A stretch of DNA of 64,000 nt from Candidatus Heimdallarchaeota archaeon (GTDB lineage: Archaea > Asgardarchaeota > Heimdallarchaeia > JABLTI01). Numbering within the stretch: position 1 is the first letter of the stretch; each line of letters starts with the position of its first letter. The DNA is taken from assembly GCA_030614005.1 (NCBI GenBank), contig JAUWKS010000003.1:1354-65353 (forward strand). Direction: 5' to 3'. The translations under genes and the position numbers were made by a program. This document shows positions 1 to 64,000 of this stretch, piece after piece. Under the pieces are notes generated by a model. It saw nothing but the letters and a program-made list of their open reading frames with translations, did no database searches and had not been told where the DNA came from.

Positions 1-73
1 AGAGGATGCGAATACAATTACATTGACAGAAAAAACAGCTATTGATACCCAACCTGAAGAAAAACCATCTTTA

Positions 74-1552
74 ATGAGCTTACTAAAAAATAAATCCTAT
101 AGACTAGTTTTTGGTGGACAGATGATAAATATGCTTGCAAGCATATTAGTAGGAATGACATTGTCATTTTTAATCTATGATGTCACTAAAAATGCTGCAT
201 TAATGGCTATGATGGGAGTTGTGGGGGCATTGCCAATTATTCTGATTATTATATTTGCTGGAGTTATTATTGATCGTATTGATCAAAGAAAAATGATTCT
301 CATTACAATTGGATTAAAGTTTATTGTGTTTACATTATTTCTGCTTTGTTTTGCGCTTAAAGACTATCTAATTCAAGAATATATTATATATAGGCCACTA
401 CTCTATGGTGGTAATATCAAAGTCTTTGTTACTGATTATACGCATTTCATTTGGCCTCTGTATATTGCATTATTTGTAAGCAATGCAAGTGGATCTCTCT
501 ATTTTGTCACAGTTGGTACGTATTCCAAATTTATTATTAAAAAGAAAGATTATCTAATTGCAAACTCTTTTGGTGCTACTATTTTCCAATGTGCTTCAAT
601 AATTGCTCCTCTATTAGCGGGTTTTCTCATTACTACCAGCTATCTCTATAGTTTCATTATTGGTGCTTGTATAATGGGTTTAGCAGTTATTTTTAGTCTA
701 ATACTCGTAATGAAAGGTATTGAAACACCAAAAGTTGAAATTGAAGAGTTAAAGGGCTTCAAGAATAATATGGAGAAAGTATTTGGTGATATTCGAGTTG
801 GTATGGATGCAATTAAATCTGAACCTAAAATATTGTTTATTACTTGTATATATGTGCTTCTCAATTTTGTATGGACATCATTTTTTGGACTTTATAATGT
901 AATACTTCAAGGAGAAATGGCATTAAGTGCTACCTGGTTGGGTGCAATATCGGCAGCTATGGCAGTAATTGCTGTTATATCTTCACTTGTTGTAATGAAA
1001 ATCGGGAAAATAAAACGAAAGTTAATTTTAGTTATTATATTCTTTATTATGCAAACAATTGGAATGTTTATTTTTGCTTTTAACAGAAATCCGTGGATTA
1101 TGATAACAATTAATGTTATACCACTTGGTATTGTTAGTGGTATAGCAAATATTCCTTCAAATACTCTTCGTCAAGAGAAAATTCCACACAATAAAATGGG
1201 TCGTGTGATGTCAAGTGTTCTATTATTCATTAGTATAGCAAATTTGCTTGGTAACGGAATTGTCACTGCAGTTTCAAATTACGTTAACCCAATGTATATT
1301 GTTCTGTCCGGTGCAATTTTGATGACAATATTGACTATTGGGAGTACCATTGTTTTTCTGTCAAAAAGAAGTCTAAGATGTTCTGATTATATTGAAACAA
1401 AAGATGTAGAAGACAATCATGTGGAAAAAATAGTGCCATCAGAGATTGATCAAACTCCTTCTAGAAGAATAGATGAAATTGATATATTAACCAAAGAAAC
1501 GGAAAAGAAACTTCCATTTGATGGCTCAGTTCCTTCTCCTTCATTAGATTAA
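74..1552 (+). CDS. MFS-type transporter (major facilitator superfamily, about 12 TM helices)
   Basis: ORF track 23..1552 begins at a TTG; the first in-frame ATG is at 74 (MSLLKNKSYRLVFGG...). Hydrophobic helices run throughout with charged loop motifs typical of MFS. The frame is open to the window start, so the N-terminus could lie upstream. Confidence 0.6.
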   Translation: MSLLKNKSYRLVFGGQMINMLASILVGMTLSFLIYDVTKNAALMAMMGVVGALPIILIIIFAGVIIDRIDQRKMILITIGLKFIVFTLFLLCFALKDYLIQEYIIYRPLLYGGNIKVFVTDYTHFIWPLYIALFVSNASGSLYFVTVGTYSKFIIKKKDYLIANSFGATIFQCASIIAPLLAGFLITTSYLYSFIIGACIMGLAVIFSLILVMKGIETPKVEIEELKGFKNNMEKVFGDIRVGMDAIKSEPKILFITCIYVLLNFVWTSFFGLYNVILQGEMALSATWLGAISAAMAVIAVISSLVVMKIGKIKRKLILVIIFFIMQTIGMFIFAFNRNPWIMITINVIPLGIVSGIANIPSNTLRQEKIPHNKMGRVMSSVLLFISIANLLGNGIVTAVSNYVNPMYIVLSGAILMTILTIGSTIVFLSKRSLRCSDYIETKDVEDNHVEKIVPSEIDQTPSRRIDEIDILTKETEKKLPFDGSVPSPSLD

Positions 1553-1573
1553 CTAAATTTCGGAGGAAATAAT

Positions 1574-1681
1574 ATGAAAATAAAAGTTGTAATTAATTCA
1601 AGTGGTATAACCTTTCAAATGGGCAATGTAAGTTTAATAATTGGTACAAATCTTGCAATCAAATTATTGATTCATATTTAA
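1574..1681 (+). CDS. Small hypothetical peptide (35 aa, hydrophobic), directly downstream of the MFS gene
   Basis: ATG at 1574 follows a GGAGG Shine-Dalgarno-like motif (1562-1566) at ideal spacing; encodes MKIKVVINSSGITFQMGNVSLIIGTNLAIKLLIHI; stop at 1679-1681. Not in the ORF track because it is short. Confidence 0.2.
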   Translation: MKIKVVINSSGITFQMGNVSLIIGTNLAIKLLIHI

Positions 1682-1727
1682 TACGACTTAGAATTTCTTT
1701 ACTTGAATCTGTAGGGAAAATAGTAAT

Positions 1728-1757
1728 CTAGGATGACTCATATATTTCTCATCCTAG
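1728..1757. repeat. Perfect 9-bp inverted repeat (CTAGGATGA / TCATCCTAG) with a 12-nt spacer
   Basis: Read directly: 1728-1736 is the reverse complement of 1749-1757. Confidence 0.4.
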
Positions 1758-1779
1758 TAATAAATAATTCACTGTGTCG

Positions 1780-1809
1780 TATTAGAAATTATATTTTGCA
1801 TTTCTAATA
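1780..1809. repeat. Perfect 10-bp inverted repeat (TATTAGAAAT / ATTTCTAATA) with a 10-nt spacer
   Basis: Read directly: 1780-1789 is the reverse complement of 1800-1809. Confidence 0.4.
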
Positions 1810-2083
1810 TTTTCTGATTGATTTATGATTAAGTAAGCTATCAATAACCTGATTCAAGTTCATACCTTCAAATAACTGTTAATCGCCTTATCTCTGGTCA
1901 CGTTATTTGAAATGGGTGATAATTTGTGACCATTGATTGAGCATTCTTTATATTGACGATTTATTTGAGCTTTTTAGATGATTAAGTGGTATTTTTATCC
2001 TCTATTTTTAGAGAATTATTGTGAGCAAATTCTGTGTAAGTTTTAATTTTGCCACATTTAATAATTCTTCAAAGGTTTGAAAG

Positions 2084-2665
2084 ATGACTGATAAAGGGGA
2101 CCAAACATTCTTTCTTTCAGGAAAGAATTCAAAGATTTATTTAGAATTAGACAAAGCAAAAAGTGGACAAGATGCTTTAGTAAAAGAACTTGTAAAACAA
2201 CAAATCCGCCCGTCAAATGATATCTGGATTGCTTATCTTACAACTGTAATTGGGAAACTAGCTAAAACAGTTGAAAATAACAATCAAAGAACTCTCGAGA
2301 GTTTAATAATAAAATTAATTGCTCAATTAATGAGCTGGTTAGAGTTAGTAAGAAATGATAATCTTGAAGATCTAACCATTAAAACAAAGAATATTCATAA
2401 CCCTGCTTTTAATACAGTCTTTGTTAAATTAACTGGTGATCTTTCTAGTGCAATCTTGAAAAATGACAATAAAGCAGTTCAAAACAAACTTGTTATGTTC
2501 CAAGCATTTTGTAGTAAATGGATAGAAAGATTGGATGCTCCATCGATAAAAATAATGGATGAAAAAGCACTAAATCAGCAAGAAATTTATGAAGAATATT
2601 GGAAACTCGATGCAAAAATAACTGAAGATTTTGAAGAGGTATTTGCGGGTTTGGATTTAGAATAG
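2084..2665 (+). CDS. Hypothetical all-alpha protein (193 aa)
   Basis: Clean ATG ORF in an AT-rich context; no recognisable motif. Confidence 0.45.
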   Translation: MTDKGDQTFFLSGKNSKIYLELDKAKSGQDALVKELVKQQIRPSNDIWIAYLTTVIGKLAKTVENNNQRTLESLIIKLIAQLMSWLELVRNDNLEDLTIKTKNIHNPAFNTVFVKLTGDLSSAILKNDNKAVQNKLVMFQAFCSKWIERLDAPSIKIMDEKALNQQEIYEEYWKLDAKITEDFEEVFAGLDLE

Positions 2666-2952
2666 CCAATACAAGTTTTACTTAATATGAGAATTATGCC
2701 TATTTTTAAAGCAAAAGATGGGCTATTATTACTTGAACCTGTCATTTGTCAGCCAAATCAGCATGGTTCCTAGTCGGTGGTGTGCTGGTAGAACTTTCTT
2801 TCATCAATTCGAACACCCTCCCAAGAAAGAAAAAACTCTTCCCTTTTAAAATCCAGCACAAACCGGCTAGATATTATTCTGCTCTTTGATTTGTCTTTCT
2901 GAGTAGAAAAAGTAATTAATGATACTTTTCTTCACTGGTTCGAGGAATAGTT

Positions 2953-3366
2953 TTGAGTTTCGAATATAAAGATCATACAGCTGATACCATTGTTCATGCA
3001 AAAGGTGTGGATTTAAAAGAAGCATTTGAACAAGCTGCATTAGGTACATATCAAGTAATGACAGATATATCACTTATTGAACATAAGATAACTAAAGAAG
3101 TGAACATACAATCTGAAGATGAAAAATCATTGTTATTTGATTGGATAGATCAACTAATCTTTTTATTTGATACTGAATTTTTTATATCAAATAAAATATC
3201 TATTCAAGAATTTTCCAAAAATAATGATATCTATTTACTAAAAGCAACATTAGAAGGAGAAGAGTTCGTTATTAGTAAACATTCTCAGAAAAGCGAAGTA
3301 AAAGCGATGACGTATTCCTTTATGGAAGTTGGCGAGAACTACGTAGAGTTTACTCTGGACTTATAA
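2953..3366 (+). CDS. Archease (RtcB tRNA-ligase activator/chaperone)
   Basis: N-terminal ...FEYKDHTADTIVHAKG... matches the archease hallmark (F-E-x-x-D-H-T-A-D); about 137 aa, typical size; TTG start as in the ORF track with GAGGAA just upstream. Confidence 0.75.
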   Translation: MSFEYKDHTADTIVHAKGVDLKEAFEQAALGTYQVMTDISLIEHKITKEVNIQSEDEKSLLFDWIDQLIFLFDTEFFISNKISIQEFSKNNDIYLLKATLEGEEFVISKHSQKSEVKAMTYSFMEVGENYVEFTLDL

Positions 3367-3439
3367 AATACAATTTTAGTCTTACGTTCATAATAACAAA
3401 ACTCAAAAAGCAAGATAGAGATTTTCATAGAGTGAGAAT

Positions 3440-5104
3440 ATGTCTACGAAACGCAACCTTGTCAATGAATTACTCAAAAGAAATTGTCTAATAACTCCTG
3501 ATTGTTACGAGATTTTAGAGGATGTAGACGATGATACTATTGATTTAGATAGGTTAGCGAATGCTTTGAAAAATGAGCTTGTCGTTACTGCTGAGAAATT
3601 ACAAGAAGCATTACAATCATTTGAAGAGTTTTTATCTGAAGGTGACCTTATCGATTCCGATTCTCCAATTGATGAGAGTTTAGAACAATCTGAAATGGAC
3701 ATTACCTTGCCTTCAAAGAAGGTGGAAGAACCTCTCGATAGTATTTCTGACAGCTCAAAAGATGATGAAAAAATACTCGCCACCCAAATTAGAGATATTT
3801 CAAAAGATGTACCAAGTCAATTTGATCCAATTGGTAGAAACATAGATACTCAATTTAAGATACTTCACGAATCATCTGGACAAACAACAATTGATGGAAC
3901 ACTCAAAGATTTTAGTAAATATTTTATAAGTCGATTTAAACAATTGAGAGCTATTTTAAAGAAACGAGGGGATATTGGTGGTTCGTTTCGCATCGGGGAT
4001 TTAAAGAAAGCAAAAATTGACGAACATGAACGGATTGGCATCTTAGGAATGGTAACTACTAAAGTTTCGTTAAAAAATGGCGGAATGTTATTTGAAGTTG
4101 AAGATCCAACAGGGAGCATTACAATTACGATTTCTAATAAAATGCAAGAATTACTCGTTAAAGCTGGAGCATTGCTTCAAGACCAAGTTGCAGGCTTTTT
4201 TGGGAAAATCTATGGTGATAGGATGGTACTCGAAGATTTTGTTTTTCCGGATTTGCCATTAAGTAGTAGGTCTAAGACTGTTAAGGATCCAGTTAGTGTA
4301 TGTATGACAAGTGATTTACATATTGGAAGCAAAGAATTTTTGGAAGATTCGTTTGATAATTTGATAGATTTTTTGAATGGACGTGTTGATGATCCTTATC
4401 AACAAACATTGGCAAGTCAAGTAAAATATTTGATTGTTGGTGGTGATGTTGTAGACGGAATTGGCATTTATCCAAAACAAGAAGACGATTTGATTATTAC
4501 TGATATTTATGGACAATATGATAAAGCAGCTGAACTGCTCGCAAAAATACCCGATTGGATTCACATAATCATCATTTCTGGAAATCATGATGCTTGTAGA
4601 TTAGCTTTACCACAACCCGCAATAGGAAAGGAGTATGCACCAAAATTATGGGCAATGAAAAACGTGAGTATGCTCTCTAATCCTTCTACAGTAAATATCC
4701 ACGGAAAGGTTTTCCTTCTTTATCATGGGAACTCATTCGAAGATGTTTCTTCATTAACGCCAGGATTAAGTATGAGTGATGCAAATGGTCCAATGATTTA
4801 TACTCTAAGATATAGACACTTGGCTCCCACTTTTGGGAGAAGAAGTAGCGTTGTTCCGAGTTTAAAAGATGAATTAGTAATAGAACACGTTCCAGATGTT
4901 TTTCATACTGGTCACATTCACATTAATGCTCATACACGATACAGAGGGGTTGATTGTATTAACTCAGGAACTTTTCAATCACAAACAGATTATATGCAGT
5001 CAAAAAATATTAACCCTACTCCTGGTAGAGTACCAATTATCAATCTACAATCAGGTAAATTGCATGAACTTGTATTCTATGATCCAAAAGAACAGAAGCA
5101 ATAA
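3440..5104 (+). CDS. DNA polymerase II (PolD) small subunit DP1
   Basis: C-terminal calcineurin-like phosphoesterase domain with GNHD (IIISGNHDACRLALPQP) and the GDVVDG motif; typical DP1 N-terminal region; 554 aa. Confidence 0.8.
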   Translation: MSTKRNLVNELLKRNCLITPDCYEILEDVDDDTIDLDRLANALKNELVVTAEKLQEALQSFEEFLSEGDLIDSDSPIDESLEQSEMDITLPSKKVEEPLDSISDSSKDDEKILATQIRDISKDVPSQFDPIGRNIDTQFKILHESSGQTTIDGTLKDFSKYFISRFKQLRAILKKRGDIGGSFRIGDLKKAKIDEHERIGILGMVTTKVSLKNGGMLFEVEDPTGSITITISNKMQELLVKAGALLQDQVAGFFGKIYGDRMVLEDFVFPDLPLSSRSKTVKDPVSVCMTSDLHIGSKEFLEDSFDNLIDFLNGRVDDPYQQTLASQVKYLIVGGDVVDGIGIYPKQEDDLIITDIYGQYDKAAELLAKIPDWIHIIIISGNHDACRLALPQPAIGKEYAPKLWAMKNVSMLSNPSTVNIHGKVFLLYHGNSFEDVSSLTPGLSMSDANGPMIYTLRYRHLAPTFGRRSSVVPSLKDELVIEHVPDVFHTGHIHINAHTRYRGVDCINSGTFQSQTDYMQSKNINPTPGRVPIINLQSGKLHELVFYDPKEQKQ

Positions 5105-5169
5105 TCATCTTTCAATAAGAGTAGAAAGCTTTTTGTTTAATGTTGTAACCAAATTGGTTGTGATTAATT

Positions 5170-6084
5170 ATGAAAAATCCTTGGTTGCGTATTATGCGCC
5201 CCTTTAATTGTTTTCTCATTTCAATGTGCGCGATTGTAGGATGGGTAGCTGATAAAGGCACATCAGCATTTACTGAACAATGGCCAGCATTAATAATGAC
5301 TTTTATTGGTGGTTGGGCTTTAAGTGCAGCAGCAATGATTTTGAATGATTATTTTGACATTGAAGTAGATAAAATAAATCAACCACAAAGACCAATTCCA
5401 AATGGGGAAATAAAACCAAAAACTGCCCTCATTGTTGGCATTGTTTTAGTTATTCTTGGAATATTACTTGGTTTAGGCATTGATTTTTACAGCTATTATA
5501 CTTTAGAAGGTGTTTTTGGTGTTGCAATTGTTACTGCAATAATAAATTCAGTAATACTAATAATTTATACCAATTATTTGAAGAAATATTCTATTCTCGG
5601 AAATTTAGCTGTTTCATTTGGTGTTTGGTTTGGATTTATGTATGGTGATTTAGTAGTTGATTTCACATTCAATATTTTTCCAGAAACATTGGGTTTCGCA
5701 GCTTTTGTTCTTAATTTCGGAAGAGAAATGATGAAAGGTATTATGGATATTGAGGGTGATCGAGCGAACAAAGTAACAACTGTTGCAACTGCTTTGGGCG
5801 TTAAGGCAACTGCAGTAATTTCAGCAATAACTTATCTGCTAGCTATAAGTTTTGCTTTGTTGCCAATTAAATTTGCAGAGGTAAGCTGGGTATATGTTGG
5901 AACTATTTCTGTTGCATTCATATTAGCTATACTGTGTGCAGTCTGGATTTTAATAGATCAGAGCACTAGATCGATTGTTATAATTAAAACGCTTATTCTT
6001 ATAACAATGTTAGCTGCATTGATAGCTTTCGCTGCGGAAGCACTAGTAAGAGATTTTCTGCCACCAATTATTGCAAGCACTTAA
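5170..6084 (+). CDS. UbiA-family prenyltransferase, probably digeranylgeranylglyceryl phosphate (DGGGP) synthase
   Basis: NDYFDIEVDKIN (NDxxDxxxD) and DIEGD motifs, 8-9 TM helices, about 300 aa as for archaeal DGGGPS. Confidence 0.6.
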   Translation: MKNPWLRIMRPFNCFLISMCAIVGWVADKGTSAFTEQWPALIMTFIGGWALSAAAMILNDYFDIEVDKINQPQRPIPNGEIKPKTALIVGIVLVILGILLGLGIDFYSYYTLEGVFGVAIVTAIINSVILIIYTNYLKKYSILGNLAVSFGVWFGFMYGDLVVDFTFNIFPETLGFAAFVLNFGREMMKGIMDIEGDRANKVTTVATALGVKATAVISAITYLLAISFALLPIKFAEVSWVYVGTISVAFILAILCAVWILIDQSTRSIVIIKTLILITMLAALIAFAAEALVRDFLPPIIAST

Positions 6085-6160
6085 CATAATGTTAGCTTTA
6101 AGAGAAATACAAAAAAGAAAAATAGAAAAGCTAAGAATTAGATTAATACTAAATCTTAGT

Positions 6161-7015
6161 TTATTCAACATTAGAAGGTTTAAAATTCGGTTCTGTAGGT
6201 GGAGAAGGTTCAGTTGCTCCTTCTACTGGTGCAGCTGGTTCCAATGTTTTTATTTTTATCTCAATGGTAGTTAACCTTTGGTTTATGAGATCGAATGCTT
6301 TTGTTAATCTCCCTAATTCATCTTTTAAACTACCTGCAGATTCTACACCCGTTTCTTGCACTACATCAATGGATGCAGGGTTACTTCCAGTAATTGTTGT
6401 TCCTTCTAATTGGTTAATTTTTGTTTCAAGAGCATCTACTGCAGTTAAGAGCGAGGGAACGCGATTGTCATGGGGAGTTTGAGCTACAGACTCTTCAATT
6501 TTATCTAGCCTATCTATAAGACTAGTATACATTTCAGCGTCACCTTTGGTTTCATTCTTAGCAAATTCAGCTTCTAATCTTGCAACTCGTTCAGTTTCTA
6601 AAGATTTTAAGCTGTTATTAACATCTTCTACACTCTCTTTCATTTCTTCTACCATATTTTCAATAGTGTTCTCAATTAAGTCAATCTTCTGCTTTATTTC
6701 TTCAAGTTCAGAAGAATCAACTAGATCTTCAACAGGTTGTGGTGCAGATGTGGGTAAGTTTGTTTCAGCTTGAGCAAAAAGTTGATCACAAACATTCCTT
6801 AAGGGATATTTATCGATTACAAGCCGTGAATTATTCAATAGTTCATTGGCAGCCTTATTAATTCCATTTTTGGAAAATACAGGGACAATAACTTCGTTTT
6901 CGACATCTCCCCTGAGTAAAAGAGATAACACCCATCTACCACGATCTTCAGCAAGCTGTAAATAATACATTGTGCCTGGGATTTGTATTTTCACTTTATC
7001 TATACTTTGTGACAT
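6161..7015 (-). CDS. Hypothetical protein: N-terminal alpha/beta domain, long coiled coil, Pro-rich C-terminal tail
   Basis: ORF track gives 6161..7201, but the first 62 codons overlap the trxB gene on the same strand. The internal ATG at 7013-7015 (MSQSIDKVK...) lies just downstream of the trxB stop and is the likely start. The central region is heptad-rich (EIKQKIDLIENTIENMVEEMKE...); the tail is PAAPVEGATEPSPPTEPNFKPSNVE. Confidence 0.5.
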   Translation of the reverse strand: MSQSIDKVKIQIPGTMYYLQLAEDRGRWVLSLLLRGDVENEVIVPVFSKNGINKAANELLNNSRLVIDKYPLRNVCDQLFAQAETNLPTSAPQPVEDLVDSSELEEIKQKIDLIENTIENMVEEMKESVEDVNNSLKSLETERVARLEAEFAKNETKGDAEMYTSLIDRLDKIEESVAQTPHDNRVPSLLTAVDALETKINQLEGTTITGSNPASIDVVQETGVESAGSLKDELGRLTKAFDLINQRLTTIEIKIKTLEPAAPVEGATEPSPPTEPNFKPSNVE

Positions 7016-7158
7016 TTTAATACCATTCCTAATGAATAAAAGATATCTTATCTTCTTATGACCATATGTTACTAAGGAATATATATAAAACTTTACGAGT
7101 GGGTAAATTTCAGACAACTTGAAAAAAGAGGTAGAAATAGTTCTAGTATGTTGGATTA

Positions 7159-8079
7159 CTATTTCTCTAAAAATTCTTGAACTTTGTATGCTGCAACACA
7201 CCCGTCACCAACAGCAGTAGCAATTTGTTTTATTCGTCCACAAACATCACCAATAGCATAAACGCCGGGGATATTTGTTTCCATAGTAGAAATGTCGGAT
7301 GTAATATAGCCTCGTTCATCTACTTCAATTTTTAGTTGGTCTGCTAAAAGAGTATTTGGCACACTGCCGTATTCGATGAAAATGCCTTCAACATTTACTT
7401 TTTGTTCTTCTTTACTGGACTTGAAAGTAAATGATTCTACGTAATCTCCACCTGCTATTTCGGATACCCTAGTTTGATAATGAATTTCAATATTATCTCG
7501 AGTTTTTAACCGTGCTTCATAAATAGGTTCAGCTCCTAACTCCTTTCTCGTACAGATCAAGTAAACTTTAGAAGAAATATTAGAAAGATAAATCGCTGCT
7601 TTTGCTGCTCCTGTTCCATAGCCTAGGACAGCTGTTGGTTTCCCTTGATAAAGAGCACCATCGCAAACTGCGCAATAAGACACTCCCTTACTATAATATT
7701 CTTCTTCACCTTTAATTTTCATTTTTCGATGTCTTGCACCCATACCAAGAATAACTGCTTGAGCTTCTATTGTTTCCTCTTCTTCAGTTTTTACAATGAA
7801 TTTGCCGTTCTCTTTTTCGATTGAAATAACTTTATCATAAGAAACTTTAGCTCCATTTGCTTTAGTTTGTTTATCCATTGCTTCCATGAGTTCTAAACCT
7901 TGCACTCCTTTTGCATACCCTGAATAATTTTCAATCAAACCTAAATTCGCAACTTGAGATTCATAAGGATTACCAATTACTAATGTTGAAATTCCTGCTC
8001 TGGCAGTATAAATTCCTGCTGTTAATCCTGCTGGTCCTGCTCCTACAATTACAACTTGATATTCTTTCTTTTCTGACAT
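7159..8079 (-). CDS. trxB: Thioredoxin-disulfide reductase
   Basis: FAD-binding VVIVGAGPAGLTAGIY, redox-active CAVCDG, second Rossmann motif GYGTGAAKAA; 306 aa. Confidence 0.8.
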   Translation of the reverse strand: MSEKKEYQVVIVGAGPAGLTAGIYTARAGISTLVIGNPYESQVANLGLIENYSGYAKGVQGLELMEAMDKQTKANGAKVSYDKVISIEKENGKFIVKTEEEETIEAQAVILGMGARHRKMKIKGEEEYYSKGVSYCAVCDGALYQGKPTAVLGYGTGAAKAAIYLSNISSKVYLICTRKELGAEPIYEARLKTRDNIEIHYQTRVSEIAGGDYVESFTFKSSKEEQKVNVEGIFIEYGSVPNTLLADQLKIEVDERGYITSDISTMETNIPGVYAIGDVCGRIKQIATAVGDGCVAAYKVQEFLEK

Positions 8080-8179
8080 TCTATTTTTCTATCCTATGTT
8101 TTATTTTTTGGTTAAATTATTGTTATCCACAGAGAAATTGGAGGGTAATTAAATATACTTCTCCTTACATTTTAATTTT

Positions 8180-9787
8180 TTATTCATAAAAAATCTTAGT
8201 TATTTTACCAATGCCTTTTGTTCTCCCCTCTCTGAAAAGTATCTTTGTTCCTTCTTTCAAATATTCAGGGTAATACATGAATCTAAATCTAACCTTTGCC
8301 TTATCTCCCGTTCTTATTACATCTTTATTCATATCAATAATTTTTGCTGTTTGTCGAATCGTACCACAATGAATTACTGCTTGATAGTTCTTTTGGATTG
8401 TTGTGGAATGATATAATATTAGTACTTCCGCTTCAAATTCTTGCGCAACTTTTGGAATGATTTGTTGGTCAAGTAATACCATGCCTTTTCTAACTGCTGT
8501 TCTTTGGATTCTTCTTAATGCAAATGTTGCTGTTTGACCTGCTACCACTCTTTTAACTGGCAATCGTTTATTATGTATGCTCTTTATTTTCACTTCTTTG
8601 AATTTGCCATTTTCATCCGGTCCTAATTGTAAAATATCATCGATTGTTACAGATCCACTCAATAGTGTTCCTGCTACAATAGTGCCTACGCCAGTAACTG
8701 AATAAGTTTCATCAATATGAAACTCTGAATGTTTATCAATAAACTCTTCCCACTTTTTATTTGCCGGAAGGATATTGAGGAATTTCCTAAGAAGAGCTAG
8801 ATTTTCACCTGTTACATTAGAAACGAGAAAGATAGGTGCAATTCTTCCTGATAGAAGGTTTTTTGCACTTACTATTATATCGTCTTCATTTCTAATAATT
8901 ATTGGGATTTTGTTCGAACCTGGTAGTTTCAGCAATTTCATCAAATTGTCAGTTGTTTGTTTTAAGATGTGTTTAGGGCAGATATCGATTTTTGTTATTA
9001 CAATAATCACTGGAACTTTCAGTGCTAGAACAATGCCAAGATGCTCCTTTGTCATTCCAACAACTCCCATATTAGAACCAACAACAAGTAATGCATAGTC
9101 TGGTAAATGTCCCGTTAGACCGAAAAGTGTTGTTTTCAGATATTTCTCATGACCACCCAAATCGATAAAAGTTAGTACTTTTGCACTTCCTTCAATTATT
9201 TTAGTCCAAGATTGACTACCTAATAAATTATAATTTACAATTTCACCTTTGCTATCAAATCCAAGGATCTGTTGACTAATGCTGGATGTTCTCCCAGTTT
9301 CCACTTCGTGTTTATGTCGAAATACATTAACTCGAGCCAATCCTCTTCCATTATCTAATTTCCCTTGAGTAAGCACTCCAACTAATGTGCTCTTTCCACT
9401 ATCAACATTTCCGGCAACCGCAACTCTTACTTCAATGTATTCCTCTTCTGCTAGTTTTCGTACTAAAACTTCTGCAACTTTTCCGGATTCCCCTTCCCTT
9501 TCTCTTAGAATTGTTATATCTGCTTGAAGTTGTTCAGCCATTTTTTCAAGGGTTTTAATGGAGTTCTTTAGTTCTTCTTCACTGATGCCCTTAGGATAAC
9601 CATTATCTTCGATACCAATTTCATAAATCGCTTCTCCTTGTCCTTCTTGCAGGCGGAATTTCATCTGAGTAACTAAATGCTCAAACCTAGTTGCTGTAGG
9701 ATCGATTAACTTTAATTTGTATTCGATATTTCCTTCTTCATTCTCTTGACCCAAAGAAGGAGTTTTGTTTTTATTGGGAGAAGACAT
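8180..9787 (-). CDS. GTPBP1-family translational GTPase (EF-Tu/eEF1A-like, with N-terminal extension)
   Basis: G1 GNVDSGKSTLVGVLT, G3 DLGGHEKY, G4 TKID. The N-terminal extension (about 120 aa) and the beta-barrel domains II/III match the GTPBP1/GTPBP2 architecture rather than aEF1A. Confidence 0.6.
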   Translation of the reverse strand: MSSPNKNKTPSLGQENEEGNIEYKLKLIDPTATRFEHLVTQMKFRLQEGQGEAIYEIGIEDNGYPKGISEEELKNSIKTLEKMAEQLQADITILREREGESGKVAEVLVRKLAEEEYIEVRVAVAGNVDSGKSTLVGVLTQGKLDNGRGLARVNVFRHKHEVETGRTSSISQQILGFDSKGEIVNYNLLGSQSWTKIIEGSAKVLTFIDLGGHEKYLKTTLFGLTGHLPDYALLVVGSNMGVVGMTKEHLGIVLALKVPVIIVITKIDICPKHILKQTTDNLMKLLKLPGSNKIPIIIRNEDDIIVSAKNLLSGRIAPIFLVSNVTGENLALLRKFLNILPANKKWEEFIDKHSEFHIDETYSVTGVGTIVAGTLLSGSVTIDDILQLGPDENGKFKEVKIKSIHNKRLPVKRVVAGQTATFALRRIQRTAVRKGMVLLDQQIIPKVAQEFEAEVLILYHSTTIQKNYQAVIHCGTIRQTAKIIDMNKDVIRTGDKAKVRFRFMYYPEYLKEGTKILFREGRTKGIGKITKIFYE

Positions 9788-9895
9788 ATTTACAAACTCA
9801 TTTTACTATCAAATAAAAATAGTCTATCTTGCTATATTAATACTAAGAATAATTTGTTTGGTTGCTTCTAATACTAGAAGCAATAGAGTGTACCT

Positions 9896-11086
9896 CTAAT
9901 CTTTAATGTTAATTTTTATGTCTTGATTTGTTAGTTTTCTTACTTCTCTTTGAGTTTCAGCTGCTAATGAAGCAATGTCTTTGTTCAATTCTTGAAGAGA
10001 ATTATCTAATTCACGAATTCTACGCTGTTGGCGATTCTCGTTTTTCTCTAAAGCTTCTTGTGCTTCTTTAAATTCTTGTATCTGATTCTTTAAACTAAGA
10101 TCTTCTATTTTTATTTCGATGTTGGTTATCTGTTCTTTAAGCTTAAGTAAATCAGTATGAAGCTCTTTAATGGATCCATCAATTACTTCTTGTGCATGTG
10201 CTATTGCTTTATTTTTCATTGAGGTCTTCAATTTTATTTTATCAGCTTTTGAAGCATCGATTAATATTTCCATTAGATCATTTAACTTTCCGTGGCCCTC
10301 GTTTAATTCCCAAAGTACCTCTAAAGGATTTTCTCTAATGAGATTTGCAATCTTAACCAACTCCGGTGGAACCATAACAATTCCATCTTGTGCTCGAGAA
10401 GTTAATTTTCTAAGAGGTTTATCCATTCCTCCGAGTTCTAGACGGAGTTTCTTTCCAATTATTTGTACTTCTTTATTAAGCTCATCTAATTGTGACAAAA
10501 CTTCTTTTGATTCAAGGGAAATTACACTATTGTTTAATTCTGAAATCTTTTTTGTAATAACATCAACTTCTGCATTTTCAACAGAAATTTGTTTCTTAAG
10601 CTTGTCTCGTTCATTAACCTTATCGATAATTAGTAAAATTTTATCAGAAGTATTATCCACTTCTTGGAGTAAAACAGTTTTATTTTCAATAAATTGACTA
10701 ATGTCTTGATAATTTTTTTGAATTCTAGTCAATGCTCTGTTTAAAATAAATATTCTCGTTTTGTATTTGCGTTTCAAGTTTGGAACGAATCTTCTTCCAA
10801 TTATCATAACTCTATGCAAAAACTTCTCCAAACTTTTAATCCACACTTCAGTTGTTTTATAGGTAATCTCTTCAGGGTACTCAAAATTAGAAACCATTGC
10901 AGTCATTTTTTCGTAGATATTTTGTGAAGAACGTGTTTCAGCATCTATAGTATCACCAATTTCGAAATCTTGTGCTGCAAGTTCTAATTCTTCCATCGAA
11001 GATTTGACTAATTCTACTCTCTTATGTATTTCTTGCCGCACTTTTTTAACACTATTTTCGGTTTCATCTTTAAACCATTTATTCAT
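9896..11086 (-). CDS. Hypothetical coiled-coil protein (about 397 aa)
   Basis: ORF track starts at a TTG (11104); the first in-frame ATG is at 11086 (MNKWFK...). Long heptad-rich segments; no enzymatic motif. Confidence 0.5.
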   Translation of the reverse strand: MNKWFKDETENSVKKVRQEIHKRVELVKSSMEELELAAQDFEIGDTIDAETRSSQNIYEKMTAMVSNFEYPEEITYKTTEVWIKSLEKFLHRVMIIGRRFVPNLKRKYKTRIFILNRALTRIQKNYQDISQFIENKTVLLQEVDNTSDKILLIIDKVNERDKLKKQISVENAEVDVITKKISELNNSVISLESKEVLSQLDELNKEVQIIGKKLRLELGGMDKPLRKLTSRAQDGIVMVPPELVKIANLIRENPLEVLWELNEGHGKLNDLMEILIDASKADKIKLKTSMKNKAIAHAQEVIDGSIKELHTDLLKLKEQITNIEIKIEDLSLKNQIQEFKEAQEALEKNENRQQRRIRELDNSLQELNKDIASLAAETQREVRKLTNQDIKINIKD

Positions 11087-11382
11087 TTTACTTAGCGAAA
11101 TCAATTTGTAACATCCTTAGAACAATTGATAATCAATAATTCAATGCTGAAATTTATCTTAAGATATAATACTAAATTGTTTATTTTGTTTTATTTATGT
11201 TTCCTAATTTCTCATTCAATCAATTTTGGAAAATTATTCAAAAAGAGATGAGATAGAAGGATTTCTTAATTATGAATGGTAGAAAAAGATTTTTAACTGT
11301 GATTTATAAAGATTTGAAAATTAGGATTAAATTTAATTATAAGTTATGACTAAAGTTCTTTGGTACAGATATCTTCTGTAGG

Positions 11383-12273
11383 ATGAAACAAATGCCCTCA
11401 AAACAAGTAAATAAGACAAATCTAAAGGAATCAGTTATTGAAATTAAAAAGAAATTCAATATTGTTGGACGAACAAGTGAATTGATGAGATCACTTGCAG
11501 CAAAAGCTGCTGGAAGACATATCCTCTTAGAAGGACCTGTTGGAGTTGGAAAAACGGAAATTGCTCATGCCCTTGCTGCTTATTTAAACACTGAATTTGT
11601 TAGATTTGATGGAGATGAAAGATACCATCCTGATAAATTGGTTGGCCATTTCGACCCTCCAGTTGTCTTAGAGAAAGGTTATTCCTTCGATTCTTTTGTA
11701 TCAGGACCTCTTATTCGCGCTATGAATAGTGGTGCTATTCTCTTTGCAAATGAGATCAACCGTTGCCCAGAATCCACACAAAATGTTCTGTTATCAGCAA
11801 TGGATGAAGCAAGAATTGTAATACCAAAACTTGGAGAAGTAAATGCAAAAGATGGTTTCTTTATAATTGCTACACAAAATCCAGTTGAATTTATTGCAAC
11901 AACACCACTAGGTGAAGCTATCAAAGATAGATTCGTTTGGATTAGGCTTGATTATCAATCTGCGGCAGAAGAAAAACAGATTGTTGAAGCAAAAATGAAA
12001 GATTCTCCAAAAAATCTTGTTGATTACTCAGTTGCTATTATAAGAGAAACACGTATTTCACCTAAATTACGAAGAGGAGCAAGTATCAGAGGTGCAATTG
12101 ATTTAGCTTCAATTATTTTTGAATTTGAAGATCGACCACTTCAAACTTGGATTGATATTAGTATTATGGCCCTTGCAACTAAGATAGAATTGGAAGATGG
12201 TATTGAAGAGAAAATTGAGATTGTTATAGAAGAAATTGTACGTAAGGTTATTGGAAAGTTTTTTCGGACCTAG
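11383..12273 (+). CDS. MoxR-family AAA+ ATPase
   Basis: Walker A LLEGPVGVGKTEIAHALA, Walker B-like LFANEINRCPE, sensor and arginine finger; about 296 aa, typical of MoxR (AAA_3). Confidence 0.75.
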   Translation: MKQMPSKQVNKTNLKESVIEIKKKFNIVGRTSELMRSLAAKAAGRHILLEGPVGVGKTEIAHALAAYLNTEFVRFDGDERYHPDKLVGHFDPPVVLEKGYSFDSFVSGPLIRAMNSGAILFANEINRCPESTQNVLLSAMDEARIVIPKLGEVNAKDGFFIIATQNPVEFIATTPLGEAIKDRFVWIRLDYQSAAEEKQIVEAKMKDSPKNLVDYSVAIIRETRISPKLRRGASIRGAIDLASIIFEFEDRPLQTWIDISIMALATKIELEDGIEEKIEIVIEEIVRKVIGKFFRT

Positions 12274-12283
12274 TGAGATAGCA

Positions 12284-13345
12284 ATGCCTCAACCGGGTGG
12301 CGCCCGACCTCCTCCTCAATTTGGTCGATTGACACCTGAAAAACTCGTAGAAGCAGAAATAGTTGCTGGTACGCGTTCAGCTGAACAATATCAAGATATG
12401 ACTAAGGGAATGAAATTTCCTAAAATTAAAAAATTGACTGAGCTAGCTATTGACTATGATAATATTCCTGCTTTAAAGGGCATTGCAAAAAGCAATCAAT
12501 ATGCAGTTGCTGAGGCACTTCAATCTAACGAAGGAGTAAGAATGTTAGAAAGAAGAGCGGCAAGAGGAGAAGGCAGTGCACCAGAATTATTCTTTATGTT
12601 GCGAAGCAATTATGATCCGAAATACAGAAAAATATATCGAAGATTAGCACGAAAATCCATTTTGAAATCCTCTTACAGAGTAGTAGGTCGTGGATTAAAA
12701 GGAGAAATACGAGTTAAGACTGAATATGAACCTGGTATGACTGATTTTGATATGGATAATTTAATTGAAAAGTATCTGCTAAATCGGTATATTCAATATT
12801 CTGATATTGTTGCTATTGAACGAAGAAGTAGAGAAAAAATCGGTGTTTTGATGTTTGATACTTCTGGGTCATTATACGGTTCAAAATTCAGAAATGCTGC
12901 TATGGCTGTAGCTATCCTTGCCTATCATTTAGCTAAAGAAAGGTATGCTGTTATTCTTTTCAATACAAAAGCAACAGTCATCAAAAAATTGGATGAAAAA
13001 GTAAAGATAGATGAGTTAATCGATAGAGTGCTAGAAAGTGAATCTGCAGGATATACAAATATCTCTGAGGCATTAAAAACTGGATTGCTAGAGTTAAATA
13101 AAGACAAACGAACAGAGAAATTTGGTGTACTGATTACTGATGGGTGTTTCAATAGAGGCGATGACCCACGACCTTTTGCAAAAAGTTATTTCAATCTACA
13201 TGTGTTAAGCCTGCCAACTGATAAAGCATGGGGTGAAAAAGTTTGTAGAGATTTATCTAGACTAGGCAAAGGACGTTTTATGAGAGTGCACAGTGTAAAT
13301 CAAATACCAAGAATTCTAATGAAATTATTACGCAAAAAAAGCTAA
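12284..13345 (+). CDS. VWA (von Willebrand factor A) domain protein, MoxR partner
   Basis: MIDAS motif in VLMFDTSGSL...; C-terminal VWA fold. ATG at 12284 is 10 nt after the MoxR stop (the ORF-track TTG start at 12236 overlaps MoxR). The N-terminal extension is about 180 aa. Confidence 0.65.
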   Translation: MPQPGGARPPPQFGRLTPEKLVEAEIVAGTRSAEQYQDMTKGMKFPKIKKLTELAIDYDNIPALKGIAKSNQYAVAEALQSNEGVRMLERRAARGEGSAPELFFMLRSNYDPKYRKIYRRLARKSILKSSYRVVGRGLKGEIRVKTEYEPGMTDFDMDNLIEKYLLNRYIQYSDIVAIERRSREKIGVLMFDTSGSLYGSKFRNAAMAVAILAYHLAKERYAVILFNTKATVIKKLDEKVKIDELIDRVLESESAGYTNISEALKTGLLELNKDKRTEKFGVLITDGCFNRGDDPRPFAKSYFNLHVLSLPTDKAWGEKVCRDLSRLGKGRFMRVHSVNQIPRILMKLLRKKS

Positions 13346-13424
13346 TGTAATATGAATATAACTGAAAAATAATAACAAAATTTCAATTCTATAAAAATAA
13401 AAAAAATAAGAAGAGGATCCAAAA

Positions 13425-13730
13425 TTAAAGATTGAACATTTTGGATAAATCTTCAGTTTCTTCTTCTACTTGTGGTTTTTTCTTTCTAGTGTAAGCAGAG
13501 ATTAGTTCAGGATGGTGGAATTGTACATGTTCTCTCCAATTCTTTACCATGGTACCACAGTAACCACAGATACTTAACGCCTCTTTCTCTTCTCTTCTCT
13601 TCAAATATTCGGCATATTTTGGATGCTTTCTTCTCATATGTTCTTCTACGTCGTCGACTAAGCATTGACAAATTTTGCAAAATTTAAGCCCTTGTCTTTT
13701 ATTTTGAATAATAGATGATTTAGCACACAA
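13425..13730 (-). CDS. Small C2H2-type zinc-finger protein (two fingers)
   Basis: CKICQCLVDDVEEHMRRKH and CGYCGTMVKNWREHVQFHH both fit C-x2-C-x(9-12)-H-x(3-4)-H; basic, about 100 aa. Start codon uncertain (TTG at 13730). Confidence 0.5.
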   Translation of the reverse strand: MCAKSSIIQNKRQGLKFCKICQCLVDDVEEHMRRKHPKYAEYLKRREEKEALSICGYCGTMVKNWREHVQFHHPELISAYTRKKKPQVEEETEDLSKMFNL

Positions 13731-13865
13731 TTTGAAATCCTCGGCGTATTTTTAGATTAAAAATTCATTGTTTCTTTATCAAGAATTAACAATCAAGATA
13801 CAATATATTAAAATCTTAGCACTTACTATAAAAGTATTACTCGTGTGCCATTTTTTCGAAAAATG

Positions 13866-14100
13866 TGCAGTAACAAAGAGCTAAATCATGTGTTTTTATT
13901 GTCATTTTGTCAATAAAAAAATTACTGTACTATCTAATTAGTACCTTTTTTGCAAAAAAATAGGCATAAATTTCTGCCGTTTTTTGTGTTTTTTTGTCCG
14001 TAGAAAGTGAAAGCAGTACATTTTAAAAGACATCATTTCTCTTTTCACATAGTTCTTTGGAAAAAAATAAAAGCAGTAATTATATTGTATTCACTGCTAG
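13866..14100. promoter_or_regulatory. Promoter region of the dmrX-like operon carrying repeated AAAGCAGTA / GCAGTA motifs
   Basis: AAAGCAGTA at 14010-14018 and again at 14070-14078 (exactly 60 bp apart); GCAGTAA at 13867-13873; inverted copy ACTGCT at 14093-14098; palindromic TACTGTACTA at 13923-13932; TATA-like TTATATT at 14079-14085; AGGAG at 14108-14112 before the ATG at 14127. Confidence 0.3.
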
Positions 14101-14126
14101 ATATCTAGGAGCAAAGAGATTCAATT

Positions 14127-15020
14127 ATGACTTTACGAATTGCTTGGGCGATTACAGGCGCAGGTTGCTGGTTAACAGAAAGTTTTGCTGTTCTAGGAAA
14201 ATTGTTGAAAAAAGACAATATTAAAATCGACTTATTCTTCAGTGAAGCTGGTAGGGAAGTTGCTCAATGTTACGGTGTGTTTAAATCTCCTGTACCATTG
14301 AAAACGGCATTTATAGATAAGATTCGTGAAATACCAAATTTTAATGAGGATATCTTTATGCCTAATTTTATTGAAAAGTTTCAATGGTTAGGTGCCAAGG
14401 ATACTCGTGATCTTAAGGACACTCTGATTGAAAGGTCCCCAGAAGAAGAATTTGATTTTGAGGAAGCTTTCCGTGATGTGGTTTTTGAAATAGATGAAGG
14501 TTCTAGTTTTCCAACAGCAGCAACAGCTTCAAACAATAGATATGACGCGATAATCATTTCTCCTGCGACAGGTAATACTGTAGCAAAAATTTCCCAAGGC
14601 ATTGCAGATAATTTAGTTTCAAACTTGGCAATAATGGGTAGTAAAAGTGAAAGCACTCCTGTAATTGTTATTCCAACCGATTTCAAAGAAGGAATATCAA
14701 AAAGTTATCTACCAATTATGCTTCATTCCGATACATGCAGAAAATGTGCTGAATGTTCTTCACTTTGGGCTTGTAAACCTGGTGCAATAAGAAGAAAACG
14801 AGGAAAAGTGCAAATCCATCGTTTGAAATGTACTGGTTGTTTGGATTGTGTAAGATATTGTCGACATGGTATCATTTCTTTTCTCGAAGAAATTGAAGTT
14901 CACGTTAGACCACGTGAGGCTGAAGCAACTAACTTACTCAAAAGCCAACATGGTTTTCTTATCATGGAAACTCCTGAAGAAGCTTACAACTACATTTGTA
15001 AGAATTTGAAAAAGAGCTAG
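14127..15020 (+). CDS. DmrX-like archaeal flavoprotein with C-terminal 2x[4Fe-4S] ferredoxin domain (putative dihydromethanopterin reductase)
   Basis: N-terminal Flavoprotein-family motif (IAWAITGAGCW...; IIISPATGNTVAKI); C-terminal CRKCAEC...CKP and CTGCLDC...C cysteine clusters. Confidence 0.55.
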   Translation: MTLRIAWAITGAGCWLTESFAVLGKLLKKDNIKIDLFFSEAGREVAQCYGVFKSPVPLKTAFIDKIREIPNFNEDIFMPNFIEKFQWLGAKDTRDLKDTLIERSPEEEFDFEEAFRDVVFEIDEGSSFPTAATASNNRYDAIIISPATGNTVAKISQGIADNLVSNLAIMGSKSESTPVIVIPTDFKEGISKSYLPIMLHSDTCRKCAECSSLWACKPGAIRRKRGKVQIHRLKCTGCLDCVRYCRHGIISFLEEIEVHVRPREAEATNLLKSQHGFLIMETPEEAYNYICKNLKKS

Positions 15021-15079
15021 CTTACAGTTTGTGCAAACTCTCTTAATACTAGAGTTAATTTACTTTATAATGGAGTTGT

Positions 15080-16708
15080 ATGTTTATGTTAAATTCCAAA
15101 AGAAAAAAAAACACTAAAATCCTTGTTTTAACTGGACGCTCTGCGGAAAAAATAGTTAAAAGCAGCGTTCCATCAAATGTAACCGTTAAAGTTTTGCCGA
15201 TTGACGTTGCTGCTTTTATTAATAAGGATTTAATATTAAAGAATTTAACAAAAGAAGAAGCACAAAAATATGACTTAATTTTAGCACCAGGTTTTGTTCA
15301 AGGGGATTTGGTTCCCTTATATGCTTTGCTTGGAGTACCAGTTGTAAAAGGACCAAGATACGCAAGTGATATCAAATTAGCTGTTACTGAATTAGATTTT
15401 GAAGAGTTCTCTTCAAAGTATTCTGCTGATAAATTAATAAAGAAGAAGAAATATTCTCAAACGAGACAATTTCTAGATGATGGATTTAATAAACCATTAA
15501 TAGAAAAATCAAAAGAATTTATTCTTGGCATTAGGAATGCTTTTCCGATAGGGGTAAATCGCCCACCTTTAGTAATGAGTGAAATTATTGATGCACCAAA
15601 ATTGACTATGAAGGAAGTGATAACAAGAGCACAATTCTTCATCAATAGCGGTGCTAATGTGATTGATATTGGTGCAATAGCAAAAAACCCTCAACCAAAA
15701 AAAATCAAAGAGATAGTTTCTGCACTCCAAAAATTGAAAAAAAATAATAACTTTATTTTGAGTATTGATACACTTAATGAAGAAGAGATTATTGCTGCAG
15801 TTGAAGCAAAAATTGATTTAATCTTAAGTATAGATCATGGAAATGTTGATCAGTTGATTGATAAAATACCAAAAGAAATTGGAATTGTTTTTTTACCAAC
15901 AAATGTAAAGGAAGGTGTTATGCATAAAACACCTGAAGAACGAGTAAAATCTTTAATTAAATTAAGGGACAAATTACGAGCTGCAGGGCACACAAAACTT
16001 TTCGCTGATCCAATAATAGAAATGCCAATTTATCCTGGTTTTGCTTCGTCTCTCGAAAGTTATATTCAATATAGAAAAATCGATTCGACCACTCCAATGA
16101 TGACTTGTGTAGGTAATGTTACCGAATTTATTGAAGCTGACCCCGTTGGAATAAATACCTTATTTGGTTGCTTAGCAGTAGAATTGGGCATCCAATTACT
16201 TTTGATGACAGATTATAGTGTAAAATGTCGTGGTGGAACAAAAGAGATTGTAAAGGCAAGAGATCTAGCTTTTGCTGCTAAGAAGAGAAATACTCCACCA
16301 ATAGGTCATGGTATTAACATACTTCTGGCCAAGAGCAGAACCGATTTTGAACTCGAGATACCTATAAAGAAGGACTTGGAAATTGTCGACCTCACAAGTG
16401 ATGATGGAGCATTATATTCAATGGATTATGAAATGGACCCAAAAGGTAGTTTTACGATTTGGATTAATTATCAAAATCAGAAGATCTATGTTTCTCATTT
16501 AGGTATTTCCAGTAAGAAACCTGATCTATTACTTATATCCTCTGAAGCGAGAATGCTTTTTGAAGAAATTACTAAAAGAGGGCTACTATCAAAAATAGAT
16601 CATGCGTTTTACCTTGGAAGAGAATTAGAACGAGCAGAAGTGTGTCTCTATCTTGGGAAAACATACATCCAAAACGAACAGACATTTAAAGACTCAGAAT
16701 ATTTCTAG
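15080..16708 (+). CDS. Dihydropteroate-synthase-like pterin-binding protein with extra N- and C-terminal domains (MptH/MJ0301-like, methanopterin biosynthesis)
   Basis: The central region resembles the DHPS pterin-binding TIM barrel (...GANVIDIGA...ILSIDT...). At 542 aa with flanking domains it matches the unusual archaeal DHPS homologs; it is adjacent to the DmrX-like gene. Confidence 0.45.
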   Translation: MFMLNSKRKKNTKILVLTGRSAEKIVKSSVPSNVTVKVLPIDVAAFINKDLILKNLTKEEAQKYDLILAPGFVQGDLVPLYALLGVPVVKGPRYASDIKLAVTELDFEEFSSKYSADKLIKKKKYSQTRQFLDDGFNKPLIEKSKEFILGIRNAFPIGVNRPPLVMSEIIDAPKLTMKEVITRAQFFINSGANVIDIGAIAKNPQPKKIKEIVSALQKLKKNNNFILSIDTLNEEEIIAAVEAKIDLILSIDHGNVDQLIDKIPKEIGIVFLPTNVKEGVMHKTPEERVKSLIKLRDKLRAAGHTKLFADPIIEMPIYPGFASSLESYIQYRKIDSTTPMMTCVGNVTEFIEADPVGINTLFGCLAVELGIQLLLMTDYSVKCRGGTKEIVKARDLAFAAKKRNTPPIGHGINILLAKSRTDFELEIPIKKDLEIVDLTSDDGALYSMDYEMDPKGSFTIWINYQNQKIYVSHLGISSKKPDLLLISSEARMLFEEITKRGLLSKIDHAFYLGRELERAEVCLYLGKTYIQNEQTFKDSEYF

Positions 16709-16820
16709 CATAATAGAATTTAAGAAGGAAAATTTTTTCAAAATATGAGCAATTCTTAATAAGCTGATGTTCAATTGATTATGCGGTTAGGAAAAAACCA
16801 GTAATTTGAGGTTATTTAGT

Positions 16821-17216
16821 ATGAAGTTAGATGAGAATGCAAAATATGCTCAATCACATGAGTGGATTAGAAAGGAAAAAGATGATGTTTTCATTGTTGG
16901 CATTTCTGATTTTGCTCAAAGCTCAATGAAAGACATTGTTTTTGTTGAATTGCCTTCTGAAGGTACAACTTTTAAGAAAGGTGATAAAGCATGTGATATT
17001 GAATCTGTAAAATCAGTAGAAGAAATCAAATCTCCAGTCGCAGGAGAAGTAATTGCTGTAAATAGTAATTTAGAAGATTCTGCTGAACCAATTAATGACG
17101 ATCCTTATGGTGAGGGTTGGTTCTTTAAAATCAAAGCATCAAACCCAGCTGAATTTGACGAATTATTATCTCCAGAAGATTATCAAAAATTCGTTGATTC
17201 ATTACCCAATAAATAA
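16821..17216 (+). CDS. gcvH: Glycine cleavage system H protein
   Basis: Lipoyl-lysine context ESVKSVEEIKSPVAGEV; N-terminal ...YAQSHEWI...; ATG at 16821 (the ORF-track TTG start at 16806 is less likely). Confidence 0.8.
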   Translation: MKLDENAKYAQSHEWIRKEKDDVFIVGISDFAQSSMKDIVFVELPSEGTTFKKGDKACDIESVKSVEEIKSPVAGEVIAVNSNLEDSAEPINDDPYGEGWFFKIKASNPAEFDELLSPEDYQKFVDSLPNK

Positions 17217-17224
17217 TTGATATT

Positions 17225-18625
17225 ATGGAGTCTGGTCTTTTCATGAGTAATAAAAATGAAGGATCAGCTAAAGAAATACAAAAACAAATGGAATCATTCC
17301 TTGGCATCAAAGATATTGATGAACTTTACAAGGACATTCCATCTTCAGTTCTTTTAAAACGTCCAATTGAAATAGCTGGACCAATGTCTGAACGTGATTT
17401 ATCTATTTATATTGATAATGTTCTAACGATGAATAAAAAAGTCATTTCTTTTTTGGGTGGAGGAGCACAAAATCACTACATTCCTGCTTTAGTTCAAGAA
17501 GTAATAAGCAAACCAGAGCTTCAAAATGCATACACTCCTTACCAGCCAGAAGTATCACAAGGAATGCTTCAAGGTATTTTTGAATATCAAAGCTTGGTTA
17601 GCGAATTAACAAAACTAAATGTTACTAATGCTTCTATGTACGATTGGGCTACGGCAATAGCAGAAGCATTGCTAATGTCTGTTAGAGTGCTAAAAAAGAG
17701 AAAGAAAGTGCTAATCACTGCAAGTGTTCATCCAGATAGACTATCAGTCATTAAAAATTATCTAGATGGACCAAAAATCACCTATGAATTTGTTCAGATA
17801 AATGAAAAAACTGGTCAAGTAGATTTAGCTGATCTAAAAGAAAAATTAACAGAAGGTGTTGCTGCCTTTTATTTTGAAAATCCAAACTGTTTTGGTATTA
17901 TTGAAAGCAAAGCAGAAGAGATTTGCACCATGGTTCATGTTGTCGGTGCAAAAGCAATTGCTGGAGTAGACCCAATTTCATTGGGTATTTTGAAACCTCC
18001 CGGAGATTATGGTGTTGATATCGCTGTTGGAGAAGGGCAAGGTTTAGGCATTCCTGTAAGCTTTGGTGGCCCTCATTTTGGTTTCTTCTCAATCAATTAT
18101 GATAAGAAGATTATAAGACAATTGCCGGGACGATTAGTCGGAATGACCAAAACCCAAGATGGTACTCAAAGAGCTTTTGTTCTCACGCTTTCAACACGAG
18201 AACAACATATCAGAAGGGAAAAAGCAACAAGTAATATTTGTACAAATCAATCAATTCTAGCTTTTGGTGCAGGAGTGTATCTCTCTCTTCTAGGTCCTGA
18301 AGGGATACGGTGTACAGCTGAATATTGCTTAACGGCAGCAAAATATCTCTCGAGTAAAATAAATGAGCTCAAGAATTTTGAATCGCCTATCTTTACAGGA
18401 TCACATTACAATGAATTCACTGTGAGATTGAAGAAAGGAAAGATGGCAGAAGCACAAAAAATGCTCGTAGACAAGGGTTTTGTTGGAGGATTTTCTTTAG
18501 TTGAATGCCACCCTGAATTTGGAGAGACCGCAACCTATTGTGTAACAGAAATGCACACAATGGATGATATTAACAATCTGCTAACCGCTCTGCAAGAGAT
18601 TGACAAGAAACTTGGAGGAAAATAA
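17225..18625 (+). CDS. gcvPA: Glycine dehydrogenase (decarboxylating) subunit 1
   Basis: PLP-dependent fold, about 466 aa, with YTPYQPEVSQGMLQ and the conserved N-terminal region of P-protein subunit 1; immediately follows gcvH. Confidence 0.85.
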   Translation: MESGLFMSNKNEGSAKEIQKQMESFLGIKDIDELYKDIPSSVLLKRPIEIAGPMSERDLSIYIDNVLTMNKKVISFLGGGAQNHYIPALVQEVISKPELQNAYTPYQPEVSQGMLQGIFEYQSLVSELTKLNVTNASMYDWATAIAEALLMSVRVLKKRKKVLITASVHPDRLSVIKNYLDGPKITYEFVQINEKTGQVDLADLKEKLTEGVAAFYFENPNCFGIIESKAEEICTMVHVVGAKAIAGVDPISLGILKPPGDYGVDIAVGEGQGLGIPVSFGGPHFGFFSINYDKKIIRQLPGRLVGMTKTQDGTQRAFVLTLSTREQHIRREKATSNICTNQSILAFGAGVYLSLLGPEGIRCTAEYCLTAAKYLSSKINELKNFESPIFTGSHYNEFTVRLKKGKMAEAQKMLVDKGFVGGFSLVECHPEFGETATYCVTEMHTMDDINNLLTALQEIDKKLGGK

Positions 18626-18626
18626 A

Positions 18627-20153
18627 ATGGCTAAACAAGCAAAATACGATGAACCTCTTGTCTTTGAAATAGAGACAACGAAATATGCAAAATATCATCC
18701 TCCAAAAATTCCTGCTGAAATAACCAAAACTGTAGGTAAGATTTCGGACTTAATTCCAAAAGAAATGCAAAGAGAAGCTTTACCTGATTTACCACGACTT
18801 TCTGAATTTCAACTCTCGAGACATTATACTCACTTAGCACAAATGACCTTTTCTGTCGATAGTGGGTTTTATCCCTTGGGTAGTTGTACAATGAAATATA
18901 ATCCAAAAATCAATGATGTTATTTCAAGTGATAAACGCATTGCTGATTCGCATCCATATCAACCTGATGAAACAGTCCAAGGAAATATCCGCATTCTCTA
19001 TGAAACTGAAAAGATGCTCTCAGAATTGGCTGGTATGGCTAGAACAACACTCCAACCATCTGCTGGAGCACATGGTGAATTAACAGGAATTCTGATAATC
19101 CGGGCGTATCATAAAGATCAAGGTGAAGGAGAGCAAAGAACAGAAGTAATCGTTCCAGATTCCGCTCATGGTACAAATCCTGCAACAGCAGCAATGGCTG
19201 GGTATCGAACGGTAGTTATTCAATCAAAAGAAAATGGTTTGGTTGATCTTGAAGCATTAAAAAGTGCTGTGAGTGAGAAGACTGCTGCGCTAATGCTTAC
19301 AAATCCAAATACTCTGGGTCTGTTCGAGGAAGAAATCCTTGAAATTGCTAAAGTAGTTCACGATGTCGGTGGATTGGTATATTACGATGGCGCAAATTTC
19401 AATGCAATTATGGGTATTTGTAGACCTGGTGATATGGGTTTTGATGTCATTCATTTCAATGTTCATAAGACATTAGCTACTCCTCATGGTGGAGGCGGAC
19501 CAGGTTCAGGTCCTGTTGGTGTTGTTGAAAAATTAGTTCCTTATTTACCTAAACCATTACCTGAATATGATGCGAATAATAACCGCTATTACCAAAACCA
19601 TAACTTGCCAAAATCTATCGGAAAGATTCGTGGATTCTGGGGTAATTTTAGTGTTCTTGTTAGAGCTTATGTCTACATGCTATCCCTAGGTGGAACTGGA
19701 TTGAAAATTGCTTCACAACAAGCAGTCTTGAATGCAAACTATTTGAAAAAGAAGATATTAGCACTAAAAGGATGGACACTACCATTTTCTATAGACACTC
19801 CAAGAAAACATGAATTTGTTTTAAGTGGAGAAGATTTGCATAAAGAAACTGGTATAAGCACTCTAGATGTTGCCAAAAGATTACTAGATTTAGGCTATCA
19901 CGCTCCAACAATTTATTTCCCATTGATTGTTCATGAAGCCTTGATGATAGAACCAACCGAAACCGAATCTAAAGAAACTCTTGATGAATTCACTGACGCA
20001 ATGAAACAAATTCTTACAGAGGCGCGCGAAAATCCAGAAATAATCAAAAATGCTCCTCAATTAACTCCTATCTCTCGAGTGGATGAAGTATTAGCTGCAA
20101 AAGAACCAATTCTAACTTGGCAAATGTTCAGAGAAAAACAAGTAGAGAAGTAA
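18627..20153 (+). CDS. gcvPB: Glycine dehydrogenase (decarboxylating) subunit 2
   Basis: ATG at 18627 with GGAGG 8 nt upstream, 1 nt after the gcvPA stop; PLP-lysine region HFNVHKTLATPHGGGGPG typical of P-protein subunit 2. Confidence 0.85.
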   Translation: MAKQAKYDEPLVFEIETTKYAKYHPPKIPAEITKTVGKISDLIPKEMQREALPDLPRLSEFQLSRHYTHLAQMTFSVDSGFYPLGSCTMKYNPKINDVISSDKRIADSHPYQPDETVQGNIRILYETEKMLSELAGMARTTLQPSAGAHGELTGILIIRAYHKDQGEGEQRTEVIVPDSAHGTNPATAAMAGYRTVVIQSKENGLVDLEALKSAVSEKTAALMLTNPNTLGLFEEEILEIAKVVHDVGGLVYYDGANFNAIMGICRPGDMGFDVIHFNVHKTLATPHGGGGPGSGPVGVVEKLVPYLPKPLPEYDANNNRYYQNHNLPKSIGKIRGFWGNFSVLVRAYVYMLSLGGTGLKIASQQAVLNANYLKKKILALKGWTLPFSIDTPRKHEFVLSGEDLHKETGISTLDVAKRLLDLGYHAPTIYFPLIVHEALMIEPTETESKETLDEFTDAMKQILTEARENPEIIKNAPQLTPISRVDEVLAAKEPILTWQMFREKQVEK

Positions 20154-20178
20154 ATAACTTCTCACACATTTTCTTTTT

Positions 20179-21342
20179 TTAATCTTCAATTCTCATTAAG
20201 AGATCTTCATGATAGCTCGTAACCACTCTTATAAATCCATGAAGCTCTTTATCTAATTCAATATCTCCTGTATCTACTCGAAGGCGTTCTGTCTTCTCAA
20301 GTTTAGAAACTGTTGCAATTAGAATGATATTTTTTTTCCCAACTTTTCTGATGACTGCAGGAGATAATTGTTGATTACCACGACCAAAAATAAAACCTTG
20401 ATTCCCAATAACAGTAACAATAATTTTCGATTTGGAGTATTGTTCCAGTAATTCCAATAATTGTTTTTCATTTAGATCCTTTGCAATCAGTTTTCTATTA
20501 TAGAGTGCATCAATCCCTAGAAGCGTTTTTTCTAATTTAAGATAGTCTGCTACAGCTTTGCAAGTTGTTCCCGAACCTAAAATATAGAAAGTATCTCTAT
20601 CCATATCATCTGATATTCTTTCAGCAATAACCCTTTGGTCATGCTTTTCATCAAAGGTGGATGCTGAAGCCATTTTTCCTCCTTGAAAAGATGCTGTAAG
20701 ATAAGGTATCTTTACCATTCCTCTCAACTCTGCACTTACTCTACCAGCTCGAAATGCCTCTTCATCGATATCCATAACCTCTCTCTCAATTATATTGAGT
20801 TGCCCATTGTGGAATTGTTTGAAAATTTCACCTGCAATTTCAGGACTTAAAGCGAAGCAAGCACTGTGCATTTTAACTCCACTTGGCACTGCTAGTACAG
20901 GAATTTTATCCTTAATTGCTTCAAAAACATCGCATGCAGTTCCATCTCCACCAATGAAAATCAATAGATCAGCGTCTTTTTCAAGAATAAGTTTGGCTGC
21001 TTTTTTAGTATCTTCTCGAGATGGTTTTGTATCTTTAATTTTCCCAATAACTGAATGATTGAATCCCATTTCTGCTAAAACAGCTTCGCCCATCTCATCA
21101 TTAAAGCATAGAAAGGATGTGGCGTTTTTCAAATTTTCAATTGATTTAAGAAATCGTTTTGCGCGTTCATTTGAAACTTTCTTACCTTCACCATCTTCTA
21201 TTTTAGACCAAATAGCATCTGCATCATCGCTACCTTTGAAACCTATTCGACCACCAACTCCTGCAATTGGATTGATAATTAATCCAACTACTAGATTGCC
21301 TATCGCAGAAGATGCTGCTGCACTAATTTTTGTTGTATTCAT
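20179..21342 (-). CDS. ATP-NAD kinase / DAGK-catalytic-like family protein
   Basis: GGDGT motif (LLIFIGGDGTACDVFEAI) characteristic of the NAD-kinase/diacylglycerol-kinase catalytic fold, with a C-terminal extension; exact substrate unknown. Confidence 0.5.
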   Translation of the reverse strand: MNTTKISAAASSAIGNLVVGLIINPIAGVGGRIGFKGSDDADAIWSKIEDGEGKKVSNERAKRFLKSIENLKNATSFLCFNDEMGEAVLAEMGFNHSVIGKIKDTKPSREDTKKAAKLILEKDADLLIFIGGDGTACDVFEAIKDKIPVLAVPSGVKMHSACFALSPEIAGEIFKQFHNGQLNIIEREVMDIDEEAFRAGRVSAELRGMVKIPYLTASFQGGKMASASTFDEKHDQRVIAERISDDMDRDTFYILGSGTTCKAVADYLKLEKTLLGIDALYNRKLIAKDLNEKQLLELLEQYSKSKIIVTVIGNQGFIFGRGNQQLSPAVIRKVGKKNIILIATVSKLEKTERLRVDTGDIELDKELHGFIRVVTSYHEDLLMRIED

Positions 21343-21580
21343 TGATTTCTCACTTTCTCTATAATATGTTTCTCCATTAATTGTTTAGGATAAAAAATAT
21401 TCTATCAATTATATTTGATTTCTACCTTTTCTATAAGAACAATTAATATTTTTTGAATATTAAATAATTATGTTAATTCAAAGACGATTATGTTGCTTTT
21501 AAAAACGTCATATGCAAAATGTGCAAGTGATAAACAAAAAAGTAATAATACTCTAAAGTAATCTCTTATTTATAATAAAG

Positions 21581-23629
21581 GTGAGTATTGTGGAGTATCC
21601 TAAAACAAAACGCGAAGATATTATTGATACGATTCATGGGGAAAAAGTTCATGACCCATATCGCTGGCTTGAAGATTTTGACAACAATGATGTGCAAAAG
21701 TGGTTGGATGAACAACATAATTTAACTAAGAAAGTGTTGCAAGCAATTCCTAATAGAGATATAGCTTTGAAACGAATGACAGAACTATTTTCTTTGGGTT
21801 CAATTTCTGTTCCAATAAAACATAAAGACAGTACCTTTTTCTTTAGAAGAGAAACAGAGAAGCAAGCCATTTTATATTATCAGGATAAAGAAAAAAAACC
21901 TAGAGTTTTAATCAACCCAAATGAGCTTAGCGAAAAAAATCCTGTTGCATTAGATTGGTATTATGTTTCGCCTGAAACAAAATATCTTGTGTATGGTCTA
22001 TCAGAAAATGGTGACGAATGGAGTTTATTACAAATAAAAAATATTGAGACAGGTGAAATTTTAGCAGATAAAATACCAAGAACGCGCCACAGTAGTTTGG
22101 CTTGGTTGCCTGATGAATCTGGTTTTTATTATACAAGATTCCCTCAAATAGGATTTGTACCAGAAGGCCAAGAACATTATAATTGCCGAATCTATTATCA
22201 CAAAATAGGCACGGATTGGAAAGATGATCCAGTAATATTTGGTGAGGGACGAGCAGCAACAAATCATTATAGTATCCAAATATCAAAGGATGCCAAGTAT
22301 CTAATAATTACGGTCCAAAAATATACTAAAAACGATTTGTATCTTTTAAATCTAGAAACAATGGAACTTGAAGAAATAATTGCGAAGCAAGACTGTCTAT
22401 CAATGACCAAAGTGATTGATGATGAACTTTGGATTTTGACAAACAGAAACGCTCCGAGAAAGACATTATATAAAACAACTTTTGATAAACCTTCATTTGA
22501 GGATTGGGAGCTGGTCATTCCGGAAAGTGGCAATGTTATCTCTCAATTTCTCGTATCTAAAGAAAAAATATTCCTTTTGTCTATGAAAAATGCCTATGAT
22601 CACATAGTGCTCTATAATCATCAAGGACAATATTTGAAAGAACTAGAGATGCCAAAATATGTATCTATTGATGGCTTGGCTAAAAATCAAGAGAAGACAA
22701 AGAATGTTTCTGAATTTTTTGTTAAGGTTACTTCGTTCTTGCAACCAGGTTCAATTTATTCTTATAATATATTGCAAGATGAAATAACTCTCTATAACGA
22801 AATAAAACCACCCGTTGATCCTGAAGAATATACTGTCAAGCAGGTTTGGTATAAATCGAAAGATGATACAAAAGTTTCCATGTTTATTGTCCATAAGAAA
22901 AGTTTGAAACTTAATAGCAAGAATCCAACGCTACTGTGCGGTTACGGTGGTTTTAATATTGCTTTGAAACCTCCATATGTAAGAGAATCAAGATTCTATT
23001 GGATGGAACGAGGCGGGGTAATTGCCATAGCAAATCTTCGAGGTGGTTCTGAATATGGGGAAGAATGGCACAAAGGTGGAATGCTGAAGAATAAGCAAAA
23101 CGTATTCGATGATTTCATTTATGCTGGTCAATGGTTAATTGAAAACAAATATGCCTCCAATAAAACACTAGCTATTTTTGGAAGAAGCAATGGTGGTTTA
23201 CTAACTGGTGCTGCAGTAACTCAAAGGCCAGACTTGTTTAGTGCAGTGTATATCGGAGTGCCATTACTCGATATGATTAGATATCAACTTTTCAGCATAG
23301 CAAGATACTGGATTCCTGAATATGGTTCTTCGGAAGATCCAAAACAATTTGAATTCATTTACAAATATTCTCCCTATCATAACGTCAAAAAAGGAACAGA
23401 ATATCCTGCAACATATCTGGTTGCTGCAGCATCAGATAGTAGAGTTGATGTTAATCATGCAATGAAAATGACTGGTTATATGCAGTGGGCAAGCGCATCA
23501 AAAGAACCTATTCTATTATTTGTTGAAAGACAAGCTGGACATGGAATTGGGAAACCAATTGACAAAGTAGCCGAAGCAGAAGCAAATAAATTTACTTTTC
23601 TTGGATGGAAAACGGGGATGAAATTATAA
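21581..23629 (+). CDS. Prolyl oligopeptidase (S9A serine peptidase)
   Basis: N-terminal YPKTKRED...HGEKVHDPYRWLED matches the POP N-terminus; beta-propeller middle; catalytic GRSNGGLL (GxSxGG) and C-terminal Asp/His. The start could be GTG at 21581 or 21590. Confidence 0.8.
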   Translation: MSIVEYPKTKREDIIDTIHGEKVHDPYRWLEDFDNNDVQKWLDEQHNLTKKVLQAIPNRDIALKRMTELFSLGSISVPIKHKDSTFFFRRETEKQAILYYQDKEKKPRVLINPNELSEKNPVALDWYYVSPETKYLVYGLSENGDEWSLLQIKNIETGEILADKIPRTRHSSLAWLPDESGFYYTRFPQIGFVPEGQEHYNCRIYYHKIGTDWKDDPVIFGEGRAATNHYSIQISKDAKYLIITVQKYTKNDLYLLNLETMELEEIIAKQDCLSMTKVIDDELWILTNRNAPRKTLYKTTFDKPSFEDWELVIPESGNVISQFLVSKEKIFLLSMKNAYDHIVLYNHQGQYLKELEMPKYVSIDGLAKNQEKTKNVSEFFVKVTSFLQPGSIYSYNILQDEITLYNEIKPPVDPEEYTVKQVWYKSKDDTKVSMFIVHKKSLKLNSKNPTLLCGYGGFNIALKPPYVRESRFYWMERGGVIAIANLRGGSEYGEEWHKGGMLKNKQNVFDDFIYAGQWLIENKYASNKTLAIFGRSNGGLLTGAAVTQRPDLFSAVYIGVPLLDMIRYQLFSIARYWIPEYGSSEDPKQFEFIYKYSPYHNVKKGTEYPATYLVAAASDSRVDVNHAMKMTGYMQWASASKEPILLFVERQAGHGIGKPIDKVAEAEANKFTFLGWKTGMKL

Positions 23630-23652
23630 TTCAAGGATTGCTCTAAAATAAG

Positions 23653-24168
23653 GTGACTTTTTTGAGGATACATCTAGAACAAGGAGATATCACAAATATT
23701 CAAGCTGATGCCATTGTTAATGCAGCGAACAACGAACTTTGGATGGGTGCTGGTGTTGCAGGAGCCATTAAAAGAAAAGGTGGTACAGAAATAGAAAAAG
23801 ACGCAATGAGTAAAGGACCTATTGAACATGGTGGAGCTGTAGAATCAATTGCTGGTAAATTGAATGCTAAATATGTTATACACGCAGCTGGAATGAGAAG
23901 CGATGGTTACATCACCAAAGAAAGCTTGTCTAAATCAGTTGAAAACAGCTTATTTGTGGCAGAAAAATTAGCTCTACGTTCGATTGCTTTTCCCGCTATA
24001 GGTACGGGTGTTGCCGGATTTCCGGCAGAAGAGTGTGCAAAAATAATGCTAGATGTACTAACAAATTTCAAATATACAATTCTGGAAAAAGTTATTCTTG
24101 TTCTGTATAGTGATGAGATGTATTCACTCTTTCTAAAAGTTGCGGGAAACAAAGAAATTGAATTGTAA
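23653..24168 (+). CDS. Macro domain protein (ADP-ribose binding / O-acetyl-ADP-ribose deacetylase-like)
   Basis: QGDITNIQADAIVNAANNEL...GAGVAGAI and GTGVAGFP motifs; about 170 aa; start is GTG at 23653 or TTG at 23662. Confidence 0.7.
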   Translation: MTFLRIHLEQGDITNIQADAIVNAANNELWMGAGVAGAIKRKGGTEIEKDAMSKGPIEHGGAVESIAGKLNAKYVIHAAGMRSDGYITKESLSKSVENSLFVAEKLALRSIAFPAIGTGVAGFPAEECAKIMLDVLTNFKYTILEKVILVLYSDEMYSLFLKVAGNKEIEL

Positions 24169-24205
24169 CATAGGGTTACAATTCCTAATTCTCTTCTGAA
24201 GAATC

Positions 24206-26887
24206 TTAATCTTCAGGGGGTATTGAATCCTCTTCAGCTTGCGAAGTTTCTTCTAAAGCTTTTTGTGCTTTAGCTATATTATCTTCTTTATTATCTTCTT
24301 CCTTAGAAAATTCCATTTCACGTTCAACTAAAACATCTAGAATTTTAAGTGAAAGCGTTTGGCAATGATCAATAATTCGTTCTGCTTCTAAAGTATCAAC
24401 ATAGAGTTGTTCCTCAGAGCCTTTGATTAATGGAAGAATAATTGAATTCCAAATCCCTTTGGCTTCTGTGAAGAGTATTTGCGCATCAGTAGCAAATTCA
24501 GTTAATCCTTCTCGAGATGCTGTATCTAAGGTATGAGGAGTCATTTTTTTGTTTAATAAATCCTCTAATTCTTTTTCATACCCTAATAAAATAGTGATAG
24601 TCTTTTTCATTTCTTCTTTCTTTTGATCAATGACTGAAGGAGCTACTTCTTCTCTCTTCTTTGGAAGGTCAATTGTTAGCTCTTGAACTGGTTCCTCTGG
24701 TACCTCCGTTGGAATATCTGCTGCAAGCTCTGTTTCAGAAATAACCAATGTATCAGCATCCTCTTGACTTGATCTCATTGTCTCGTCAAATCGTTTCTTT
24801 GCTGCTACTTCGATATTATCTCGTTCAGTTTTCTCCCAGGACATTTTGCGACCTTTAGCCTCTTCACCAGCAAACAATTCTGATTCTTGTCGTTCTAATT
24901 CTTTTTTATGTGAAGACTTCTTAGGTCTGAACTGTCTAGCAACTAGAAATGAGAACGTTAAGAATAATGCAATTGTTGCTACGCAGATTATTACTATGAA
25001 CATAATTTGAGCGTAATCAATGGGTTCAGCGACGCTTGGGGGGAAAGACTCTGGATCTAAAGGATCAGTACCATAATTTACTTCAATACCATCATTAAAA
25101 CCATCCCCGTCGGTATCTGGATTTGTAGGGTCGGTCCAAATACGTGATTCAAAATCAGTTGTGAGACCATCCCCGTCTAGATCTAAATCAACGTTATCAG
25201 CAACAAGTGGATTTAACCCAAACTTAACTTCATACCCATCAGAGAGAGTGTCTCCATCCGAATCAAAATTAAGTGGATCAGTTTGATAATCATTAACTTC
25301 TTCTCCATCTAATAGAAAGTCACCATCTGTATCTGCTAGATGAGGATCCGTTCCTTCTTGATATTCTTCAAGATTTGTTAACCCATCTTCATCAGCATCA
25401 ACAGAAGCATCTGTGCTATTTGTTGGATTAAGATTTTCTAAGATTTCATAATCATCAGGCATACCATCGGAGTCTGTATCACTTAGCAGTGGATTTGTTC
25501 CGTAGATTAAAATTTCATTTCCATCTGAGATGGTATCTCCGTCTGTATCACTTAGTAGTGGATTAGTTCCATAAATTGCTTCATCTAAATCAGAAAGTCC
25601 GTCTCCGTCCGTATCGATGGAACCATAGACAATATATGCTTCTGTTGTAAGTTGGTATCGTTCTACATAGGCAATGTAATAACTACCAAACTTATCAATT
25701 GTGATTGATGGATCATGAGCGATACTAGAGGATGAGCTTATTCTTTTTTCTAAACCCCAATTATTAGCAGCATTTTTCTGTTTAAGATAGACTAGTGAAT
25801 CTCCGGAAATATCTGATTCAAATACAACAATACTATTACCTTTTTGATCTACAGCAATTCCGAAATCACTATCATCAACTGCATAGGAATGAATGGATGT
25901 TGGTGAAGACCAAGCACCTGCTGCAGCTTTTGCTTGAGCAGTAATGTAATAGATATTGTTGGTTGTTCCATTATCTCTGAAAATAACTTCGATATTTTTA
26001 CTATAATTGTTAAAGGCAATTACGGGGTCAATAGGCGAGTAAGCGACATTAGTGATTTTCTCTTCAGACGTCCAAACTGATCCGTTCTCTGAGTAGCAAT
26101 AATATAATTCTTGCTCACTTGCTCTGCTATCTGACCAGATTAAATGAAGCGTATCGTTGTTATCAACCGTTAAACCGAGCTGTGTTCCAGCAGCAATTTC
26201 TGCTCCGTTAGTAATTCGGATAATTGGTGTATCCCAAAGACCTGTTGTAGCATTATATTTTGTATAATAAAGATCTCCTAGAGCATTATCAGTTGTGTCT
26301 CTCCATACTAAATGTACCAAACCAACACTATCAGTTATTGTCATTGGATTTTCAGCATCACCACTGTTTGCTGTTAGACTAGTTTTTGCTCCAATAGTAA
26401 AATCATCTTCAACAATTCTTTCTTGCAACTCAAAATCATCCAGAGGAGCTTCATCCTCCTCAAACACAAAATGAATGGATCCGTTAAAATCTGGAGTAGG
26501 ATTGTAGCCACTTGGTAGTGCAGCTAACACAGTATCAATTACTAATGGATCTGACCAAGAACTGCTACTATTACCAATAGAGAAATAGATAGTACTTACT
26601 GGGCTTGTATCTGGATTGATAATATCGATCCATGAAACTCCTACCATTCCTGTTAAAGGACTATAGCTTACTCGAGAATGAGATGAATTTGTTCCTGTAT
26701 TAGAAATTCTTTCACCATCAGTAACAATGACTGCATTTGGATTGTATGTGACTGCTAATGGTTCTTCAAAATCTAAAGGACTAACTCCAATAGTATTTGG
26801 TGATTCATCAAACCCCTGAATAGCAATTGGTAGTACTAAACAAATAAACAAAACAAAAATAAAGGTAAGATAAGTTAACCTTTTCAT
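24206..26887 (-). CDS. Type-I membrane surface protein with an Asp-box-like beta-propeller, TSP3 calcium-binding repeats, one TM helix and a cytoplasmic helical tail of about 270 aa
   Basis: ATG at 26887 gives the signal peptide MKRLTYLTFIFVLFICLVLPIAIQG. Repeated ...LHLIW.D / ...W[ST]... blades, e.g. YYCYSENGSVWTSEE. Many DTDGDGLSD / DSDGDTLSDGYE (DxDxDGxxDxxE) repeats. TM IMFIVIICVATIALFLTFSFLV followed by RQFRPKK and a long charged tail. Confidence 0.6.
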   Translation of the reverse strand: MKRLTYLTFIFVLFICLVLPIAIQGFDESPNTIGVSPLDFEEPLAVTYNPNAVIVTDGERISNTGTNSSHSRVSYSPLTGMVGVSWIDIINPDTSPVSTIYFSIGNSSSSWSDPLVIDTVLAALPSGYNPTPDFNGSIHFVFEEDEAPLDDFELQERIVEDDFTIGAKTSLTANSGDAENPMTITDSVGLVHLVWRDTTDNALGDLYYTKYNATTGLWDTPIIRITNGAEIAAGTQLGLTVDNNDTLHLIWSDSRASEQELYYCYSENGSVWTSEEKITNVAYSPIDPVIAFNNYSKNIEVIFRDNGTTNNIYYITAQAKAAAGAWSSPTSIHSYAVDDSDFGIAVDQKGNSIVVFESDISGDSLVYLKQKNAANNWGLEKRISSSSSIAHDPSITIDKFGSYYIAYVERYQLTTEAYIVYGSIDTDGDGLSDLDEAIYGTNPLLSDTDGDTISDGNEILIYGTNPLLSDTDSDGMPDDYEILENLNPTNSTDASVDADEDGLTNLEEYQEGTDPHLADTDGDFLLDGEEVNDYQTDPLNFDSDGDTLSDGYEVKFGLNPLVADNVDLDLDGDGLTTDFESRIWTDPTNPDTDGDGFNDGIEVNYGTDPLDPESFPPSVAEPIDYAQIMFIVIICVATIALFLTFSFLVARQFRPKKSSHKKELERQESELFAGEEAKGRKMSWEKTERDNIEVAAKKRFDETMRSSQEDADTLVISETELAADIPTEVPEEPVQELTIDLPKKREEVAPSVIDQKKEEMKKTITILLGYEKELEDLLNKKMTPHTLDTASREGLTEFATDAQILFTEAKGIWNSIILPLIKGSEEQLYVDTLEAERIIDHCQTLSLKILDVLVEREMEFSKEEDNKEDNIAKAQKALEETSQAEEDSIPPED

Positions 26888-27153
26888 TCCAGCTAAAGTA
26901 ATTTTTGATGACACTTTTCAGACTTCCTACTCAGTTTAGTATTTAGACTATGGGAAAAAAAAGCTTTTTATAGTGAACATTAGAGGTAAAATGATAAGAT
27001 ATCAGTTTAGTAGCTAATTGATAGTGCAAAGCTATTTTCATTCCTAGTTAATTTAAAGAACGGAGTATAGGAAAACTTCTTAAAACAATTTCAAGGGTTG
27101 GAGAAATAGTTAATAAACACTTTGTTGTGCAAATAGAAAATAAGGTGCAAATA

Positions 27154-27654
27154 ATGGCTAATCAAGAAATTAAAGTACTCGTCGAAGGTGGAAAAGCATC
27201 TCCCGCACCACCATTAGGTCCAGCATTAGGACCAACTGGAGTAAATATCGGTCAAGTAATCAGTCAAATTAATCAACAAACCTCTAATTATAGAGGAATG
27301 AAGGTTCCTGTTACAATCACTATTAAACCAGACAGATCATTTGAGCTTAAAGTAGGTATACCAACAACAAGTGGTTTAGTACTAAAAGAAGCAAAATTAT
27401 CCAAAGGTGGACACGGTTCTACAGAGGAAACTCCAGAAGAACCTTTCATTGGTAACATTACCATGCAGCAAGTATTGAATATTGCTGATGTTAAAAGAGC
27501 AGGAAGTATTGCAACAACAACAAAAACCCTATGCAAAGAAATATTGGGTACTGTTTTAAGTGCAAAAGTTTCATGTGAAGGTAAAGATCCACGTGAAGTT
27601 CAAAAAGACATTGACAAAGGTGTCTATGACAAGCTCTTTGCTGGCAAAGAGTAA
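27154..27654 (+). CDS. rpl11: 50S ribosomal protein L11 (uL11)
   Basis: MANQEIKVLVEGGKASPAPPLGPALGPTGVNIGQV... is the canonical uL11 N-terminus. ATG at 27154 follows AGGTG at 27143-27147 (the ORF-track GTG start at 27127 is unlikely). Confidence 0.85.
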   Translation: MANQEIKVLVEGGKASPAPPLGPALGPTGVNIGQVISQINQQTSNYRGMKVPVTITIKPDRSFELKVGIPTTSGLVLKEAKLSKGGHGSTEETPEEPFIGNITMQQVLNIADVKRAGSIATTTKTLCKEILGTVLSAKVSCEGKDPREVQKDIDKGVYDKLFAGKE

Positions 27655-27704
27655 ATACTGACACCACCCATACTTTTATTTTTCAAAAGCTTTTGATTCT
27701 CTTA

Positions 27705-27730
27705 TTGAGCATAGTTTGTTTTATGCTCAA
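27705..27730. other. 8-bp perfect inverted repeat (TTGAGCAT...ATGCTCAA, 10-nt loop) downstream of rpl11, preceded by T-tracts
   Basis: Read directly; T-rich stretch at 27674-27684 then the hairpin; candidate terminator or regulatory hairpin. Confidence 0.3.
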
Positions 27731-27904
27731 AATGAGCTGAATAAAAATGAACATCCCAAATACAAATCTAGGCAGACGAATGGATAAAAACTCCATTCAC
27801 AAAACCTCTCTATTTGGGCACTTAAATAAAAAATCGGTTCTAATTAATTTAGAACTATCGAGAAAGAGGTGTAAAAAATTTCAAAACATCCCGGCCTGAA
27901 ATTC

Positions 27905-30025
27905 ATGTTCAAGCCAAAAAGTATAGCCGTTATCGGAGCCTCCGCAAAACCAGGGAAAATAGGTTATGAAATAATGGATAATATTCTCTCCTATGGTTAT
28001 AAAGGAGAACTGTATCCGATCAATCTAAAAGAAACAGAGATTTTAGGTAAAAAATGCTATAAAGCAATAGCAGACGTACCTGGTGAAATTGATTTTGTTA
28101 TAATCTCTATTCCAGCAAAATATGTTCCTGCTGTTTTCGAAGACTGTGGTAAAAAAGGTGTGAAATCTGCAGCAATAATTACAAGTGGTTTCGGTGAGGT
28201 TGGAGATCATGAAACTGAAAATCGTCTTGTTGAAATTGCTGAAAAGTATAATATGCCATTTATTGGTCCTAACATTTTTGGTATAGTATACGCTCCAGCA
28301 AATATCAATGCATCATTTGGTCCTGCAGATGTAAAACCAGGTAAATTGGCTTTCATTACGCAGAGCGGAGCATTAGGTATTGCACTTATGGGTTGGACAA
28401 TTACAAATAAAATTGGTCTCTCATCAATCATTAGCATTGGAAACAAAGCTCAAATTGGTGAAAGTGAACTTCTGGAGAGCTTTTTGAAAGATGATCCAAA
28501 TACAAAAGCAATTTTGCTATATGTTGAAGGTTTAATTGATGGCAGACAATCAATGAAAACATTCAAAGAAGTTGGCTTGAAGAAACCAATTATAGCATTA
28601 AAATCCGGACGATCAAAACGAGGAGCAGCTGCTGCTGCAAGTCACACAGGAAGTTTAGCTGGTGCAGATAACATTTATTCTGCAGCATTCAAACAATGTG
28701 GTGTTCTCAGAGCGATAGATGCTTCTGAAGCTTTTGACTGGGCCCGATGTATTACGAATAATCCTCGACCTAAAGGAAAGAATGTTGTTATCATTACTAA
28801 TGGTGGTGGAGTAGGCGTAATGGCAACTGATGCATGTGAGGACAATGATTTAGAACTTTACAACGATCAGGAAAAACTCAAAGAATTATTCTTCAAAACA
28901 GAGATTATGCCACCTTTTGGGTCCACAAAGAATCCCGTAGACATCACTGGTGGTGGTGGAGAATTAGCTTACAAAAAAGCAATTGAAGCGGCTTTCAATG
29001 CTAAAGAAATTCATTCTATTGTTGTTCTTTATTGTCAAACCGCAACGACAAATCCAGATTTGTTGGCTGATTATATTATTGAAGTTGTAAAGAAAAACAA
29101 CAACAAAAAACCATTTGTTATAGCAAATATAGGTGGAGAAGCAGTAGAAACCATGATTGACAAACTAAATGAAAATGACCTCTCCGCGTACGACCTGCCC
29201 GAAAAAGCTATTTCTTCATTGAGTGCACTATACAGATGGTCTGATTTCATAGACAGACACGAAAAACAAGGGAAAACTAAACCACTAAAATTACCAATTC
29301 CACAGATCAAAGCAATCATTGACAATATCAGAAAGGAAGGCAGAATTCAAATGCTCGAACATGAATCCAAACAAATTTTCAAATTGATTGGTTTAAATGT
29401 TCCTCCCTTCGCACTAGCACAAACCGTTGACGAAGCACAAAAATTTGCTCAAGAGGTTGGGTATCCAGTTGTTATGAAGATTGTTTCTGAAGATATTATC
29501 CATAAAAGTGATGCCGGAGGAGTAGTAGTTGGACCAAAAAATGCTCGAGAAGTTGATGAAGCATTTAACAAGATTTTAACAAATGCCAAAAACTACAAAG
29601 CAGACGCAAATATTCGTGGTGTATTCATCTCCCAAATGGTACCAAAAGCAACAGAAGTCATTGTAGGTGTAACTCGAGATCCAACCTTTGGACCAGTAGT
29701 AATGTTTGGTTTAGGTGGTATCTTCGTAGAAATAATGAAAGATGTTGTCTTCAGAGTTGCTCCATTCCCAAAGGACGAAGCAAGACATATGATAGATGAA
29801 ATAAAAAGCAAACCAATGCTCTATGGAGCTAGAGGAACAAAACCCGCAGATATTGATGCTTTAGTAGAAACCATCTATATAATTAGTCAGCTAGTATCTC
29901 AAGTGGATGATATTAAAGAATTAGACATCAACCCACTCTTTGCACTAGAAAAAGGCGCAAGTGCTGTCGATGCTCGAATTACTTTAACAGAGAAAATCTA
30001 TCCAAATGACATTCAAACAAAATGA
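27905..30025 (+). CDS. Acetyl-CoA synthetase (ADP-forming), fused alpha-beta subunits
   Basis: N-terminal CoA-binding domain (KSIAVIGASAKPGKIGY), succinyl-CoA-synthetase-like ligase-CoA domain, C-terminal ATP-grasp; 706 aa, typical of fused ACD. Confidence 0.75.
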   Translation: MFKPKSIAVIGASAKPGKIGYEIMDNILSYGYKGELYPINLKETEILGKKCYKAIADVPGEIDFVIISIPAKYVPAVFEDCGKKGVKSAAIITSGFGEVGDHETENRLVEIAEKYNMPFIGPNIFGIVYAPANINASFGPADVKPGKLAFITQSGALGIALMGWTITNKIGLSSIISIGNKAQIGESELLESFLKDDPNTKAILLYVEGLIDGRQSMKTFKEVGLKKPIIALKSGRSKRGAAAAASHTGSLAGADNIYSAAFKQCGVLRAIDASEAFDWARCITNNPRPKGKNVVIITNGGGVGVMATDACEDNDLELYNDQEKLKELFFKTEIMPPFGSTKNPVDITGGGGELAYKKAIEAAFNAKEIHSIVVLYCQTATTNPDLLADYIIEVVKKNNNKKPFVIANIGGEAVETMIDKLNENDLSAYDLPEKAISSLSALYRWSDFIDRHEKQGKTKPLKLPIPQIKAIIDNIRKEGRIQMLEHESKQIFKLIGLNVPPFALAQTVDEAQKFAQEVGYPVVMKIVSEDIIHKSDAGGVVVGPKNAREVDEAFNKILTNAKNYKADANIRGVFISQMVPKATEVIVGVTRDPTFGPVVMFGLGGIFVEIMKDVVFRVAPFPKDEARHMIDEIKSKPMLYGARGTKPADIDALVETIYIISQLVSQVDDIKELDINPLFALEKGASAVDARITLTEKIYPNDIQTK

Positions 30026-30225
30026 GTGAATCGTTTTCACTCGTTCTTTTCTATTTTTCAAGTATAGAAAGCTTAATTTTGAGCAAATGGTAATGAGAAA
30101 TGAAAGTTGCAATTCTATGAGATGTTCGATAATTTTAATAATCGGTTTGAATTGAGCAATAGACGATAAATGAATGCTAGCAAAGGTGGGTCTCGAAAAT
30201 ATACAAATTCAGCTATCAAAGTGGG

Positions 30226-31380
30226 TTGTTTTTAGAATTTTCTAATAACCAGAAGGTAATGATTGATAGTAAGAATGTCAAAATACCACTAAAAGTAAAC
30301 GCAATTGTGACACATGCGCATTCAGATCACTTTGCAGCGATGAATTCGTATTCTCCAACATTTGCAACACAAGCAACAATTGATCTTTTCAACAATTTAA
30401 AGAAAACAAAAACACGAAGTAATTTTATCCCAGTAGAATTTAATGAACAATTAAAACTACAACCTGACACACCAGATGTGAAAATTTCTTTCATACCGTC
30501 GGGACATATTCTTGGATCTGCATCTGTAATCGTTGAAAATGATAATAGCAGATTACTATTCTCAGGAGATGTAGGAGGGAAGGGACAATTAACTTCATTA
30601 GCACCACTGAAAGCTGTTCAAGCAGATATTCTGGTTGTAGAAGCAACGTTTGGTTCTCCGGAATTAGTTTTCCCATCTCGAGAAGAAATTTCAATGGACA
30701 TATTGAAATGGTCGGCAAATGTCATAAAAGAAAATAAGAACGTGCTATTTTCTGCAGGAAGATTAGGCTCCTCACAAGAATTGATTAAATTATTTAATAA
30801 CCTGACAAATCTAAATGTCGTAACGCATGGAGAAGTAACTCAGCTATCTGAAATCTATCAAAAACATGGAGTAAAACTGGCTTTCCACGATTCAAAATCA
30901 GAGGAAGGAAAGGAAATACTAAGAAACGGAGAGGCAATAATTATTCAACCTCGAGGGAAAAAAATCGTTCCGTATTTTATAACAGAACATGTGGAGTGTA
31001 AAACTGCAATAGTAACAGGAATGGCTACAAGATTTCAATACAGAAATTACGACGCATCATTTCCGTTGTCTTCGCATGCGAACTTTAACGAATTAATAGA
31101 CTATATAAGAGAAGTATCGCCAGAATTGGTTTTCACAATATATGGTCTCGAGAAAAAACTCGCAGAAGCAATATCAAGAGAGTTAGATATTCCAGCAATT
31201 CCGCTAAAAGATAAAACACCGAATGCAATACAAAAAACAAGTGAAAAAATTGCTGCGGAACAAAATATACGAAAAAACCTAGAAAGGGAAAAAATACCCC
31301 TTAAGAAAATTGAGAGCAAAGTTGTTTCCAAAGAAAAGAAAGAAATAACCTTAGATGATTTTTTCAAACAAGATGACTAG
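30226..31380 (+). CDS. Metallo-beta-lactamase-fold hydrolase of the beta-CASP family (RNase J / aCPSF2-like, no KH domains)
   Basis: HxHxDH (THAHSDH), PSGH, FSGDVG, VVEATFG (like the ExTYG motif) and C-terminal SSHAN (beta-CASP motif C). TTG start; HxHxDH is unusually close to the N-terminus. Confidence 0.55.
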   Translation: MFLEFSNNQKVMIDSKNVKIPLKVNAIVTHAHSDHFAAMNSYSPTFATQATIDLFNNLKKTKTRSNFIPVEFNEQLKLQPDTPDVKISFIPSGHILGSASVIVENDNSRLLFSGDVGGKGQLTSLAPLKAVQADILVVEATFGSPELVFPSREEISMDILKWSANVIKENKNVLFSAGRLGSSQELIKLFNNLTNLNVVTHGEVTQLSEIYQKHGVKLAFHDSKSEEGKEILRNGEAIIIQPRGKKIVPYFITEHVECKTAIVTGMATRFQYRNYDASFPLSSHANFNELIDYIREVSPELVFTIYGLEKKLAEAISRELDIPAIPLKDKTPNAIQKTSEKIAAEQNIRKNLEREKIPLKKIESKVVSKEKKEITLDDFFKQDD

Positions 31381-31401
31381 TTTTAGTGGCGCTGATTAAA
31401 T

Positions 31402-31845
31402 ATGGCTAGAATTTTTAAAATAGCGTTATCAAAAATCCAACCAAGTCAGCTCTATATCAGTGAGAAAAAATTAGCAAGTATAAAGGAAAAAATAACCAAA
31501 AACGGAATAGATGAATTAGAACCAATCCCGATAAAAAAATTAGGTGAGGATATAATCTATACTGATGGGCATACTCGTGCTTTTCTTGCCTATCAAAATG
31601 GCGACAAAGAAATTGCTGTTGAATGGGACGAAGATGATTTAGATTGGGAAATGTATGAAATATGTGTTCAATGGTGTAAAGATGAAGCAATTTATACTAT
31701 TGCTGATTTGCAAAAGAGAATTGTTCCACATAAAAAATATGAAGTGGTTTGGTATAAGCGATGTGATACATTGCACGCGGAAATAGATCTGAAGAGAGCA
31801 CAAAAAAAACAAAAACGAATAAAAACGACAAAAAAAAACTTATAA
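31402..31845 (+). CDS. ParB/Sulfiredoxin-superfamily (ParB-like nuclease domain) protein
   Basis: N-terminal I..IQPSQLYIS followed by YTDGHTRAFLAY ([DG]-G-x-x-R signature of the ParB/Srx fold); 21 nt downstream of the beta-CASP gene on the same strand. Confidence 0.4.
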   Translation: MARIFKIALSKIQPSQLYISEKKLASIKEKITKNGIDELEPIPIKKLGEDIIYTDGHTRAFLAYQNGDKEIAVEWDEDDLDWEMYEICVQWCKDEAIYTIADLQKRIVPHKKYEVVWYKRCDTLHAEIDLKRAQKKQKRIKTTKKNL

Positions 31846-31934
31846 CCTTTGAGAGCTTCTTTCTTTTAGTAAATTTAGTTTAATATCCGGGATATGTAAA
31901 TTTGCAAATTAAAAGAAAATTAATAGTTACAATA

Positions 31935-32895
31935 ATGTTACTTTGTTTTATAATTCCTCTATTTAGTTAAAATAGTATAACACCTCAACCAATGGTACAA
32001 AACGTTATCGGTGCATCATTGGAGTTAGAACAAAAGTGGAACTATACGACAAGTGGAATATCTGTAAGTGCAACACCAACACTGTTCGATTTATACGAAG
32101 ATGGAACAATGGACGTAATTTATGGAACTAATAAAGATGTGACTTGTCTTGATGACCAAGGAAATCTCAATTGGTCATATTACACTAATAGTGTAGTTAG
32201 GGGATCACTTGTTGTAGTTGACGTAGATAATGACTATAAACCAAACATTGTCGTTGGTGTTAGTGATAGTTTGCGATTTTTTGATTATGATGGTTCATAT
32301 ATGAGAAATACTGGAACTGGCTATATTATGGATGCCCCATCTATTGTTGATTTTGAAGGTGATGGAGAATGGGAATTCTTAGTACCAAGCTATCTATTCT
32401 ATGATGGTATTTACTGTATTAATAGTAATGGATCCATAAGATGGTCTTACACAGATATTTCATCACCTGGAACACCTGATAGAGTGTATGGTACTCCTAC
32501 TGCTTGTGATCTTAATGGAGATGGAGTAATTGAAGTTCTCTTTGGTTCATGGGATGGATATCTTTATTGTCTTAATGAAACTGGGCATTTCCAATGACAA
32601 TATTCTCGATGGAGAAGAAGTTATTGCTGGAGCAGATGGTTTTATTACCAATCCCAACAACGCGGATACCGATGGCGATGGTATCGATGATGACATAGAA
32701 ATTGGCAATGGCACCGATCCAACCGATTCTAGTGACCCACCCGTAGAGACTCCAACTCCTACCACCACTCCTACAAATACTACTCCTACAGGCGAAGGCT
32801 CATTCATTGGTGGTTTTGTTAGTTTAGGTATTGTTTTATCTACTGCCTTATTTATCATAGCTTCAGTAGAACGTCGAAAGAAATATTACAAATGA
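31935..32895 (+). pseudogene. Decayed paralog of the beta-propeller/TSP3 surface-protein family: in-frame stop near the N-terminus, +1 frameshift near 32580-32595, PGF-CTERM-like C-terminus
   Basis: ATG 31935 encodes hydrophobic MLLCFIIPLFS, then an in-frame TAA (31968-31970), then the ORF 31992..32597 (beta-propeller-like ...DGDGVIEVLFGSWDGYLYCLNETG). Frame 1 continues at 32530..32895 with TSP3 motifs (NADTDGDGIDDDIEIGNGTDPTD), a Thr/Pro linker, and GGF plus a hydrophobic helix plus ERRKK. Confidence 0.4.
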
Positions 32896-32985
32896 AAGAG
32901 AAGAATCTCTTTCCATTTTTTTCTTTTTATTAATCGGTTTTTCCGTACTCTCTATACTGTACTTTTACAATTTTGGTTTTGTGAG

Positions 32986-33513
32986 TTACTTTGATTTTGG
33001 ATCTCTTTTTTCCTTACCTTTATTTAAATCAATAACTTCTTCTTTTGTTTGAGTGATTGGTGATACATCTTGGAATCTTCGATTTGTTACAACATAAAGT
33101 TCAGCTATACCTTTTTCTGTGAAATTTTTAACCATGCGACCTGAATGATGACCAAAGGGCGCAGGATATTGAACATCTCGGAAAGTTAATCGATAATATG
33201 TTGCAAGATGTGCCCATTCATTAAGTTCATCAGGATGCTTGACAGATTTAGGAGCTGTTTCTGCTAAGCCAATCCAATCGTACCAAGCATGTGCATCTTC
33301 AGGGTCACCAGAGGCACGATCTGTACTTTGGTCCATAGTACTCCCGCTGTAATTTGCTGTGATTTTAATACATAACCATTTACCGACAAGTGCAATCACT
33401 CTGTCAGAAGTACATGGTCCATCTTCATCGAAAGCGGAACCCCATTCACTTTCCACATCCTTTACAAGTTTCTTAATTATGAATTTTTCTAGTTCTGAAA
33501 TATCAATAGGCAT
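32986..33513 (-). CDS. Hypothetical His/Trp-rich protein (175 aa), locally GC-rich, probably foreign
   Basis: Clean ATG ORF; GC is about 45-50% over 33240-33360 against about 32% in the neighbouring genes; no confident family assignment (HAWYDW, WAHLATYY, FGHHSGRM). Confidence 0.5.
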   Translation of the reverse strand: MPIDISELEKFIIKKLVKDVESEWGSAFDEDGPCTSDRVIALVGKWLCIKITANYSGSTMDQSTDRASGDPEDAHAWYDWIGLAETAPKSVKHPDELNEWAHLATYYRLTFRDVQYPAPFGHHSGRMVKNFTEKGIAELYVVTNRRFQDVSPITQTKEEVIDLNKGKEKRDPKSK

Positions 33514-33692
33514 TGATTTGACTCCTTAATTTTATAGTAATATATTCACTTGCCAGAAAACAAATAGAATTCGCACTTAATTAGGATGAGTTCTAGTAAA
33601 AATACTTTGTGAGTAGGAATAAATACCTCCAAAAGTATCTCTCTTACAAATAATTTACTAAAAAGTAATTACTCTCTATCGATGTTCTATTG

Positions 33693-34550
33693 TTAATGTT
33701 CGATTTTTCCATATTTGACATCTTTTGCTTTTACAACTTCAACATTACGTGTTGAGCACCCATCTTTGATGATTTGAATTAAGGTCGCATTCAAGCTACT
33801 ACGATCAATTATCGCCCATTTAACTTCCTCAATTGTTTTATCAATCATTTGTTCTACTATTGTTTGAGTGAGGTGTTCTTTGTGATATTTTGGTAGTATG
33901 TGACCGATTGCAACTGGTGTTAATTCCATTAATTCATTAAACCGGGTAGTGTAATGTCCACCACCAAAACAAATACTGGGAATAATTTCCTCTTCATCTT
34001 TTTGCAAACAAATTTTCATCAGAGTATTAGCAACAGCTTGTAAAGCTGATTTGTTATTGTATTCGACTTCTGTGCTCCCTACTTCAACATAGATTAATGG
34101 TGTTTTTAGATTGGTTGGTCCATGGTGCGTTGCTTCTACTGTAACGTCAAAATCTGTTAATGCTAATTTCTCTTGTTCTTTCAGAAGGTTCAGATAAGCT
34201 TCTCTAATTGCTCGAGTGCTTCCATATGCTAATTCCAAAGGATTGCCACCATGACTATTATCAGAGCTAAGATTTCCAGTAATATGCGTTAATAGGCTTG
34301 GTTTATTTGCTCCACTTTGATGACGTGAACCAAATAGCAATAGATCTGCTTCAAGTTTATCACAATGGTCTGCATGGATAACATCTTTCGTTGAATACAC
34401 TAATCTGATATCTTTATACTTGTAAATTGGTGTTCCATCAAATGTTTCTTCAGTTTGCTCGAAGGACCAATTTTCTAATAACTTTTGACGAATATTTCTT
34501 CCGCAAATATTTTGATCAGTAGTTATTATAACTGGTTTTTTGATATTCAT
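33693..34550 (-). CDS. Archaeal-type D-aminoacyl-tRNA deacylase (DtdA-like)
   Basis: About 285 aa with ATHHGP and GGGHYT motifs, as remembered for the archaeal DtdA family; assigned by motif recall only. Confidence 0.5.
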   Translation of the reverse strand: MNIKKPVIITTDQNICGRNIRQKLLENWSFEQTEETFDGTPIYKYKDIRLVYSTKDVIHADHCDKLEADLLLFGSRHQSGANKPSLLTHITGNLSSDNSHGGNPLELAYGSTRAIREAYLNLLKEQEKLALTDFDVTVEATHHGPTNLKTPLIYVEVGSTEVEYNNKSALQAVANTLMKICLQKDEEEIIPSICFGGGHYTTRFNELMELTPVAIGHILPKYHKEHLTQTIVEQMIDKTIEEVKWAIIDRSSLNATLIQIIKDGCSTRNVEVVKAKDVKYGKIEH

Positions 34551-34564
34551 TTGAGCTTGACCTT

Positions 34565-35482
34565 CTAATTCAAAGTTTTATTTTTAGCGTTAATAAAATC
34601 ATCAACTTCATCTTTTCTAGGCATGCCATCTCGAGCATTTGAGAGTGTTATTTGTAACGCTGCACACGCGGCAGCATATTTTCCACAGTCAGAGAGTGAA
34701 ATGTTTTGTTGGTAAGAATGAATAAATCCTGCTGCATACGCATCTCCCGCCCCTGTTGTATCAACAACGGGCACTTCATAAGAAGGTATTTTCTGCACTC
34801 CATCTCGGGAAAGAATGTAAGACCCTTCAGGACCAAGCGTTACATTCAAAATTGTTGTCTCGCTCAATCTAAGACTGTCTAATTTTTCTTTTGTTGGTAA
34901 AAATCCATATGCTTTTTCAAAAGCAATTTTATTTAGAAAAACAAGTGAATAATTTTGTATTATTTCTTGAAGTACTTGACTTGATTCAGTCATTAATTCT
35001 CCGCCAAAATCAATGGAAGAGACGATTGATTTCTTCTTACAAACTTGAGCAATTTTTAGTGCTACTTTAGCTGAAACGCTAGAAGCATGCACAATTTTAA
35101 CATTTGAAAATAATTGCCCAGTGATCTCTTTTGGTGAGAGCTTAGTATTTGCATCTCGGTATCCAATTTTTACTGTTTGCCCTTCTTTATCAACTAAAAT
35201 GATGACAAAACCAGTAGCATAAGCTTCTTCTTTGATTACTCTTGAAACATCGATTTTTTCATCGATTAGAGAAGATAATCCTAGTTTACCATTTTGGTCA
35301 TCCCCCACATGACCGAACAATGAAACTTTTGAGCCTAAACGTGAGAGTCCTACAGCAAAATTACAGGCTCCCCCACCAGGTACAATAGCAAGATTCGAAA
35401 CAATTACCTTATCATCCGGACTAGGAAGACGTGGTACTTGACAAATAAGATCAACATTGATATTTCCGATTGTTAAAATCAA
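34565..35482 (-). CDS. PfkB-family carbohydrate/nucleoside kinase (ribokinase-like)
   Basis: N-terminal GGGACNFAVGLSRLG and C-terminal DTTGAGDAYAAGF motifs of the ribokinase superfamily. Confidence 0.7.
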   Translation of the reverse strand: MILTIGNINVDLICQVPRLPSPDDKVIVSNLAIVPGGGACNFAVGLSRLGSKVSLFGHVGDDQNGKLGLSSLIDEKIDVSRVIKEEAYATGFVIILVDKEGQTVKIGYRDANTKLSPKEITGQLFSNVKIVHASSVSAKVALKIAQVCKKKSIVSSIDFGGELMTESSQVLQEIIQNYSLVFLNKIAFEKAYGFLPTKEKLDSLRLSETTILNVTLGPEGSYILSRDGVQKIPSYEVPVVDTTGAGDAYAAGFIHSYQQNISLSDCGKYAAACAALQITLSNARDGMPRKDEVDDFINAKNKTLN

Positions 35483-35606
35483 ACCTTCATCCGAACCTGT
35501 TTTCTTTAGTAATAATTCACAGCATAAGTAACACTAATTAAAATTAATGGTAAAATCGGAACAAAAAGAAAAAGAATCATCGGGGTTAAACCCCAAATGA
35601 ATACTA

Positions 35607-36566
35607 TTAATCGCTCATAAGAGCGAGCATAACTGCTTTTTGTGCATGTTTTCTATTTTCAGCTTCATCAAAAACTACACTTTGTTTGCTATCAATAACT
35701 TCATCTGTTACTTCGTAACCTCTGTGAGCCGGCAAACAGTGTAAGAAAATAGCATCATTCTTTGCGTGAGCCATCAATTCTTTGTTGACGGTGAAATCCT
35801 TGAATGCTTTGAGTCGTATCTCTTTCTGTGATTCATCACCCATAGAAATCCAGGTGTCAGTGTAAACAACATCTGCGTCTTTAACTCCTGCTGGAATGTC
35901 ACTGGTAATCTCTAATTTGGTACCTATTTTATCAGCAATTACTTGAACTTTCTTAGTAATTTCTGCATCTGGTTGATAGTCATCTGGACAAACTATTGAA
36001 ACGTCCATACCCATTTTTGTACAACCAATCATTAAGGAGTGTGCAACATTGTTGCCATCGCCAACATAAACGAGTTTTAGTCCTTTTAGCTTTCCTTTGT
36101 GCTCTTCAATAGTTTGAAGGTCAGCCAATATTTGGCACGGATGATAAAGATCACAGAGACCATTTATCACAGGAATTGTTGCAAATTCGGCCATTTCTGT
36201 GAGTGTTTTATGTTTGTAGACTCGAGCCATTATTCCACCAAGATATCTCGAGAGAACTTGAGCAGTATCAGAAGGTGCTTCTCCTGTTCCGACAAGTTGT
36301 GTGTCTCTAAAACTTAGAAAGAGAGGTTGTCCTCCTAATTCCCAAATGCCGGTTTCAAAGGAAACTCTGGTGCGGGTAGAAGTTTTTTCAAACATCATAC
36401 CTAAGCTTTTCTTTAATGGTTTGCGATCTGGATGACCGCCATTTTTCTTGTATTCTACCTTTAATTCAACCCCAAGGTCTAAGAAATATTGGATCTCTTC
36501 AGGGGTGTAATCAAAAAGTGTAAGCATATGTCGCCCTTTAAAATTCATAATTATTCCTCGTATCAT
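35607..36566 (-). CDS. argF: Ornithine carbamoyltransferase
   Basis: STRTRVSFE carbamoyl-phosphate motif and HCLPAHRGYEV (HCLP favours OTCase over ATCase, which has HPLP); about 319 aa. Confidence 0.75.
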   Translation of the reverse strand: MIRGIIMNFKGRHMLTLFDYTPEEIQYFLDLGVELKVEYKKNGGHPDRKPLKKSLGMMFEKTSTRTRVSFETGIWELGGQPLFLSFRDTQLVGTGEAPSDTAQVLSRYLGGIMARVYKHKTLTEMAEFATIPVINGLCDLYHPCQILADLQTIEEHKGKLKGLKLVYVGDGNNVAHSLMIGCTKMGMDVSIVCPDDYQPDAEITKKVQVIADKIGTKLEITSDIPAGVKDADVVYTDTWISMGDESQKEIRLKAFKDFTVNKELMAHAKNDAIFLHCLPAHRGYEVTDEVIDSKQSVVFDEAENRKHAQKAVMLALMSD

Positions 36567-36996
36567 AATTTTATCTCAGAACAGCTGACAGAACAGATCT
36601 GAACAATCAACTGTGGTCGTGAGTGCTCTTTTCACTTGCTTCGACCGAGGAAAAGATAAACTCGGATTCAAAAAACATCCAATTAAGGATACTAATAAAA
36701 TATTCGTCATAACCTAAAATTGATTTTTCATCTACTTGCAGATAGCAAAATTGCCAGTAAACTTTGAAAAGACATTTTTTAGCTCATTTTTACTGCGAGT
36801 ATTTTACTTATTCATCGACAGATTTCTTTTTTTACACAAAAAACAATATCTTTATTAATATTCTTGGTCAATTAATAACTGAGCCCAGAAAAGTGGTGAA
36901 TACATTCTCACACAGATGAGAATCTTATTATCATTTATCTAAAAAGGTTTTAAATAGTAAACTATAAAAAACCTAGTATTAATTAGTCGTAAAGAG

Positions 36997-39900
36997 ATGC
37001 AATTGATGCACAAAAATAGGTACCCCCCGCAATTAGTATTAATTGGCAGTTTATTCATATTTTTAATGTTATTCAATTCAGCTGTAAATGCTATCGAAGT
37101 GGAAGTTGGCAGTGAGGTAGGAATGACAGCAATACCGCCACAAATGGGTGGGGACTCTTTTGAGACACAAGCAACGAAAATCAATGGTTATGATTGGGAA
37201 GATGAGGAGGTTTTTGAAACATTTGCTCCGCTAAATGATTTGAAAATAGCTCTTGATGGCGATGAAAACGTTCATGTGTTTTGGTCTGGTGTAGAAAATG
37301 GTGATTATTATCTATTCCATAAAATTAGATACAAAGTAAATGAAACTTGGAGTGAAAGAGAAAGTTTAGGTACAACCTCTTCTGAAACTGGTGCAGTATT
37401 AGATGTCCAGACAGATGATGCCGGTATAATCCATCTTACCTGGCAACAAAATTCAATAGTAAGATACAGACGTTACAATTATGGTATTTGGGAAAATCCA
37501 CAGGTTGTCAGTAGTGGTATACATCCAACTATTGATATTAGTACAACAAACGGTGCTCCAAATGTAATTTACAAAAGAAAAGTGGATAGTAGGTATATAG
37601 ATTATAATTATTATTTTACTGAATATAATACTTCTACTGAAATTTGGAATGCAGAACAAATCGCTATGGGTGACTATTCTCCAAATGGAGGGTCATCTTA
37701 TGCTTATTCACTTGTAAAAGATGGAGAATTTGACAAACCGTATATTTTTACAAGCTTTCTAGATAGCTATTGGTATTGGGATGATTCATCAGGTTATTGG
37801 GTTAGAAAAGTAGTTGATACAATCAACTATAAAATACTGAGTCGAGATAGCGAGACTTCAACTTTCTCTAATGATGGATTTGATATTGAAAGTGCAATAA
37901 GCGTTACTGTGCCAGTAGTAACAAAACCACTGCTAATCAATAGTCCATCTGATGGGTTATTTGCTTTTTATAATAAACCAAAAGATGATGGAACTTATGA
38001 GATTACCTATGCTAAAAAAGCTGGCTCTTACTGGAGCAATCCAATAACACTATCTGATAAAGCTGCTCTGAAGTGTGAAATGACCGCAGTAGTGGATCAA
38101 TTTGGAAAAATAACCCTTATTTGGAATTATGTACACCAAACAATGATAGAAGGACAACTAAGATCGTCCGCTGAATTATATATGAAAACATTTTCTCCAT
38201 ACACACAAACATGGTCAGATGATTTACCATTAAATACTATAGAAATGTATACTCACTTTCCATCAATGACTCAAGATACAGATGGTAATTTGTACTTGGT
38301 ATACATCGATATAAATATCACTGATTCATCAGAGAAGAAATTAATTTTTAGAAAAGGTTGGACAGATTCGGATGAAGATGGGTTAACAAATAATGTGGAA
38401 ACAGAGATACATGGAACTGACCCTTATGACCCCGATTGCGATGATGATCAAATGCTGGATGGAGAAGAAATAGCATTAGGTTTTGATCCTTTTAACCCCG
38501 ATGAAGATTCCGATGGAATGGCAGATGGGTATGAAGTGCACAATGATTTAGATCCTTATAGTGACGATTCCTTGGGTGATTATGACTCAGATAACTTGAC
38601 AAATATGGAAGAATTCTTAGCTGACACATTTGCTAATGATAACGATACTGACGATGACGAAGTGAGTGATTATAACGAGTTAAAGGTGTATTTCAGTAAC
38701 CCGAAAAACCCTGATTCAGACGAAGATGGATTAAGCGATGGAATAGAAATAAACATTGTTGGTTCTAATCCAAATTCTAATGATACTGACAATGATACTA
38801 TGTTAGATTATTATGAGTGGACTAATGAGTTGAATCTGACTCTAAATGATACTTTTGAAGATTTTGACGGAGATGGATTGTATAATATTTATGAATTCTT
38901 ATACAATATTAAGGCGAATAAAGCAGATACCGAGGGGGATGGTTTGGGTGATTATGAAGAAGTAATGATTTATTTCACTATACCAAATAAATTCGATACG
39001 GATGACGATGGACTTTGGGATGGTATTGAAGTATACACCTATGGGACAAACCCATTATTACCGGATACAGATAGTGACTTTTTGTTAGATAAAACAGAAA
39101 TTGATGCCGGTTTAAATCCCGTCGATAACGACACAGATAATGATTTAATGCTAGATGGTTATGAATATATTTTTGGTCTTGATTACTTTGATGATTCAGA
39201 TGCAAATTTGGATTATGATGGTGATACTCTTACAAATCTAGAAGAATCTTATTTATGGACAAATCCATTTGATGATGATTCTGATGGCGATAAAATAGTT
39301 GACAATTATGAGCTTGAATTAGGTAGTGATCCTGCAAAATATGATACCGACGACGACGGTTTAAACGATTATAATGAGATATTTGTAATTGGTTCTGATT
39401 TTGATAATAATGATACCGATAGCGATGGTTTGATAGATGGCGATGAAGTATTTATTTATCAATCAAATCCACTCATTGTTGATTCCGATGGTGACACTCT
39501 CGATGATGGTGATGAAGTATATATTTATCACACAAATCCTGCTTCTACAGACACCGATGGTGATCTTCTTGCTGATAATTTAGAGTTAGATAACAATTCA
39601 AATCCACTGGTCGTTGATACTGATTTAGATGGTATGGATGATTATTTTGAATGGCTCTATGGACTTGATCCCACAGAAGATGATTCACTAATTGATACCG
39701 ACCAAGATGGTGTGCCAAACTTCGAAGAGTATCTTCATAATACTAATCCTTTGGTTAATGATACAGATCTGGATGGCTTAACTGATTTCGATGAAATTTA
39801 TGTTTATTATACTGCTCCTGATTCCAACGATACCGATGAAGACTCTCTTGCAGACTACGATGAAATAATGGTTTATGGAACATCCCCTCATGATCCAGAC

Positions 39901-40260
39901 AGCGATGACGATGGCATTTTAGATGGAGAAGAAGTTAGGATTGGTACTGATCCCACAGAAATTGATTCTGATAAGGATGGTGTTTCCGATGGTCAAGAGC
40001 TTTTAGATGGAACAGATCCCACTGACTTCTATGACAACAAAGATATCAGACGCTCGCGCTTACTGATCGTCACCTTTTCTGTTATTGTTGGAGGCATTCT
40101 TGTGTATTATATTGGTCCCTTCCTTATCATAAAATTATCACGTAATGAAGAAACTAAATGGGTTCAAGAAGGACTTTTATGGCGAAAACGGAAAGGAACT
40201 GAAATCCTCGAAACGTCACCTCATTCTGAAGAAATTTCGGAATCGAATATGGAAGAATAA
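36997..40260 (+). CDS. Large type-I membrane surface protein with an Asp-box-like beta-propeller, about 25 TSP3 calcium-binding repeats, a C-terminal TM helix and a short cytoplasmic tail
   Basis: Signal peptide ([20 protein letters not shown]); W-containing blade motifs ([30 protein letters not shown]); TSP3 repeats from about residue 455 to 1010 ([36 protein letters not shown]...); [26 protein letters not shown]; tail of about 45 aa. Confidence 0.6.
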
Positions 40261-40356
40261 TTCTTCCACTCATTTTCTTTTATTATAGTAATCGTTTTTT
40301 AAAAAATTAGCCTTTTGAAAAGAAAAATCCTCATAACAGAATTGAGGATTTAACAT

Positions 40357-41271
40357 TTATTTCTCAGCGATTATTGCGTCTGCAAACCATTTAGCATCAA
40401 AGGGTTTGAAATCAGAGTATTTTTGCCCTATTCCAATGAAAATAATTGGTGCATTTGTTGAATATACGATTGAAAGTGCTGCTCCTCCTTTCGGATCAGC
40501 ATCCACCTTTGTTAGGATACTTGCGTCTATTCCAACCATTTTATCATATTCTTTGGCTTGCATTGCTGCATCGTTGCCTGTGAGTGCATCTGCCACGAAA
40601 ATATTCAAATCAGGTTCAGCAACTCTAACGATTTTTTGGAGCTCTCTCATAAGATTTTTGTTCGTTTGCAATCTTCCTGCTGTATCTGCAATAACGACAT
40701 CAACTTTCTTTGAACGCGCATGCTGGATGGTATCATATATAACCGCTGCGGGGTCCGAACCGTAATCTTGTTTGATTATTTTAACACCCAGTCTCTGACA
40801 GTGTTTACTTATTTGATCTATTGCTCCGGCACGAAAAGTATCGCCTGCCCCAATAACTACTGTATATTTATTATTAATAAGAAACTGTGCGAGTTTTGCT
40901 ATGGTAGTAGTTTTCCCTGCACCATTTGGTCCGAAAATAGCTAATACTGTTGGTTCTCCATTGGCTTTATTATCTTTAATAATCTCTAAAAGGTCTATTT
41001 TAACTTCTGGTGAATCAAGAATTTTTATTATTGATTTTCTTAAAGCATCATAGGTTAATTTCTTTTTACTTGAAAGTCTACCAACCTTTGTTTTTATTAG
41101 CTCCTGCTCAACCTCTTTTGCAATTTTCTCTGCAATAGGCACTGCAACATTGTTTGCAATTAAGGCAAGCTGTAATTCATACAACGGTTTCTCTAGAGCT
41201 TTTTCAGTCAAATCTCTTTGAGTGATAGCTTCTACAGCACTATTAACTCCATCTCTGAATTTTTTGAACAA
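40357..41271 (-). CDS. ftsY: Signal recognition particle receptor FtsY
   Basis: NG domain with IFGPNGAGKTTTIAKLA (G1), DTAGR (G3), TKVD (G4); 304 aa; sits in the conserved archaeal pfdA-ftsY cluster. Confidence 0.75.
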   Translation of the reverse strand: MFKKFRDGVNSAVEAITQRDLTEKALEKPLYELQLALIANNVAVPIAEKIAKEVEQELIKTKVGRLSSKKKLTYDALRKSIIKILDSPEVKIDLLEIIKDNKANGEPTVLAIFGPNGAGKTTTIAKLAQFLINNKYTVVIGAGDTFRAGAIDQISKHCQRLGVKIIKQDYGSDPAAVIYDTIQHARSKKVDVVIADTAGRLQTNKNLMRELQKIVRVAEPDLNIFVADALTGNDAAMQAKEYDKMVGIDASILTKVDADPKGGAALSIVYSTNAPIIFIGIGQKYSDFKPFDAKWFADAIIAEK

Positions 41272-41354
41272 AAGAAATCACCTTACGTTTTTGATTATTT
41301 ATAGAGGCTTTCGCTTTAATAAAGTATAATGAATAAATAAATATTATTCATTCT

Positions 41355-41822
41355 TTAGCTTACTAAGCTTGGATCATATTGAGCGGGAGCTGGACCCTGC
41401 AATTGTTGTATAAGAGTTTGCCCTTTTTGCTCGAGAGATCCCATTTGGTTAGCAATTTGGTTTAATTGATCTACTAACGTTAGACTTTCCTTTTCAACTT
41501 CTTCTATTCTCTTATCAATGCTTATTATAGCATCATCAACTGGTTTTGTTACAACTATTCCTGCACCAACACTATACAAAACATTCTTTGTGTCCAATGG
41601 TTTTGCTTTTAGCATTATGCCGCTGCCTAATTGCATCAAAGTTTCCTCTGGGTTCTTCTCTTCTTTTAAATTAACTAAAGTTGATTTTGATCTGCTTAAA
41701 TCAAGAATAAAACTTCGCAAAGTTTCTAATTGTGTCTGGAGTTGTTTACTATACTCTTCAAATTGTTGAAGAGTACCACTAATTTGTTGCAACTCATTTC
41801 TTAAATTCTCTTCATTACTCAT
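41355..41822 (-). CDS. pfdA: Prefoldin alpha subunit
   Basis: About 155 aa: coiled coil, central beta-hairpin region (GSGIMLKAKPLDTKNVLYSVGAGIVV), coiled coil. Conserved position between LX and ftsY. Confidence 0.65.
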   Translation of the reverse strand: MSNEENLRNELQQISGTLQQFEEYSKQLQTQLETLRSFILDLSRSKSTLVNLKEEKNPEETLMQLGSGIMLKAKPLDTKNVLYSVGAGIVVTKPVDDAIISIDKRIEEVEKESLTLVDQLNQIANQMGSLEQKGQTLIQQLQGPAPAQYDPSLVS

Positions 41823-41903
41823 TTAATTCACCAATTGTTGCCTACAATCTTTCCTAGTAAAAAAGTTTCTTACAGTTTAATTACTGTTCTTGTATACTTT
41901 ATT

Positions 41904-42173
41904 TTATTTTGAGACTGGGAGTTTGAGGTTATCGTTACCCGCAATTTCTCTCAAAATAGGACTCTTTAACTCTTGCATATCGATTTCAGCTACTTTGCGA
42001 ACTACTAACAATATTCTTGGAACTCTATGTTTGCTTCCGATCAGTGAATAAGCTTCTTCCAAAGCGTCTTCTTTTGATACGGCTCTTATTTCTATTTCAA
42101 ACATTTTTTTATTCTTCAGTGGTTTTCTCGCAAATAATATTCTGAAATTTTTTACTTGAACTTCATTTGTCAT
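41904..42173 (-). CDS. 50S ribosomal protein LX (eL20 / L18Ae family)
   Basis: 89 aa with ...AYSLIGSKHRVPR... resembling the LX GSKH.VPR core; conserved position between aIF6 and pfdA. Confidence 0.55.
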   Translation of the reverse strand: MTNEVQVKNFRILFARKPLKNKKMFEIEIRAVSKEDALEEAYSLIGSKHRVPRILLVVRKVAEIDMQELKSPILREIAGNDNLKLPVSK

Positions 42174-42256
42174 TTATTTTTGACCTTCTTTTTACGATTT
42201 GTTTGAACTGAAAATTTGATGTTTTTATTATTTTTGGATGAAATGAATAATAACTA

Positions 42257-42931
42257 TTAGCTTCCTTTCAAGGTTTGATACAATCTCTGCAACTCTGGGC
42301 CAGTTGTATCTTTCCCTGTCACTGCTCCTCGTGAATTTGCGAAAGCTCCTATACTAACATATGGAGTTCCTCTATTCATTGTTCCGACGTTAACTGGAAC
42401 ACCCAACTTCTCACTTAACCAAGTCATCTCCATCTCTGTTGTTAATGGGTGAGTTAATGCTCCTCTATTGGTTGCTAGAGCGTGTGAGCCAACTAAAGGT
42501 GAATTGATTATATTGCCTTTTTCTACTTCTACATCAAAAACTTCCTTAATAATAGAAACCGCTTCAGGCTCGAATTTCTCATGGATAATTGCTCCATTGT
42601 CATTTACGAGGATACAATTAGCTAGGCATGTGAGTTTACTTTGGACTACACCAATTTTTACATCATCAGTTAATGCTTCTTGAAGTCTTTTCAAATCGCG
42701 GTCACTGACAAAGTGGGGAACTAGAATTCCATTTGAATTAGCAACAGCTAATATTCCAATAAGATTTGTATCGCCTACATTCACCTGGAAAACTGGAACT
42801 TCTAGAGCTTTTTCGATTGCCTCTACTGCTTTCTGTTCCCAGAGTTCTGAGATGATAGCAAATTTATCTGTAGCAACACCAAATGCACCTAGTGAAGTTA
42901 GACCTTCAACAGTAGTGCGTATAATATTCAT
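42257..42931 (-). CDS. eif6: Translation initiation factor 6 (aIF6)
   Basis: Start at ATG 42931 (MNIIRTTVEGLTSLGAFGVATDKFAII), which matches the aIF6 N-terminus; repeated pentein-fold segments; about 224 aa. Confidence 0.7.
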   Translation of the reverse strand: MNIIRTTVEGLTSLGAFGVATDKFAIISELWEQKAVEAIEKALEVPVFQVNVGDTNLIGILAVANSNGILVPHFVSDRDLKRLQEALTDDVKIGVVQSKLTCLANCILVNDNGAIIHEKFEPEAVSIIKEVFDVEVEKGNIINSPLVGSHALATNRGALTHPLTTEMEMTWLSEKLGVPVNVGTMNRGTPYVSIGAFANSRGAVTGKDTTGPELQRLYQTLKGS

Positions 42932-43193
42932 TTCGTTCACCTTGTTTGATTTCAGAGGATCAATTTTCACCTAATACTAGTGAAGTATACAACCAGTACT
43001 AAGAAAACGATTTTCTCTATTTGTGCTTCCTTCTGAATTGCTATTTAAATCATTGTGAAAGAACGAGTTTTCATTGACTCATTGAATAAGATAGTAAAAA
43101 TATTTGAAATTCTGGAAAAAATGATTAGATTTGTTTGAAAAAAATACTAATTATATGGATAATTTTAAACTATATATGTGCACCAATTTTAGT

Positions 43194-44117
43194 ATGGCAT
43201 CTTTAAAGGTAGTCTCAATATCACATTCAATTGATCCCGATGGAATAGGGTCCCAAGCAATTATTTTTAGATACTTTAGAGAACTGAAAATTGAGCCTAT
43301 CGGTTTTCTTGCTGATTATCACAATTTTGTTGAAGTATTTCAACAAGCTTTAGAAGAAAAACCAAATGTTTTGATAATTAGTGATATTGGTATCAATAAA
43401 AGTCACTTCTCCGAGATTGTTGCCTATTTGAAGGAGCTTCAAGCAAGAAAAATTTGGATTGACCATCATAAAGTATCCGATGAAGAGAAAGCTATTTTGC
43501 TGGATGTTTTGGATGAATTTATTCATGATACAAAATATTGTGCTGCTGAACTTGTTCAAAAAAGGTTTATGCCAAATGACGAAATATCTAAGAAAATTGC
43601 TACAATAGGGCATAATGGAGATTTTGATGTTCCAGACAGGTTGACAAATATTTTCTATACATTGATTGACTATTACAGACTATCAATGAAAGATTTGATT
43701 AAAGTACGAGAAATGTTTGCAAAAGGCGATTTTGAAGATGAACAGTTTATCAATTGTTATCTTGAAGCATACAAAGTTTTCGAAGCAGAACGAGATCGAA
43801 TTAGTAATTCAAAAAAAGTACTAACAATAGCAGGGTTAACTATTGCCGTTGCTGAATCTGCTCTACTTCCAAGAGGGAAGGTCACTAAATTCTTATCCGA
43901 AATTGGTGCTCAAGATATTTATCTAGCAATTGATACTACTAATTTCCGAATAGGGATGAGAAGTGATAATTTTGATGTTGCAGCATTGGCTGCCAAATTC
44001 GGTGGTGGTGGGCACAAACACCGTTCTGGTTTTACCTACAAGGGAGCTCTTGATGAAGAGCAAAATTTAGATGAAGAGTTTCTCAAGAAAATTGAAGATG
44101 CTCTTAAAAATCCTTAA
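43194..44117 (+). CDS. DHH/DHHA1-family phosphoesterase (NrnA-like nanoRNase / pAp phosphatase)
   Basis: SHSIDPDGIGS (motif I), IWIDHHKVSDEE (DHH), C-terminal GGGHKHRSGF (the DHHA1 GGGH motif); probable ATG at 43194. Confidence 0.65.
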   Translation: MASLKVVSISHSIDPDGIGSQAIIFRYFRELKIEPIGFLADYHNFVEVFQQALEEKPNVLIISDIGINKSHFSEIVAYLKELQARKIWIDHHKVSDEEKAILLDVLDEFIHDTKYCAAELVQKRFMPNDEISKKIATIGHNGDFDVPDRLTNIFYTLIDYYRLSMKDLIKVREMFAKGDFEDEQFINCYLEAYKVFEAERDRISNSKKVLTIAGLTIAVAESALLPRGKVTKFLSEIGAQDIYLAIDTTNFRIGMRSDNFDVAALAAKFGGGGHKHRSGFTYKGALDEEQNLDEEFLKKIEDALKNP

Positions 44118-44201
44118 AGATAACAAAAAGCATATCCTTCTAGGTTTAATAATTCGTAATTGTAGAAAGAAGATATTGCGCTATTTGGAAGTTTATCAGA
44201 A

Positions 44202-45287
44202 ATGTTAGAAGAAAGGCAAAAACGTTTGAAAGAATTAATGAAAACTAATGGTTCAGAATGTTTACTTTTATTTCCTGGAGTAGATTTGTTTTATTCTACT
44301 GGTTTGGAAATACATGCAAGTGAACGATTGACTACAGCAATAATTCCAGCTGATACTGATCCAATAATTATTTGTCCCAGCTTTGAAAAAACACGACTCG
44401 AAAGAGGCATTGAAACAGGAACAATACGAACTTGGGCGGAAGATGAAAATCCGTTCGAATTATTAGGAAAAACATTACAAGAGCTTGATGTTGACCAGAA
44501 GCAGATAGCATTAGATAACAAATTATGGTTTGAGTGGTTTCTAAAAATTAGAGAACAAATACCAAAAGCAACCTTTGTCGATGCGAAAGCAATCGTTCAA
44601 GCATCACGATTGATAAAATCTGAGGGAGAAATTTCTTTACTTCGTGAAGCAACGAAAATAGCTGCTAATTCAATAAAAGATACATTCGCCGAAGCAGAAG
44701 TTGGTATGACTGAGCTTGAAATTGTTAAAATCGTCAGCGAGAAATTAGCAAAGGCAAGTGGAACGGCAGCATTTGCTACAGTACAATCTGGTCCTAATAC
44801 TGCAATACCTCACGCTGGACCTTCCGAAAGAAAAATAGAAAAAAATGATGTTTTACTTATCGATGCTGGACCTAAGTACAAGGGGTACCTTGGAGACATA
44901 ACCATAACTTCTGTAATTGGCGAACCCAGCGAGAAATTCAAGAAAATTTATGATATTGTCTACAAAGCAAACAGAGCTGCATTTGCTGTTGCGAAAGAAG
45001 GAATAATTGCAGAAGATGTCGATAAAGCAGCACGACAAGTTATTACAAAAGAGGGTTTCGGAAAATACTTCACTCATCGACTAGGTCATGGAATAGGTGT
45101 AGAAGTACATGAAGCACCCTACATGGTGTCTGGAAATAAACTTGTATTAAAAGATGGCATGTGCCATACAATTGAACCCGGAATTTATATTGAAGGTGAA
45201 TTTGGTGTGCGAATAGAGGATGACGTTGTTATCCGGAAGAATAATTGTGAATTCCTTTATGAAACACCAAGAAGGATTTGGGAGTGA
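44202..45287 (+). CDS. M24-family Xaa-Pro aminopeptidase / prolidase
   Basis: Creatinase-like N-domain plus pita-bread C-domain with HRLGHGIGVEVHE and DxGxxY...D metal ligands; 361 aa. Confidence 0.75.
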   Translation: MLEERQKRLKELMKTNGSECLLLFPGVDLFYSTGLEIHASERLTTAIIPADTDPIIICPSFEKTRLERGIETGTIRTWAEDENPFELLGKTLQELDVDQKQIALDNKLWFEWFLKIREQIPKATFVDAKAIVQASRLIKSEGEISLLREATKIAANSIKDTFAEAEVGMTELEIVKIVSEKLAKASGTAAFATVQSGPNTAIPHAGPSERKIEKNDVLLIDAGPKYKGYLGDITITSVIGEPSEKFKKIYDIVYKANRAAFAVAKEGIIAEDVDKAARQVITKEGFGKYFTHRLGHGIGVEVHEAPYMVSGNKLVLKDGMCHTIEPGIYIEGEFGVRIEDDVVIRKNNCEFLYETPRRIWE

Positions 45288-45793
45288 TCCCAGTCCAAAA
45301 TTATTTTTCTAGCTCAAATCTACAGTTAACTGCCGCAAGTGGTACGTATGTTCTTTTCATCGATGTTTCTAAAGATATCACTTTAGAAATAGGTTCACTT
45401 GGTGAAATAAAATTCGTTAAGGGATTCTATATCTATATTGGTTCTGCATTAAGTCCTGGTGGATTAGCAAAAAGAGTTGAAAGGCATTTGCGAAGTGAAA
45501 AGAAACTTTTCTGGCATATTGATTATTTATTGAATTCTTCTTTAACTGAAATTTCTGCAGTTGCTTGGATAGCAGATCAACAAAAATTAGAATGTTCAAT
45601 TTCACAGGAAATAGACAAATTAGTAGATTTGGTTTCTTCTATTTCCCATTTTGGCTCGAGTGACTGTAAATGCAAGGGTCATCTGAAACTGATAAAGGGA
45701 AAATCTATAAGAGACTTTTATAAAATAATTCTCTCAGTAATCGTACCTTTTGATTTCGTTTTCGAAAAATTTAGTAATAATCTCTCTAGGTGA
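45278..45793 (+). CDS. DUF123-family (GIY-YIG-like) protein
   Basis: GFYIYIGSALSPGGLAKRVERHLR matches the DUF123 signature (G-x-Y-x-Y-x-G-S-A...R-x-x-R-H). Overlaps the upstream gene's stop by 10 nt; start codon uncertain. Confidence 0.5.
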   Translation: MGVIPVQNYFSSSNLQLTAASGTYVLFIDVSKDITLEIGSLGEIKFVKGFYIYIGSALSPGGLAKRVERHLRSEKKLFWHIDYLLNSSLTEISAVAWIADQQKLECSISQEIDKLVDLVSSISHFGSSDCKCKGHLKLIKGKSIRDFYKIILSVIVPFDFVFEKFSNNLSR

Positions 45794-45880
45794 TAATTTT
45801 TTAAATAAGATTAATAATCAGTAGTTAATATATTGCCAATAAAAATAGTTTAGCTTTAAAAAAATGATTTCACAGATACA

Positions 45881-46462
45881 GTGGTTGATAAAATGTCCGA
45901 AGTTGACACAATTGAATATTTCAAAAGTCCAGGGAAAGTAAATACAGAGAAAGCATTGAAAATTGCGTATGAATACTCTGAAGAATATAAAATCCCCAAA
46001 ATAGTTATTGCTACTACAAAAGGAAGCACAGCAGCAAAAGCATTGGATATTTTCACCGATCTAGAAAAATTAGTTATTGTTACTCATTCATTCGGCTTTT
46101 TGAAGCCAGGTGAGAATGAAATGGATGCTGATTTGCTTGAACTACTTAAGAAAAAGAACATTTCAGTTCTAACAGGAACTCATGCTTTTGCAGGTGTAGA
46201 TCGAGCTATTAGAAAAAAACATGGTACATGGGAAATCGCAGAGTTATTTGCTGAAGTCTATAGAACATTTGGTCAAGGAACAAAAGTTTGTGCAGAAATA
46301 ACTTTAATGGCTGCTGATTCAGGACTCGTACCTATTGATCAGGATATCTTAGCTGTAGGCGGCACTGGTAGAGGTGCAGATACTGTGTGGCAAATTCAAC
46401 CTACAAATACCTTTAGTTTCTTTGATTTAAGAATGAAAAAATGTCTTTGCAAACCAATATAG
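45881..46462 (+). CDS. Stand-alone pyruvate-kinase C-terminal (alpha/beta) domain-like protein
   Basis: IVIATTKGSTAAKALDIF resembles the PK_C motif (ivv-T-x-SG-x-TA); about 190 aa. Confidence 0.4.
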   Translation: MVDKMSEVDTIEYFKSPGKVNTEKALKIAYEYSEEYKIPKIVIATTKGSTAAKALDIFTDLEKLVIVTHSFGFLKPGENEMDADLLELLKKKNISVLTGTHAFAGVDRAIRKKHGTWEIAELFAEVYRTFGQGTKVCAEITLMAADSGLVPIDQDILAVGGTGRGADTVWQIQPTNTFSFFDLRMKKCLCKPI

Positions 46463-46463
46463 A

Positions 46464-46934
46464 TTATTGTTCTAATCTTTTTGCTGCTTCAATTATGTAC
46501 TCTCGAGCGTTCTCTCGAGATGCTTGCTTGATTATTAATTGAATAAAGAAGTTTAGCTTGTCGTCATCCAAACTAAATCGTTCAACTAAAAAACCCTTTA
46601 TTTCCGCTTCAGATGAGTTTGTAGGTAAATCAGCAATATATTCAGCAACATCTAATATAGAAGCATCTTGAACTGTTTCCCTTTTTGGTATGCCAAAAAT
46701 TTGTTTTGAAAGTTCTTCCAAGTAATTGTTATGAGCTTTAACAATGACTTCATATTCTTCTCCTTCATACTTCGGTAAAATGTGAATTTCTAAAGAACGA
46801 TCCTCATTGCGCAAACTGTAACCCAATTCTTCATCAAAATTTGCTTTTCTTATTTCTACTCTTTCTTCTAGCTTATCGATGAGTGCTTCAACTTCTGAAT
46901 CGGATTTAAAATTGTAAATTAATTCCTTAGCCAA
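46464..46934 (-). CDS. Hypothetical acidic protein (156 aa)
   Basis: ORF with a TTG start; no motifs. Confidence 0.35.
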   Translation of the reverse strand: MAKELIYNFKSDSEVEALIDKLEERVEIRKANFDEELGYSLRNEDRSLEIHILPKYEGEEYEVIVKAHNNYLEELSKQIFGIPKRETVQDASILDVAEYIADLPTNSSEAEIKGFLVERFSLDDDKLNFFIQLIIKQASRENAREYIIEAAKRLEQ

Positions 46935-47092
46935 ATGAGTTCACCTGAAAGCCTAACACCAAAGTTAGTCTTTCTAATTACTATTGAACAATTCTAATTT
47001 TAATAAGTATCTATTTATGTTTAAAATTGAAAGAAAAAGAGTAATTGTTGGTAGTATTGTTCTACCAACTCTTCAATATATTTCTGGAATGT

Positions 47093-49150
47093 CTATTGTT
47101 TTCTTCTTTTTATTGAAACCGTTGCAACCAAAATTATTGCAAAAATGCTGGTAACGAAAACATATCCAGGAATAAATCCTGAAGCACTTGTTGGAGGTAT
47201 TGTAATATATACTTCACCCGGATTTGGTGTATCTGTTATGAAATCTACAGAACAATCATCTGTGTCGTGATTTGCTGGGTCTCTTTGTAGGGTCAAAGAT
47301 TCATCCATATCACCTGTCCAAGCAGTTATCGATGGAAGACTTCCAGTACCCCAAACAACTGCATCTACCGATGAGGTTGTAGGCGTATCTAATTTCAGAT
47401 AATCACCTGTATTTGCAAGAGTAATGGAACCATAGGTGAAATCTGCTGGGTATGTATAAGCTCCAAGAGCAGTCATTTGTTCTGTGAATGCAGTGGCATT
47501 TCGAGCAAATATCAAAATGTCTCCTGCTGTAAACTCTGTTCCTGCTGGTATAACATAGGTTGCTCCATTATCTGAAACTTCCCATCCTCCAATACCAACA
47601 TCGAAAGAGAACCCATTATACAACTCGAAGAACTCTCCTTCCGGTTCAGGTGTATCTGCATCAAATCTGACTTCAGAAAAGAGTAACAACCATTCAACAC
47701 TATTTATGAGATTAACATCAATTTCATACTCAATAGTAGATAGATCAGATTTCGTACCCACTAGTTTCAATGTATATAATCCATCAGCATAAATTGAAGA
47801 ATCTAAATTATAGGTAACAACTGCAGAAGGATTCGTCCAAGTATTAGCTAATGTATCTCCAACGAATAATTCACCTTTAATGTAAGTATCAATATAGAAT
47901 CCGGCATCTATAACATAAGTTCCTTCAATAACTTCATGCTCTTCTATGTCAATAATTTCCACTACGCCAGTATATCCTGTAGGAACTTCACTATTTGCCC
48001 AGTCCCAATCAAAGACTGTTTTGAAATATGATGCAACATTGGTGTTTTTAACAATCGCGCCTGCTTCTCGATTATTCACTACGGAATTGTTAGACCAATT
48101 AATACTCGAGACTGCAGTAACTTCTCCATCAGCACTAACATATTTGTTATGATTATGACCGAGTCCTTTGAAGAATCGTATCTCAATATCATTTGACAAC
48201 AGAACTTCTGTAACATTCGCATTAGGCGTTCCCGGTTCTGGTATCAATACTCTAACATCAACTCCTCTATTTGCTGCAGCAATAATATCATCTAATAAAT
48301 AACAATCAAACTTAATGTATTGCTGTGAAATATCAAGTGTTGTTGTTGCATTATCTATGAGTGAAGATAATAACTGATAGCTATTATCGGGTGCGAATAT
48401 TGGTGTGACTTCCATATATTCATTTATAACTTCAGGAGTGTCAAATGGATGAGTGTATGTTCCTCCTGTTTCATTTCCTTGTAATAAACCAAGATGAGGT
48501 TCAGTACCTGCATACAGATTGCCAATACCTTGGTCATCGAAGAAAACATTTTCATAAAACGCCGCTATGCTTGCATCTTCAAATGCAAATCCTAATTCCC
48601 TATTGGTTCTTGCATAGTTTACTTGTGGAATACTCGAAGGAGCCCAGTTCCCTGAATAAACAAAGGTTTCAAGACCATCCACAATCCAGAATTTAGCATG
48701 AGTAAAGGTAAAACTAGAACTACACCAAGTAACTATTACTCCAGCAGCATCAAGTCGAAAAGCAGCTTCTTCTGTGTAATCATCTTCGTACCCACTAACC
48801 CGATCATGGGATAATGAAACTTGAACATCTACACCTCTATCTTGAGCAGCAATTAATCGATTGACTAATGGTTCACTCGAGAGTGTATAAACTTCGAGAT
48901 AGAATGACGTTACTGAATCATTTAATGCTTTCATAATCACTTCATAAGCTGAATCCGGCCCGACGAAACAAGTGACCTTGCTCACTCCCGTGAACGTTTG
49001 GGTAGGAATTGCATCGGGGTTTACCCATGGTTCAGAAATATTTATTGGATCTTTCGCAACAACAACTGTTACAGATGGGTTGAGTACCATTAACACTGTA
49101 GGCAGCATTAGCATAGTTGCTACAAAAATCACTAGTCTATTTATTTTCAT
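47093..49150 (-). CDS. Secreted phospholipase-D-superfamily protein (two HKD motifs) with a C-terminal lamin-tail domain and a PGF-CTERM-like membrane anchor
   Basis: Signal peptide MKINRLVIFVATMLMLPTVLMVL; HKD motifs THAKFWIVDG...GNWAPSS and HNHNKYVSADG...SINWSNNS; lamin-tail-domain signature EFFELYNGFSFDVGIGGWEVSD; C-terminus ...IPGYVFVTSIFAIILVATVSIKRRKQ preceded by a Thr/Pro/Ser linker. Confidence 0.6.
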   Translation of the reverse strand: MKINRLVIFVATMLMLPTVLMVLNPSVTVVVAKDPINISEPWVNPDAIPTQTFTGVSKVTCFVGPDSAYEVIMKALNDSVTSFYLEVYTLSSEPLVNRLIAAQDRGVDVQVSLSHDRVSGYEDDYTEEAAFRLDAAGVIVTWCSSSFTFTHAKFWIVDGLETFVYSGNWAPSSIPQVNYARTNRELGFAFEDASIAAFYENVFFDDQGIGNLYAGTEPHLGLLQGNETGGTYTHPFDTPEVINEYMEVTPIFAPDNSYQLLSSLIDNATTTLDISQQYIKFDCYLLDDIIAAANRGVDVRVLIPEPGTPNANVTEVLLSNDIEIRFFKGLGHNHNKYVSADGEVTAVSSINWSNNSVVNNREAGAIVKNTNVASYFKTVFDWDWANSEVPTGYTGVVEIIDIEEHEVIEGTYVIDAGFYIDTYIKGELFVGDTLANTWTNPSAVVTYNLDSSIYADGLYTLKLVGTKSDLSTIEYEIDVNLINSVEWLLLFSEVRFDADTPEPEGEFFELYNGFSFDVGIGGWEVSDNGATYVIPAGTEFTAGDILIFARNATAFTEQMTALGAYTYPADFTYGSITLANTGDYLKLDTPTTSSVDAVVWGTGSLPSITAWTGDMDESLTLQRDPANHDTDDCSVDFITDTPNPGEVYITIPPTSASGFIPGYVFVTSIFAIILVATVSIKRRKQ

Positions 49151-49228
49151 AAAAGATAATTAGCATCTCATTAAATAAATAGGTAGCGCCTAAAAAAATG
49201 AGTTGTGGGATAGAGGTATCCCGATTAA

Positions 49229-49678
49229 TTATTTCTGTAATATTTCAGATGCTTTTACAAAAACTTCTGCTGGATTTGGTCGTCTTAGTTGGTTTTTTAT
49301 TAATCTTTGATATTGAAGATATTGACGATCATCGAGTTCCATTATTTCTATAATCTCTTCTTTTGTTTTCTCCATTATTCCAGGAATAGCTATTAGCTCT
49401 TGAGCAAATTCTAATGGACTTAAGCGTTGTTCTGCAGTTCTTGCGGGTTCGCCCAAAATAGATTTGAAAAAGTTAATATCTTCTTGAGTTGCACCCCAGA
49501 CATTAAATGAATACTTGTCTTCCTCTTTTTGTTCTTTGATTTGTAATTTTGGTTTCACTAAAATGAATCTATTAACACCATCATCGGCGATATGAACAGT
49601 AGTTGCATATTTTTCAGCGATTTTGTCTAGTTGATCTGGAGAGTAGTTTTCTTTACTAATAAAAAATACGGCTTTCAT
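49229..49678 (-). CDS. Hypothetical protein (149 aa)
   Basis: Clean ATG ORF between lplA and the PLD-like gene. Confidence 0.45.
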   Translation of the reverse strand: MKAVFFISKENYSPDQLDKIAEKYATTVHIADDGVNRFILVKPKLQIKEQKEEDKYSFNVWGATQEDINFFKSILGEPARTAEQRLSPLEFAQELIAIPGIMEKTKEEIIEIMELDDRQYLQYQRLIKNQLRRPNPAEVFVKASEILQK

Positions 49679-49731
49679 AACTTTGAATTCTTTCCGTACT
49701 TTTTATTGCTTTCTCTATCAGCAAAAATGAA

Positions 49732-50841
49732 CTAAAAAAGATCTTTGACTGAAAGTTCAATCGCTTTTAAGAAATCATCGGGGGTTACACCAGGAATATC
49801 TAGTTGATGTTCTTGATAAGCAATTGAAATAGCACTTTCGATGTGTTTTGGATGAACAAGCTTACCAATGAGAGCATTTTCAAGAATTTCGGGAGTATTC
49901 ATTGGGTTAGCAGAAAAATCACCACTAATAATAACATCCTTGAAAAAATTATCAACAATTTCCATGAAGATACGAATAAGTCCACCCGGAGCTTTGTAGA
50001 CTGATTCGTAAATTTGAGTTGAACCTGAAATCTTCACTTTTCGTTTTGACATTAAATCGGTGCGCCTGTGTTGTGGAATATTCAACCATTCATCTTCTTT
50101 GTAAAGTTTGAGAAGTTCTTTATTGATAACTTGTTCTTTTGGCAGAAATTTTGTTTCTCTTCTAAACTTCACGCCAAGAACTTTCTCAAAATTAGCAATC
50201 AAGATTTGTTTGACTTCCTGTCTATCTGGTTCTTCCTTAAGGAATCCCTTAATTGTTCCTAACCTTTCACGTAAACTTGAAGCTACTTTATCTCTAAATT
50301 TCTCATTTGGTACTTTGAGAATCTTGACCATTTCTTCAAAATTAAAATCAAAAATAAGATTGCCTGTTAAAACTCGAGCACCACCAACTTGTGCTGCGCC
50401 ATTTCCGGAAATTTTCTTGCCCTCAGCAATAATATCATTTACTGGTGCATAAACGGCATTGATTCCTATTGTTTTGTAAGTTTCAATTGGTGCTTGAAGT
50501 ATTTTCTGATAGAATCCAGCAACATCTTTTGGTATAATTTTACTATCTAATCTGGCAATTACTTGGTAGAACAATTGACCATTATCAAGGTAAACCGCTC
50601 CACCTCCTAAGGGTCTCCGAACTATTGGCAAATTATTTTTCTTACAATATTCTACGTCTACTTCTTCATCAATTATTTGATGATACCCTATACAAACCAC
50701 CGGATCTTCAGGCCAACAAATAATAATTGTATTTTCAATATCATCGTATTTTTCCATTGCTTCAGCAACTGCATGATATACAGTTTGAGATTCAGCTCCA
50801 GGTAATCCATCAAATTCAATTAAACGCCATTCTTCAGACAT
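49732..50841 (-). CDS. lplA: Lipoate-protein ligase A (two-domain form)
   Basis: BPL/LplA/LipB catalytic-domain motifs (RRPLGGGAVYLDNGQLFY; lysine in ...GKKISGNGAAQ); 369 aa includes the accessory C-terminal domain. gcvH is present in the window. Confidence 0.7.
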   Translation of the reverse strand: MSEEWRLIEFDGLPGAESQTVYHAVAEAMEKYDDIENTIIICWPEDPVVCIGYHQIIDEEVDVEYCKKNNLPIVRRPLGGGAVYLDNGQLFYQVIARLDSKIIPKDVAGFYQKILQAPIETYKTIGINAVYAPVNDIIAEGKKISGNGAAQVGGARVLTGNLIFDFNFEEMVKILKVPNEKFRDKVASSLRERLGTIKGFLKEEPDRQEVKQILIANFEKVLGVKFRRETKFLPKEQVINKELLKLYKEDEWLNIPQHRRTDLMSKRKVKISGSTQIYESVYKAPGGLIRIFMEIVDNFFKDVIISGDFSANPMNTPEILENALIGKLVHPKHIESAISIAYQEHQLDIPGVTPDDFLKAIELSVKDLF

Positions 50842-50956
50842 AGTTTACCAACTCTAATTATTATGTTGCCTTTCTTCCAATACAAGTAATTGTTAATATT
50901 TCTTTCCCAATAATTTTTAAAATTGGAAATCTAGATTGTATAAGCATGGTGATACA

Positions 50957-51322
50957 ATGATTTTTGAGAAAACGAAATTTGGTTTTGTTATTGTTGATGG
51001 GAAAAAATATACTCATGACATTTATCTTAACCTTGATGGAACAATTACCAAACGAAAGAAAGAGCTATCAAAACCTCATAGTAAGGGTCATACAGTCTTA
51101 GGACCTGAAGAGATAAAATACCTGCTAGATCAAAAACCTGAAACATTGATTATTGGTAAAGGTCAATATGGTATTTTGCCCATGCCTAAAGAATCTAAGA
51201 AACTGTTGGATGAGTCTGGAATTATTGTTATTAAAACAAAAACACCAAATGCTCTGCCAATGATTAATGAACTTTTGAAACAAAAAGCAAAAATCGTAGC
51301 AATATTACATTTAACATGCTAA
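50957..51322 (+). CDS. Mth938-like domain protein
   Basis: About 120 aa with FGFVIVDGKKYTHDIYL...GHTVLGPEEI...LIIGKGQYG...AILHLTC, matching the Mth938/DUF498 pattern. ATG at 50957 preferred over the ORF-track TTG at 50936. Confidence 0.5.
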   Translation: MIFEKTKFGFVIVDGKKYTHDIYLNLDGTITKRKKELSKPHSKGHTVLGPEEIKYLLDQKPETLIIGKGQYGILPMPKESKKLLDESGIIVIKTKTPNALPMINELLKQKAKIVAILHLTC

Positions 51323-51373
51323 AACAACTTAGCTATTAAATTGAATAGTGTTTTATAGAATGAAAATCAATAA

Positions 51374-52609
51374 ATGTTACCTAGAAAAAATTTGTTGGAG
51401 AGTAAAAGTGTGCCAAAAAGAGATGTTATTACAGAAAAAGTATTCACTATAAGAAAACCTAGTTTCTCTAAACTTCTCTCTCCAACTATAACTGCTGCTG
51501 AGAAAGAAATAAATGACCATCTAAAACGTAATGACATTGAATCAACAGCAGACCCTCGTAATGAGGGAGACATTTTAGTTGTTTTCATACATGGTTTTGC
51601 TGCTTCTAAATATTGCTGGCTTGATCCTGATGTTGGCAATATGGGTTGGGTTAAGGATTACGAAAATACCCCACCTATTCGAGATTTTGGTTGGCACACT
51701 ATCCCTCCACCTCCCTTTGTGCCTATTGATTGGACATTATCAAATCAAATAATCATTAATGGTGCATCAACAGAAATGGATAAGGCTGGAGTTGAGTGGT
51801 TAACATACTCCCAAGGTTCAGCTTTTGGTGATATTGAAAATTCTGTAGATGAATTAAAAAATATTATGCGTGAAATAAGAATTATCTACGGTCATAGAAG
51901 AATCATAATTATCGCTCATTCACGAGGTGGACTGATCTCAAAAAGATATCTTGATACAGTTCAAGATACTGACGTGGAGAAACTTATTACGTTTGGAACA
52001 CCGTTTGGTGGGACATTTATGTCTTCAATAGAGACATTTCGAAAACCTTCGAAACATTTCTTGAATAGATTTAAAACAGCAAGAAAATTGTGGGATGTCA
52101 GCCAAGAGCGTCGTGTCGAATCTGTTGCAACAAAACAAATGGCACCAAACTCGGAATTTCTCACGCAATTACATAATAGTGGTTGCAGAAATGATGTCAA
52201 ATATGTTAATGTCGCAGGATCAAATTCGCACTACACAAATGTGTATTCTTGGAGATGGGCAACATCCTCTTGGAAAAGAAATTTTCGACTAGCTAGAAGA
52301 AAGAAAAAGGAACGAAAAAAACTGAAAGCAAATAATCACCCTCCAATAGATTGGTGGAATCTCCCAAATTATCCATTTATCAATGCCCACAATTGGATTA
52401 TGGAACCTGTCAAATTATTTGAAATTTATCCTAAAATAGGTTATCCTGAAGTAATGCAAGGTGATGGTGCTGTTTCAATTATAAGTGCTCTTTCTGATCT
52501 TCCGGAAGTTAAGCATTATGTTATACATAAAAATCATATAGATATGACTTGTTGTATTGATGGGTATGAAATAATGCATAAAGAATTGGAATTAAGCATG
52601 GAAGATTAA
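51374..52609 (+). CDS. Alpha/beta-hydrolase-fold lipase/esterase-like protein
   Basis: Nucleophile elbow IIAHSRGGL (G-x-S-x-G variant AHSRG); VVFIHGFAASKY oxyanion region; C-terminal Asp/His candidates; basic insert RRKKKERKKLK. Confidence 0.55.
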   Translation: MLPRKNLLESKSVPKRDVITEKVFTIRKPSFSKLLSPTITAAEKEINDHLKRNDIESTADPRNEGDILVVFIHGFAASKYCWLDPDVGNMGWVKDYENTPPIRDFGWHTIPPPPFVPIDWTLSNQIIINGASTEMDKAGVEWLTYSQGSAFGDIENSVDELKNIMREIRIIYGHRRIIIIAHSRGGLISKRYLDTVQDTDVEKLITFGTPFGGTFMSSIETFRKPSKHFLNRFKTARKLWDVSQERRVESVATKQMAPNSEFLTQLHNSGCRNDVKYVNVAGSNSHYTNVYSWRWATSSWKRNFRLARRKKKERKKLKANNHPPIDWWNLPNYPFINAHNWIMEPVKLFEIYPKIGYPEVMQGDGAVSIISALSDLPEVKHYVIHKNHIDMTCCIDGYEIMHKELELSMED

Positions 52610-52651
52610 TGCTTACAAATTTACTATAGTGGTTGTTTAATTTTGCATGAA

Positions 52652-53662
52652 ATGAAAATTACCCAAACTAATCAAAAAAATAAGGTCAAAATCAAGCGAG
52701 TGTTTTTTTGGCGACTGTTTTGGTTTGCAAAACTAAACATTAAAATTCATAAAAAGGATCCCATATTTCGTAAAGCACAAGTCAATTTTTCTGCAAGGCT
52801 AAAGTTCTTTTTGAGTTTTAGTTGGAAAATCTTCCTCCAAACGCGTTTCATATTATTAGAAAATGGTCATGTTGCTGGCACGCTTTCTTTAGATGTTAAA
52901 CCTAATTCAGTTTTTGTTTATGCCGTTGGTTTATTGGAAGAATATCGACGTAAAGGATATGGTAGTATACTTATGAAATTTACAGAAGATTTTGCTAAAA
53001 AACGAAAAATAGATTTTGTCAATTTTTCTGTTCTGTTGGATAACGAAGCTGCAATAGGTATGTACAACAAATTAGGTTATGAATCTCAAGGAATAGGTTT
53101 AACGTTAATTAGATATATTAAAGAGAAATTGGTGGAAATAAATACAGATGAAATAATTGATGAATTTGGTGAGATAACTTTTAGAAGAATGATACATAGC
53201 AAAGAAATTAAGTCAAAGTCGATTTATTGGTGGAGTGAGGAAATTGAAGCGTTTGCTGGTCAGAAAGCAAAAGAGAATAGTATTCAAACAGGTCTTTTAG
53301 ACTTTGATTTCAGAAACGAATGGAAAATATTTGAGATACTAACAAATAATAAGGAATCTGGAATTGTTGCAATTCTTCCCTCAGGCATTTTTTTAACTTT
53401 AGTCTTTTTTTCAGACCCAAAGAATACTTGGTCAGTAAATTGGACTAAATTATTTATACATACAATTGTAAATGAAAAACTTGGCAAGCCCTTAATAAAA
53501 AATCTCACTGCCACTTCAAGTTCAATATCATTGAATACTACTCCCCTTATTCAGGTATTTCTAACAAACCAACACAAAGATGCCCTCGCAGAGGCGAATA
53601 AATCACTCTTCATCCATGATCCAGATGAGGATCGACAAATCTTTTTCAAAAAGCTGGATTAA
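52652..53662 (+). CDS. GNAT-family N-acetyltransferase with a C-terminal domain of about 170 aa of unknown function
   Basis: Acetyl-CoA-binding region RRKGYGSILMKF...AIGMYNKLGYESQG; ATG at 52652. Confidence 0.5.
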   Translation: MKITQTNQKNKVKIKRVFFWRLFWFAKLNIKIHKKDPIFRKAQVNFSARLKFFLSFSWKIFLQTRFILLENGHVAGTLSLDVKPNSVFVYAVGLLEEYRRKGYGSILMKFTEDFAKKRKIDFVNFSVLLDNEAAIGMYNKLGYESQGIGLTLIRYIKEKLVEINTDEIIDEFGEITFRRMIHSKEIKSKSIYWWSEEIEAFAGQKAKENSIQTGLLDFDFRNEWKIFEILTNNKESGIVAILPSGIFLTLVFFSDPKNTWSVNWTKLFIHTIVNEKLGKPLIKNLTATSSSISLNTTPLIQVFLTNQHKDALAEANKSLFIHDPDEDRQIFFKKLD

Positions 53663-53760
53663 ATTATTAAATATAGTAATTCTTTTAACTTTAGTAAGCT
53701 TGAAGGAATTTATTGAGTAATCACTATCTATTCTTAATCTAAGTAAGCAGGTGAATTAGA

Positions 53761-54420
53761 ATGACCTCAGTTGACAAAAACGAGATAACTGTTGATGGAA
53801 AAAGTGAAATGATAATAACCCATACAAAGAAAAGAATATTGATAGAACTTGTTTTCTTCTTATTTTGGGGTGGAATTGGAATTGCATTGATAGTTTTTGG
53901 TTCTATGCTTGTTGAGATTAGTAACCTTGGACTTGGCATTCCTATGATAATTATTGGTAGTTTTATTTTTATAATTTTCTTCGAATCATTTCTTTCTAAA
54001 TTAACTAATAAAATAATATTGAATAAGGGAGAAATAAAAACTAGAGCATTTATTAGATGGTTTTCTCTGTCTTGGTCAGAGATTGAATCATTCGAAATTG
54101 AAAAACGAGCTTCTTCAGTATTGAGAAGCAATTGGTCTTCGAGAATTACAATAATGAAAATTATCTCTACCAGTGAGAAACAAATACTATACCCTCTGTA
54201 CAGATTTAATGCTGCTGAAGCAGAAAATATCGTTATCTTGATAAAAGACTACTTTAAAGCCAATAGAGGTATCGAACTCAATGAAAAAACAATCAAATTT
54301 TCAGGAAAGAAAGAATTTGAGCCTTCTAGTGATTCTGATGAAAATCATTCATTAAATCTTGAGAAAGATATTGAATCACAAATACCACCTCGAGTAAAAG
54401 AATATGAAATAGAAGATTAA
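53761..54420 (+). CDS. Membrane protein with two N-terminal TM helices and a PH-like (bPH_2-type) domain; acidic tail
   Basis: Two hydrophobic helices (LIELVFFLFWGGIGIALIVFG; IPMIIIGSFIFIIFF) followed by a domain of about 110 aa, as in bacterial PH (YdbT-like) proteins. Confidence 0.4.
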   Translation: MTSVDKNEITVDGKSEMIITHTKKRILIELVFFLFWGGIGIALIVFGSMLVEISNLGLGIPMIIIGSFIFIIFFESFLSKLTNKIILNKGEIKTRAFIRWFSLSWSEIESFEIEKRASSVLRSNWSSRITIMKIISTSEKQILYPLYRFNAAEAENIVILIKDYFKANRGIELNEKTIKFSGKKEFEPSSDSDENHSLNLEKDIESQIPPRVKEYEIED

Positions 54421-54433
54421 ATAGTAAAATCTT

Positions 54434-55417
54434 CTACATAGTTAGTGAGGAGCAATTAACAATCCATTCATTATCATGGTCATAAGATTTTATATCTTCG
54501 CTAAATTTTATCATTCGTAATAAAGATGATCTGATATGAAACCCATAATTCAGAAGGTATTCATATACCAACCAATAACTTGAGTTAACACTCAATCTTA
54601 ATTCTGTTTTCCCATGTTTTTGTCCAAAATCTTCACAACAAAGAAGAAGAACATCTAATACTTGTTTATTTTTTTCATCTTTATCAATAACAAGTATTTT
54701 TACCATTAATGTGGGATTATCTTTCTCTCCTTGTCTATTAGATACTAACCGGCAATTCGCAAATGCTATAATGAATCCATCTTTCTTGAGTAAAATGGTT
54801 TCACCTTGGTTGTATTTTTCTGTAACAACAATTTTAGAAGTATAATCTAACCCGTTCTCGGTTTTGCTTGATAACCACCTACATCTTGTAAGGGCATCTT
54901 CCTGTTGAGGTTCCTCGGAAAAATATTGTATTTCAATGCTATCTTTTTCGAGTAATTTATTTAATTCTATTTGTTTTTTAGAAGTGAAATCAATCTGCTT
55001 TTTTAATGACATCGTTTGAAAAGCCGGTTTGAAGCCTAATTTACTAAATAAACCAATATTTGTTGCACTTGAAGTCATTGTTTCTAAACTTAATTTAGTG
55101 ACATTCTTTTCAACATCGAGGTATTTTATAGCACCTACCATTAATTCTTTTCCTACTCCTTTATTTTGATAATCTGGATGCACACCAAATGTACCTATCC
55201 ATCCAAATTTACCCCAAACATGCGCAAAGATTGCTCCGACAACTTTTCTTTTATCTATAGCAACTAAACATCCATTTGGGTCTAATTCCATATAAGGAAT
55301 AATATATTCAGGAGCTCTGTACCTTTTCACAGCATCTTTTCCTCTTCTTTGAATATTCCAAACTTGAAAAGCTTCAGCTAGTACATCGATAACCTCTGGT
55401 AGATGCTTTTTTGTCAT
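54434..55417 (-). CDS. GNAT-family acetyltransferase (tandem GNAT-like halves)
   Basis: VGAIFAHVWGKFGWIGTFGVHPDYQNKGVGKELM; ATG at 55417 preferred over the TTG at 55432. Confidence 0.55.
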   Translation of the reverse strand: MTKKHLPEVIDVLAEAFQVWNIQRRGKDAVKRYRAPEYIIPYMELDPNGCLVAIDKRKVVGAIFAHVWGKFGWIGTFGVHPDYQNKGVGKELMVGAIKYLDVEKNVTKLSLETMTSSATNIGLFSKLGFKPAFQTMSLKKQIDFTSKKQIELNKLLEKDSIEIQYFSEEPQQEDALTRCRWLSSKTENGLDYTSKIVVTEKYNQGETILLKKDGFIIAFANCRLVSNRQGEKDNPTLMVKILVIDKDEKNKQVLDVLLLCCEDFGQKHGKTELRLSVNSSYWLVYEYLLNYGFHIRSSLLRMIKFSEDIKSYDHDNEWIVNCSSLTM

Positions 55418-55499
55418 CTTTGTAATTTTCAATAGATAGTCACTTCTTTTTTTTCAAACAGTTCATTGTATTTTTCTTCTAATGAACAATATCAGCTTT

Positions 55500-56009
55500 T
55501 TAATTAGGAAGGAATATTCTCCATCCATTTATAACAAATAATGTTACTCCAATCAATACAAGAACCAATCCTAGTACTCTGCCTAGAGTGAGGGTATTTT
55601 TTAAACCAAGACCTTTAACTGTTTTTTCTCCAAGATAGGGGAAAATAATAATACCTATTCCTAAAGAGACGAAAACTAAGAAAACAAATAACAAATTACC
55701 GAAAATAGCCAAACAAGTTAACAAAATCACGGGAAATATAATAATGAACAAAAAATAGATTACTCGAAGTATCTTAGAATAATTGTAAAATCGAATTATC
55801 TTCTGTTCATGCTCTTTGGAGCAGTAATAATATGCCCGTGTTTGATCTTCTTTAGTTATTTTTACTTGCGAAAATTGTTCATTTTCATCTTCTAATTGAT
55901 GACACCAATGACACAATGGTTCTAACGTTTCATTTGAAGTAGTGTCTACGTTTTCCTGTGAATCTAAAGACTGTGTACTGCTATTGTTAAATTCAGAATC
56001 TTGTGTCAT
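55500..56009 (-). CDS. Membrane protein with an N-terminal TRASH/YHS-like zinc ribbon and three or four TM helices
   Basis: CHWCHQL...x23...YYCSKEHEQKIIRF fits a C-x2-C...C-x3-H TRASH-like ribbon; followed by long hydrophobic helices. Confidence 0.45.
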   Translation of the reverse strand: MTQDSEFNNSSTQSLDSQENVDTTSNETLEPLCHWCHQLEDENEQFSQVKITKEDQTRAYYYCSKEHEQKIIRFYNYSKILRVIYFLFIIIFPVILLTCLAIFGNLLFVFLVFVSLGIGIIIFPYLGEKTVKGLGLKNTLTLGRVLGLVLVLIGVTLFVINGWRIFLPN

Positions 56010-56212
56010 AAAGAATCAATATAATCTTGAAATAAAATCTTTGCCTAAATTTCTGGTTATTTTAGTACAATTTGCAATCGTTATGTTTTAATTCTTCAAA
56101 AACAATTTAATAACAGAAAAATTATCAATTAAACAAATTTTATTCAAAGCAACAAACTTAAAAGTAAAATACCTATTAATAAAACCGTAGATAAACTATA
56201 AGGTGAAACATC

Positions 56213-56356
56213 GTGCCCTTTCAATGCCCAAAGTGCGGATCAGAAAATATCAAAGAAGTAGAAGACAAATCAAGAGTTTTAGGCTATGCTGGTCATGTGC
56301 CCATTTACGCAAAAATAAAAGTTTGCAAAGAATGTAGTAACAGATTCAATGATTAG
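56213..56356 (+). CDS. Small zinc-ribbon protein (47 aa), unannotated
   Basis: GTG at 56213 with AAGGTGA 6-7 nt upstream; encodes VPFQCPKCGSENIKEVEDKSRVLGYAGHVPIYAKIKVCKECSNRFND (CPxCG...CxxC); a T-rich terminator-like tract follows at 56440-56464. Confidence 0.35.
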   Translation: MPFQCPKCGSENIKEVEDKSRVLGYAGHVPIYAKIKVCKECSNRFND

Positions 56357-56464
56357 TCGATTGAATAAATCAACTAACTGCCTGAAAAGAAAGAATTGAT
56401 TTTTCATTTCTTTCCTCAAGATTTTATAAGATGAAAACAAACCTTTTTTTCTTTATTTTTTTAA

Positions 56465-56669
56465 TTTAATCCTTCTCCCAAATCACTTTGCCATCTGGTT
56501 GTGGAACTTGTACTATATCCACAATAATGGGTGGGCGCACACGAATTTTAAGTCCATATTTTCGCGCTAGTTCGTTCAATTTTTCTTTGGTATCTTCTAA
56601 AGCATAAACAATTGTTTCATCCACTAAAAAATCAAGTGTTTCTTTATCTATCGGTATTTTTTTTCCTCA
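56465..56669 (-). other. Small minus-strand ORF (about 66 aa) whose ATG is out of frame by one base within a T8 homopolymer
   Basis: ATG (minus) at 56667-56669 followed by the run 56656-56663; the long open frame 56465-56665 encodes ...KKIPIDKETLDFLVDETIVYALEDTKEKLNELARKYGLKIRVRPPIIVDIVQVPQPDGKVIWEKD, stop at 56465-56467. An in-frame GTG would give a 52-aa product. Confidence 0.25.
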
Positions 56670-56804
56670 TATACTTTTATGTAATGAGTCTTTTTCTCAG
56701 TTCCTATTGTTGACTATAATTTGCTTTTAACAATTTTCAATATTAGGTAGATTTTTGTAATATGAGTTCTTAATCAAAGTACTAATTACTTTGAGGAAAA
56801 ATAG

Positions 56805-57335
56805 TTGATTAACATAGCTAAGACAATACTCAACACATTTATTACTGCTGTTTTTGCGTTAAGTGTAACGTTATTTTCCGCTTATTTTATTGACCGTCAA
56901 CCAGTAACATTTTGGGTTTTAGTAGTGTTAATTTGGATTATTGCAGGTATTATTAATGGACTCTTTTTTGAAGAGTGGAAAGAAGCGTTAATATCCGGTG
57001 GACTAATAAGTGGCACTATTTTTCTCGTTATATCTTTGTTTTTGATAATACTAAAGCTATTTTCTGAAGCAATAGTTGAATACTTTTCAGGTTTGAACAT
57101 CTACCAAGTAGAGGATATCCTTGGAATCTCCTTTTTGATTGGTTTGTTGTTTGCTCTTGGAGGTGGAGTGATTTTTACTGGCTCCGCTATAGCAACAATT
57201 TATATTACAAAAAGTATTAAAAAATCAGAAGGTATTCAATCAACTCAAAATTACGAATCAGAGTTATTTGAACAGTACGAAACCCCTGATGATGCGGGGG
57301 AGTATATTTCCTCTGAAAATAAGGAGGAAATTTGA
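56805..57335 (+). CDS. Hypothetical membrane protein (4 TM helices, acidic C-terminus)
   Basis: TTG start with GAGGAA 5 nt upstream; strongly hydrophobic helices. Confidence 0.45.
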   Translation: MINIAKTILNTFITAVFALSVTLFSAYFIDRQPVTFWVLVVLIWIIAGIINGLFFEEWKEALISGGLISGTIFLVISLFLIILKLFSEAIVEYFSGLNIYQVEDILGISFLIGLLFALGGGVIFTGSAIATIYITKSIKKSEGIQSTQNYESELFEQYETPDDAGEYISSENKEEI

Positions 57336-57463
57336 TAGACAAATTTCAGTCTGTTCAACTTTTAATATTAAGAATTACTCCTATATTTAATCGCAAGGTT
57401 ATTATTTGAATCTCGCTACGTTTACAACGAAATTCGTATATTATTTATGATTCTTCGTGATGG

Positions 57464-57898
57464 ATGAAAGAAATGTTTGACCAACTAGATAAAGAAATAA
57501 TTGATCTATTAAGAGACGATTCAAGAATTACAAATATTCAAATTGCTAAAAAAATTAAGAGAAGCGAATCAACTGTTAGGCAAAGAGTAAATAAATTAGT
57601 AGAGAAAGGAATAATAAAAAAATTCTCTATTATGGTAGATCCAATTGCTTTAGGTTTCAATACCATTGCATTTATCGGAATTAATACTCATCCTAGTCGT
57701 TTACTTAAAGCAATAAAAGCATTGAAAAAAATAGATGAAATAATCTTCATTTCCACAACCACAGGTGATTATATGATTCTTTGTCAAATCTGGGCAGAGG
57801 ATGGAGTTCATTTATCTGAAGTAGTTGATAAAATAGAAGAAATCGATGGTGTTCTAGAAGTTTTACCATCAATAATCCAAGAACGGCATAAAGAGTAG
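57464..57898 (+). CDS. Lrp/AsnC-family transcriptional regulator
   Basis: N-terminal HTH (LDKEIIDLLRDDSRITNIQIAKKIKRSESTVRQRVNKLVEKGIIK) plus a C-terminal RAM domain; 144 aa. Confidence 0.75.
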   Translation: MKEMFDQLDKEIIDLLRDDSRITNIQIAKKIKRSESTVRQRVNKLVEKGIIKKFSIMVDPIALGFNTIAFIGINTHPSRLLKAIKALKKIDEIIFISTTTGDYMILCQIWAEDGVHLSEVVDKIEEIDGVLEVLPSIIQERHKE

Positions 57899-57922
57899 TT
57901 ATTTAGTAGTTAGCTAATTCTT

Positions 57923-58873
57923 CTATTTGTCTTTAATGTAATCCAATGGATAATGCTTTTCGATTAAATTTTTTATATTCACTTCAGTATGATTGTTAAC
58001 GGATCTTACCATTTTATCAAGTAAGCTTTTGACTATTTGAACTGCTCGTGCTGCAGGATCCATTTCACCAACAAATATGCCAATGACATTTTTCTTCTCC
58101 TTTATGAGAACTAATTGTTTATTATCTACTTGAAGGAGAGATTCTGCAGTCTCAAATCCAGCCATCTGTTTAATAAATTTGATTATCTCATAGCGACCTT
58201 TTTTGAACAATGGAACATTTTTAGCTTGTGTCTTTGGTTTTCCAAAGAGAGTTGTTTCTACTTCCATTCCTTCACTTTTGAAGAAATAGTAACCATGGAT
58301 TTTAACAATGTTCTTAGGAATATCTTCGTCTTTACATAATTCCAATGTTAACCAATCCCAAGATTCGAAGAGCATTGCACCTGTTAATGCTGAGCATCTG
58401 GTAAAATTGTATTTTCTTTGCAAACGTACTAGTTCACCGAAATCAATTATATTTAATATCTCATCTGTAGAAGCAGCATCTTCAAGATCTATTTTATTTG
58501 AAATAAATAAAATAGGTGCTGTCTTATTAAAAGAGAGAGCTCTATTAAATTCCTCCGAAGCTAATTCAAATCTGCCCTTATCTGCAGAATCTAAAACAAA
58601 GACAAGTCCATCTGCGCTTGTAATAAATTTCTCCCATAAGGATTCTCTCAAAGGAGTTTGTCCCCCTAAGTCGTACACTATAAATTCCAAAGATCGGTAT
58701 TTGTATACTTCAATATTAACTCCGAAAGTAGGTCGAGTAAGAGTAAATTCTGATCTTAGTATTCTTTTAACAATTGTTGTTTTTCCTGCACCATCTAAAC
58801 CAACGATAGCAACTGATTTCTTTTCAGCATTTCCTTCTTCTTTTGCTTTAGTTAATCTTCTAAATAAAGACAT
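57923..58873 (-). CDS. Arf/Sar-family small GTPase fused to a C-terminal alpha/beta domain of about 130 aa (roadblock/longin-like?)
   Basis: N-terminal amphipathic helix (MSLFRRLTKAKEEG), G1 GLDGAGKTT, G2 T in ...LTRPTFGVN, G3 YDLGGQ, G4 NKID, G5 CSAL. The G domain ends near residue 185; residues 190-316 (...KIHGYYFFKSEGMEV...NVIGIFVGEMDPAARAVQIVKSLLDKM...) form an extra domain. Confidence 0.7.
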   Translation of the reverse strand: MSLFRRLTKAKEEGNAEKKSVAIVGLDGAGKTTIVKRILRSEFTLTRPTFGVNIEVYKYRSLEFIVYDLGGQTPLRESLWEKFITSADGLVFVLDSADKGRFELASEEFNRALSFNKTAPILFISNKIDLEDAASTDEILNIIDFGELVRLQRKYNFTRCSALTGAMLFESWDWLTLELCKDEDIPKNIVKIHGYYFFKSEGMEVETTLFGKPKTQAKNVPLFKKGRYEIIKFIKQMAGFETAESLLQVDNKQLVLIKEKKNVIGIFVGEMDPAARAVQIVKSLLDKMVRSVNNHTEVNIKNLIEKHYPLDYIKDK

Positions 58874-59125
58874 ATGATTAATTCCCTTTGTTTGTGAAAA
58901 GATTATTTATCACTCAGTTTCCCTCAATGAATTATTTTGCAAGGGAATTCTATATATTATCAGAAATAGCTCTAATACTAAAAGTTTTAGTTTTGGTTAA
59001 AAACGAAAAAAAACGGTAAAAAACGACAAAAATCACTTTTCATAGATAATTTTTTCTTATAGCAAACAAATAAAAAGTTAGTAGATATGATATGGTGAAG
59101 GATTAAATAATTATGGTGCTGAAAA

Positions 59126-60052
59126 ATGAGTCAAGATTATATTATTGAAGTTAGAAATTTAGTTAAAAAGTATGGCTCAGTAGAAGCACTTTCAGAAATA
59201 TCATTTAAAATAAGTAAAGGACAAATTTTTTCTCTTCTAGGTTCAGATAGTTCTGGAAAAACTTCATTAATAGAAATTTTAGTAGGTCTGCGAAAACCAA
59301 CTTCCGGAGAAGCCTTTGTTTTAGGTTTTAATATTAATAGTAAAACAGAGATGCGTGAGATTAAGAAAAGAATCGGCGTATTACCACAAGAATTCAAAAC
59401 ACATGATAATCTTACTGTGAAAGAAAATATTTTGTTTTGGGGAAAAATGTATGACAAAATGGTTGACCCCATAGAATTAATGAAACTATTGAAACTTGAT
59501 GAAGTAGCAAATGTTCGATATAAAAAACTGTCAAATACATTGAAACAAAAAGTTGGGATAGCTACTACTCTTGTAAGTGATCCTGAGATTATCTTTCTTG
59601 ATCAACCTACTGCTGGTCTTGACTATTATATTAAGAAAGAAATTTGGCAAGTATTGATGGATTTACGTGAACAAGGAAAAACTATCTTTCTAACCTCAAA
59701 TGATGTATTAGAACCACAAGCAATCGCCGATAGAGTTGCAATACTCCATAATGGTATAATAAAAGATATTGGCTCACCCAATGAATTGATTGATAGATAT
59801 AGTAGTGAAAAGAAATTCATTATAAGATGTCCAAACAAGGATATAACTAAGAACGCCTTGAAAGCTTTACAGGAAATCGAAGTTGCAGAAACCGAAACTG
59901 GTGATTTAGTTGTTTCAAGCGATGAGATAACCCTACTAGAATTATTAGAAAAATTAGAGAAATTTAATGTTAAATATTCAGATATAATTACTCAAAGTCC
60001 TTCTTTGAATGATGTCTTTCTAATTTTAACAGGAGAAGAATTACGTAAATAA
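59126..60052 (+). CDS. ABC transporter ATP-binding protein (ABC-2 type)
   Basis: Walker A LLGSDSSGKTS, signature-like LSNTLKQKVG, Walker B IIFLDQPTAGLD, H-loop; C-terminal accessory domain. Confidence 0.75.
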   Translation: MSQDYIIEVRNLVKKYGSVEALSEISFKISKGQIFSLLGSDSSGKTSLIEILVGLRKPTSGEAFVLGFNINSKTEMREIKKRIGVLPQEFKTHDNLTVKENILFWGKMYDKMVDPIELMKLLKLDEVANVRYKKLSNTLKQKVGIATTLVSDPEIIFLDQPTAGLDYYIKKEIWQVLMDLREQGKTIFLTSNDVLEPQAIADRVAILHNGIIKDIGSPNELIDRYSSEKKFIIRCPNKDITKNALKALQEIEVAETETGDLVVSSDEITLLELLEKLEKFNVKYSDIITQSPSLNDVFLILTGEELRK

Positions 60053-60077
60053 GCTAACTGATATTTGGTGATAAAAT

Positions 60078-61265
60078 TTGAGTGAAGATATTGTCCAATC
60101 TGATGAAACACCCCCAAACCAATTCAAATTGTTCATCAGAAAAATAAAAGCCTTTTTCCGTCCAGTTGGAAATAGCTTAAGGAGAATATCAAATCAAATC
60201 GGTGGGCTTAGTTTAGGTTTTTTCAGATCACCTGGATTAATTTTTCTCACAATTGTTCTACCAATCATCTTAACATTACTATTTGGAGCACTATTTGGTA
60301 GTACAATAGATACAAATTATCAGTTAGATGTTCTCGATAAAGATCAAAGTGATGCGTCAATACAGTTTACCGATTATTTGGGAAATGACACTGGTTTGAT
60401 GATAGAGGTGCTTGATGAGACAAGTATTAACCCAGTCGAATGGTTGAAAGAGAATACTAAAACTATTTTACTGGTAATACCAATGAATTGGGGCGCATTT
60501 ATTAACGATTCAGATCAAACCGATTTAACAGTTTATTATGATCATTCATCATCATCTGCAAAAACTACTTTGAAAATAATTGAAGAGGCTGTAATAGAAC
60601 TCAATTTTGAAATATTAGCAATAGATAATACTTTGGGCGTAGAAACTGAAAGTCTTTATGTAACTAATTTAGAATTCATTGATTCACTTGTTCCTGGAAT
60701 AATAATGATTTCTGTTTCAACAATTGCTCTGATTACTAGTCTTAGTTATGATATCAACGAAAAACAGAGTGGTATATTACGTAAATTCGTTACAACACCC
60801 GTTTTTAAATTCGAATGGGTGTTTGCAAAGCAATTTTGGCAAATAATTCTAGCATTTCTTGCTAGTACTTTAACAGTCTTATTTGCTTTAATTTTTGATT
60901 TTCAAGTTACAAAATTGCATCCTGCGATGCTAGTAATAATTTTTTATGGATCATTAACATTTTCTGGTATAGCAATGATACTCGTAAGACTAATCTCTAA
61001 TCCAGATGGTGTTATGCTTGCATCTGTATTATTTACTATTCCACAAATTCTACTAAGTGGAGCATTAATTCCAATAGATACTTTTCCAACATTTTTACAA
61101 TATGTCGCTCGGATATTTCCGATATATTATCTAACAGAAGTGATGAGAGCATTAATGCTCGATCCTTCTCAAGGAGTTTTTTGGATTAATTTCTCCATAT
61201 CAACAGTATTGGCAATAGGCTTCTTTACTATGGGTATAATAGTCACAAAATGGAAACAAGATTAA
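60078..61265 (+). CDS. ABC-2 family transporter permease
   Basis: N-terminal TM helix, large extracytoplasmic loop, then five C-terminal TM helices; typical ABC-2 topology; TTG start. Confidence 0.6.
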   Translation: MSEDIVQSDETPPNQFKLFIRKIKAFFRPVGNSLRRISNQIGGLSLGFFRSPGLIFLTIVLPIILTLLFGALFGSTIDTNYQLDVLDKDQSDASIQFTDYLGNDTGLMIEVLDETSINPVEWLKENTKTILLVIPMNWGAFINDSDQTDLTVYYDHSSSSAKTTLKIIEEAVIELNFEILAIDNTLGVETESLYVTNLEFIDSLVPGIIMISVSTIALITSLSYDINEKQSGILRKFVTTPVFKFEWVFAKQFWQIILAFLASTLTVLFALIFDFQVTKLHPAMLVIIFYGSLTFSGIAMILVRLISNPDGVMLASVLFTIPQILLSGALIPIDTFPTFLQYVARIFPIYYLTEVMRALMLDPSQGVFWINFSISTVLAIGFFTMGIIVTKWKQD

Positions 61266-61283
61266 AGCGGTGGTTGAAAACAA

Positions 61284-62441
61284 ATGGTACCTGAATATCT
61301 TCAAAAACTAATCAATTTTTTCACGCACCTCCGAAATAGTTTTAGAAGGATTAGAAACCACATAGGCATTTCTATACGACTGTTTTATCGATCACCTGGA
61401 TCAATTTTCCTTCTGGTAATTTACCCTATGATATTGTTATTGCTATTCGGATCCATTTTTGCAACTGAAGATGCCTTTACATTCCATTTAGAAGTTCAGG
61501 ATAAAGATGGGACTTCATTTTCAGAAGGATTAATCCAGGAATTAGATAATCAAGACATACTTGTTATTCATCGTTTAGATTCAACAATTAATCCCAAAGA
61601 GTATTTGCAAGAGAATAATTTACATTCTTGCTTAGTCATACCTCTAAATTGGACCGATAATAGCATTAATCCTACTATTTCAACCTCAAATGTAACTCTA
61701 ATCATCGATCCAAACTCAAATAAAGCGCACAGAGTTGCTCTTATTGTTTTAAAAACAGTAAAAGATTATTCATTATCTATCAGCGGTGAGGAGCCACCAA
61801 TTGGAATAACTGAAGTAAACTTCTATTCAGATTCTGTCAGTTATATTGATTTCTTTATTCCTGGTATTATTGGCGTTATTATCATGAATACTGGAATATT
61901 GGGTGTTATCAACCGTCAAGTGCATTTCAAAAAATCAGGCTTATTTAGAAAATTGGCTACTACACCAATTACCCGTTGGGAATATGCTACAGCGGAAATT
62001 GGTTGGCAATATTTAATTGCCTTTTTTACAACTCTCTTAGCATTTTTAGTGGCATGGGCAGTCTTTTCGTTTAGTTGGGGTAGTTTTGATGAATTGATAC
62101 CTATAATATTATTTGTGGGAGTGTTGGTATTTTCTGGTATCGGTTTAATAATAAGTCAGCTTGTTCGAAATCCCAATAATGCTTTAGCAGTAGGAACGTT
62201 AGTAACTCTACCTATGCTGTTTTTAAGTGGAATATTTTTTGATATATCTGGTATACAAGCATTGGTCATCATTTCAAAATTCTCTCCCTTAACATATATA
62301 GTAGAAGCATTGCGATCTTCAATGATAAATCGAAACTTTTCATATGCATGGCTAAATATAGGGATAGCATTTGCTATTGGTATAACAGCTTTTGTTGTTG
62401 GCGTATTCCTAACGCAATGGGATGTAGATAAAAAACAATAA
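61284..62441 (+). CDS. ABC-2 family transporter permease (second, paralogous)
   Basis: Same topology and length as the upstream permease; conserved N-terminal ...FRRI.N.IG... region shared with its paralog. Confidence 0.6.
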   Translation: MVPEYLQKLINFFTHLRNSFRRIRNHIGISIRLFYRSPGSIFLLVIYPMILLLLFGSIFATEDAFTFHLEVQDKDGTSFSEGLIQELDNQDILVIHRLDSTINPKEYLQENNLHSCLVIPLNWTDNSINPTISTSNVTLIIDPNSNKAHRVALIVLKTVKDYSLSISGEEPPIGITEVNFYSDSVSYIDFFIPGIIGVIIMNTGILGVINRQVHFKKSGLFRKLATTPITRWEYATAEIGWQYLIAFFTTLLAFLVAWAVFSFSWGSFDELIPIILFVGVLVFSGIGLIISQLVRNPNNALAVGTLVTLPMLFLSGIFFDISGIQALVIISKFSPLTYIVEALRSSMINRNFSYAWLNIGIAFAIGITAFVVGVFLTQWDVDKKQ

Positions 62442-62501
62442 TCCCTCCCTCATATATTCATCTATGTGGGGAGTGAAGATTATTTACGAGGATAAAACAC
62501 T

Positions 62502-63065
62502 ATGTCAAAAGAATTGTCTATTACCTTTGTCACGAATAATCAAGAAAAAATTGCTGATATTGAATTAATGTTAGGAGAAACAGTCAATCTGAATTTTGTT
62601 TCAGATATTGAATTATTAGAAATTCAATCATTATCAGTTGAAGATGTTGTAATATCTAAAGCAAAGCAAGCTTATGAAAAATTGGGAAAACCTGTTGCTG
62701 TATCTGATAGCGGTTTAGAAATAACCAGTTTGAACAAATTTCCAGGAGCCTTAGTGAAATTTGTTAATGAAACGATTGGTCAGGAAGGGTTGGTTAAATT
62801 GCTCGAAGGAAAAGGAAATAGACAAGCCTATTTCGTAGCTGCAATTGCATATTGTACTTCAAAAGACGATATTGCTGTTTTTGTAGAGAGAGATGAGGGA
62901 GCCATTGCAGAAAAACCTCGAGGGGAAGGATGGCATTTTGATAAAATATTCATTCCGAAAGGGGATACTCTAACTTGGGCTGAAATTGGACGAGAAAATA
63001 AGAATATTCATTCTGCATTTCGAAGAGCATTAACGAATATGTCTGAAAATGTAAGAAAAAAATAG
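62502..63065 (+). CDS. Non-canonical purine NTP pyrophosphatase (Ham1/RdgB/ITPase family)
   Basis: ITFVTNNQEKIAD, KFPGALVKFV, AAIAYC and FIPKGDTLTWAEI match ITPase motifs; 187 aa. Confidence 0.75.
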   Translation: MSKELSITFVTNNQEKIADIELMLGETVNLNFVSDIELLEIQSLSVEDVVISKAKQAYEKLGKPVAVSDSGLEITSLNKFPGALVKFVNETIGQEGLVKLLEGKGNRQAYFVAAIAYCTSKDDIAVFVERDEGAIAEKPRGEGWHFDKIFIPKGDTLTWAEIGRENKNIHSAFRRALTNMSENVRKK

Positions 63066-63101
63066 CTAGTCAAAATGACTAGCATTATGATAGATGGTTA
63101 A

Positions 63102-64000
63102 TTATATTTCATCCCGATCTGCAATCGGATTTCTAGTGAATAGAACAAACGAATAAATCAGAAATGATCCATAAATGAGTTTTATTATTATTGGGATACT
63201 TTGATGAATTCCTACTTTTAGAAAACTTGCGAAAAATGAGAAATAGGAAGGTACAACTAAACCAATGAGAAAGACTGCAATGATTATCTGAATTATTAAA
63301 TCATATTTTTCCATCTTCTTTCGTTGAATGGTTGTTTTTCCTCCTAATACTACAGATAATCCTCCTATAGGTGCAACTATTAGCATAGAAAGACCAATAG
63401 GGATAAACAACGCATTCCGAATGACTTGTTTTATTTTCCAATAGTACTTTCTCATATCCTCAAATTGACGATTGAGTACAGTTCGTGGGTCTTTTTTCCG
63501 TCGAATAAAGAAAAAAATTCTTCTCTTTTTCTCTTCTTTTACTCTCGAAATGAATTCTTTTGTTGGGTCTCTATAAACTCTGATAGCAGGAACGATATAA
63601 AGTGAAATTATACCTACTGCTGCCATAATTCCTTTGTAATATTCCATAACATTATCTAAAGTATTAAGTGCGCCAATTTGTGTGCCATCTACCCATCGAA
63701 TTATTGGGTTAATGAGTCCAATTATTGTTAACACAATACCCACAATGATCATTATGTAAATTGGAACTAACATAATTAATTTGAATCTTCTCGGATCAAT
63801 ATCTTCTTGAGTAGTAATTACTTTCTCAGATAGTTTTCCACGGTATTGTTTTTGTTTTTCTTTGAGTTTCTTCTCCTCTTTTGAGAGTTCTTCTGAAAAT
63901 TCTTCTTGATCCTCTTTAAGTTCCTTTTCTTTCTTCTCAAGCTTTGCATATTCTTTCTTAGCTTTCTTCTCATTCCACTTTCCAGTTTCTAGCTTATCTT
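63102..64000 (-). CDS. Hypothetical membrane protein, 5-prime truncated by the window end
   Basis: ORF track gives 63102..63773 from an internal Met, but the frame stays open upstream to position 64000. The upstream part encodes a charged coiled-coil segment (...EKKEKELKEDQEEFSEELSKEEKKLKEKQKQYRGK...) before the TM helices. Confidence 0.4.
   Translation of the reverse strand, partial: DKLETGKWNEKKAKKEYAKLEKKEKELKEDQEEFSEELSKEEKKLKEKQKQYRGKLSEKVITTQEDIDPRRFKLIMLVPIYIMIIVGIVLTIIGLINPIIRWVDGTQIGALNTLDNVMEYYKGIMAAVGIISLYIVPAIRVYRDPTKEFISRVKEEKKRRIFFFIRRKKDPRTVLNRQFEDMRKYYWKIKQVIRNALFIPIGLSMLIVAPIGGLSVVLGGKTTIQRKKMEKYDLIIQIIIAVFLIGLVVPSYFSFFASFLKVGIHQSIPIIIKLIYGSFLIYSFVLFTRNPIADRDEI

Follow-up and report, generated by a model that had tools for sequence, protein, structure and literature searches.

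Among described proteins, calcium-binding DxDxDGxxDxxE (TSP3) repeats are found in extracytoplasmic surface proteins such as CglD and MtsD of Myxococcus and the OmpA-TSP3 proteins, which are lipoproteins or outer-membrane proteins and in which the partner domains of the repeats are VWA and OmpA. CglD is named by NCBIfam as a gliding-motility lipoprotein and MtsD as a cell-cell cohesion protein. In thrombospondin and COMP, EGF repeats are followed by TSP type-3 repeats and then by a C-terminal lectin-like domain. Integrin alpha subunits combine an N-terminal seven-bladed FG-GAP propeller with Ca2+ binding, thigh and calf domains, a beta-subunit partner, a single-pass type-I topology, a conserved juxtamembrane motif (GFFKR) and a short tail. 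Other propellers, such as the PHL/PLL lectins and the GH145 and PL42 enzymes included in the BNR_4 family, recognize carbohydrates and are soluble, with neither TSP3 repeats nor a transmembrane helix or tail; the propellers of sialidases are six-bladed. Asgard archaea are of interest for traces of eukaryote-like cell biology, such as contacts between the cells and their syntrophic partners and the coupling of membrane and cytoskeleton. To our knowledge, almost nothing has been reported about their surface proteins, and the literature on Asgard TSP3 proteins, adhesion and surface receptors yielded no description of the family presented here.

The gene was identified in a stretch of 64,000 nucleotides of heimdallarchaeal DNA, the whole of which is referred to as the window, and is a genuine open reading frame of 902 amino acids counted from a GTG start (Table 1). 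As the orthologue P0004 has a methionine aligned with this GTG, either the GTG or an in-frame ATG is a possible start; residue numbers given here are those of the 893-aa version that begins at the ATG, and 9 must be added for the 902-aa numbering. Full-length orthologues number 23, with identities of 44–86%, and all family members derive from Heimdallarchaeota-type MAGs representing 10 GTDB species. Purifying selection, as judged by dN/dS, acts on every domain. The gene is single copy and adjoins rpl11 in a housekeeping neighbourhood, whose order ACS–L11–gene–Macro–prolyl oligopeptidase is constant in all 13 loci examined. It is vertically inherited and confined to one Heimdallarchaeia clade, and the single-copy state and conserved synteny fit a core component of the envelope. 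The reading favoured here, to which a probability of roughly 45% is attached, is that the product acts as a Ca2+-stabilized, glycan-binding surface adhesin or envelope receptor whose tail serves as a non-enzymatic docking module. An Rfam scan of the whole window gave zero matches.

Table 1. Coordinates of the gene and of its predicted parts (residues in the 893-aa numbering).
Feature	Coordinates	Strand	Basis
Whole CDS	24206..26914	-	902 aa (GTG start at 26914) or 893 aa (ATG start at 26887); stop codon 24206-24208
N-terminal signal sequence, aa 1-25	26813..26887	-	KR n-region, hydrophobic core, ...AIQG/FD; hydropathy peak 2.63; putative cleavage
Extracellular beta-propeller, aa 53-424, seven predicted blades, motif xHxxWxD...GDLYY...W..P..I	25616..26731	-	AF2 model and blade segmentation
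Eight TSP3 (DxDxDGxxDxxE) repeats, predicted to bind calcium, aa 425-612; 13 aa separate them from the membrane	25052..25615	-	Pfam TSP3_bac and motif positions
Single transmembrane helix, aa 626-650	24938..25012	-	Hydropathy 2.86; AF2 helix 626-652
Conserved juxtamembrane region, aa 651-708: RQFRPKK and two charged helices (KELERxE...KGRKMSWE..ER)	24764..24937	-	Alignment and AF2
Disordered linker, acidic and Pro-rich, of variable sequence, aa 709-749	24641..24763	-	pLDDT <50; column identity 0.35
Cytoplasmic three-helix bundle specific to the family, its last helix extended, aa 750-887	24227..24640	-	pLDDT 90-97

Exactly two hydrophobic segments are present in the protein when a Kyte-Doolittle 19-aa window with a cutoff of >1.6 is applied: the signal sequence (aa 1–29) and a segment spanning aa 618–653, the core of which is the transmembrane helix. 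The helix is flanked by no Lys or Arg on its outer side and by six on its inner side (RQFRPKKSSHKKELE), and all nine N-x-S/T sequons lie in the ectodomain, with none in the tail; N212 is near-invariant and N244-x-T246 invariant among orthologues. By these sequence rules the product is a predicted single-pass type-I surface glycoprotein with a receptor-like layout and a probably cleaved signal peptide. The type-I topology proposed in the first-pass annotation is thus borne out by the signal sequence, the single helix and the charge asymmetry, and so is the basic stop-transfer sequence: the motif ARQFRPKK directly follows the helix and is conserved, with F653 and P655 invariant. The signal sequence is weakly conserved (column identity 0.33), and signal peptides are usually poorly conserved in sequence. 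In archaeosortase substrates (PGF-CTERM and related types), a sorting motif leads into a transmembrane helix after which only a few basic residues complete the chain; the present protein departs from this pattern in having 243 conserved residues past the helix, and none of the NCBIfam CTERM-type sorting signals matches it. Weak Pfam matches to 'Protocadherin' (four members; at best 6.9e-5 and 13 bits, the cutoff being 26) and to Plectrovirus transmembrane proteins were rejected as compositional matches on the helix and its basic flank. The two juxtamembrane helices were considered as in-plane amphipathic membrane helices, a proposal that was discarded because their hydrophobic moments are just 0.13–0.19.

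Conservation within the protein peaks in the TSP3 repeats, with a column identity of 0.74 and a dN/dS of 0.09. Pfam TSP3_bac (PF18884) matches them at 104.3 bits against a cutoff of 25 (E 2.6e-30), which places the protein in that family, and is matched in 23/23 family members. Their presence had been noticed at first pass, but the number given then, about 12, is too high: six strict DxDxDxxxDxxE motifs and two degenerate ones are found. The Asp and Glu residues of the motifs are invariant among orthologues and AlphaFold2 models the module with pLDDT >90. The NCBIfam models of CglD and MtsD also match via these repeats, at 60–68 bits, far under their cutoffs of 400–800. In contrast to the bacterial lipoproteins and outer-membrane proteins, the repeats here sit in an archaeal membrane protein of type-I topology that combines a propeller head with a long cytoplasmic tail.

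The region that precedes the repeats is predicted by AlphaFold2 to be all-beta (pLDDT ∼80–94), and the strand pattern and sequence repeats of the model point to seven blades. The repeated W-containing blades described earlier are confirmed by eight tryptophan positions of the blade motif (W86, 111, 195, 218, 251, 272, 326 and 377). The epithet 'Asp-box-like' is only loosely apt, as the protein contains no canonical Asp-box, [ST]xDxGxx[WFY]. In Foldseek, the propeller is closest in structure to the seven-bladed lectins PHL/PLL3 of Photorhabdus (E 3e-14, target TM 0.70–0.73), then to the PL42 lyase FoRham1 and BT3686-type GH145 enzymes (E 3e-13 to 3e-11) and to sialidases (E ∼1e-10). The lectins and the BNR_4-type GH145/PL42 propellers are thus the closest folds, with target-normalized TM values of 0.60–0.73 and 12–14% identity; across all structural neighbours, lectins and enzymes alike, identity is 8–14%. 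Pfam BNR_4 (PF15892) scores 26.9 bits, slightly under its gathering score of 27.3, and matches 15 of the 23 orthologues at E<=0.01 (best 2.5e-8), while NCBIfam beta_propeller_lectin (NF052348) reaches 23 bits against a cutoff of 200. A homologue search restricted to the propeller brought in two further sequences, a fragment from the family and a weakly matching BNR/sialidase-like protein (24% identity, E 1.8e-5).

The BNR_4 matches, the enzyme folds that score nearly as well as the lectins and the NCBI label 'exo-alpha-sialidase' borne by the distant paralogue P0049 could all be accommodated by a membrane-anchored extracellular carbohydrate-active enzyme, either a GH145-/PL42-like rhamnosidase or lyase or a sialidase-like hydrolase, with a tail that only positions or regulates it. 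Such an enzyme is rather unlikely, as non-catalytic lectins rank top structurally at these low identities and the hallmarks of GH33 and canonical BNR sialidases are missing: the sequence contains neither SxDxGxTW Asp-boxes nor an RIP motif (R[IL]P), and in place of the sialidase Arg triad R255 is the sole invariant arginine of the propeller and R304 is near-invariant. The modelled blade number, seven, also differs from the six of sialidases. The invariant polar residues of the propeller suggest a constant rather than a diversifying ligand.

The cytoplasmic tail encompasses 243 aa (651–893), not the 270 aa stated at first, and is helical in the AlphaFold2 model except for a disordered stretch of ∼40 aa. 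Its C-terminal domain, the three-helix bundle, has a dN/dS of 0.10–0.15 and a column identity of 0.68, compared with 0.63 for the propeller. The tail carries ∼17 invariant or near-invariant polar residues, and many invariant polar surface residues of the bundle are situated on helix 2, the helix 2–3 loop and helix 3. The objection that the tail might be low-complexity disorder, raised in the first-pass annotation itself, falls away, since this domain is conserved like the propeller across 23 orthologues and is predicted to be folded with pLDDT >90.

Comparisons with known proteins place the bundle in no described family. A tail profile run against 1.84 billion protein representatives retrieved family members only, apart from P0141, a repetitive bacterial adhesin rejected as a false positive. 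Pfam gave scattered single-member noise (E<=10 with one tail, E<=5 with 16 tails), NCBIfam, PADLOC and PHROGs gave no match, and a PDB profile search returned ovotransferrin only, at an E of 0.5, which was dismissed as spurious. No structure was matched in Foldseek at E<=1e-3. Identities to BAG, the PhoU repeat, the Not5/CNOT3 N-terminal domain, syntaxin Habc, spectrin/plakin repeats and GAT amount to 6–15%, and no named three-helix bundle stands out over the others or over de novo designed bundles; for PhoU, BAG, syntaxin Habc and spectrin no sequence-profile match accompanies the fold. We know of no case in which any of these six domains is attached C-terminally to the transmembrane helix of a surface protein. 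The modelled tail fold is a generic three-helix bundle without a specific homologue. Because the fold is generic and the Pfam and PDB profile searches disclosed no known signalling, cytoskeleton-binding or catalytic domain, the signalling or anchoring role proposed earlier for the tail is conjecture.

A true transmembrane signalling receptor would operate either by regulated proteolysis that frees the tail or through a PhoU-like, metal-binding regulatory bundle, for which the invariant pairs E793xxxE797 and E836xxxD840 could be invoked. This is very unlikely: the Pfam families PhoU and PhoU_div match 0 of 16 tails, no PDB sequence match exists for the tail, and the scores of BAG, Not5, spectrin and syntaxin bundles are just as good. 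The tail is also unlikely to bind DNA, as it is strongly acidic (net charge −24), and a search of the gene neighbourhoods for a partner, protease or response gene found none nearby.

According to the favoured adhesin or envelope-receptor reading, the propeller, of BNR_4/PLL-lectin type, would most likely bind a conserved carbohydrate, which may be one of the cell's own surface glycans, a glycan of a partner or a polysaccharide. It would be mounted on the compact module of Ca2+-binding repeats right above the membrane, from where the chain would cross the membrane as a single helix and enter the cytoplasm with the invariant ARQFRP motif. There, the two charged helices and the flexible acidic linker would tether the bundle, and the tail may physically couple the surface protein to a cytoplasmic partner or to other copies of itself. 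As a conserved single-copy type-I protein with a constrained, folded cytoplasmic domain that is unique to it, the family is a concrete and testable candidate for surface-to-interior coupling in Heimdallarchaeia.

The likeness to eukaryotic adhesion and signalling receptors remarked upon in the first-pass annotation is genuine as far as layout is concerned, but does not extend to homology. Analogously to integrin alpha, the protein has a predicted N-terminal seven-bladed propeller, putative Ca2+-binding repeats, one type-I helix and a conserved juxtamembrane motif, ARQFRPKK in place of GFFKR. In contrast to integrin alpha, its propeller is BNR-like, thigh and calf domains are lacking, no beta partner is known and the tail is long and folded. 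A homologue of integrin alpha, sortilin/VPS10 or thrombospondin, that is, a eukaryotic signature protein, is extremely unlikely and this reading is already largely refuted: layout is all that speaks for it, whereas Pfam detects no FG-GAP, VPS10, thrombospondin C-terminal or EGF domain even at E<=1. The FG-GAP hallmark of integrin alpha is thus missing, and so are those of thrombospondin and COMP, as the repeats are recognized solely by the bacterial TSP3 model and are followed by a transmembrane helix instead of TSP_C. Bacterial and archaeal proteins with such repeats number in the thousands. The tail, for its part, has no relatives outside the family among the 1.84 billion representatives searched, and there is no detectable shared ancestry with eukaryotic receptors.

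The propeller–TSP3–transmembrane layout of the ectodomain is repeated by a paralogue of 1087 aa in the same window (36997..40260). Together with P0037, P0042, P0049 and P0051 it belongs to a set of Asgard paralogues of ∼1100 aa, which have a signal peptide, a W-rich propeller, TSP3 repeats and a C-terminal transmembrane helix in common with the present protein, and to which its last propeller blades and TSP3 repeats can be aligned. These paralogues differ in having ∼25 TSP3 repeats and a tail of ∼50 aa, with the motif EExKWVxxGxxWRKRK and without the three-helix bundle. The short tail of the neighbouring paralogue, the restriction of sequons to the ectodomain and the core single-copy gene beside rpl11 would suit a purely structural building block of a non-crystalline Asgard surface layer, with a tail that provides internal anchorage or lateral oligomerization and transfers no information. 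The cell surface of the cultured Asgard archaeon Ca. L. ossiferum bears complex structures and lacks an S-layer (PMC12993045). A structural block of this sort is nonetheless improbable: a passive anchor would have no need of so many constrained polar residues on a folded, flexibly linked domain, and ∼50 aa suffice to anchor the paralogues. Should the tail turn out to anchor passively, or the propeller to be just an ordinary glycosidase, the family would merely be another lineage-specific envelope protein.

A bolder proposal, which we regard as decidedly unlikely, is that of a Heimdallarchaeia-specific outside-in linkage receptor, in which binding of glycans or cell contacts by the propeller would be coupled, by mechanical or conformational means, via the transmembrane helix and ARQFRP, to the family-specific bundle, which would recruit the Asgard actin cytoskeleton or the ESCRT/small-GTPase machinery. 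The protein would then be one of a wider class of archaeal TSP3-stalk receptors with swappable cytoplasmic modules, such as zinc ribbons, alpha/beta modules and helical bundles. If true, integrin- or dystroglycan-type adhesion receptors would have a prokaryotic analogue that arose independently, in an organism related to the ancestor of eukaryotes, and TSP3-stalk receptors with exchangeable modules would constitute a class so far unrecognized. Five other TSP3 proteins have tails that seemed by eye to resemble Roadblock/LC7; this idea was dropped, as Pfam lent it no support. A long tail on a TSP3 protein, described at first pass as unusual, is uncommon but not unique: the repeats are followed by a transmembrane helix in 26 of 96 other TSP3 matches, and in 10 of these 26 at least 130 aa extend past the helix, forming different modules.

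The open reading frame of the surface protein is uninterrupted and encodes 902 amino acids when counted from the GTG at 26914, or 893, beginning MKRLTYLTF, from an in-frame ATG at 26887. Both starts are possible because the orthologue P0004 has a methionine at the GTG position; as other orthologues possess basic n-regions of 10–20 amino acids, the longer form may be the real product. Residues are numbered here from the ATG, nine lower than in the first-pass annotation, whose layout of signal peptide, propeller, TSP3 repeats, transmembrane (TM) helix and cytoplasmic region was confirmed with corrected numbers. Hydropathy analysis reveals exactly two hydrophobic segments, at residues 1–29 and 618–653 (core 626–650), and the membrane sits just 13 residues past the last TSP3 repeat. 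On its outer side the second segment is flanked by DPESFPPSVAEPIDY, which contains no lysine or arginine, and on its inner side by RQFRPKKSSHKKELE, which contains six; nine N-glycosylation sequons are found in the ectodomain (N212 nearly invariant, N244-x-T246 invariant) against none in the tail. By sequence rules, these features support an external N-terminal and an internal C-terminal part, the protein being probably type I or signal-anchored.

Coordinates of the surface protein, its regions and related features (genes in nucleotides of the window, regions in residues; models from AlphaFold2 with an alignment of 23 full-length orthologues)
Feature	Position	Description
Surface protein gene	24206..26914 (-)	
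Propeller	53–424	confident all-beta model
TSP3 module	425–612	confident model, pLDDT mostly >90
Strict DxDxDxxxDxxE motifs	425, 447, 470, 519, 542, 591	
Degenerate TSP3 motifs	~493–508, ~564–580	traced by invariant Asp/Glu columns
Juxtamembrane block	651–708	ARQFRPKK (F653, P655 invariant); KELERxE; KGRKMSWE..ER; two charged helices, pLDDT 70–84
Linker	709–749	variable, acidic, Pro-rich; pLDDT <50; column identity 0.35
Three-helix bundle	750–858	antiparallel; pLDDT 90–97
Extension of last helix	to 887	conserved, reaching past bundle
Syntenic block	20179..30025	ACS, rpL11, gene, Macro, prolyl oligopeptidase
Paralogue	36997..40260 (+)	1087 aa; signal peptide, W-rich propeller, ~25 TSP3 repeats, TM helix; tail only ~50 aa, motif-bearing
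Short ORF	31992..32597 (+)	201 aa; FG-GAP_3 and lambda-carrageenase-type beta-propeller Pfam matches
Post-TM module of P0028, P0075, P0084, P0111, P0116		conserved, alpha/beta-looking; no Pfam match
Double zinc ribbons of P0038		DZR 27.7 bits (GA 27.3)
Helical tails of other long-tailed TSP3 proteins among the ten		

The Pfam family BNR_4 matches 15 of the 23 orthologues and scores 26.9 bits on the surface protein itself, slightly below the 27.3 cutoff. The strand pattern of the model and a sequence repeat (xHxxWxD ... GDLYY ... W..P..I) point to seven blades. The best Foldseek matches in the PDB, all at 8–14% identity, are the seven-bladed Photorhabdus lectins PHL/PLL3 (E 3e-14, target-normalised TM 0.70–0.73), followed by PL42 rhamnose-glucuronate lyase and GH145 enzymes (E 3e-13 to 3e-11) and then by six-bladed sialidases (E about 1e-10). 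Membership of the sialidases fails, as the propeller sequence lacks both the canonical Asp-box and the RIP motif; the earlier term 'Asp-box-like' holds only loosely. The TSP3 repeats are real (TSP3_bac, 104 bits, cutoff 25) and number eight, six strict and two degenerate, instead of the twelve or so first counted. We favour, at a probability of roughly 45%, a Ca2+-stabilised, glycan-binding adhesin or receptor of the envelope: the propeller and TSP3 ectodomain would bind glycans, and the cytoplasmic bundle, on its flexible linker, would dock a partner or self-associate. The second-ranked matches are those that a membrane-anchored GH145/PL42-like enzyme would produce; they stand behind the lectins, and this reading is considered unlikely. 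According to a review (PMC12993045), Ca. L. ossiferum, an Asgard archaeon in culture, displays complex surface structures and no S-layer, which makes propeller–TSP3 surface proteins plausible envelope components; no link connects this family to those structures.

Beyond the TM helix the tail extends for 243 residues, shorter than the 270 first proposed, and comprises four parts. Column identity is slightly higher in the bundle (0.68) than in the propeller (0.63). Against two close orthologues, dN/dS is 0.10–0.15 for the bundle, 0.09–0.19 for the propeller, 0.09 for TSP3 and 0.20–0.34 for the linker. With such conservation and fold confidence, the tail is not unconserved disorder; nor does the predicted TM segment look like a buried helix. 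These are the two outcomes that the first-pass annotation had set against its own proposal. Some 17 polar residues, invariant or nearly so, map to helix 2, to the first half of helix 3 and to the loop between these helices (ILPLIKGxEE), a pattern that suggests a binding surface; no amphipathicity was found in the juxtamembrane helices. An alternative in which the protein serves only as a structural part of the envelope, passively anchored by its tail, would suit the envelope setting and has to be weighed against this constrained bundle; we regard it as improbable. In the orthologue P0024 (L003 6001..8727) the protein stops early within helix 3 (...KAMSDKIL) and a 55-aa ORF follows, likely a frameshift or assembly error rather than natural truncation.

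No credible homologue of the tail was detected in Pfam, NCBIfam, PADLOC, PHROGs or a PDB profile search, nor any Foldseek match to its structure at E<=1e-3; the predicted fold is a generic three-helix bundle. Among 1.84 billion cluster representatives the tail profile found 14 true matches: the full-length ones (874–961 aa) all carry the identical architecture and the remainder are fragments. By these searches the domain is exclusive to the surface-protein family, with no eukaryotic relative. The first-pass interpretation is partly supported: a receptor-like layout and a functional tail hold, but any eukaryotic affinity and the coupling to signalling or cytoskeleton are unsupported. Homology to eukaryotic receptors, suggested by the layout, is essentially refuted; that the protein is a genuine signalling receptor, with a PhoU-like tail or one released by proteolysis, for instance, seems very improbable. 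The surface protein is best described as an archaeal propeller–TSP3 protein with a novel cytoplasmic domain.

The long tail had been deemed unusual for a TSP3 protein: it is uncommon but not unique, as 10 of the 26 TSP3 proteins with a TM-like segment after the repeats (among 96 other matches) continue for 130–295 residues, with differing modules. The distinctive trait is instead the conserved, family-exclusive bundle. Five of these proteins (1239–1522 aa) share a module of ~130 residues (FRNWRKDI..GLSDLGG.PMF.IPE...LSGIH.LTSEI...WV.LKK.YPRL) that looked Roadblock/LC7-like by eye. In P0038, P0096 and P0105, the last labelled Hodarchaeota, the stretch beyond the TM helix (188–295 residues) terminates in Cys-rich motifs resembling zinc ribbons (P0038 also with weak RING-like Pfam matches, P0105 with sub-threshold ones, P0096 as judged by eye), a pattern hinting that archaeal TSP3-stalk proteins form a modular class whose cytoplasmic domains vary. 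The family of the 1087-aa paralogue recurs in other Asgard MAGs (P0037, P0042, P0049, P0051); P0049 is labelled 'exo-alpha-sialidase'. The 201-aa ORF is too short to encode a full propeller and could represent either a fragment or a small propeller protein that is secreted.

The gene order is kept in 13/13 flanked loci (L001–L013), even where surface protein identity drops to 44–55%, and the loci inspected in more depth continue with NAD kinase and GcvP. Transcription diverges from rpl11 and converges on the macro-domain gene, which makes the surface-protein gene monocistronic. The wider neighbourhood is housekeeping (beta-CASP-like hydrolase, tRNA deacylase, PfkB kinase, OTCase, FtsY, prefoldin, eIF6), and no candidate partner gene was seen in the surroundings. 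Compared with identities of 73–81% for L11/ACS, 64–70% for Macro and 56–63% for prolyl oligopeptidase, the surface protein evolves faster than L11/ACS and somewhat faster than the other two. The gene occurs in ten of 185,579 GTDB species genomes: eight labelled Heimdallarchaeota, one Promethearchaeati and one Bathyarchaeia. The Promethearchaeati genome, whose accession prefix JABLTI01 doubles as a Heimdallarchaeia order name, may belong to that order. Full-length orthologues are labelled Heimdallarchaeota, 'Asgard group' or otherwise, the other names being probably mislabelled. The Bathyarchaeia locus, L012 (DATKZI010000037.1), shows Heimdall-type synteny with L11 and ACS 73–79% identical; this label and that of the family member P0122 (HUU77152.1), 'candidate division Zixibacteria', probably reflect mistakes of binning or labelling in public records.

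Follow-up and report, generated by a model that had tools for sequence, protein, structure and literature searches.

The window, the whole 64,000-nt stretch of a Candidatus Heimdallarchaeota contig that was analysed, contains two co-directional open reading frames on the forward strand, separated by 21 nt and both present as claimed in the first-pass annotation: a gene for a β-CASP metallo-β-lactamase (MBL) nuclease (30226..31380; 384 aa when read from a TTG codon) and a gene for a 147-aa ParB/Srx-fold protein (31402..31845). Upstream of the pair, a hairpin (30016..30062, forward strand; inverted repeat I3 with arms AACAAAATGAGTGAA and TTCACTCGTTCTTTT) is followed by a T-rich run and, according to the inverted-repeat listing and the sequence itself, overlaps the stop codon of the preceding ADP-forming acetyl-CoA synthetase (ACS) gene. 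Together, the hairpin and the T-rich run resemble a terminator; if this boundary functions as such, the MBL gene probably opens a new transcript. At the other end, 12 nt past the stop codon of the small gene, lies a T-rich tract (TTCTTTCTTTT; 31857..31867, forward strand) that resembles an archaeal terminator and would close the two-gene unit, and the two genes are probably co-transcribed in this genome. The GC content of the locus is unremarkable, and Rfam yielded no match in positions 29000-33000.

The nuclease displays the full set of MBL motifs 1 to 4, namely, D14, the HxHxDH metal-binding motif (H30-A-H32-S-D34-H35; 30313..30330, forward strand; at least 90% conserved), H94 and D115, all of which are invariant or at least 90% conserved among 43 homologs. 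In the same set of homologs, the β-CASP motifs A (E139) and C (H284) are both invariant. The motif B histidine, which lies about 20 residues before motif C, is absent, with no conserved histidine found between E139 and H284; the aligned position reads T-G265-[W/M], as it does in bacterial TIGR04122-type members, so that the enzyme may depart from the known members in catalysis or in its recognition of the 5'-phosphate. Pfam matches to RMMBL and Lactamase_B_2, together with an AF2 model (pLDDT 88.8) for which all 50 of the 50 best Foldseek matches are β-CASP nucleases (E-values as low as 5e-20), agree with these motifs in identifying a KH-less β-CASP enzyme, as had been proposed from the DNA alone.

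The affiliation of this enzyme within the β-CASP group can be narrowed further. Its best curated match is TIGR04122 (Xnuc_lig_assoc; E-value 3e-43, residues 25-327 aligned with positions 26-319 of the 326-position model), and its family profile runs collinearly with SNM1A/Apollo, profile positions 31-305 of 344 matching residues 28-316 of 343 (E-values from 1e-24 to 1e-20). The core comprises about 325 aa, with a β-CASP insert of SNM1 size. By these sequence comparisons, the nuclease is a member of a compact, SNM1/Apollo-sized family, for which the nearest curated model is that of the bacterial ligase-associated DNA damage response exonuclease. It is not of the aCPSF2 type, the identity that the first-pass annotation had singled out for checking. 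aCPSF2 and TTHA0252 (COG1236) share with it the KH-less MBL plus β-CASP architecture, the motif C histidine and the RMMBL match, but aCPSF2 proteins are longer, at about 420 aa on average (PMC3553952), than the core of about 325 aa, and the motif B histidine (H380 in TTHA0252) is missing from the nuclease. Furthermore, TTHA0252 is aligned over profile positions 19-192 only, and most of the matches to CPSF-type proteins and TTHA0252 span only about the first 200 profile positions. aCPSF2 orthology was therefore ruled out on the published size, the coverage of the TTHA0252 alignment and the best curated model. The study of HVO_2763 (PMC3296008) deals with a tRNase Z/PhnP-like MBL protein and proved irrelevant.

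The resemblance to the two closest groups is itself incomplete. With SNM1A and Apollo (DCLRE1A/B), the nuclease is collinear over the entire catalytic domain, the TM-score to Apollo being 0.72 when normalised to the target, and SNM1A/Apollo likewise carry HxHxDH near residue 30. Unlike these proteins, however, it has a histidine in motif C, a position occupied by valine in SNM1/Artemis in the classical definition of β-CASP enzymes; the sequence identity is 14-19%, and neither UBZ nor other eukaryotic accessory regions are present. TIGR04122, which we take to be the 'Exo' component of the bacterial Lhr-Core/MPE/ATP-dependent ligase/Exo cluster, shares the short N-terminus, the metal ligands, TG[WM] or SGW in place of the motif B histidine, and an SxHA(D/N) motif C. 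Nevertheless, the nuclease scores 147.8 bits against an equivalog cut-off of 325 bits, with about 26% identity, and its neighbours (L11, ACS, DtdA, PfkB and OTCase) include no ATP-dependent DNA ligase, Lhr helicase or PdeM. A further difference is a PIP-type C-terminal peptide, found in the archaeal proteins but in none of the bacterial members listed.

This peptide follows a flexible, K/E-rich linker of low conservation (approximately aa 332-372; 31219..31341, forward strand), which is modelled by AF2 as one helix and a subsequent low-confidence segment (pLDDT below 50 at residues 363-369). The linker is about 45 aa long in the window nuclease and 42-64 aa across the clade, and the frequency of the top residue within it is 0.27-0.35 in 37 clade sequences, as against 0.6-0.9 in the core. 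Immediately downstream, conservation returns: the PIP-box-like peptide E-I-T-L-D-D-F-F (aa 373-380; 31342..31365, forward strand), a predicted PCNA-binding motif, ends four residues before the C-terminus of the protein (C-terminal peptide KEKKEITLDDFFKQDD), and its T, L, D, D, F and F are conserved at 0.81-1.00 in the 37 clade sequences. AF2 places a short helix at residues 376-379 within it. Compared with Qxx[LIM]xx[FY][FY], the hydrophobic and aromatic positions fit and the glutamine is replaced; since position 1 is E, K, A or D in the clade and not Q, the clade motif would be a non-canonical PIP. The canonical Q-type motif, of the form Qxx[LIV]xx[FY][FLY], occurs at the C-terminus of 20 of the 72 distant archaeal homologs compared with 2 of 615 background ORFs, counting strict matches to Qxx[LIMV]xx[FYW][FYWLIVM] within the last 25 aa. 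No other PIP-bearing ORF in the window was usable as a local reference. PolD DP2 is encoded nearby in four of the seven loci of distant nuclease homologs, and human SNM1A reportedly carries a PIP box for reaching PCNA. The tail thus predicts, at the level of sequence, that the nuclease is tethered to PCNA and participates in DNA replication or repair.

The role in RNA processing that had been suggested for the pair is possible, yet the conserved PIP-like peptide at the C-terminus, which the first-pass annotation had not noticed, makes us favour DNA replication or repair over it. Under this alternative, the nuclease would be a 5'-3' exoribonuclease like aCPSF2/TTHA0252, and its tail would bind another partner. 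Both the RMMBL match and motif C His284 are classically tied to RNA-specific β-CASP enzymes; the best Foldseek E-values go to CPSF-type structures and, taking Foldseek and profile searches together, to aCPSF1, CPSF73 and TTHA0252; JGI annotates homologs as 'putative mRNA 3-end processing factor'; and Alba, an RNA/DNA-binding protein, is encoded next to distant homologs. Against this, most of the CPSF-type matches stop at about 200 profile positions, the β-CASP insert is SNM1-sized, the curated model that matches best over the full length describes a DNA-damage-response exonuclease, and the average size of aCPSF2 is that given above. In addition, the C-terminal motif fits, in many members, the PCNA-interacting consensus QxxLxxF (PMC7776575). 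On balance, we consider the RNA-processing interpretation unlikely, and DNA the probable substrate.

The second gene of the pair encodes a protein whose ParB/Srx-type domain (about aa 1-78) gives way to a helical domain rich in Cys and Trp and, at the C-terminus, to a basic tail. The domain assignment made from the DNA sequence is confirmed by an AF2 model (pLDDT 89.5), with which Foldseek matches ParB/Noc, Atu1540, Srx and SerK, and by the D55-G-H-T-R59 motif (31564..31578, forward strand), which is invariant in 47 sequences and corresponds by fold position to a G-x-x-R loop. Presumably, DGHTR is the positional equivalent of the GxxR loop that binds phosphate in ParB (GERRxR) and Srx (GCHR). 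Equally invariant are Q13-P-S-Q16 in the first strand and loop of the domain (31438..31449, forward strand) and, in the helical region (31663..31764, forward strand), C88, C92, C121, W91 and W117; the region around the three cysteines is a possible metal or redox site.

The ParB/Srx superfamily includes the ParB/Noc N-domain, sulfiredoxin, SerK, SbnI and Atu1540 (PDB 2HWJ). For the small protein, there is no Pfam or NCBIfam match at E <= 1, PF02195 included; the profile of the small protein retrieves no PDB sequence of ParB, Srx or SerK at E <= 10; and PHROGs matched nothing meaningful. The argument for NTP binding accordingly draws on the fold and one loop motif. Unlike other members of the superfamily, the small protein adds its own helical C-terminal domain with the three invariant cysteines. 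Lacking both an HTH and a dimerisation domain, it is not a DNA-clamp ParB, and no parA was detected among the annotated neighbours of the small gene; nor is it a sulfiredoxin, since the loop reads G-H-T-R and a cysteine occurs there in 0 of the 47 sequences. Its most likely role is that of an NTP-dependent enzyme or switch, not of a nuclease, with the DGHTR loop binding the nucleoside triphosphate.

The family is large: its archaeal and bacterial members number 272 species representatives and form 647 clusters at 50% identity. About a third of the best 150 representatives are fusions, 49 of them long multidomain proteins; their cluster names are uninformative. GNAT acetyltransferase domains were identified in at least 20 of these 49, two of which are AAC(6')-Ie-like, and the other partners include nitroreductase, SAM methyltransferase, RrnaAD, NUDIX, CinA and HD domains as well as, in one bacterial relative, DNA polymerase IV. 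ParB-fold proteins bind NTPs, and a ParB-fold-acetyltransferase fusion is reported to be a GTP-specific binder (PMC12704722). The frequent joining to GNAT domains is shared with such fusions, whereas the window protein stands alone and its family is not matched by PF02195, the model on which the ParB-fold survey was built (PMC12704722). The family fusions, the GTP binding of the acetyltransferase fusion and the free serine kinases SerK and SbnI, which are the lowest-rmsd structural neighbours (2.0-2.4 Å), are all compatible with a small-molecule- or protein-modifying enzyme or a cofactor module, for example, a SerK/SbnI-like NTP-dependent kinase, which would have nothing to do with nucleic acids and whose adjacency to the nuclease would be incidental. 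We regard this possibility as somewhat doubtful, albeit deserving of attention: sequence-level similarity to SerK or SbnI is lacking, no substrate is indicated, and a nucleic-acid context would suit both the basic tail of the protein and the fusion to Pol IV.

The literature searched yielded no description of a tight co-directional pairing of this kind, in agreement with the original statement that it is not a described module. An MBL gene lies upstream of the small gene in only 8 of about 76 distinct small-gene loci, and all 8 derive from a single Heimdall-type clade, where the seven-gene block L11-ACS-MBL-small-DtdA-PfkB-OTCase is syntenic as a whole; the pairing therefore counts as a single evolutionary event. 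Comparison of gene neighbourhoods thus upholds the pairing within the Heimdall-type clade, but in most cases no MBL gene is linked to the small gene, and the general two-gene module that had been envisaged is not borne out. In the Loki, Hod, Hermod and Odin lineages, the small gene follows, at 35-87 nt, a gene for a YfcE-family phosphodiesterase. Hermod- and Odin-labelled MAGs contain both families, and there the small gene is again located after YfcE; an MBL homolog resides between Alba and PolD DP2 in at least one Hermodarchaeal-labelled contig and in another contig. No partner was found to accompany the small gene universally; outside the two Asgard blocks, its neighbours on both sides are unrelated singletons that encode, among others, a cupin, an OsmC-like protein, an ABC permease, PFOR-gamma, PPK2 and membrane proteins. 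A 94-aa ORF that follows an MBL homolog (locus L087) was examined as a potential relative of the small protein and rejected, being of low complexity and bearing no resemblance evident by eye.

A true two-component system, in which the ParB/Srx protein, as a dedicated partner dependent on NTP, would gate, target or load the nuclease as a clade-specific innovation at the replication fork or in repair, appears improbable on these data. Admittedly, the intergenic gap remains at 17-32 nt in all 8 of the 8 Heimdall-clade loci, even where the identity of the MBL proteins drops to 53-60%, as would suit genuine coupling of function; the small gene again follows a phosphoesterase gene (YfcE) in the other large Asgard group; and the DNA polymerase IV fusion hints at DNA transactions. 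However, given the synteny of the seven-gene block, the adjacency is one inherited event; in the one Hermod-labelled MBL locus examined, the nuclease gene adjoins Alba and PolD while the small gene is found at YfcE; none of the 49 multidomain relatives of the small protein is an MBL fusion; and the neighbours elsewhere are the singletons listed above.

A second proposal, that of a defence-type two-gene nuclease, or of anti-virus defence or mobile-element cargo in general, fares worse still and is hardly credible. It could appeal to the presence of both ParB/Srx domains and MBL nucleases in some defence systems, to type VII Cas14 as the best PDB sequence match of the nuclease, and to the Thermofilum small gene, which has a type III CRISPR locus and AAA_14/DUF4143 genes in its vicinity. 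Nevertheless, PADLOC models match neither the nuclease nor the small protein, relatives of either number 0 in 2.9 million viral contigs, and the genes are embedded in a stable syntenic block of housekeeping genes (L11, ACS, DtdA, PfkB and OTCase) with the ordinary GC content mentioned above.

We therefore prefer to view the locus as a lineage-specific unit that combines a PCNA-tethered compact β-CASP nuclease with a stand-alone ParB/Srx-fold protein, the association having arisen once in this clade, a reading to which we assign an even chance of being correct. As the pairing is confined to one Asgard lineage, it does not amount to a general two-part nuclease. In the scheme that we propose, the tail of the nuclease would dock on the PCNA sliding clamp, and the tethered two-metal enzyme would be brought to DNA ends or flaps at sites of replication or repair, where, by analogy, it may act as a 5'-to-3' exonuclease; the small protein would take up an NTP through the DGHTR loop and work as an NTP-dependent enzyme or switch. 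A bolder version, in which a PCNA-tethered, SNM1/Apollo-like archaeal DNA nuclease is the counterpart of the SNM1A-PCNA axis and is gated by NTP at the fork through a dedicated ParB/Srx partner in Heimdall-type archaea, is a long shot.

Given the weakness of the coupled-module claim, the value of the locus lies mostly in two leads at the level of families, the clamp-tailed nuclease and the small protein family. If the tail binds PCNA, a β-CASP nuclease joins the archaeal sliding-clamp toolbelt, for which no β-CASP member was found in the literature searched; this would provide an archaeal parallel to eukaryotic SNM1A, with a bearing on the origin of eukaryotic replication and repair factors in Asgard archaea. 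The small protein, for its part, defines a widespread ParB/Srx-fold family that has been missed by Pfam-based surveys, and the GNAT fusions make this family tractable for extending the picture of the "ParB-CTPase fold as a general NTP module".

The N-terminus of the nuclease, which had been described as shortened on account of the early HxHxDH motif and the TTG start, is indeed short, but as a trait of the family, whereas the TTG appears to be a start-codon miscall in view of a conserved ATA context upstream. An SD-like AAGGTGG (30183-30189) precedes a candidate non-canonical ATA start (30199-30201; feature 30183..30201, forward strand), from which the nuclease would probably comprise 393 aa. 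The arrangement GGTG..N6-9..ATA TAC AAA TTC is conserved in six loci (L007, L012, L014, L019, L032 and L041), and in three of these (L012, L014 and L019), stop codons are located two codons upstream of the ATA; in the window, the upstream GTG at 30186 is out of frame with the nuclease gene. The N-terminus of the TIGR04122 model is equally short.

Two tightly spaced, co-directional genes occupy positions 30226-31380 and 31402-31845 of the forward strand, separated by 21 nt, as the first-pass annotation had described. [quoted passage not shown] Both belong to known superfamilies, as new members or variants; of greatest interest are the PCNA tether predicted for a compact, SNM1-like archaeal beta-CASP family and a large ParB/Srx family that matches no Pfam model and is repeatedly fused to GNAT domains. 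The nuclease ORF spans 384 aa if read from its first canonical start codon (TTG), and the small protein 147 aa from an ATG. In this window of about 33% GC, the gene upstream of the nuclease encodes an ADP-forming acetyl-CoA synthetase (ACS). Because a hairpin with a T-run (30016-30062) at the end of the synthetase gene precedes the pair and a T-rich tract (31857-31867) follows it, the two genes look like a transcription unit of their own. An Rfam search of this region gave no family match. Gene order is identical in the closest public relative, the Heimdallarchaeota MAG GCA_018238155.1.

The nuclease matches the Pfam domains RMMBL and Lactamase_B_2, and among curated models NCBIfam TIGR04122, "ligase-associated DNA damage response exonuclease", scores best by a wide margin (E 3e-43). 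This model aligns end to end (residues 25-327 against positions 26-319 of 326), with a score of 147.8 bits that misses the equivalog cut-off of 325 bits; aCPSF1 and Cas14 yield partial matches only. In an alignment of 43 family sequences, D14, H30xH32xD34H35, H94, D115, E139 (motif A) and H284 (motif C) are invariant or at least 90% conserved; TG[W/M] stands where canonical motif B would have its histidine. The family profile matches CPSF73 and aCPSF1 strongly, mostly within its first ~200 positions, and is collinear with SNM1A and Apollo over positions 31-305 of 344 (E 1e-24 to 1e-20). A structure search with the AF2 model (pLDDT 88.8) retrieves beta-CASP nucleases only, Apollo with a target-normalised TM of 0.72. 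The aCPSF2 proteins, by comparison, are those of COG1236, with a mean of ~420 aa, and three further archaeal beta-CASP clusters were set aside without characterisation (Phung et al., PMC3553952). With its ~325-aa core, best match to TIGR04122 and collinearity with SNM1A and Apollo, the nuclease is not of the aCPSF2 type and seems to fit better among the three set-aside clusters.

The N-terminus had been described as shortened, with HxHxDH at about residue 30; this position is a family trait, shared equally by members of TIGR04122, and the motif is also found at about residue 30 in SNM1, Apollo and Artemis. The TTG at 30226 is indeed the first canonical start in the window, but it is probably a miscall because conservation at the protein level continues nine codons upstream, where a conserved peptide, (I)YKFSYQSGL, is encoded ((I)YKFSYQSGLFLEF; matched, for instance, by MKLSWNNGL... 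of P0169). Between an in-frame TAG at 30178 and this TTG there is no in-frame ATG, GTG or TTG, and the gene appears to start with a non-canonical ATA at 30199 (forward strand), 9 nt after an SD-like AAGGTGG. Six related loci repeat the arrangement GGTG-N6-9-ATA TAC AAA TTC, three of them with a stop just two codons 5' of the ATA; in other relatives the GTG within GGTG is in frame, giving MGKTIYKF.... The window's lineage may thus have either a conserved AUA start codon or an indel of 1 nt, which could also be an error of assembly. Public gene calls for the Heimdall-type clade place the start at four differing positions.

The first-pass annotation overlooked the C-terminal tail of the nuclease, which looks to be of a clamp-binding type. 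Behind the core lies a K/E-rich linker of ~45 aa with poor conservation and low AF2 confidence; across 37 clade sequences it measures 42-64 aa, with a top-residue frequency of 0.27-0.35. At its end, T-L-D-D-F-F is 81-100% conserved in the same 37 sequences, followed by 1-5 variable residues. The window version is the PIP-like peptide EITLDDFF (aa 373-380, nt 31342-31365, forward strand), and the PCNA-interaction consensus is QxxLxxF (PMC7776575). Distant archaeal homologs of the nuclease (320-345 aa, at most 38% identity) have a canonical PIP box at the very C-terminus, for instance QKALSEFL, QQKLTDFV, QKTLSAFY, QTILDSYF or QMRVDDFL. A strict PIP pattern falls within the final 25 residues of 20 of 72 distant homologs, versus 2 of 615 background ORFs (150 aa or longer) taken from the homologs' own loci. 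The weakest-scoring homologs, including both named "ligase-associated DNA damage response exonuclease", mostly have no PIP motif. Three remote homologs (P0209, P0227 and P0229) end in QISLF, QMALFDD and QMRLFED, and these Qxx-LF ends resemble the bacterial beta-clamp motif rather than a PIP box. We therefore predict, from the motif signature, that the nuclease tail is a short linear PCNA-interaction motif. Human SNM1A is reportedly recruited via a PIP box; the literature searched describes no archaeal beta-CASP enzyme with such a box.

The gene for the PolD large subunit DP2 lies close to the distant nuclease homolog in four of seven loci, in three of which Alba is also near, and is not close by in the other three. 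In the four loci with DP2 (L087, L089, L090 and L096), homologs of 320-340 aa adjoin a convergent PolD DP2 gene; this recurrent neighbourhood is found on one contig labelled Hermodarchaeal, in a Caldarchaeum MAG and on two unlabelled contigs. The best reading of the nuclease would be a PCNA-tethered DNA-end or flap nuclease in replication or repair. An RNA substrate is a possible alternative because motif C is His and RMMBL matches, both classically tied to RNA-specific enzymes.

The small protein belongs to a large, uncharacterised family. It has no match in Pfam, NCBIfam, PADLOC or PDB sequences; a word-indexed search returned 731 homologs, a genome scan put the number of species representatives with relatives at 272, and an exhaustive HMM search yielded 647 clusters (50% identity). 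Among the hosts are Asgard archaea, Bathyarchaeia, Thermoproteota and Brockarchaeota as well as bacteria such as Anaerolineae, Zixibacteria and WOR-3, and the NCBI name of some members is "ParB/Srx family N-terminal domain-containing protein". The AF2 model (pLDDT 89.5) places a ParB/Srx domain at about residues 1-78, followed by Cys/Trp-bearing helices and a long basic C-terminal helix, and its Foldseek matches (ParB/Noc CTPase domains, Atu1540, PadC, sulfiredoxin, SerK/SbnI and 1VK1) bear out the ParB/Srx-type assignment. A canonical ParB is ruled out because the HTH and dimerisation domain are absent, and a sulfiredoxin because the G-x-x-R loop contains no Cys. Invariant in the family alignment are Q13-P-S-Q16, K23, P43, K45, D55-G-H-T-R59, L80-D-W82, Y85, C88, W91, C92, W117 and C121. 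The cysteines C88, C92 and C121 with W91 and W117, in the helical C-terminal half (31663-31764), possibly form a metal, Fe-S or redox site.

Roughly one in three of the top 150 representatives has more than one domain. In a survey of long relatives among P0250-P0376, GNAT acetyltransferase domains occur on either side of the small-protein domain in at least 20 of 49 long representatives, two of the fused relatives being AAC(6')-Ie-like; none of the 49 carries an MBL fusion. Single cases involve nitroreductase, SAM methyltransferase, RrnaAD, NUDIX with a P-loop kinase, CinA, HD, cupin, Sel1, LRR and a complete DNA polymerase IV. This pattern suggests an NTP-binding accessory or kinase-like module. 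A survey of the ParB-CTPase fold, built on PF02195, which the small-protein family does not match, describes proteins that bind ATP, CTP or GTP, one of them an acetyltransferase fusion specific for GTP (PMC12704722). Given these NTP binders and the GNAT fusions, we consider the small protein more likely to be an NTP-binding enzyme or switch module than a nuclease.

The pair is a clade-specific operon rather than a general module. A tblastn search with the MBL placed it directly upstream of the small gene in 9 of 86 loci coding for the small protein (8 distinct), all within one Heimdall-type clade with 53-92% MBL identity. Because the entire block L11-ACS-MBL-small-DtdA-PfkB-OTCase is syntenic there, the adjacency is one evolutionary event; the gaps of 17-32 nt make co-transcription plausible. 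Other neighbours are found elsewhere. Sixteen loci from Loki, Hod, Hermod and Odin have the small gene behind that of a 176-aa YfcE-family phosphodiesterase, itself preceded by a gene for a GIFT-like protein, and have an Arf-like GTPase gene convergent downstream. The GIFT-like (307 aa), YfcE and small genes form a conserved co-directional trio, the small gene last, facing an Arf/Ras-like small GTPase gene, in MAGs of these groups (L005, L008-L011, L013, L015, L017, L018, L020, L021, L025, L027, L028 and L031). The MBL family is present in Hermod- and Odin-labelled MAGs too, and in the loci examined (one Hermod-labelled) its neighbours are Alba and PolD, with no linkage to the small gene. Bathyarchaeal and bacterial copies of the small gene are flanked by unrelated singletons. 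In Thermofilum (L002-L004) the small gene is solitary, lying between AAA_14/DUF4143 ATPase genes, HicAB toxin-antitoxin genes and a type III CRISPR-Cas locus (Cmr, Csx1), a variable region unlike the Asgard contexts.

The proposed coupled two-component nuclease thus appears unlikely: the short gaps are kept within the clade while MBL identity falls as low as 53%, but the adjacency is a single event in a syntenic block, and no independent evidence of functional coupling was found. Mildly suggestive hints are the metal-dependent phosphoesterase gene immediately preceding the small gene in both Asgard contexts and the Pol IV fusion of one bacterial relative. A defence-type system is essentially excluded: neither protein matches a PADLOC model, and the viral contigs contain no relatives.

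Downstream of the pair, the window contains ~1.1 kb missing from the closest genome (L001). This segment (31992-32895) codes for a 201-aa FG-GAP/beta-propeller fragment and, in another frame, an overlapping 121-aa ORF with TSP3 repeats and a transmembrane segment, and looks like a small surface-protein gene broken by a frameshift.

Follow-up and report, generated by a model that had tools for sequence, protein, structure and literature searches.

Near the middle of the window, by which we mean the whole 64,000-nucleotide stretch analysed here (G+C 33%), two short open reading frames follow one another in different frames of the plus strand and together resemble a single surface-protein gene. 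The question they raise is whether this is a gene that has died, an intact gene that has been misread, or a gene that is still used in some unusual way. An earlier note on this DNA had described a decaying gene and had left a sequencing error, a true pseudogene and a phase-variable gene as possible causes. From the comparisons described below, we consider it highly probable that the locus is a pseudogene that arose by deletion and is decaying further, the remnant of a Candidatus Heimdallarchaeota surface protein of approximately 820 aa.

The locus consists of an N-terminal half in frame 0 (positions divisible by 3) and a C-terminal half in the +1 frame, and every element noted earlier is present in the sequence. 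The signal peptide is encoded at 31902-31967 (MQIKRKLIVTIMLLCFIIPLFS), in frame 0 from a TTG start; a basic n-region followed by a hydrophobic core can be read directly from the sequence, and the segment aligns with the N-termini of three homologs, L005, L007 and L009 (homologous loci are given L numbers here, and database proteins P numbers). Homology places the start at the TTG at 31902, which is aligned to the start codon of L005, an ATG, and to the L009 N-terminus. From this TTG, frame 0 reads LQIKRKLIVTIMLLCFIIPLFS up to a TAA at 31968-31970. An ATG at 31935 opens the hydrophobic stretch MLLCFIIPLFS, which ends at the same TAA and lies in the same frame as the ORF at 31992-32597 (201 aa). 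Beyond the TAA, frame 0 continues as NSITPQPMVQNV... through four repeats of the blade motif D.DGDG...YC.N..G...W and ends with ...YCLNETGHFQ and a TGA at 32595-32597. This part (31971-32594) encodes blades 1-4 of a formerly 8-bladed PQQ-like/FG-GAP-like beta-propeller, with the individual blades at 32073-32180, 32202-32309, 32331-32450 and 32490-32594. The assignment draws on an AF2 model, on alignment to 8-blade homologs and on Pfam matches of the 201-aa ORF to Beta-prop_CGLA (PF25292; 54.7 bits against a cut-off of 26.8) and FG-GAP_3 (PF13517; 34.5 bits against 26.9).

The +1 frame is open from 32530 and is homologous to relatives from 32597 to 32892. It begins with the last two TSP3 (Ca-binding DxDxDG) repeats at 32597-32715, read as DNILDGEEV...DTDGDGIDD, which align with residues 730-815 of the L009 protein and 650-746 of the L007 protein. 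The TSP3_bac HMM scores 17.3 bits on this remnant, under its 25-bit cut-off, and 25-90 bits, above the cut-off, on the intact homologs; the motif DTDGDGIDDDIE is present, and DTDGDGIDD is plainly visible. There follow the sequence DPTDSSDPP and the Thr/Pro-rich linker VETPTPTTTPTNTTPTGE (32716-32796), conserved in 12 tails of the family; a GSFIGGF motif with a C-terminal TM helix (32797-32868; family consensus G[SA][FL]IGGF(I/V)SL.IV.STA); and a basic tail, ERRKKYYK, with its TGA stop (32869-32895). The frame thus reads ...ISNDNILDGEEVIAGADGFITNPNNADTDGDGIDDDIEIGNGTDPTDSSDPPVETPTPTTTPTNTTPTGEGSFIGGFVSLGIVLSTALFIIASVERRKKYYK up to the stop at 32893-32895. A hairpin followed by a T-run at 32894-32913, terminator-like by consensus match only, may mark the original 3' end of the gene, and an Rfam scan of 31300-33700 returned a single match at chance level (E = 0.78). 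Both domain assignments of the earlier note, a beta-propeller in the N-terminal part and TSP3 repeats, Thr/Pro linker and TM-basic tail in the C-terminal part, are upheld by the Pfam matches, the alignments and the sequence itself.

The most informative comparison is with locus L009 (Logan SRR32546279), where the flanking gene order is conserved on either side and the position of the pseudogene is occupied by a single ORF of 822 aa. The shared order runs from ADP-forming acetyl-CoA synthetase (ACS), an MBL-fold hydrolase and a small ORF, through the gene itself, to dtdA, PfkB, OTCase and a large TSP3 protein, 1082 aa long in L009. A signal peptide opens the 822-aa protein, eight blades and about fourteen TSP3 repeats come next, and a Thr-rich linker leads into a tail ending ...GSLIGGIIALVVVFSTAFAVISLVERRNKYYK. 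In tblastn, residues 1-228 of this protein align to 31902-32594 of the window with 65% identity, reading through the TAA (E = 7e-92), and residues 730-815 align to 32596-32871 (E = 4e-12). Nucleotides 687-2188 of the L009 gene have no counterpart in the window, and because the missing 1502 nt amount to 3 x 500 + 2 (3n+2), the downstream part lies in the +1 frame. The deletion took blades 5-8, which are found neither at the locus nor anywhere else in the 64-kb window, together with most of the TSP3 stalk. At the junction, 32596|32597, the sequence is CAATG|ACAAT, with microhomology of 2-3 nt only, and the frame-0 TGA is assembled from both sides of it; the codon at this position is TGG (Trp) in intact orthologs, and TGG is what L004, L005, L007 and L009 have. 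On these alignments the frameshift is the scar of an internal deletion of approximately 1.5 kb, and as such it is irreversible and not phase-variable. The shift had earlier been placed at 32580-32595: the change of frame is real, and its true position is the junction, which itself creates the TGA at 32595-32597. We also considered a one-base insertion in the GGG at 32583-32585, which is ruled out, the GHFQ stretch being homologous coding sequence in L004, L007 and L009 and the TGA falling on a Trp codon.

Further single-frame homologs, non-syntenic and equally similar, were found in L005/L006 (720 aa), L007 (about 753 aa) and the database protein P0024 (702 aa); a search with the propeller alignment against GTDB genomes found no relative. 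Because both halves of the locus align to intact homologs that are read in a single frame, the +1-frame half is not a chance open frame. The earlier note had named alignment to an intact ortholog as the comparison that might reveal two independent genes, and against L009, L005, L007 and P0024 it came out in favour of one former gene. The reading frame is disrupted relative to the intact syntenic ortholog, and the suspicion of a decaying gene, a true pseudogene, is borne out by the deletion.

The two lesions differ in how well they are reproduced. The deletion junction is identical in four assemblies, namely that of the window, which lies on an NCBI contig of 115,547 bp, and three close relatives: L001 (ENA ERZ25746585; 99.2% identity to the window over 7.5 kb), L002 (Logan SRR22302358; 99.1% over 1.5 kb) and L012 (ENA ERZ4219663; 99.3% over 1.3 kb). 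L002 and L001 differ at 1 of 1507 bases and may stem from the same reads, so that the four assemblies represent at least two read sets; they fall into two haplotypes, with ten further differing sites inside the gene. The same junction in four assemblies, with only 2-3 nt of microhomology, indicates that the deletion and its frameshift are genuine and older than the split of these strains. An intact allele above 73% identity was not found among 5.8 billion proteins. The in-frame TAA described earlier within the signal peptide is indeed there at 31968-31970, in the window alone: L001, L002 and L012 have CAA (Gln), and L012 shows no other difference from the window within the gene. As a singleton the TAA is a weaker lesion than the deletion, and it is either a C-to-T mutation of very recent date or an error in the consensus of the metagenome-assembled genome (MAG).

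The same gene has been broken in other lineages. L003 (371-1442) is syntenic, and the halves of its gene have approximately 86-90% DNA identity to L009, relative to which it is missing 1391 nt (3n+2), from the end of blade 3 to a TSP3 repeat in the middle of the stalk. L004 (1706-3659) is missing about 110 nt, out of frame, between blade 3 and the end of blade 4, and keeps the remaining blades and the stalk. Since the two large deletions (1502 and 1391 nt) cannot be derived from one another, there have been at least three independent events in this gene. All three result in a +1 shift, an outcome with a chance of about 1 in 9 given three out-of-frame deletions, and the common direction is therefore no evidence for a programmed shift. 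The frame-0 stop of L003 lies in the context UCC-UGA-U, which we take to be the sequence of the antizyme frameshift site. We rejected a common GATGG microhomology or shifty-stop motif as the origin of the three shifts, as the right ends of the junctions differ and the microhomology is 2-3 nt; TSP3 DNA is rich in GAT and GAC, and a TGA arises automatically when it is read one base off. It is conceivable that three out-of-frame deletions reflect selection for losing the protein, for instance escape from a virus that uses it as a receptor, although of the two novel readings that we entertain, this one and the one for the tail considered below, it is the weaker. A short contig, L008:1-909 (ENA ERZ23498359 scaffold_329838, 1354 bp), encodes P0023 (186 aa), in which a cytoplasmic-looking C-terminus, ...RVIELLKEYKVLADKDLELQQRVSLRQVKDFAKEV, is in frame with TSP3 repeats and the same tail as that of the pseudogene; the first 300 nt or so of this contig look compositionally different, and P0023 is either another deletion remnant of the family or the product of a chimeric contig.

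Substitutions within the gene were polarised with L003, L005, L007 and L009. In the comparison of the window with L001, 7 nonsynonymous changes and 1 nonsense change stand against 3 synonymous in this gene, whereas dtdA, pfkB and OTC together show 6 nonsynonymous against 12 synonymous; the direction is that expected of relaxed selection, but the numbers are small and the contrast is not formally significant (Fisher p = 0.06). Derived changes in L001 remove conserved Asp residues (DVDND to DVDNA, DLNGDG to NLNGDG, GTDPTD to GTNPTD) and alter the tail motif (SFIGGF to SFNGGF). Over the longer distance to L003, omega is 0.18 for the propeller part and 0.14 for the tail part, values which imply that purifying selection acted on the gene over most of the period after the split and that the deletions are recent. 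As a separate observation, dS between the window and L003 is 1.2-1.5 across 31902-32895, about 2.5-3 times that of the adjacent housekeeping genes within 33693-36566 (0.41-0.52), and it is also raised, to 0.70, in the neighbouring gene for a 1087-aa TSP3 protein. This pattern at surface-protein loci suggests allele exchange or faster turnover.

The N-terminal remnant retains a recognizable fold. Its AF2 model has a mean pLDDT of 78 and about 16 strands, and its best fold matches are the designed 4-blade Cake4 (6tjd; TMt 0.84) and a natural archaeal 8-blade propeller (3hxj; TMq 0.65). The intact ortholog, searched with phmmer, matches 3hxj at E = 5e-13 and v31Bagel8 at E = 1e-41. As modelled, the remnant is exactly the four-blade half of an 8-blade propeller; a closed ring of eight blades is not found in it, blades 1-4 alone being left. 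The closest known relatives are accordingly 3HXJ, a PQQ-like 8-bladed cell-surface beta-propeller of Methanococcus maripaludis, and the designed Cake, Bagel and Scone proteins, with BamB and YxaL more distant. The family shares with the 3HXJ group the blade motif D.DgDG..E....g.lYCl...G...W and, with 3HXJ, an archaeal host; it differs in that the window keeps only four blades and that the parent protein adds a long TSP3 stalk and a conserved TM anchor. For the stalk, the nearest comparison is with bacterial TSP3-repeat surface proteins (PF18884), such as CglD and MtsD of Myxococcus, in which tandem calcium-binding DxDxDGxxDxxE repeats likewise form a stalk. NCBIfam gives weak matches to CglD and MtsD, through the TSP3 repeats only and far under the family cut-offs, and those proteins differ in their bacterial host and in their other N- and C-terminal modules.

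From these parts we reconstruct the history as follows. The intact parent had a Sec-type signal peptide, an 8-bladed PQQ-like/FG-GAP-like propeller and a stalk of about 9-14 TSP3 repeats, which a Thr/Pro linker connected to a conserved TM helix ending in an ERRKKY tail. It was presumably secreted and held in the membrane by its C-terminus, and a Ca-stiffened, probably glycosylated stalk would have carried the propeller at its tip as a module for binding or adhesion. As the sequence shows, one deletion of about 1.5 kb (3n+2) at a site of minimal microhomology then fused the Trp codon that closes blade 4 to the penultimate TSP3 repeat, putting the anchor in the +1 frame behind a TGA made by the junction. 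Drift followed: strains with the deletion differ mainly by nonsynonymous changes, and the window's sequence adds the change from CAA to TAA in the signal peptide. A functional product is not to be expected from the window, where the sole ORF left (ATG 31992, 201 aa) would be half a propeller without a signal peptide; some residual function might persist in L001 and L012, where the signal peptide and four-blade ORF are intact, and the +1 ORF still runs open over 104 codons. The locus is a case of ordinary gene decay in an uncharacterised surface-protein family. Like other deletion pseudogenes of prokaryotic surface proteins, it combines an out-of-frame deletion with subsequent neutral-looking substitutions and a nonsense codon, and has intact orthologs in sister lineages; the only notable contrast is recurrence, with three lineages carrying different out-of-frame deletions in one gene.

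Four other explanations deserve weighing against decay by deletion. That stop and frameshift are both sequencing or assembly errors in a gene of one contiguous frame is very improbable. The source is a MAG, and the TAA is a single C/T difference confined to the window contig, with CAA in the otherwise identical L012, which would suit an error at that one base; the frame change, however, is no homopolymer indel but a 1502-nt deletion, its junction recurs in four assemblies from at least two read sets and two haplotypes, 2-3 nt of microhomology is far under assembler k-mer sizes, and among 5.8 billion proteins there is no intact allele above 73% identity. The frameshift is thus not the sequencing error that had been listed among the possible causes. 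Nor is there more than the slimmest chance of a phase-variable gene that switches by slippage. This is a surface-protein gene and a GGG run lies close by, at 32583-32585, but the frame changes at the 32596|32597 junction and not in that run, no repeat tract is found there, all four assemblies are identical at the junction, no strain has an in-frame variant, and a loss of 1502 nt cannot be switched back.

The remaining two alternatives would grant the broken gene a product. In one, ribosomes would shift by +1 at CAA-UGA-C and make a short anchored protein of four blades, two TSP3 repeats and the anchor, with the junction peptide HFQDNILDGEEV; skipping the U of UGA does give an in-frame ...GHFQ-DNILDGEEV... 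fusion, L003 (with its UCC-UGA-U) and L004 are also shifted by +1, and both halves have an omega of about 0.15 relative to L003. We nevertheless regard such programmed frameshifting as a most improbable account: conservation of the site is lacking, as each lineage shifts at its own deletion (1502 nt, 1391 nt and about 110 nt) and intact orthologs have no shift at all; GAT/GAC-rich TSP3 DNA yields a TGA automatically once its frame is off by one base; evolution that preceded the deletions accounts for the low omega; and the changes since then look neutral and include, in the window, an upstream nonsense codon. In the other, the deletion would have made two functional genes, one for a secreted half-propeller that dimerises to an 8-blade ring and one for a separately translated, tail-anchored TSP3 protein. 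Here it counts in favour that the remnant has exactly four of eight blades, that no structure matches it better than Cake4, a designed 4-blade fragment, that self-assembly of designed propeller fragments into complete propellers has been reported (bioRxiv 10.1101/2021.04.12.439409), and that L001 and L012 retain the signal peptide. Yet that signal peptide is interrupted in the window; L001, which keeps it, has acquired substitutions of Asp by Ala and by Asn within conserved blade motifs; a signal peptide is missing from the downstream ORF, whose only start codon is an internal TTG; and natural, non-symmetric blades would not be expected to close as a homodimer. A pair of functional genes is accordingly a highly doubtful proposition, and programmed frameshifting, phase variation and a functional split gene are all unlikely.

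Upstream of the pseudogene lie the ADP-forming acetyl-CoA synthetase, the MBL-fold hydrolase and a 147-aa ORF, and downstream a 175-aa ORF, dtdA (D-aminoacyl-tRNA deacylase), PfkB, OTCase and the 1087-aa TSP3 protein. The dtdA product falls into a 90%-identity cluster in which the members with a name are Candidatus Heimdallarchaeota archaeon, the name also borne by P0005, a related member of the surface-protein family. Neither the 147-aa nor the 175-aa ORF has a Pfam or PHROGs match. By eye, the small upstream ORF (31402-31845) has a DGHTR motif and is ParB/Srx-like. A poly-A run near its end (31820-31830) is one A shorter in the window and L012 than in L001 and L002, a difference that alters the C-terminus and the length of this ORF (147 aa vs 160 aa). 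The 175-aa ORF (32986-33513, minus strand) is an ORFan. The segment of approximately 700 bp that carries it (32974-33681) separates the pseudogene from dtdA; the window, L001 and L010 have this segment, the syntenic L003 and L009 lack it, and no direct repeats flanking the insertion were found. Two large TSP3-repeat proteins are encoded within the window, at 24206-26914 (minus strand, 902 aa) and at 36997-40260 (plus strand, 1087 aa). The broken gene had earlier been called a paralog of this neighbouring surface-protein family, a relationship that does not hold for its main domain: the N-terminal parts of the two large proteins weakly match BNR_4 and not the PQQ/FG-GAP propeller families, and the TSP3 repeats are all that they have in common with it. 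They also end differently, with a single TM helix followed by a long acidic cytoplasmic tail, a layout unlike the short ERRKKY tail.

The tail itself is of separate interest. An archaeosortase-substrate signal has been described as tripartite (PMC6098224), and the window tail follows that general plan, in which a Thr-rich linker leads to a motif, a TM helix and, at the extreme C-terminus, a basic cluster. The layout is shared with the PGF-CTERM/ArtA substrates of Euryarchaeota, for example the S-layer glycoprotein of Haloferax volcanii, which have a Thr-rich linker, a short Gly/Phe motif, a TM helix and a basic C-terminal cluster; archaeosortases are described for a subset of Euryarchaeota (PMC6098224). 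The tail cassette differs from those substrates in lacking both Pro-Gly-Phe and a match to a CTERM model. Neither PGF-CTERM (TIGR04126 / Pfam) nor any other CTERM model in NCBIfam and Pfam matched the window tail or five relatives at E <= 10. A conserved Pro-Gly-Phe before the TM helix is absent: the window has GSFIGGF, and the consensus of 12 tails, G[SA][FL]IGGF, has no conserved Pro. A scan of ten membrane and other ORFs, including multi-TM ORFs, within the 64-kb window found no archaeosortase, and a literature search for links between Asgard archaea and archaeosortase/PGF-CTERM sorting, or between Heimdallarchaeota and thrombospondin, returned nothing relevant. We therefore rejected membership of PGF-CTERM, given that no model matches, no Pro-Gly-Phe is conserved and no archaeosortase occurs among the window's multi-TM proteins, although 64 kb is too short a stretch to be decisive on this last point; of the PGF-CTERM-like end proposed earlier, the tripartite layout stands and the family assignment does not.

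The cassette is narrowly distributed. An index-free phmmer search with the 53-aa tail against 1.84 billion representatives found seven proteins only, and a word-indexed protein search with a 61-aa tail returned no candidates. Its passengers include the 8-blade PQQ-like propeller (P0024, P0004), SBP_bac_5 (P0025) and an LVIVD propeller (P0026), and P0027 is also among the carriers. Following the last TSP3 repeats, the consensus is GTDPTDP.D.P-(T/P)n-G[SA][FL]IGGF(I/V)SL.IV.STA....(V/I)ERR[KN]KY. It is thus a conserved unit in a Heimdallarchaeota lineage, found on at least three unrelated passenger domains, and, as a generic anchor would not require so high a degree of conservation, it may be a recognition signal specific to the lineage. 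We put forward tentatively, as a reading with a small chance of being right, that the cassette might be a lineage-specific Asgard sorting or anchoring signal for an unnamed processing enzyme, in which case it would be a functional analogue of PGF-CTERM/ArtA and not a member of that family. Elsewhere in the window, at 47093-49150 on the minus strand, a secreted PLD-like protein (two PLDc_2 domains) with a lamin-tail domain has a similar tripartite tail, SGFIPGY-TM-KRRKQ (PPTSASGFIPGYVFVTSIFAIILVATVSIKRRKQ). Judged by that resemblance, it is a second candidate for the same mode of anchoring, on an enzyme-like passenger.

For annotation, this means that the 201-aa database protein P0029 and the downstream ORF of 121 aa are both pieces of a single dead gene, and the locus should be flagged as a pseudogene. 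For the organism, it shows the fast turnover of surface proteins in this Heimdallarchaeota lineage, in which three lineages have broken the gene and sister lineages keep it intact. The recurrent loss and the conserved tail cassette are modest leads, and the cassette is the only one of wider reach, as a testable candidate for an anchoring or sorting signal.

Follow-up and report, generated by a model that had tools for sequence, protein, structure and literature searches.

A probable cell-surface PLD-family phosphodiesterase with a lamin-tail domain and a conserved orphan neighbor gene in Heimdallarchaeota

Introduction

What does a secreted archaeal protein that joins two phospholipase D (PLD)-type HKD motifs to a lamin-tail domain (LTD) act on, and how is it kept at the cell? 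The question is raised by one gene in a stretch of Heimdallarchaeota DNA of 64,000 nucleotides (hereafter the window). Extracellular DNA is a major phosphorus source in sediments, and archaeal surface biogenesis remains an open area in the lineage closest to eukaryotes. An initial annotation of the locus proposed a secreted two-HKD PLD-superfamily enzyme, either nuclease or phospholipase, carrying an LTD and a tripartite C-terminal tail, and the domains, motifs and sequence described below support that architecture. Current knowledge is not overturned by these findings: the 685-residue product is an uncharacterized yet recognizable member of known domain families, an identical protein is already recorded in NCBI/ENA, and existing public annotation describes it as PLD-like or LTD-containing.

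Results and Discussion

Gene and protein family

The open reading frame coincides exactly with the one initially annotated:

47093..49150, minus strand: coding sequence of the PLD-LTD surface protein, 685 aa (ATG start; stop TAG at 47093-47095; from the ORF list)

Every sequence string cited in that annotation is present (HAKFWIVDG, aa 151-159; HNKYVSADG, 334-342; EFFELYN, 506-512, then GGW, 521-523; IPGYVF, 660-665; and KRRKQ, the final five residues). The parts run in the order signal-type helix, two HKD motifs, β-sandwich, LTD and a motif-helix-KRRKQ tail, and the AF2 model of the chain has a mean pLDDT of 87 with clear domain boundaries. Full-length orthologs form approximately 90 clusters in Heimdallarchaeota; 40 species-representative Heimdall loci were recovered, and the homologs carry Heimdallarchaeota names.

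The catalytic head

Two lobes, each containing one HKD motif, follow the N-terminal segment:

48524..48994, minus strand: PLD lobe 1, aa 53-209 (Pfam PLDc_2, 54.4 bits for the N-terminal part alone; AF2 pLDDT >88)
48647-48700, minus strand: HKD motif 1, HAKFWIVD...YSGN, aa 151-168 (H151, K153, D158 and N168 invariant)
47996..48433, minus strand: PLD lobe 2, aa 240-385 (best PLDc_2 stretch, 262-384; PLDc, 331-356)
48098-48151, minus strand: HKD motif 2, HNKYVSAD...SSIN, aa 334-351 (H334, K336, D341, S349 and N351 invariant)

Assignment to the PLD superfamily is far above chance: over the whole protein, Pfam PLDc_2 scores 137.6 bits in two stretches (threshold 27; E 3e-40), and PLDc scores 22.7 bits (threshold 21.9). 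Both motifs fit the pattern HxK(x)4D(x)6-x-S-x-N, closing with YSGN in the first and SSIN in the second. The residues listed above are invariant in 48 diverse homologs, and S166 of motif 1 is at least 90% conserved in the same set. The invariance of S349 and N351 settles in its favor the point at which the initial annotation had thought its proposal vulnerable, namely whether the second HKD has its Ser/Asn partner. AF2 predicts a bilobal PLD fold (pLDDT ~90 over the lobes), and with this model as query Foldseek returns solved two-HKD PLDs at E 5e-18 to 1e-15. PLD-family enzymes act through a covalent phospho-histidine intermediate and need no metal. The two complete HKD motifs would build one active site within the single chain, and catalysis presumably proceeds via phospho-histidine, as is established for the family.

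The closest characterized sequences are Nuc (Salmonella pKM101), NucT and Zucchini/MitoPLD (E 5e-14 to 2e-7 with the family profile), which have in common with the PLD-LTD protein HxK(x)4D(x)6GSxN and the N-R-E segment following it and, presumably, a metal-independent chemistry with a phospho-histidine intermediate. These are homodimers of ~155-200 aa with one HKD per chain, whereas the PLD-LTD protein has both halves in one chain and adds the β-sandwich, the LTD and the sorting-type tail. The single-chain, two-lobe fold is shared with the PLD3/PLD4 exonucleases (5'-3') and the poxvirus K4-type nicking-joining enzyme (Foldseek E about 1e-17; profile matches 1e-13 to 6e-10), at an identity of only ~17-19%. 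These enzymes are eukaryotic or viral and display no sign of orthology with the PLD-LTD protein. PLD3/4 are likewise tethered to a membrane and expose their catalytic domain outside the cytoplasm (in the lumen), but differ in having an N-terminal anchor and no LTD. The top single-sequence and Foldseek match is SpPLD of Serratia plymuthica (PDB 7e0m; 17% identity), a secreted two-HKD monomer with a catalytic module of similar size, which lacks an LTD, β-domain or anchor. It is described as a phospholipase by its authors, who note loops resembling those of nucleases (PMC8004604).

The β-sandwich and lamin-tail domains

The catalytic head is followed by two β-domains:

47708..47965, minus strand: all-β (Ig-like sandwich) domain, aa 396-481 (AF2: seven strands, pLDDT ~90)
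47231..47686, minus strand: LTD, aa 489-640 (PF00932; AF2: putative β-sandwich)

No sequence relatives of the first domain (aa 396-481) were found in Pfam, NCBIfam or the PDB. The second was correctly called an LTD in the initial annotation, with the present sequence itself borderline: against a PF00932 gathering score of 34.3, the score is 32.1 bits over the full-length protein, slightly too low, and 34.4 and 35.2 bits for the isolated domain. The LTD profile matches 14 of the 14 family C-terminal domains tested (best E 1.1e-15), and AF2 predicts residues 489-640 to be all-β with high confidence. As a search of PDB sequences with the LTD profile gave no lamin match, there is no sign of a special closeness to eukaryotic lamins.

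Together, the β-sandwich and LTD are a modular unit present in zero, one or two copies among paralogs. The unit is doubled in paralogs of ~1000 aa, and is missing from a 423-aa variant in which the C-terminal tail joins the PLD head directly. The β-sandwich/LTD stalk would hold the catalytic head off the membrane. Fusions of PLD and LTD also occur in bacteria (P0095, P0097, P0100 and P0102).

In bacteria LTDs go with extracellular nucleases. A precedent for the architecture is ExeM of Shewanella, a membrane-associated protein that works on DNA near the cell and comprises a signal peptide, LTD, nuclease domain, linker and GlyGly-CTERM signal (PMC6085458). ExeM/Xds proteins (Shewanella, Vibrio; PMC6085458) thus share with the PLD-LTD protein an overall design of signal peptide, LTD, nuclease module, linker and signature-helix-basic signal. 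In contrast to the PLD-LTD protein, their catalytic domain is a Ca/Mg-dependent EEP domain with an OB-fold and no PLD, their LTD is N-terminal, and their GlyGly-CTERM signal is handled by rhombosortase. The bacterial ExeM is therefore an analog, not a homolog.

Export and the C-terminal tail

Both termini carry hydrophobic segments:

49055..49150, minus strand: signal-peptide-like N-terminus, aa 1-32 (MKINR, an 18-residue hydrophobic core, and a putative cleavage site between VVVA and KD)
47096..47182, minus strand: tripartite tail, aa 657-685 (SGFIPGY, with PGY at 661-663; hydrophobic helix, 664-680; KRRKQ, 681-685)

AF2 places a helix at residues 3-22 and models 23-45 as disordered; this N-terminal layout is common to all orthologs, and export would be via Sec. 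A second helix is modeled at residues 663-684, so that sequence and model both bear out the signature, helix and basic residues initially annotated at the extreme C-terminus. The Thr/Pro/Ser linker described ahead of them is present but short (IPPTSAS), and is far longer in some orthologs. The same tripartite layout characterizes the PGF-CTERM/PEF-CTERM, Heimdall-CTERM and Loki-CTERM signals.

The best-fitting curated model for the tail is Heimdall-CTERM (NF045529), which scores 14.2 bits (E 0.044; cutoff 24) over model positions 1-25 of 26. An ortholog with the signature SGFIPGF passes the same cutoff with 25.2 bits, and 59 of 78 ortholog tails match the model at E<=10 (best 1.1e-5). Given these scores, the tail is classed, at the level of sequence, as a sub-threshold variant of the Heimdall-CTERM class and not as PGF-CTERM. 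The placement fits a secreted Heimdallarchaeota protein with its tail at the extreme C-terminus. Ortholog tails also match Loki-CTERM (NF033507; 31/78) and PEF-CTERM (22/78). Of 81 ortholog tails, 55 (68%, vs a background of 0.6%) carry P[GE][FYL] at a fixed distance of ~27 residues before the C-terminal end. Judged by motif, the likeness to PGF/PEF signals is genuine, and it has been conserved. C-terminal sorting signals of Asgard archaea have been little documented, and the tail supplies an example with many members.

The C-terminal helix would keep the exported protein at the membrane. By analogy with archaeosortase signals, the tail may then be cleaved and the protein re-anchored by a postulated sortase-like enzyme. 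No archaeosortase/exosortase-family protein is encoded within the window, where the six multi-TM ORFs scanned against Pfam comprise UbiA, two ABC-2 permeases, an MFS transporter and two small proteins without a family. Nor is the same tail carried by any other protein of the window or of ~40 loci covered to +/-10 kb, a sample too small to speak for whole genomes. The searchable literature, including the paper on closed Heimdallarchaeum genomes, offered nothing relevant on Heimdall-CTERM or an Asgard archaeosortase/exosortase, and named no cognate enzyme for Asgard C-terminal signals. Surface proteins encoded by other genes of the window have a TM helix that leads into a long tail in the cytoplasm.

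It is quite conceivable, if short of an even chance, that the tail is a permanent single-pass membrane anchor only, with neither sortase-type processing nor lipid attachment. The tail of the 685-aa protein lies below threshold for every curated sorting-signal model, and the window and the ~40 loci yielded neither a sorting enzyme in the former nor a second bearer of the tail in either. In addition, 13 of 81 orthologs have no recognizable signature, and ExeM function is little changed without its processing site or rhombosortase (PMC6085458). The conservation of P[GE][FYL] at a fixed C-terminal distance is, however, more than would be expected of a mere anchor, most ortholog tails match Heimdall-CTERM with one above the curated cutoff, and the surface proteins encoded elsewhere in the window are built to a different design.

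The more specific suggestion of the initial annotation, that the protein is a substrate of archaeosortase A (ArtA) with a PGF-CTERM signal, is very improbable. In its favor are the tripartite layout, the place of PGF as the commonest ortholog signature (32/81) and the Thr/Pro/Ser-rich linker that precedes the signature in some orthologs. Against this, the PGF-CTERM model TIGR04126 (cutoff 24.5 bits) gives nothing at E<=10 with the full-length protein or with its tail alone, and matches 5 of 78 ortholog tails weakly (best E 0.045; 6.6 bits in one example); PGF-CTERM membership was rejected on searches of the whole protein, two isolated tails and the 78 ortholog tails. The signature here is PGY and not PGF, the window lacks an archaeosortase, and ArtA systems have been described from Euryarchaeota (PMC6098224).

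Substrate preference

Comparison of the family profile with PDB sequences places the following proteins in order:

Nuc, E 4.9e-14
Zucchini, E 6.4e-14
Poxvirus nicking-joining enzyme, E 1.3e-13
SpPLD, E 1.4e-13
PLD3, E about 6e-10
NucT, E 2e-7
Streptomyces phospholipases D, E 4e-4 to 2e-3

Classical phospholipases D thus match approximately ten orders of magnitude more weakly than PLD-family nucleases, and for this reason the choice between nuclease and phospholipase, which the initial annotation had left standing, leans on sequence grounds to nuclease. The match to NucT falls short of equivalog level (NF010490; 44.9 bits vs a cutoff of 211). A substrate call based on fold was dropped, as Foldseek does not separate nucleases from phospholipases: PLD3/4 exonucleases, bacterial PLD, poxvirus F13 and true phospholipases are equally similar.

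With PLD-family nucleases as the nearest characterized relatives, and bacterial LTDs accompanying extracellular nucleases, nucleic acid is the substrate suggested. On balance it is probable that the protein is a cell-surface PLD-family phosphodiesterase of Heimdallarchaeota, held at the membrane, with extracellular nucleic acid as the most likely substrate. Its role would be in scavenging phosphate or nucleotides, or in controlling DNA at the cell surface. If it is indeed a surface nuclease, Heimdall-group Asgard archaea would own a dedicated, widely conserved tool to use or control extracellular DNA in sediments. The role in syntrophic cell-cell contact raised in the initial annotation is unsupported.

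A surface phospholipase D or transphosphatidylase, acting on lipid head groups of the cell's own envelope or membrane or of neighboring bacteria, is a somewhat unlikely alternative that several observations nonetheless accommodate. The two-HKD monomer is the classical PLD architecture, Foldseek matches to Streptomyces PLD and human PLD1/2 are strong (E about 1e-16), the best single-sequence PDB match is an enzyme called a phospholipase, and the protein is tethered beside a membrane. A proposal by Mans et al. 2004, quoted in PMC6085458, is that LTDs bring hydrolases to membranes. The ectodomain is also very acidic (net -66, pI 4.05), which is unusual in a DNA-binding enzyme and speaks against a DNA substrate. 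Acidity is, however, general among the secreted proteins of this organism; since the remaining secreted proteins of the window are more acidic still, it is a weak argument and was dropped as a case against DNA binding. The family-profile values for classical phospholipases D (4e-4 to 2e-3, vs ~1e-13 for nucleases), the nuclease-like loops of SpPLD noted by its own authors (PMC8004604) and the lack of lipid-metabolism genes in either of two conserved neighborhoods all argue against a phospholipase.

A part in anti-phage defense as a DISARM DrmC-like PLD nuclease is effectively ruled out by topology and gene context: DrmC models, with NucT, give the best PADLOC and NCBIfam matches, but at 48 bits vs an equivalog cutoff of 133 these lie far below the required level and reflect the shared PLD domain only, the protein is extracytoplasmic, and its neighbors include no DrmA, DrmB or methylase.

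Partner genes and transcription signals

The nucleic acid-directed surface enzyme preferred here is encoded between two related genes:

49229..49678, minus strand: partner A, a 149-aa cytoplasmic orphan protein (next gene upstream of the PLD gene, 78 bp away)
46464..46934, minus strand: partner B, a 156-aa distant paralog of partner A (next gene downstream of the PLD gene)

Partner A lies upstream on the same strand in 34 of the 35 Heimdall loci with upstream room, separated from the PLD gene by 49-84 bp, or 162 bp in a single case, and is kept also where the wider synteny differs (two unrelated chromosomal contexts). This near-invariant adjacent orphan, newly noted here, is a concrete lead. 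Its family is small, with 45 clusters among 1.84 billion representatives, and confined to genomes having the PLD. Partner B is related to partner A by BLASTP at E 0.002, and HMMs of the two sub-families cross-match. Some loci have it downstream of the PLD gene (L002/L007, L003, L006/L025, L008, L009 and L017), and its source locus tags adjoin those of the PLD. Neither partner belongs to a Pfam or PADLOC family, and neither has conserved catalytic-type residues; a weak match of partner B to RT_UG31 (E 0.0017) was treated as noise. AF2 models partner A with a pLDDT of 88.6. Foldseek found no match to the partner fold at E<=0.001, and matches to profilin (E about 0.01, TM about 0.3) were again taken as noise. 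Partner A could be a regulator, an inhibitor or a chaperone.

The gap between partner A and the PLD gene contains two elements:

49171..49181, minus strand: TATA-like box (TATTTATTTAA), 21-31 nt before the ATG of the PLD gene (from sequence)
49192..49222, minus strand: hairpin GGGATA-CCTC-TATCCC with a T7 run, between the partner A stop codon and the TATA-like box

Of 21 non-redundant intergenic regions at orthologous loci, 18 have [AT]TATTTA[TA] between -28 and -35, a recurrence that makes the box a likely promoter of the PLD gene's own; transcription from it appears to give a near-leaderless mRNA. The hairpin (-7.5 kcal/mol, z -2.6) has a stem also picked up by a terminator scan, and a run of at least five T precedes the TATA-like box in 14 of 21 loci. 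A T-run followed by the PLD gene's own TATA box weakens the case for a strict operon with partner A. A sigma-70 promoter scan, the model for which does not apply to archaea, gave results below shuffle expectation.

It is interesting to speculate that the PLD-LTD enzyme and partners A and B form an Asgard-specific module, the tail being processed by a postulated Asgard sorting enzyme. Taken as a whole this is rather unlikely. One possibility within it is a surface nuclease that is inhibited, chaperoned or regulated by its cytoplasmic partner; a more speculative variant has the enzyme remodeling phospholipids of bacterial neighbors.

Less probable again is a secreted PLD toxin with an immunity protein or inhibitor, in which partner A and/or B would neutralize the nuclease in the cytoplasm before export, as barstar does barnase. 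The constancy of an orphan cytoplasmic partner beside the PLD across unrelated contexts, its tiny family restricted to PLD-bearing genomes, the absence of conserved catalytic-type residues and the strongly acidic character of partner B (net -14) would all suit such a pair. However, Sec substrates leave the cell unfolded and seldom need a cytoplasmic inhibitor, the PLD-LTD protein stays tethered to its own cell, the PLD gene and partner A seem to be separately transcribed, and the partner fold gave no match to a known inhibitor.

The PLD gene is also followed by a putative transcription stop, detected by the terminator scan:

47029..47069, minus strand: terminator-like hairpin (GTTGGTAG...CTACCAAC) with a T-rich tract, past the stop codon of the PLD gene

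This hairpin has a folding energy of -11.7 kcal/mol (z -3.1).

Gene, family and domain architecture

The window encodes a member of the phospholipase D (PLD) superfamily that carries a lamin-tail domain (LTD), here termed the PLD-LTD protein. Its ORF lies exactly where the initial annotation had placed it, and all of the strings quoted there are present in the 685-residue product: HAKFWIVDG (aa 151-159), HNKYVSADG (aa 334-342), EFFELYN (aa 506-512, followed by GGW), IPGYVF (aa 660-665) and, as the final five residues, KRRKQ. The gene, its two small neighbors and its upstream box are arranged as follows.

46464..46934, minus strand: partner B, 156 aa, downstream of the PLD gene, no Pfam family
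47093..49150, minus strand: PLD-LTD coding sequence, ATG start, 685 aa
49171-49181, minus strand: TATA-like box TATTTATTTAA, ending 21 nt before the PLD ATG
49229..49678, minus strand: partner A, 149 aa, upstream of the PLD gene, no Pfam family

NCBI and ENA list an identical protein, and the contigs that carry it reach 115.5 kb in length; the G+C content of the window is ~33%. Homologs form ~90 full-length clusters (47-89% identity), and those that are named belong nearly all to Candidatus Heimdallarchaeota or Heimdallarchaeaceae, with a few Thorarchaeota or Bathyarchaeia labels. Their record titles read "phospholipase D-like domain-containing protein" or "lamin tail domain-containing protein"; the family is annotated generically in public records and appears to be uncharacterised so far. 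A scan of species-representative genomes recovered ~40 Heimdall loci, among them those of the closed Ca. Heimdallarchaeum aukensis and Ca. H. endolithica genomes. Remoter relatives include a Promethearchaeota-type PLD without LTD and PLD+LTD fusions in bacteria (Paenibacillus and others). The sole sizeable non-archaeal group from the genome scan consists of PLD-only proteins of ~24% identity (L048-L066), common in Candidatus Gracilibacteria (CPR bacteria).

Both domain assignments of the initial annotation are borne out. Pfam PLDc_2 matches two stretches of the protein (137.6 bits, E 3e-40), and each HKD motif conforms to the complete HxK(x)4D(x)6-x-S-x-N pattern. Residues H151, K153, D158, N168, H334, K336, D341, S349 and N351 do not vary across 48 diverse family members, so that the possibility raised earlier, a second HKD motif without its Ser and Asn partners, does not apply. 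The LTD scores 32.1 bits in the whole protein, just under the gathering score of 34.3, and 34.4 and 35.2 bits as an isolated domain; it is matched by all 14 family members tested (best E 1.1e-15). An AlphaFold2 model built from a 48-sequence alignment (mean pLDDT 87) divides the protein as follows.

Segments of the PLD-LTD protein in the AlphaFold2 model
aa 3-22: N-terminal helix
aa 23-45: disordered stretch
aa 53-209: PLD lobe 1
aa 240-385: PLD lobe 2
aa 396-481: all-beta domain
aa 489-640: LTD sandwich
aa 641-662: low-confidence linker
aa 663-684: terminal helix

For the all-beta domain (beta-domain), neither a family match nor a PDB sequence relative was found. Paralogs of ~1000 residues carry the unit of beta-domain and LTD twice, and in a 423-residue relative (P0087) the sorting tail is joined directly to the PLD head. 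The design is therefore a catalytic head, none, one or two stalk or binding units, and a tail. The gene is tandemly duplicated in some genomes (L003:7851-13036; L008:2312-7274), and the second copy at L003 is a 1011-residue protein with the doubled unit.

Nuclease or phospholipase

Foldseek searches return near-equal scores (E 5e-18 to 1e-15) across nuclease and phospholipase PLD structures, among them Serratia SpPLD, the 5'-exonucleases PLD3/PLD4, vaccinia F13, Streptomyces PLD and human PLD1/2. Similarity of the modeled fold thus does not discriminate between the two activities. Scores of the family profile against PDB sequences lean toward nucleases.

Family profile scored against PDB
Nuc endonuclease: E 4.9e-14
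Zucchini/MitoPLD: E 6.4e-14
Poxvirus nicking-joining enzyme: E 1.3e-13
SpPLD: E 1.4e-13
PLD3: E ~6e-10
NucT: E 2e-7
Classical Streptomyces phospholipases D: E 4e-4 to 2e-3

The top NCBIfam and PADLOC matches are DrmC and NucT, all far under the equivalog cutoffs. Nuclease-like loops in SpPLD were remarked on by its own authors (PMC8004604), and bacterial LTDs are found with membrane-associated hydrolases and extracellular nucleases (PMC6085458). From the profile scores, the NCBIfam and PADLOC matches, the SpPLD loops and the LTD association, we therefore favor a metal-independent nuclease with extracellular nucleic acid as its substrate, a reading to which we give about an even chance. Its main rival is a phospholipase or transphosphatidylase, for which the equally good structural matches to SpPLD, Streptomyces PLD and human PLD1/2 speak; however, the Streptomyces enzymes lie many orders of magnitude behind Nuc in the profile comparison. 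Enzymes of the HKD family attack with a His nucleophile and pass through a phospho-histidine intermediate, and catalysis by the PLD-LTD protein would follow the same route.

The putative nuclease would work like Nuc, Zuc and NucT without being a member of that group, and the same holds for its relation to the ExeM-type surface nucleases. Shewanella ExeM, which is membrane-associated, combines a signal peptide, an LTD, a nuclease domain, a linker and a GlyGly-CTERM signal (PMC6085458). It is a striking architectural analog, in which the role of the LTD is itself unsettled (PMC6085458).

The ectodomain of the PLD-LTD protein is acidic (net charge -66, pI 4.05; window median pI ~6). This is uninformative on substrate, because two secreted TSP3-repeat proteins of the window are more acidic still.

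24206-26914, minus strand: very large secreted TSP3-repeat protein, net charge -111
36997-40260, plus strand: very large secreted TSP3-repeat protein, net charge -191

Both have bacterial TSP3 repeats and show weak BNR-like similarity; each also has a signal peptide and a TM helix with a long cytoplasmic tail.

The C-terminal tail

The tail, comprising the last 29 residues, had been likened to the PGF-CTERM sorting signal. The defining model, TIGR04126, gives no match to the whole protein or the isolated tail even at E<=10; judged by it, the protein does not belong to PGF-CTERM, and the initial reading needs correction here. The best model is NCBIfam NF045529, "Heimdall-CTERM" (14.2 bits, E 0.044; cutoff 24), to which the tail aligns over the full model length. 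The model begins at GFIPGF, the same point as GFIPGY in the window protein, and an ortholog tail starting SGFIPGF clears the cutoff with 25.2 bits. Among 78 ortholog tails, Heimdall-CTERM matches 59 (best E 1.1e-5), Loki-CTERM 31, PEF-CTERM 22 and PGF-CTERM five (best E 0.045). A P-[GE]-[FYL] signature occurs in 55/81 ortholog tails (PGF proper in 32), at a stereotyped distance from the C-terminus (median 27 residues) and against a background of 0.6% per 36-residue window in the same proteins. Given these model matches and the recurrent signature, the tail is probably a tripartite PGF/PEF-like signal that has been conserved, and it belongs to an Asgard-specific class; it is best described as a Heimdall-CTERM type that is sub-threshold in this protein. 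A different design is seen in the window's other large surface proteins, in which a long cytoplasmic tail comes after a TM helix.

No exosortase- or archaeosortase-family gene was found among the scanned multi-TM ORFs of the 64-kb window, which comprise UbiA, ABC-2 and MFS proteins as well as two small ORFs of no family.

56805-57335, plus strand: 176 aa, ~4 TM segments, no Pfam family
63102-63773, minus strand: 223 aa, ~5 TM segments, no Pfam family

Nor do the ±10-kb flanks of related loci encode a second protein with a Heimdall-CTERM-type tail. A review of archaeal surface biogenesis assigns archaeosortases to a subset of Euryarchaeota (PMC6098224), and nothing on Heimdall-CTERM or Asgard archaeosortases was found in the searchable literature.

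Partner genes and promoter

Partner A is encoded directly upstream, on the same strand, in 34 of the 35 Heimdall loci that extend 500 bp or more upstream, whatever the wider synteny. The gap to the PLD gene is 49-84 bp (162 bp at one locus), and the single locus without the partner belongs to a distant paralog of 26% identity. Source locus tags independently confirm the adjacency. In close relatives the whole neighborhood is syntenic (LplA, ORF, one or two PLD copies, ORF, PK_C, DUF123, M24 peptidase). Relatives of ~50% identity have an entirely different neighborhood, with an XPD helicase upstream and DinB polymerase and primase downstream, yet still possess a 150-residue ORF directly upstream that aligns end to end (38-39% identity). 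At four Heimdallarchaeaceae-type loci (L004, L005, L014 and L038, ~7300-15800), the pair lies between an XPD-type helicase and DinB with both primase subunits, a DNA-metabolism context unlike that of the window.

Partners A and B are weak paralogs (BLASTP E 0.002, with cross-matches of sub-family HMMs). The partner family has 44 matches in a collection of 5.8 billion proteins, the named ones all Heimdall or Asgard, and at full HMMER sensitivity no more than 45 clusters turn up among 1.84 billion representatives; almost all of these are stand-alone proteins of ~150-160 residues. The model of partner A (pLDDT 88.6) comprises an alpha/beta domain (aa 1-81) and a four-helix C-terminal part, a fold as yet unassigned. 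No signal peptide, TM segment or conserved catalytic-type residues were found in it, and nothing beyond a binding or regulatory function can be inferred.

The interval from the partner A stop codon to the PLD ATG contains, in order, a small hairpin, a T7 run and the box TATTTATTTAA. Across the 21 non-redundant orthologous intergenic regions (from L002-L044), an [AT]TATTTA[TA] box occurs at -28 to -35 (mode -32) in 18, and a run of at least five T precedes it in 14; a cgata-type element precedes the box in many. Archaeal TATA boxes are typically found ~26-27 nt ahead of the transcription start. The box suggests an archaeal BRE/TATA-like promoter, from which the PLD gene would be expressed on its own as a near-leaderless mRNA, and the pair would therefore be conserved in adjacency and not as a strict operon. 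A hairpin and T-rich tract also follow the PLD stop codon. Two points merit follow-up: the orphan partner A, which is invariably found next to the PLD gene, and whatever enzyme, if one exists, recognizes the Asgard C-terminal signals.

Other genes of the window

Two further genes recur in related loci.

51374-52609, plus strand: alpha/beta hydrolase, 411 aa, weak PGAP1, palmitoyl-thioesterase and DUF676 similarity
57923..58873, minus strand: Arf-family small GTPase, 316 aa, Arf 132 bits; Roc and Ras also match

The hydrolase is syntenic in close relatives. The GTPase, an Asgard "eukaryotic signature" protein, is conserved in L002 and L006 at the corresponding position, and its presence fits an Asgard origin of the window.
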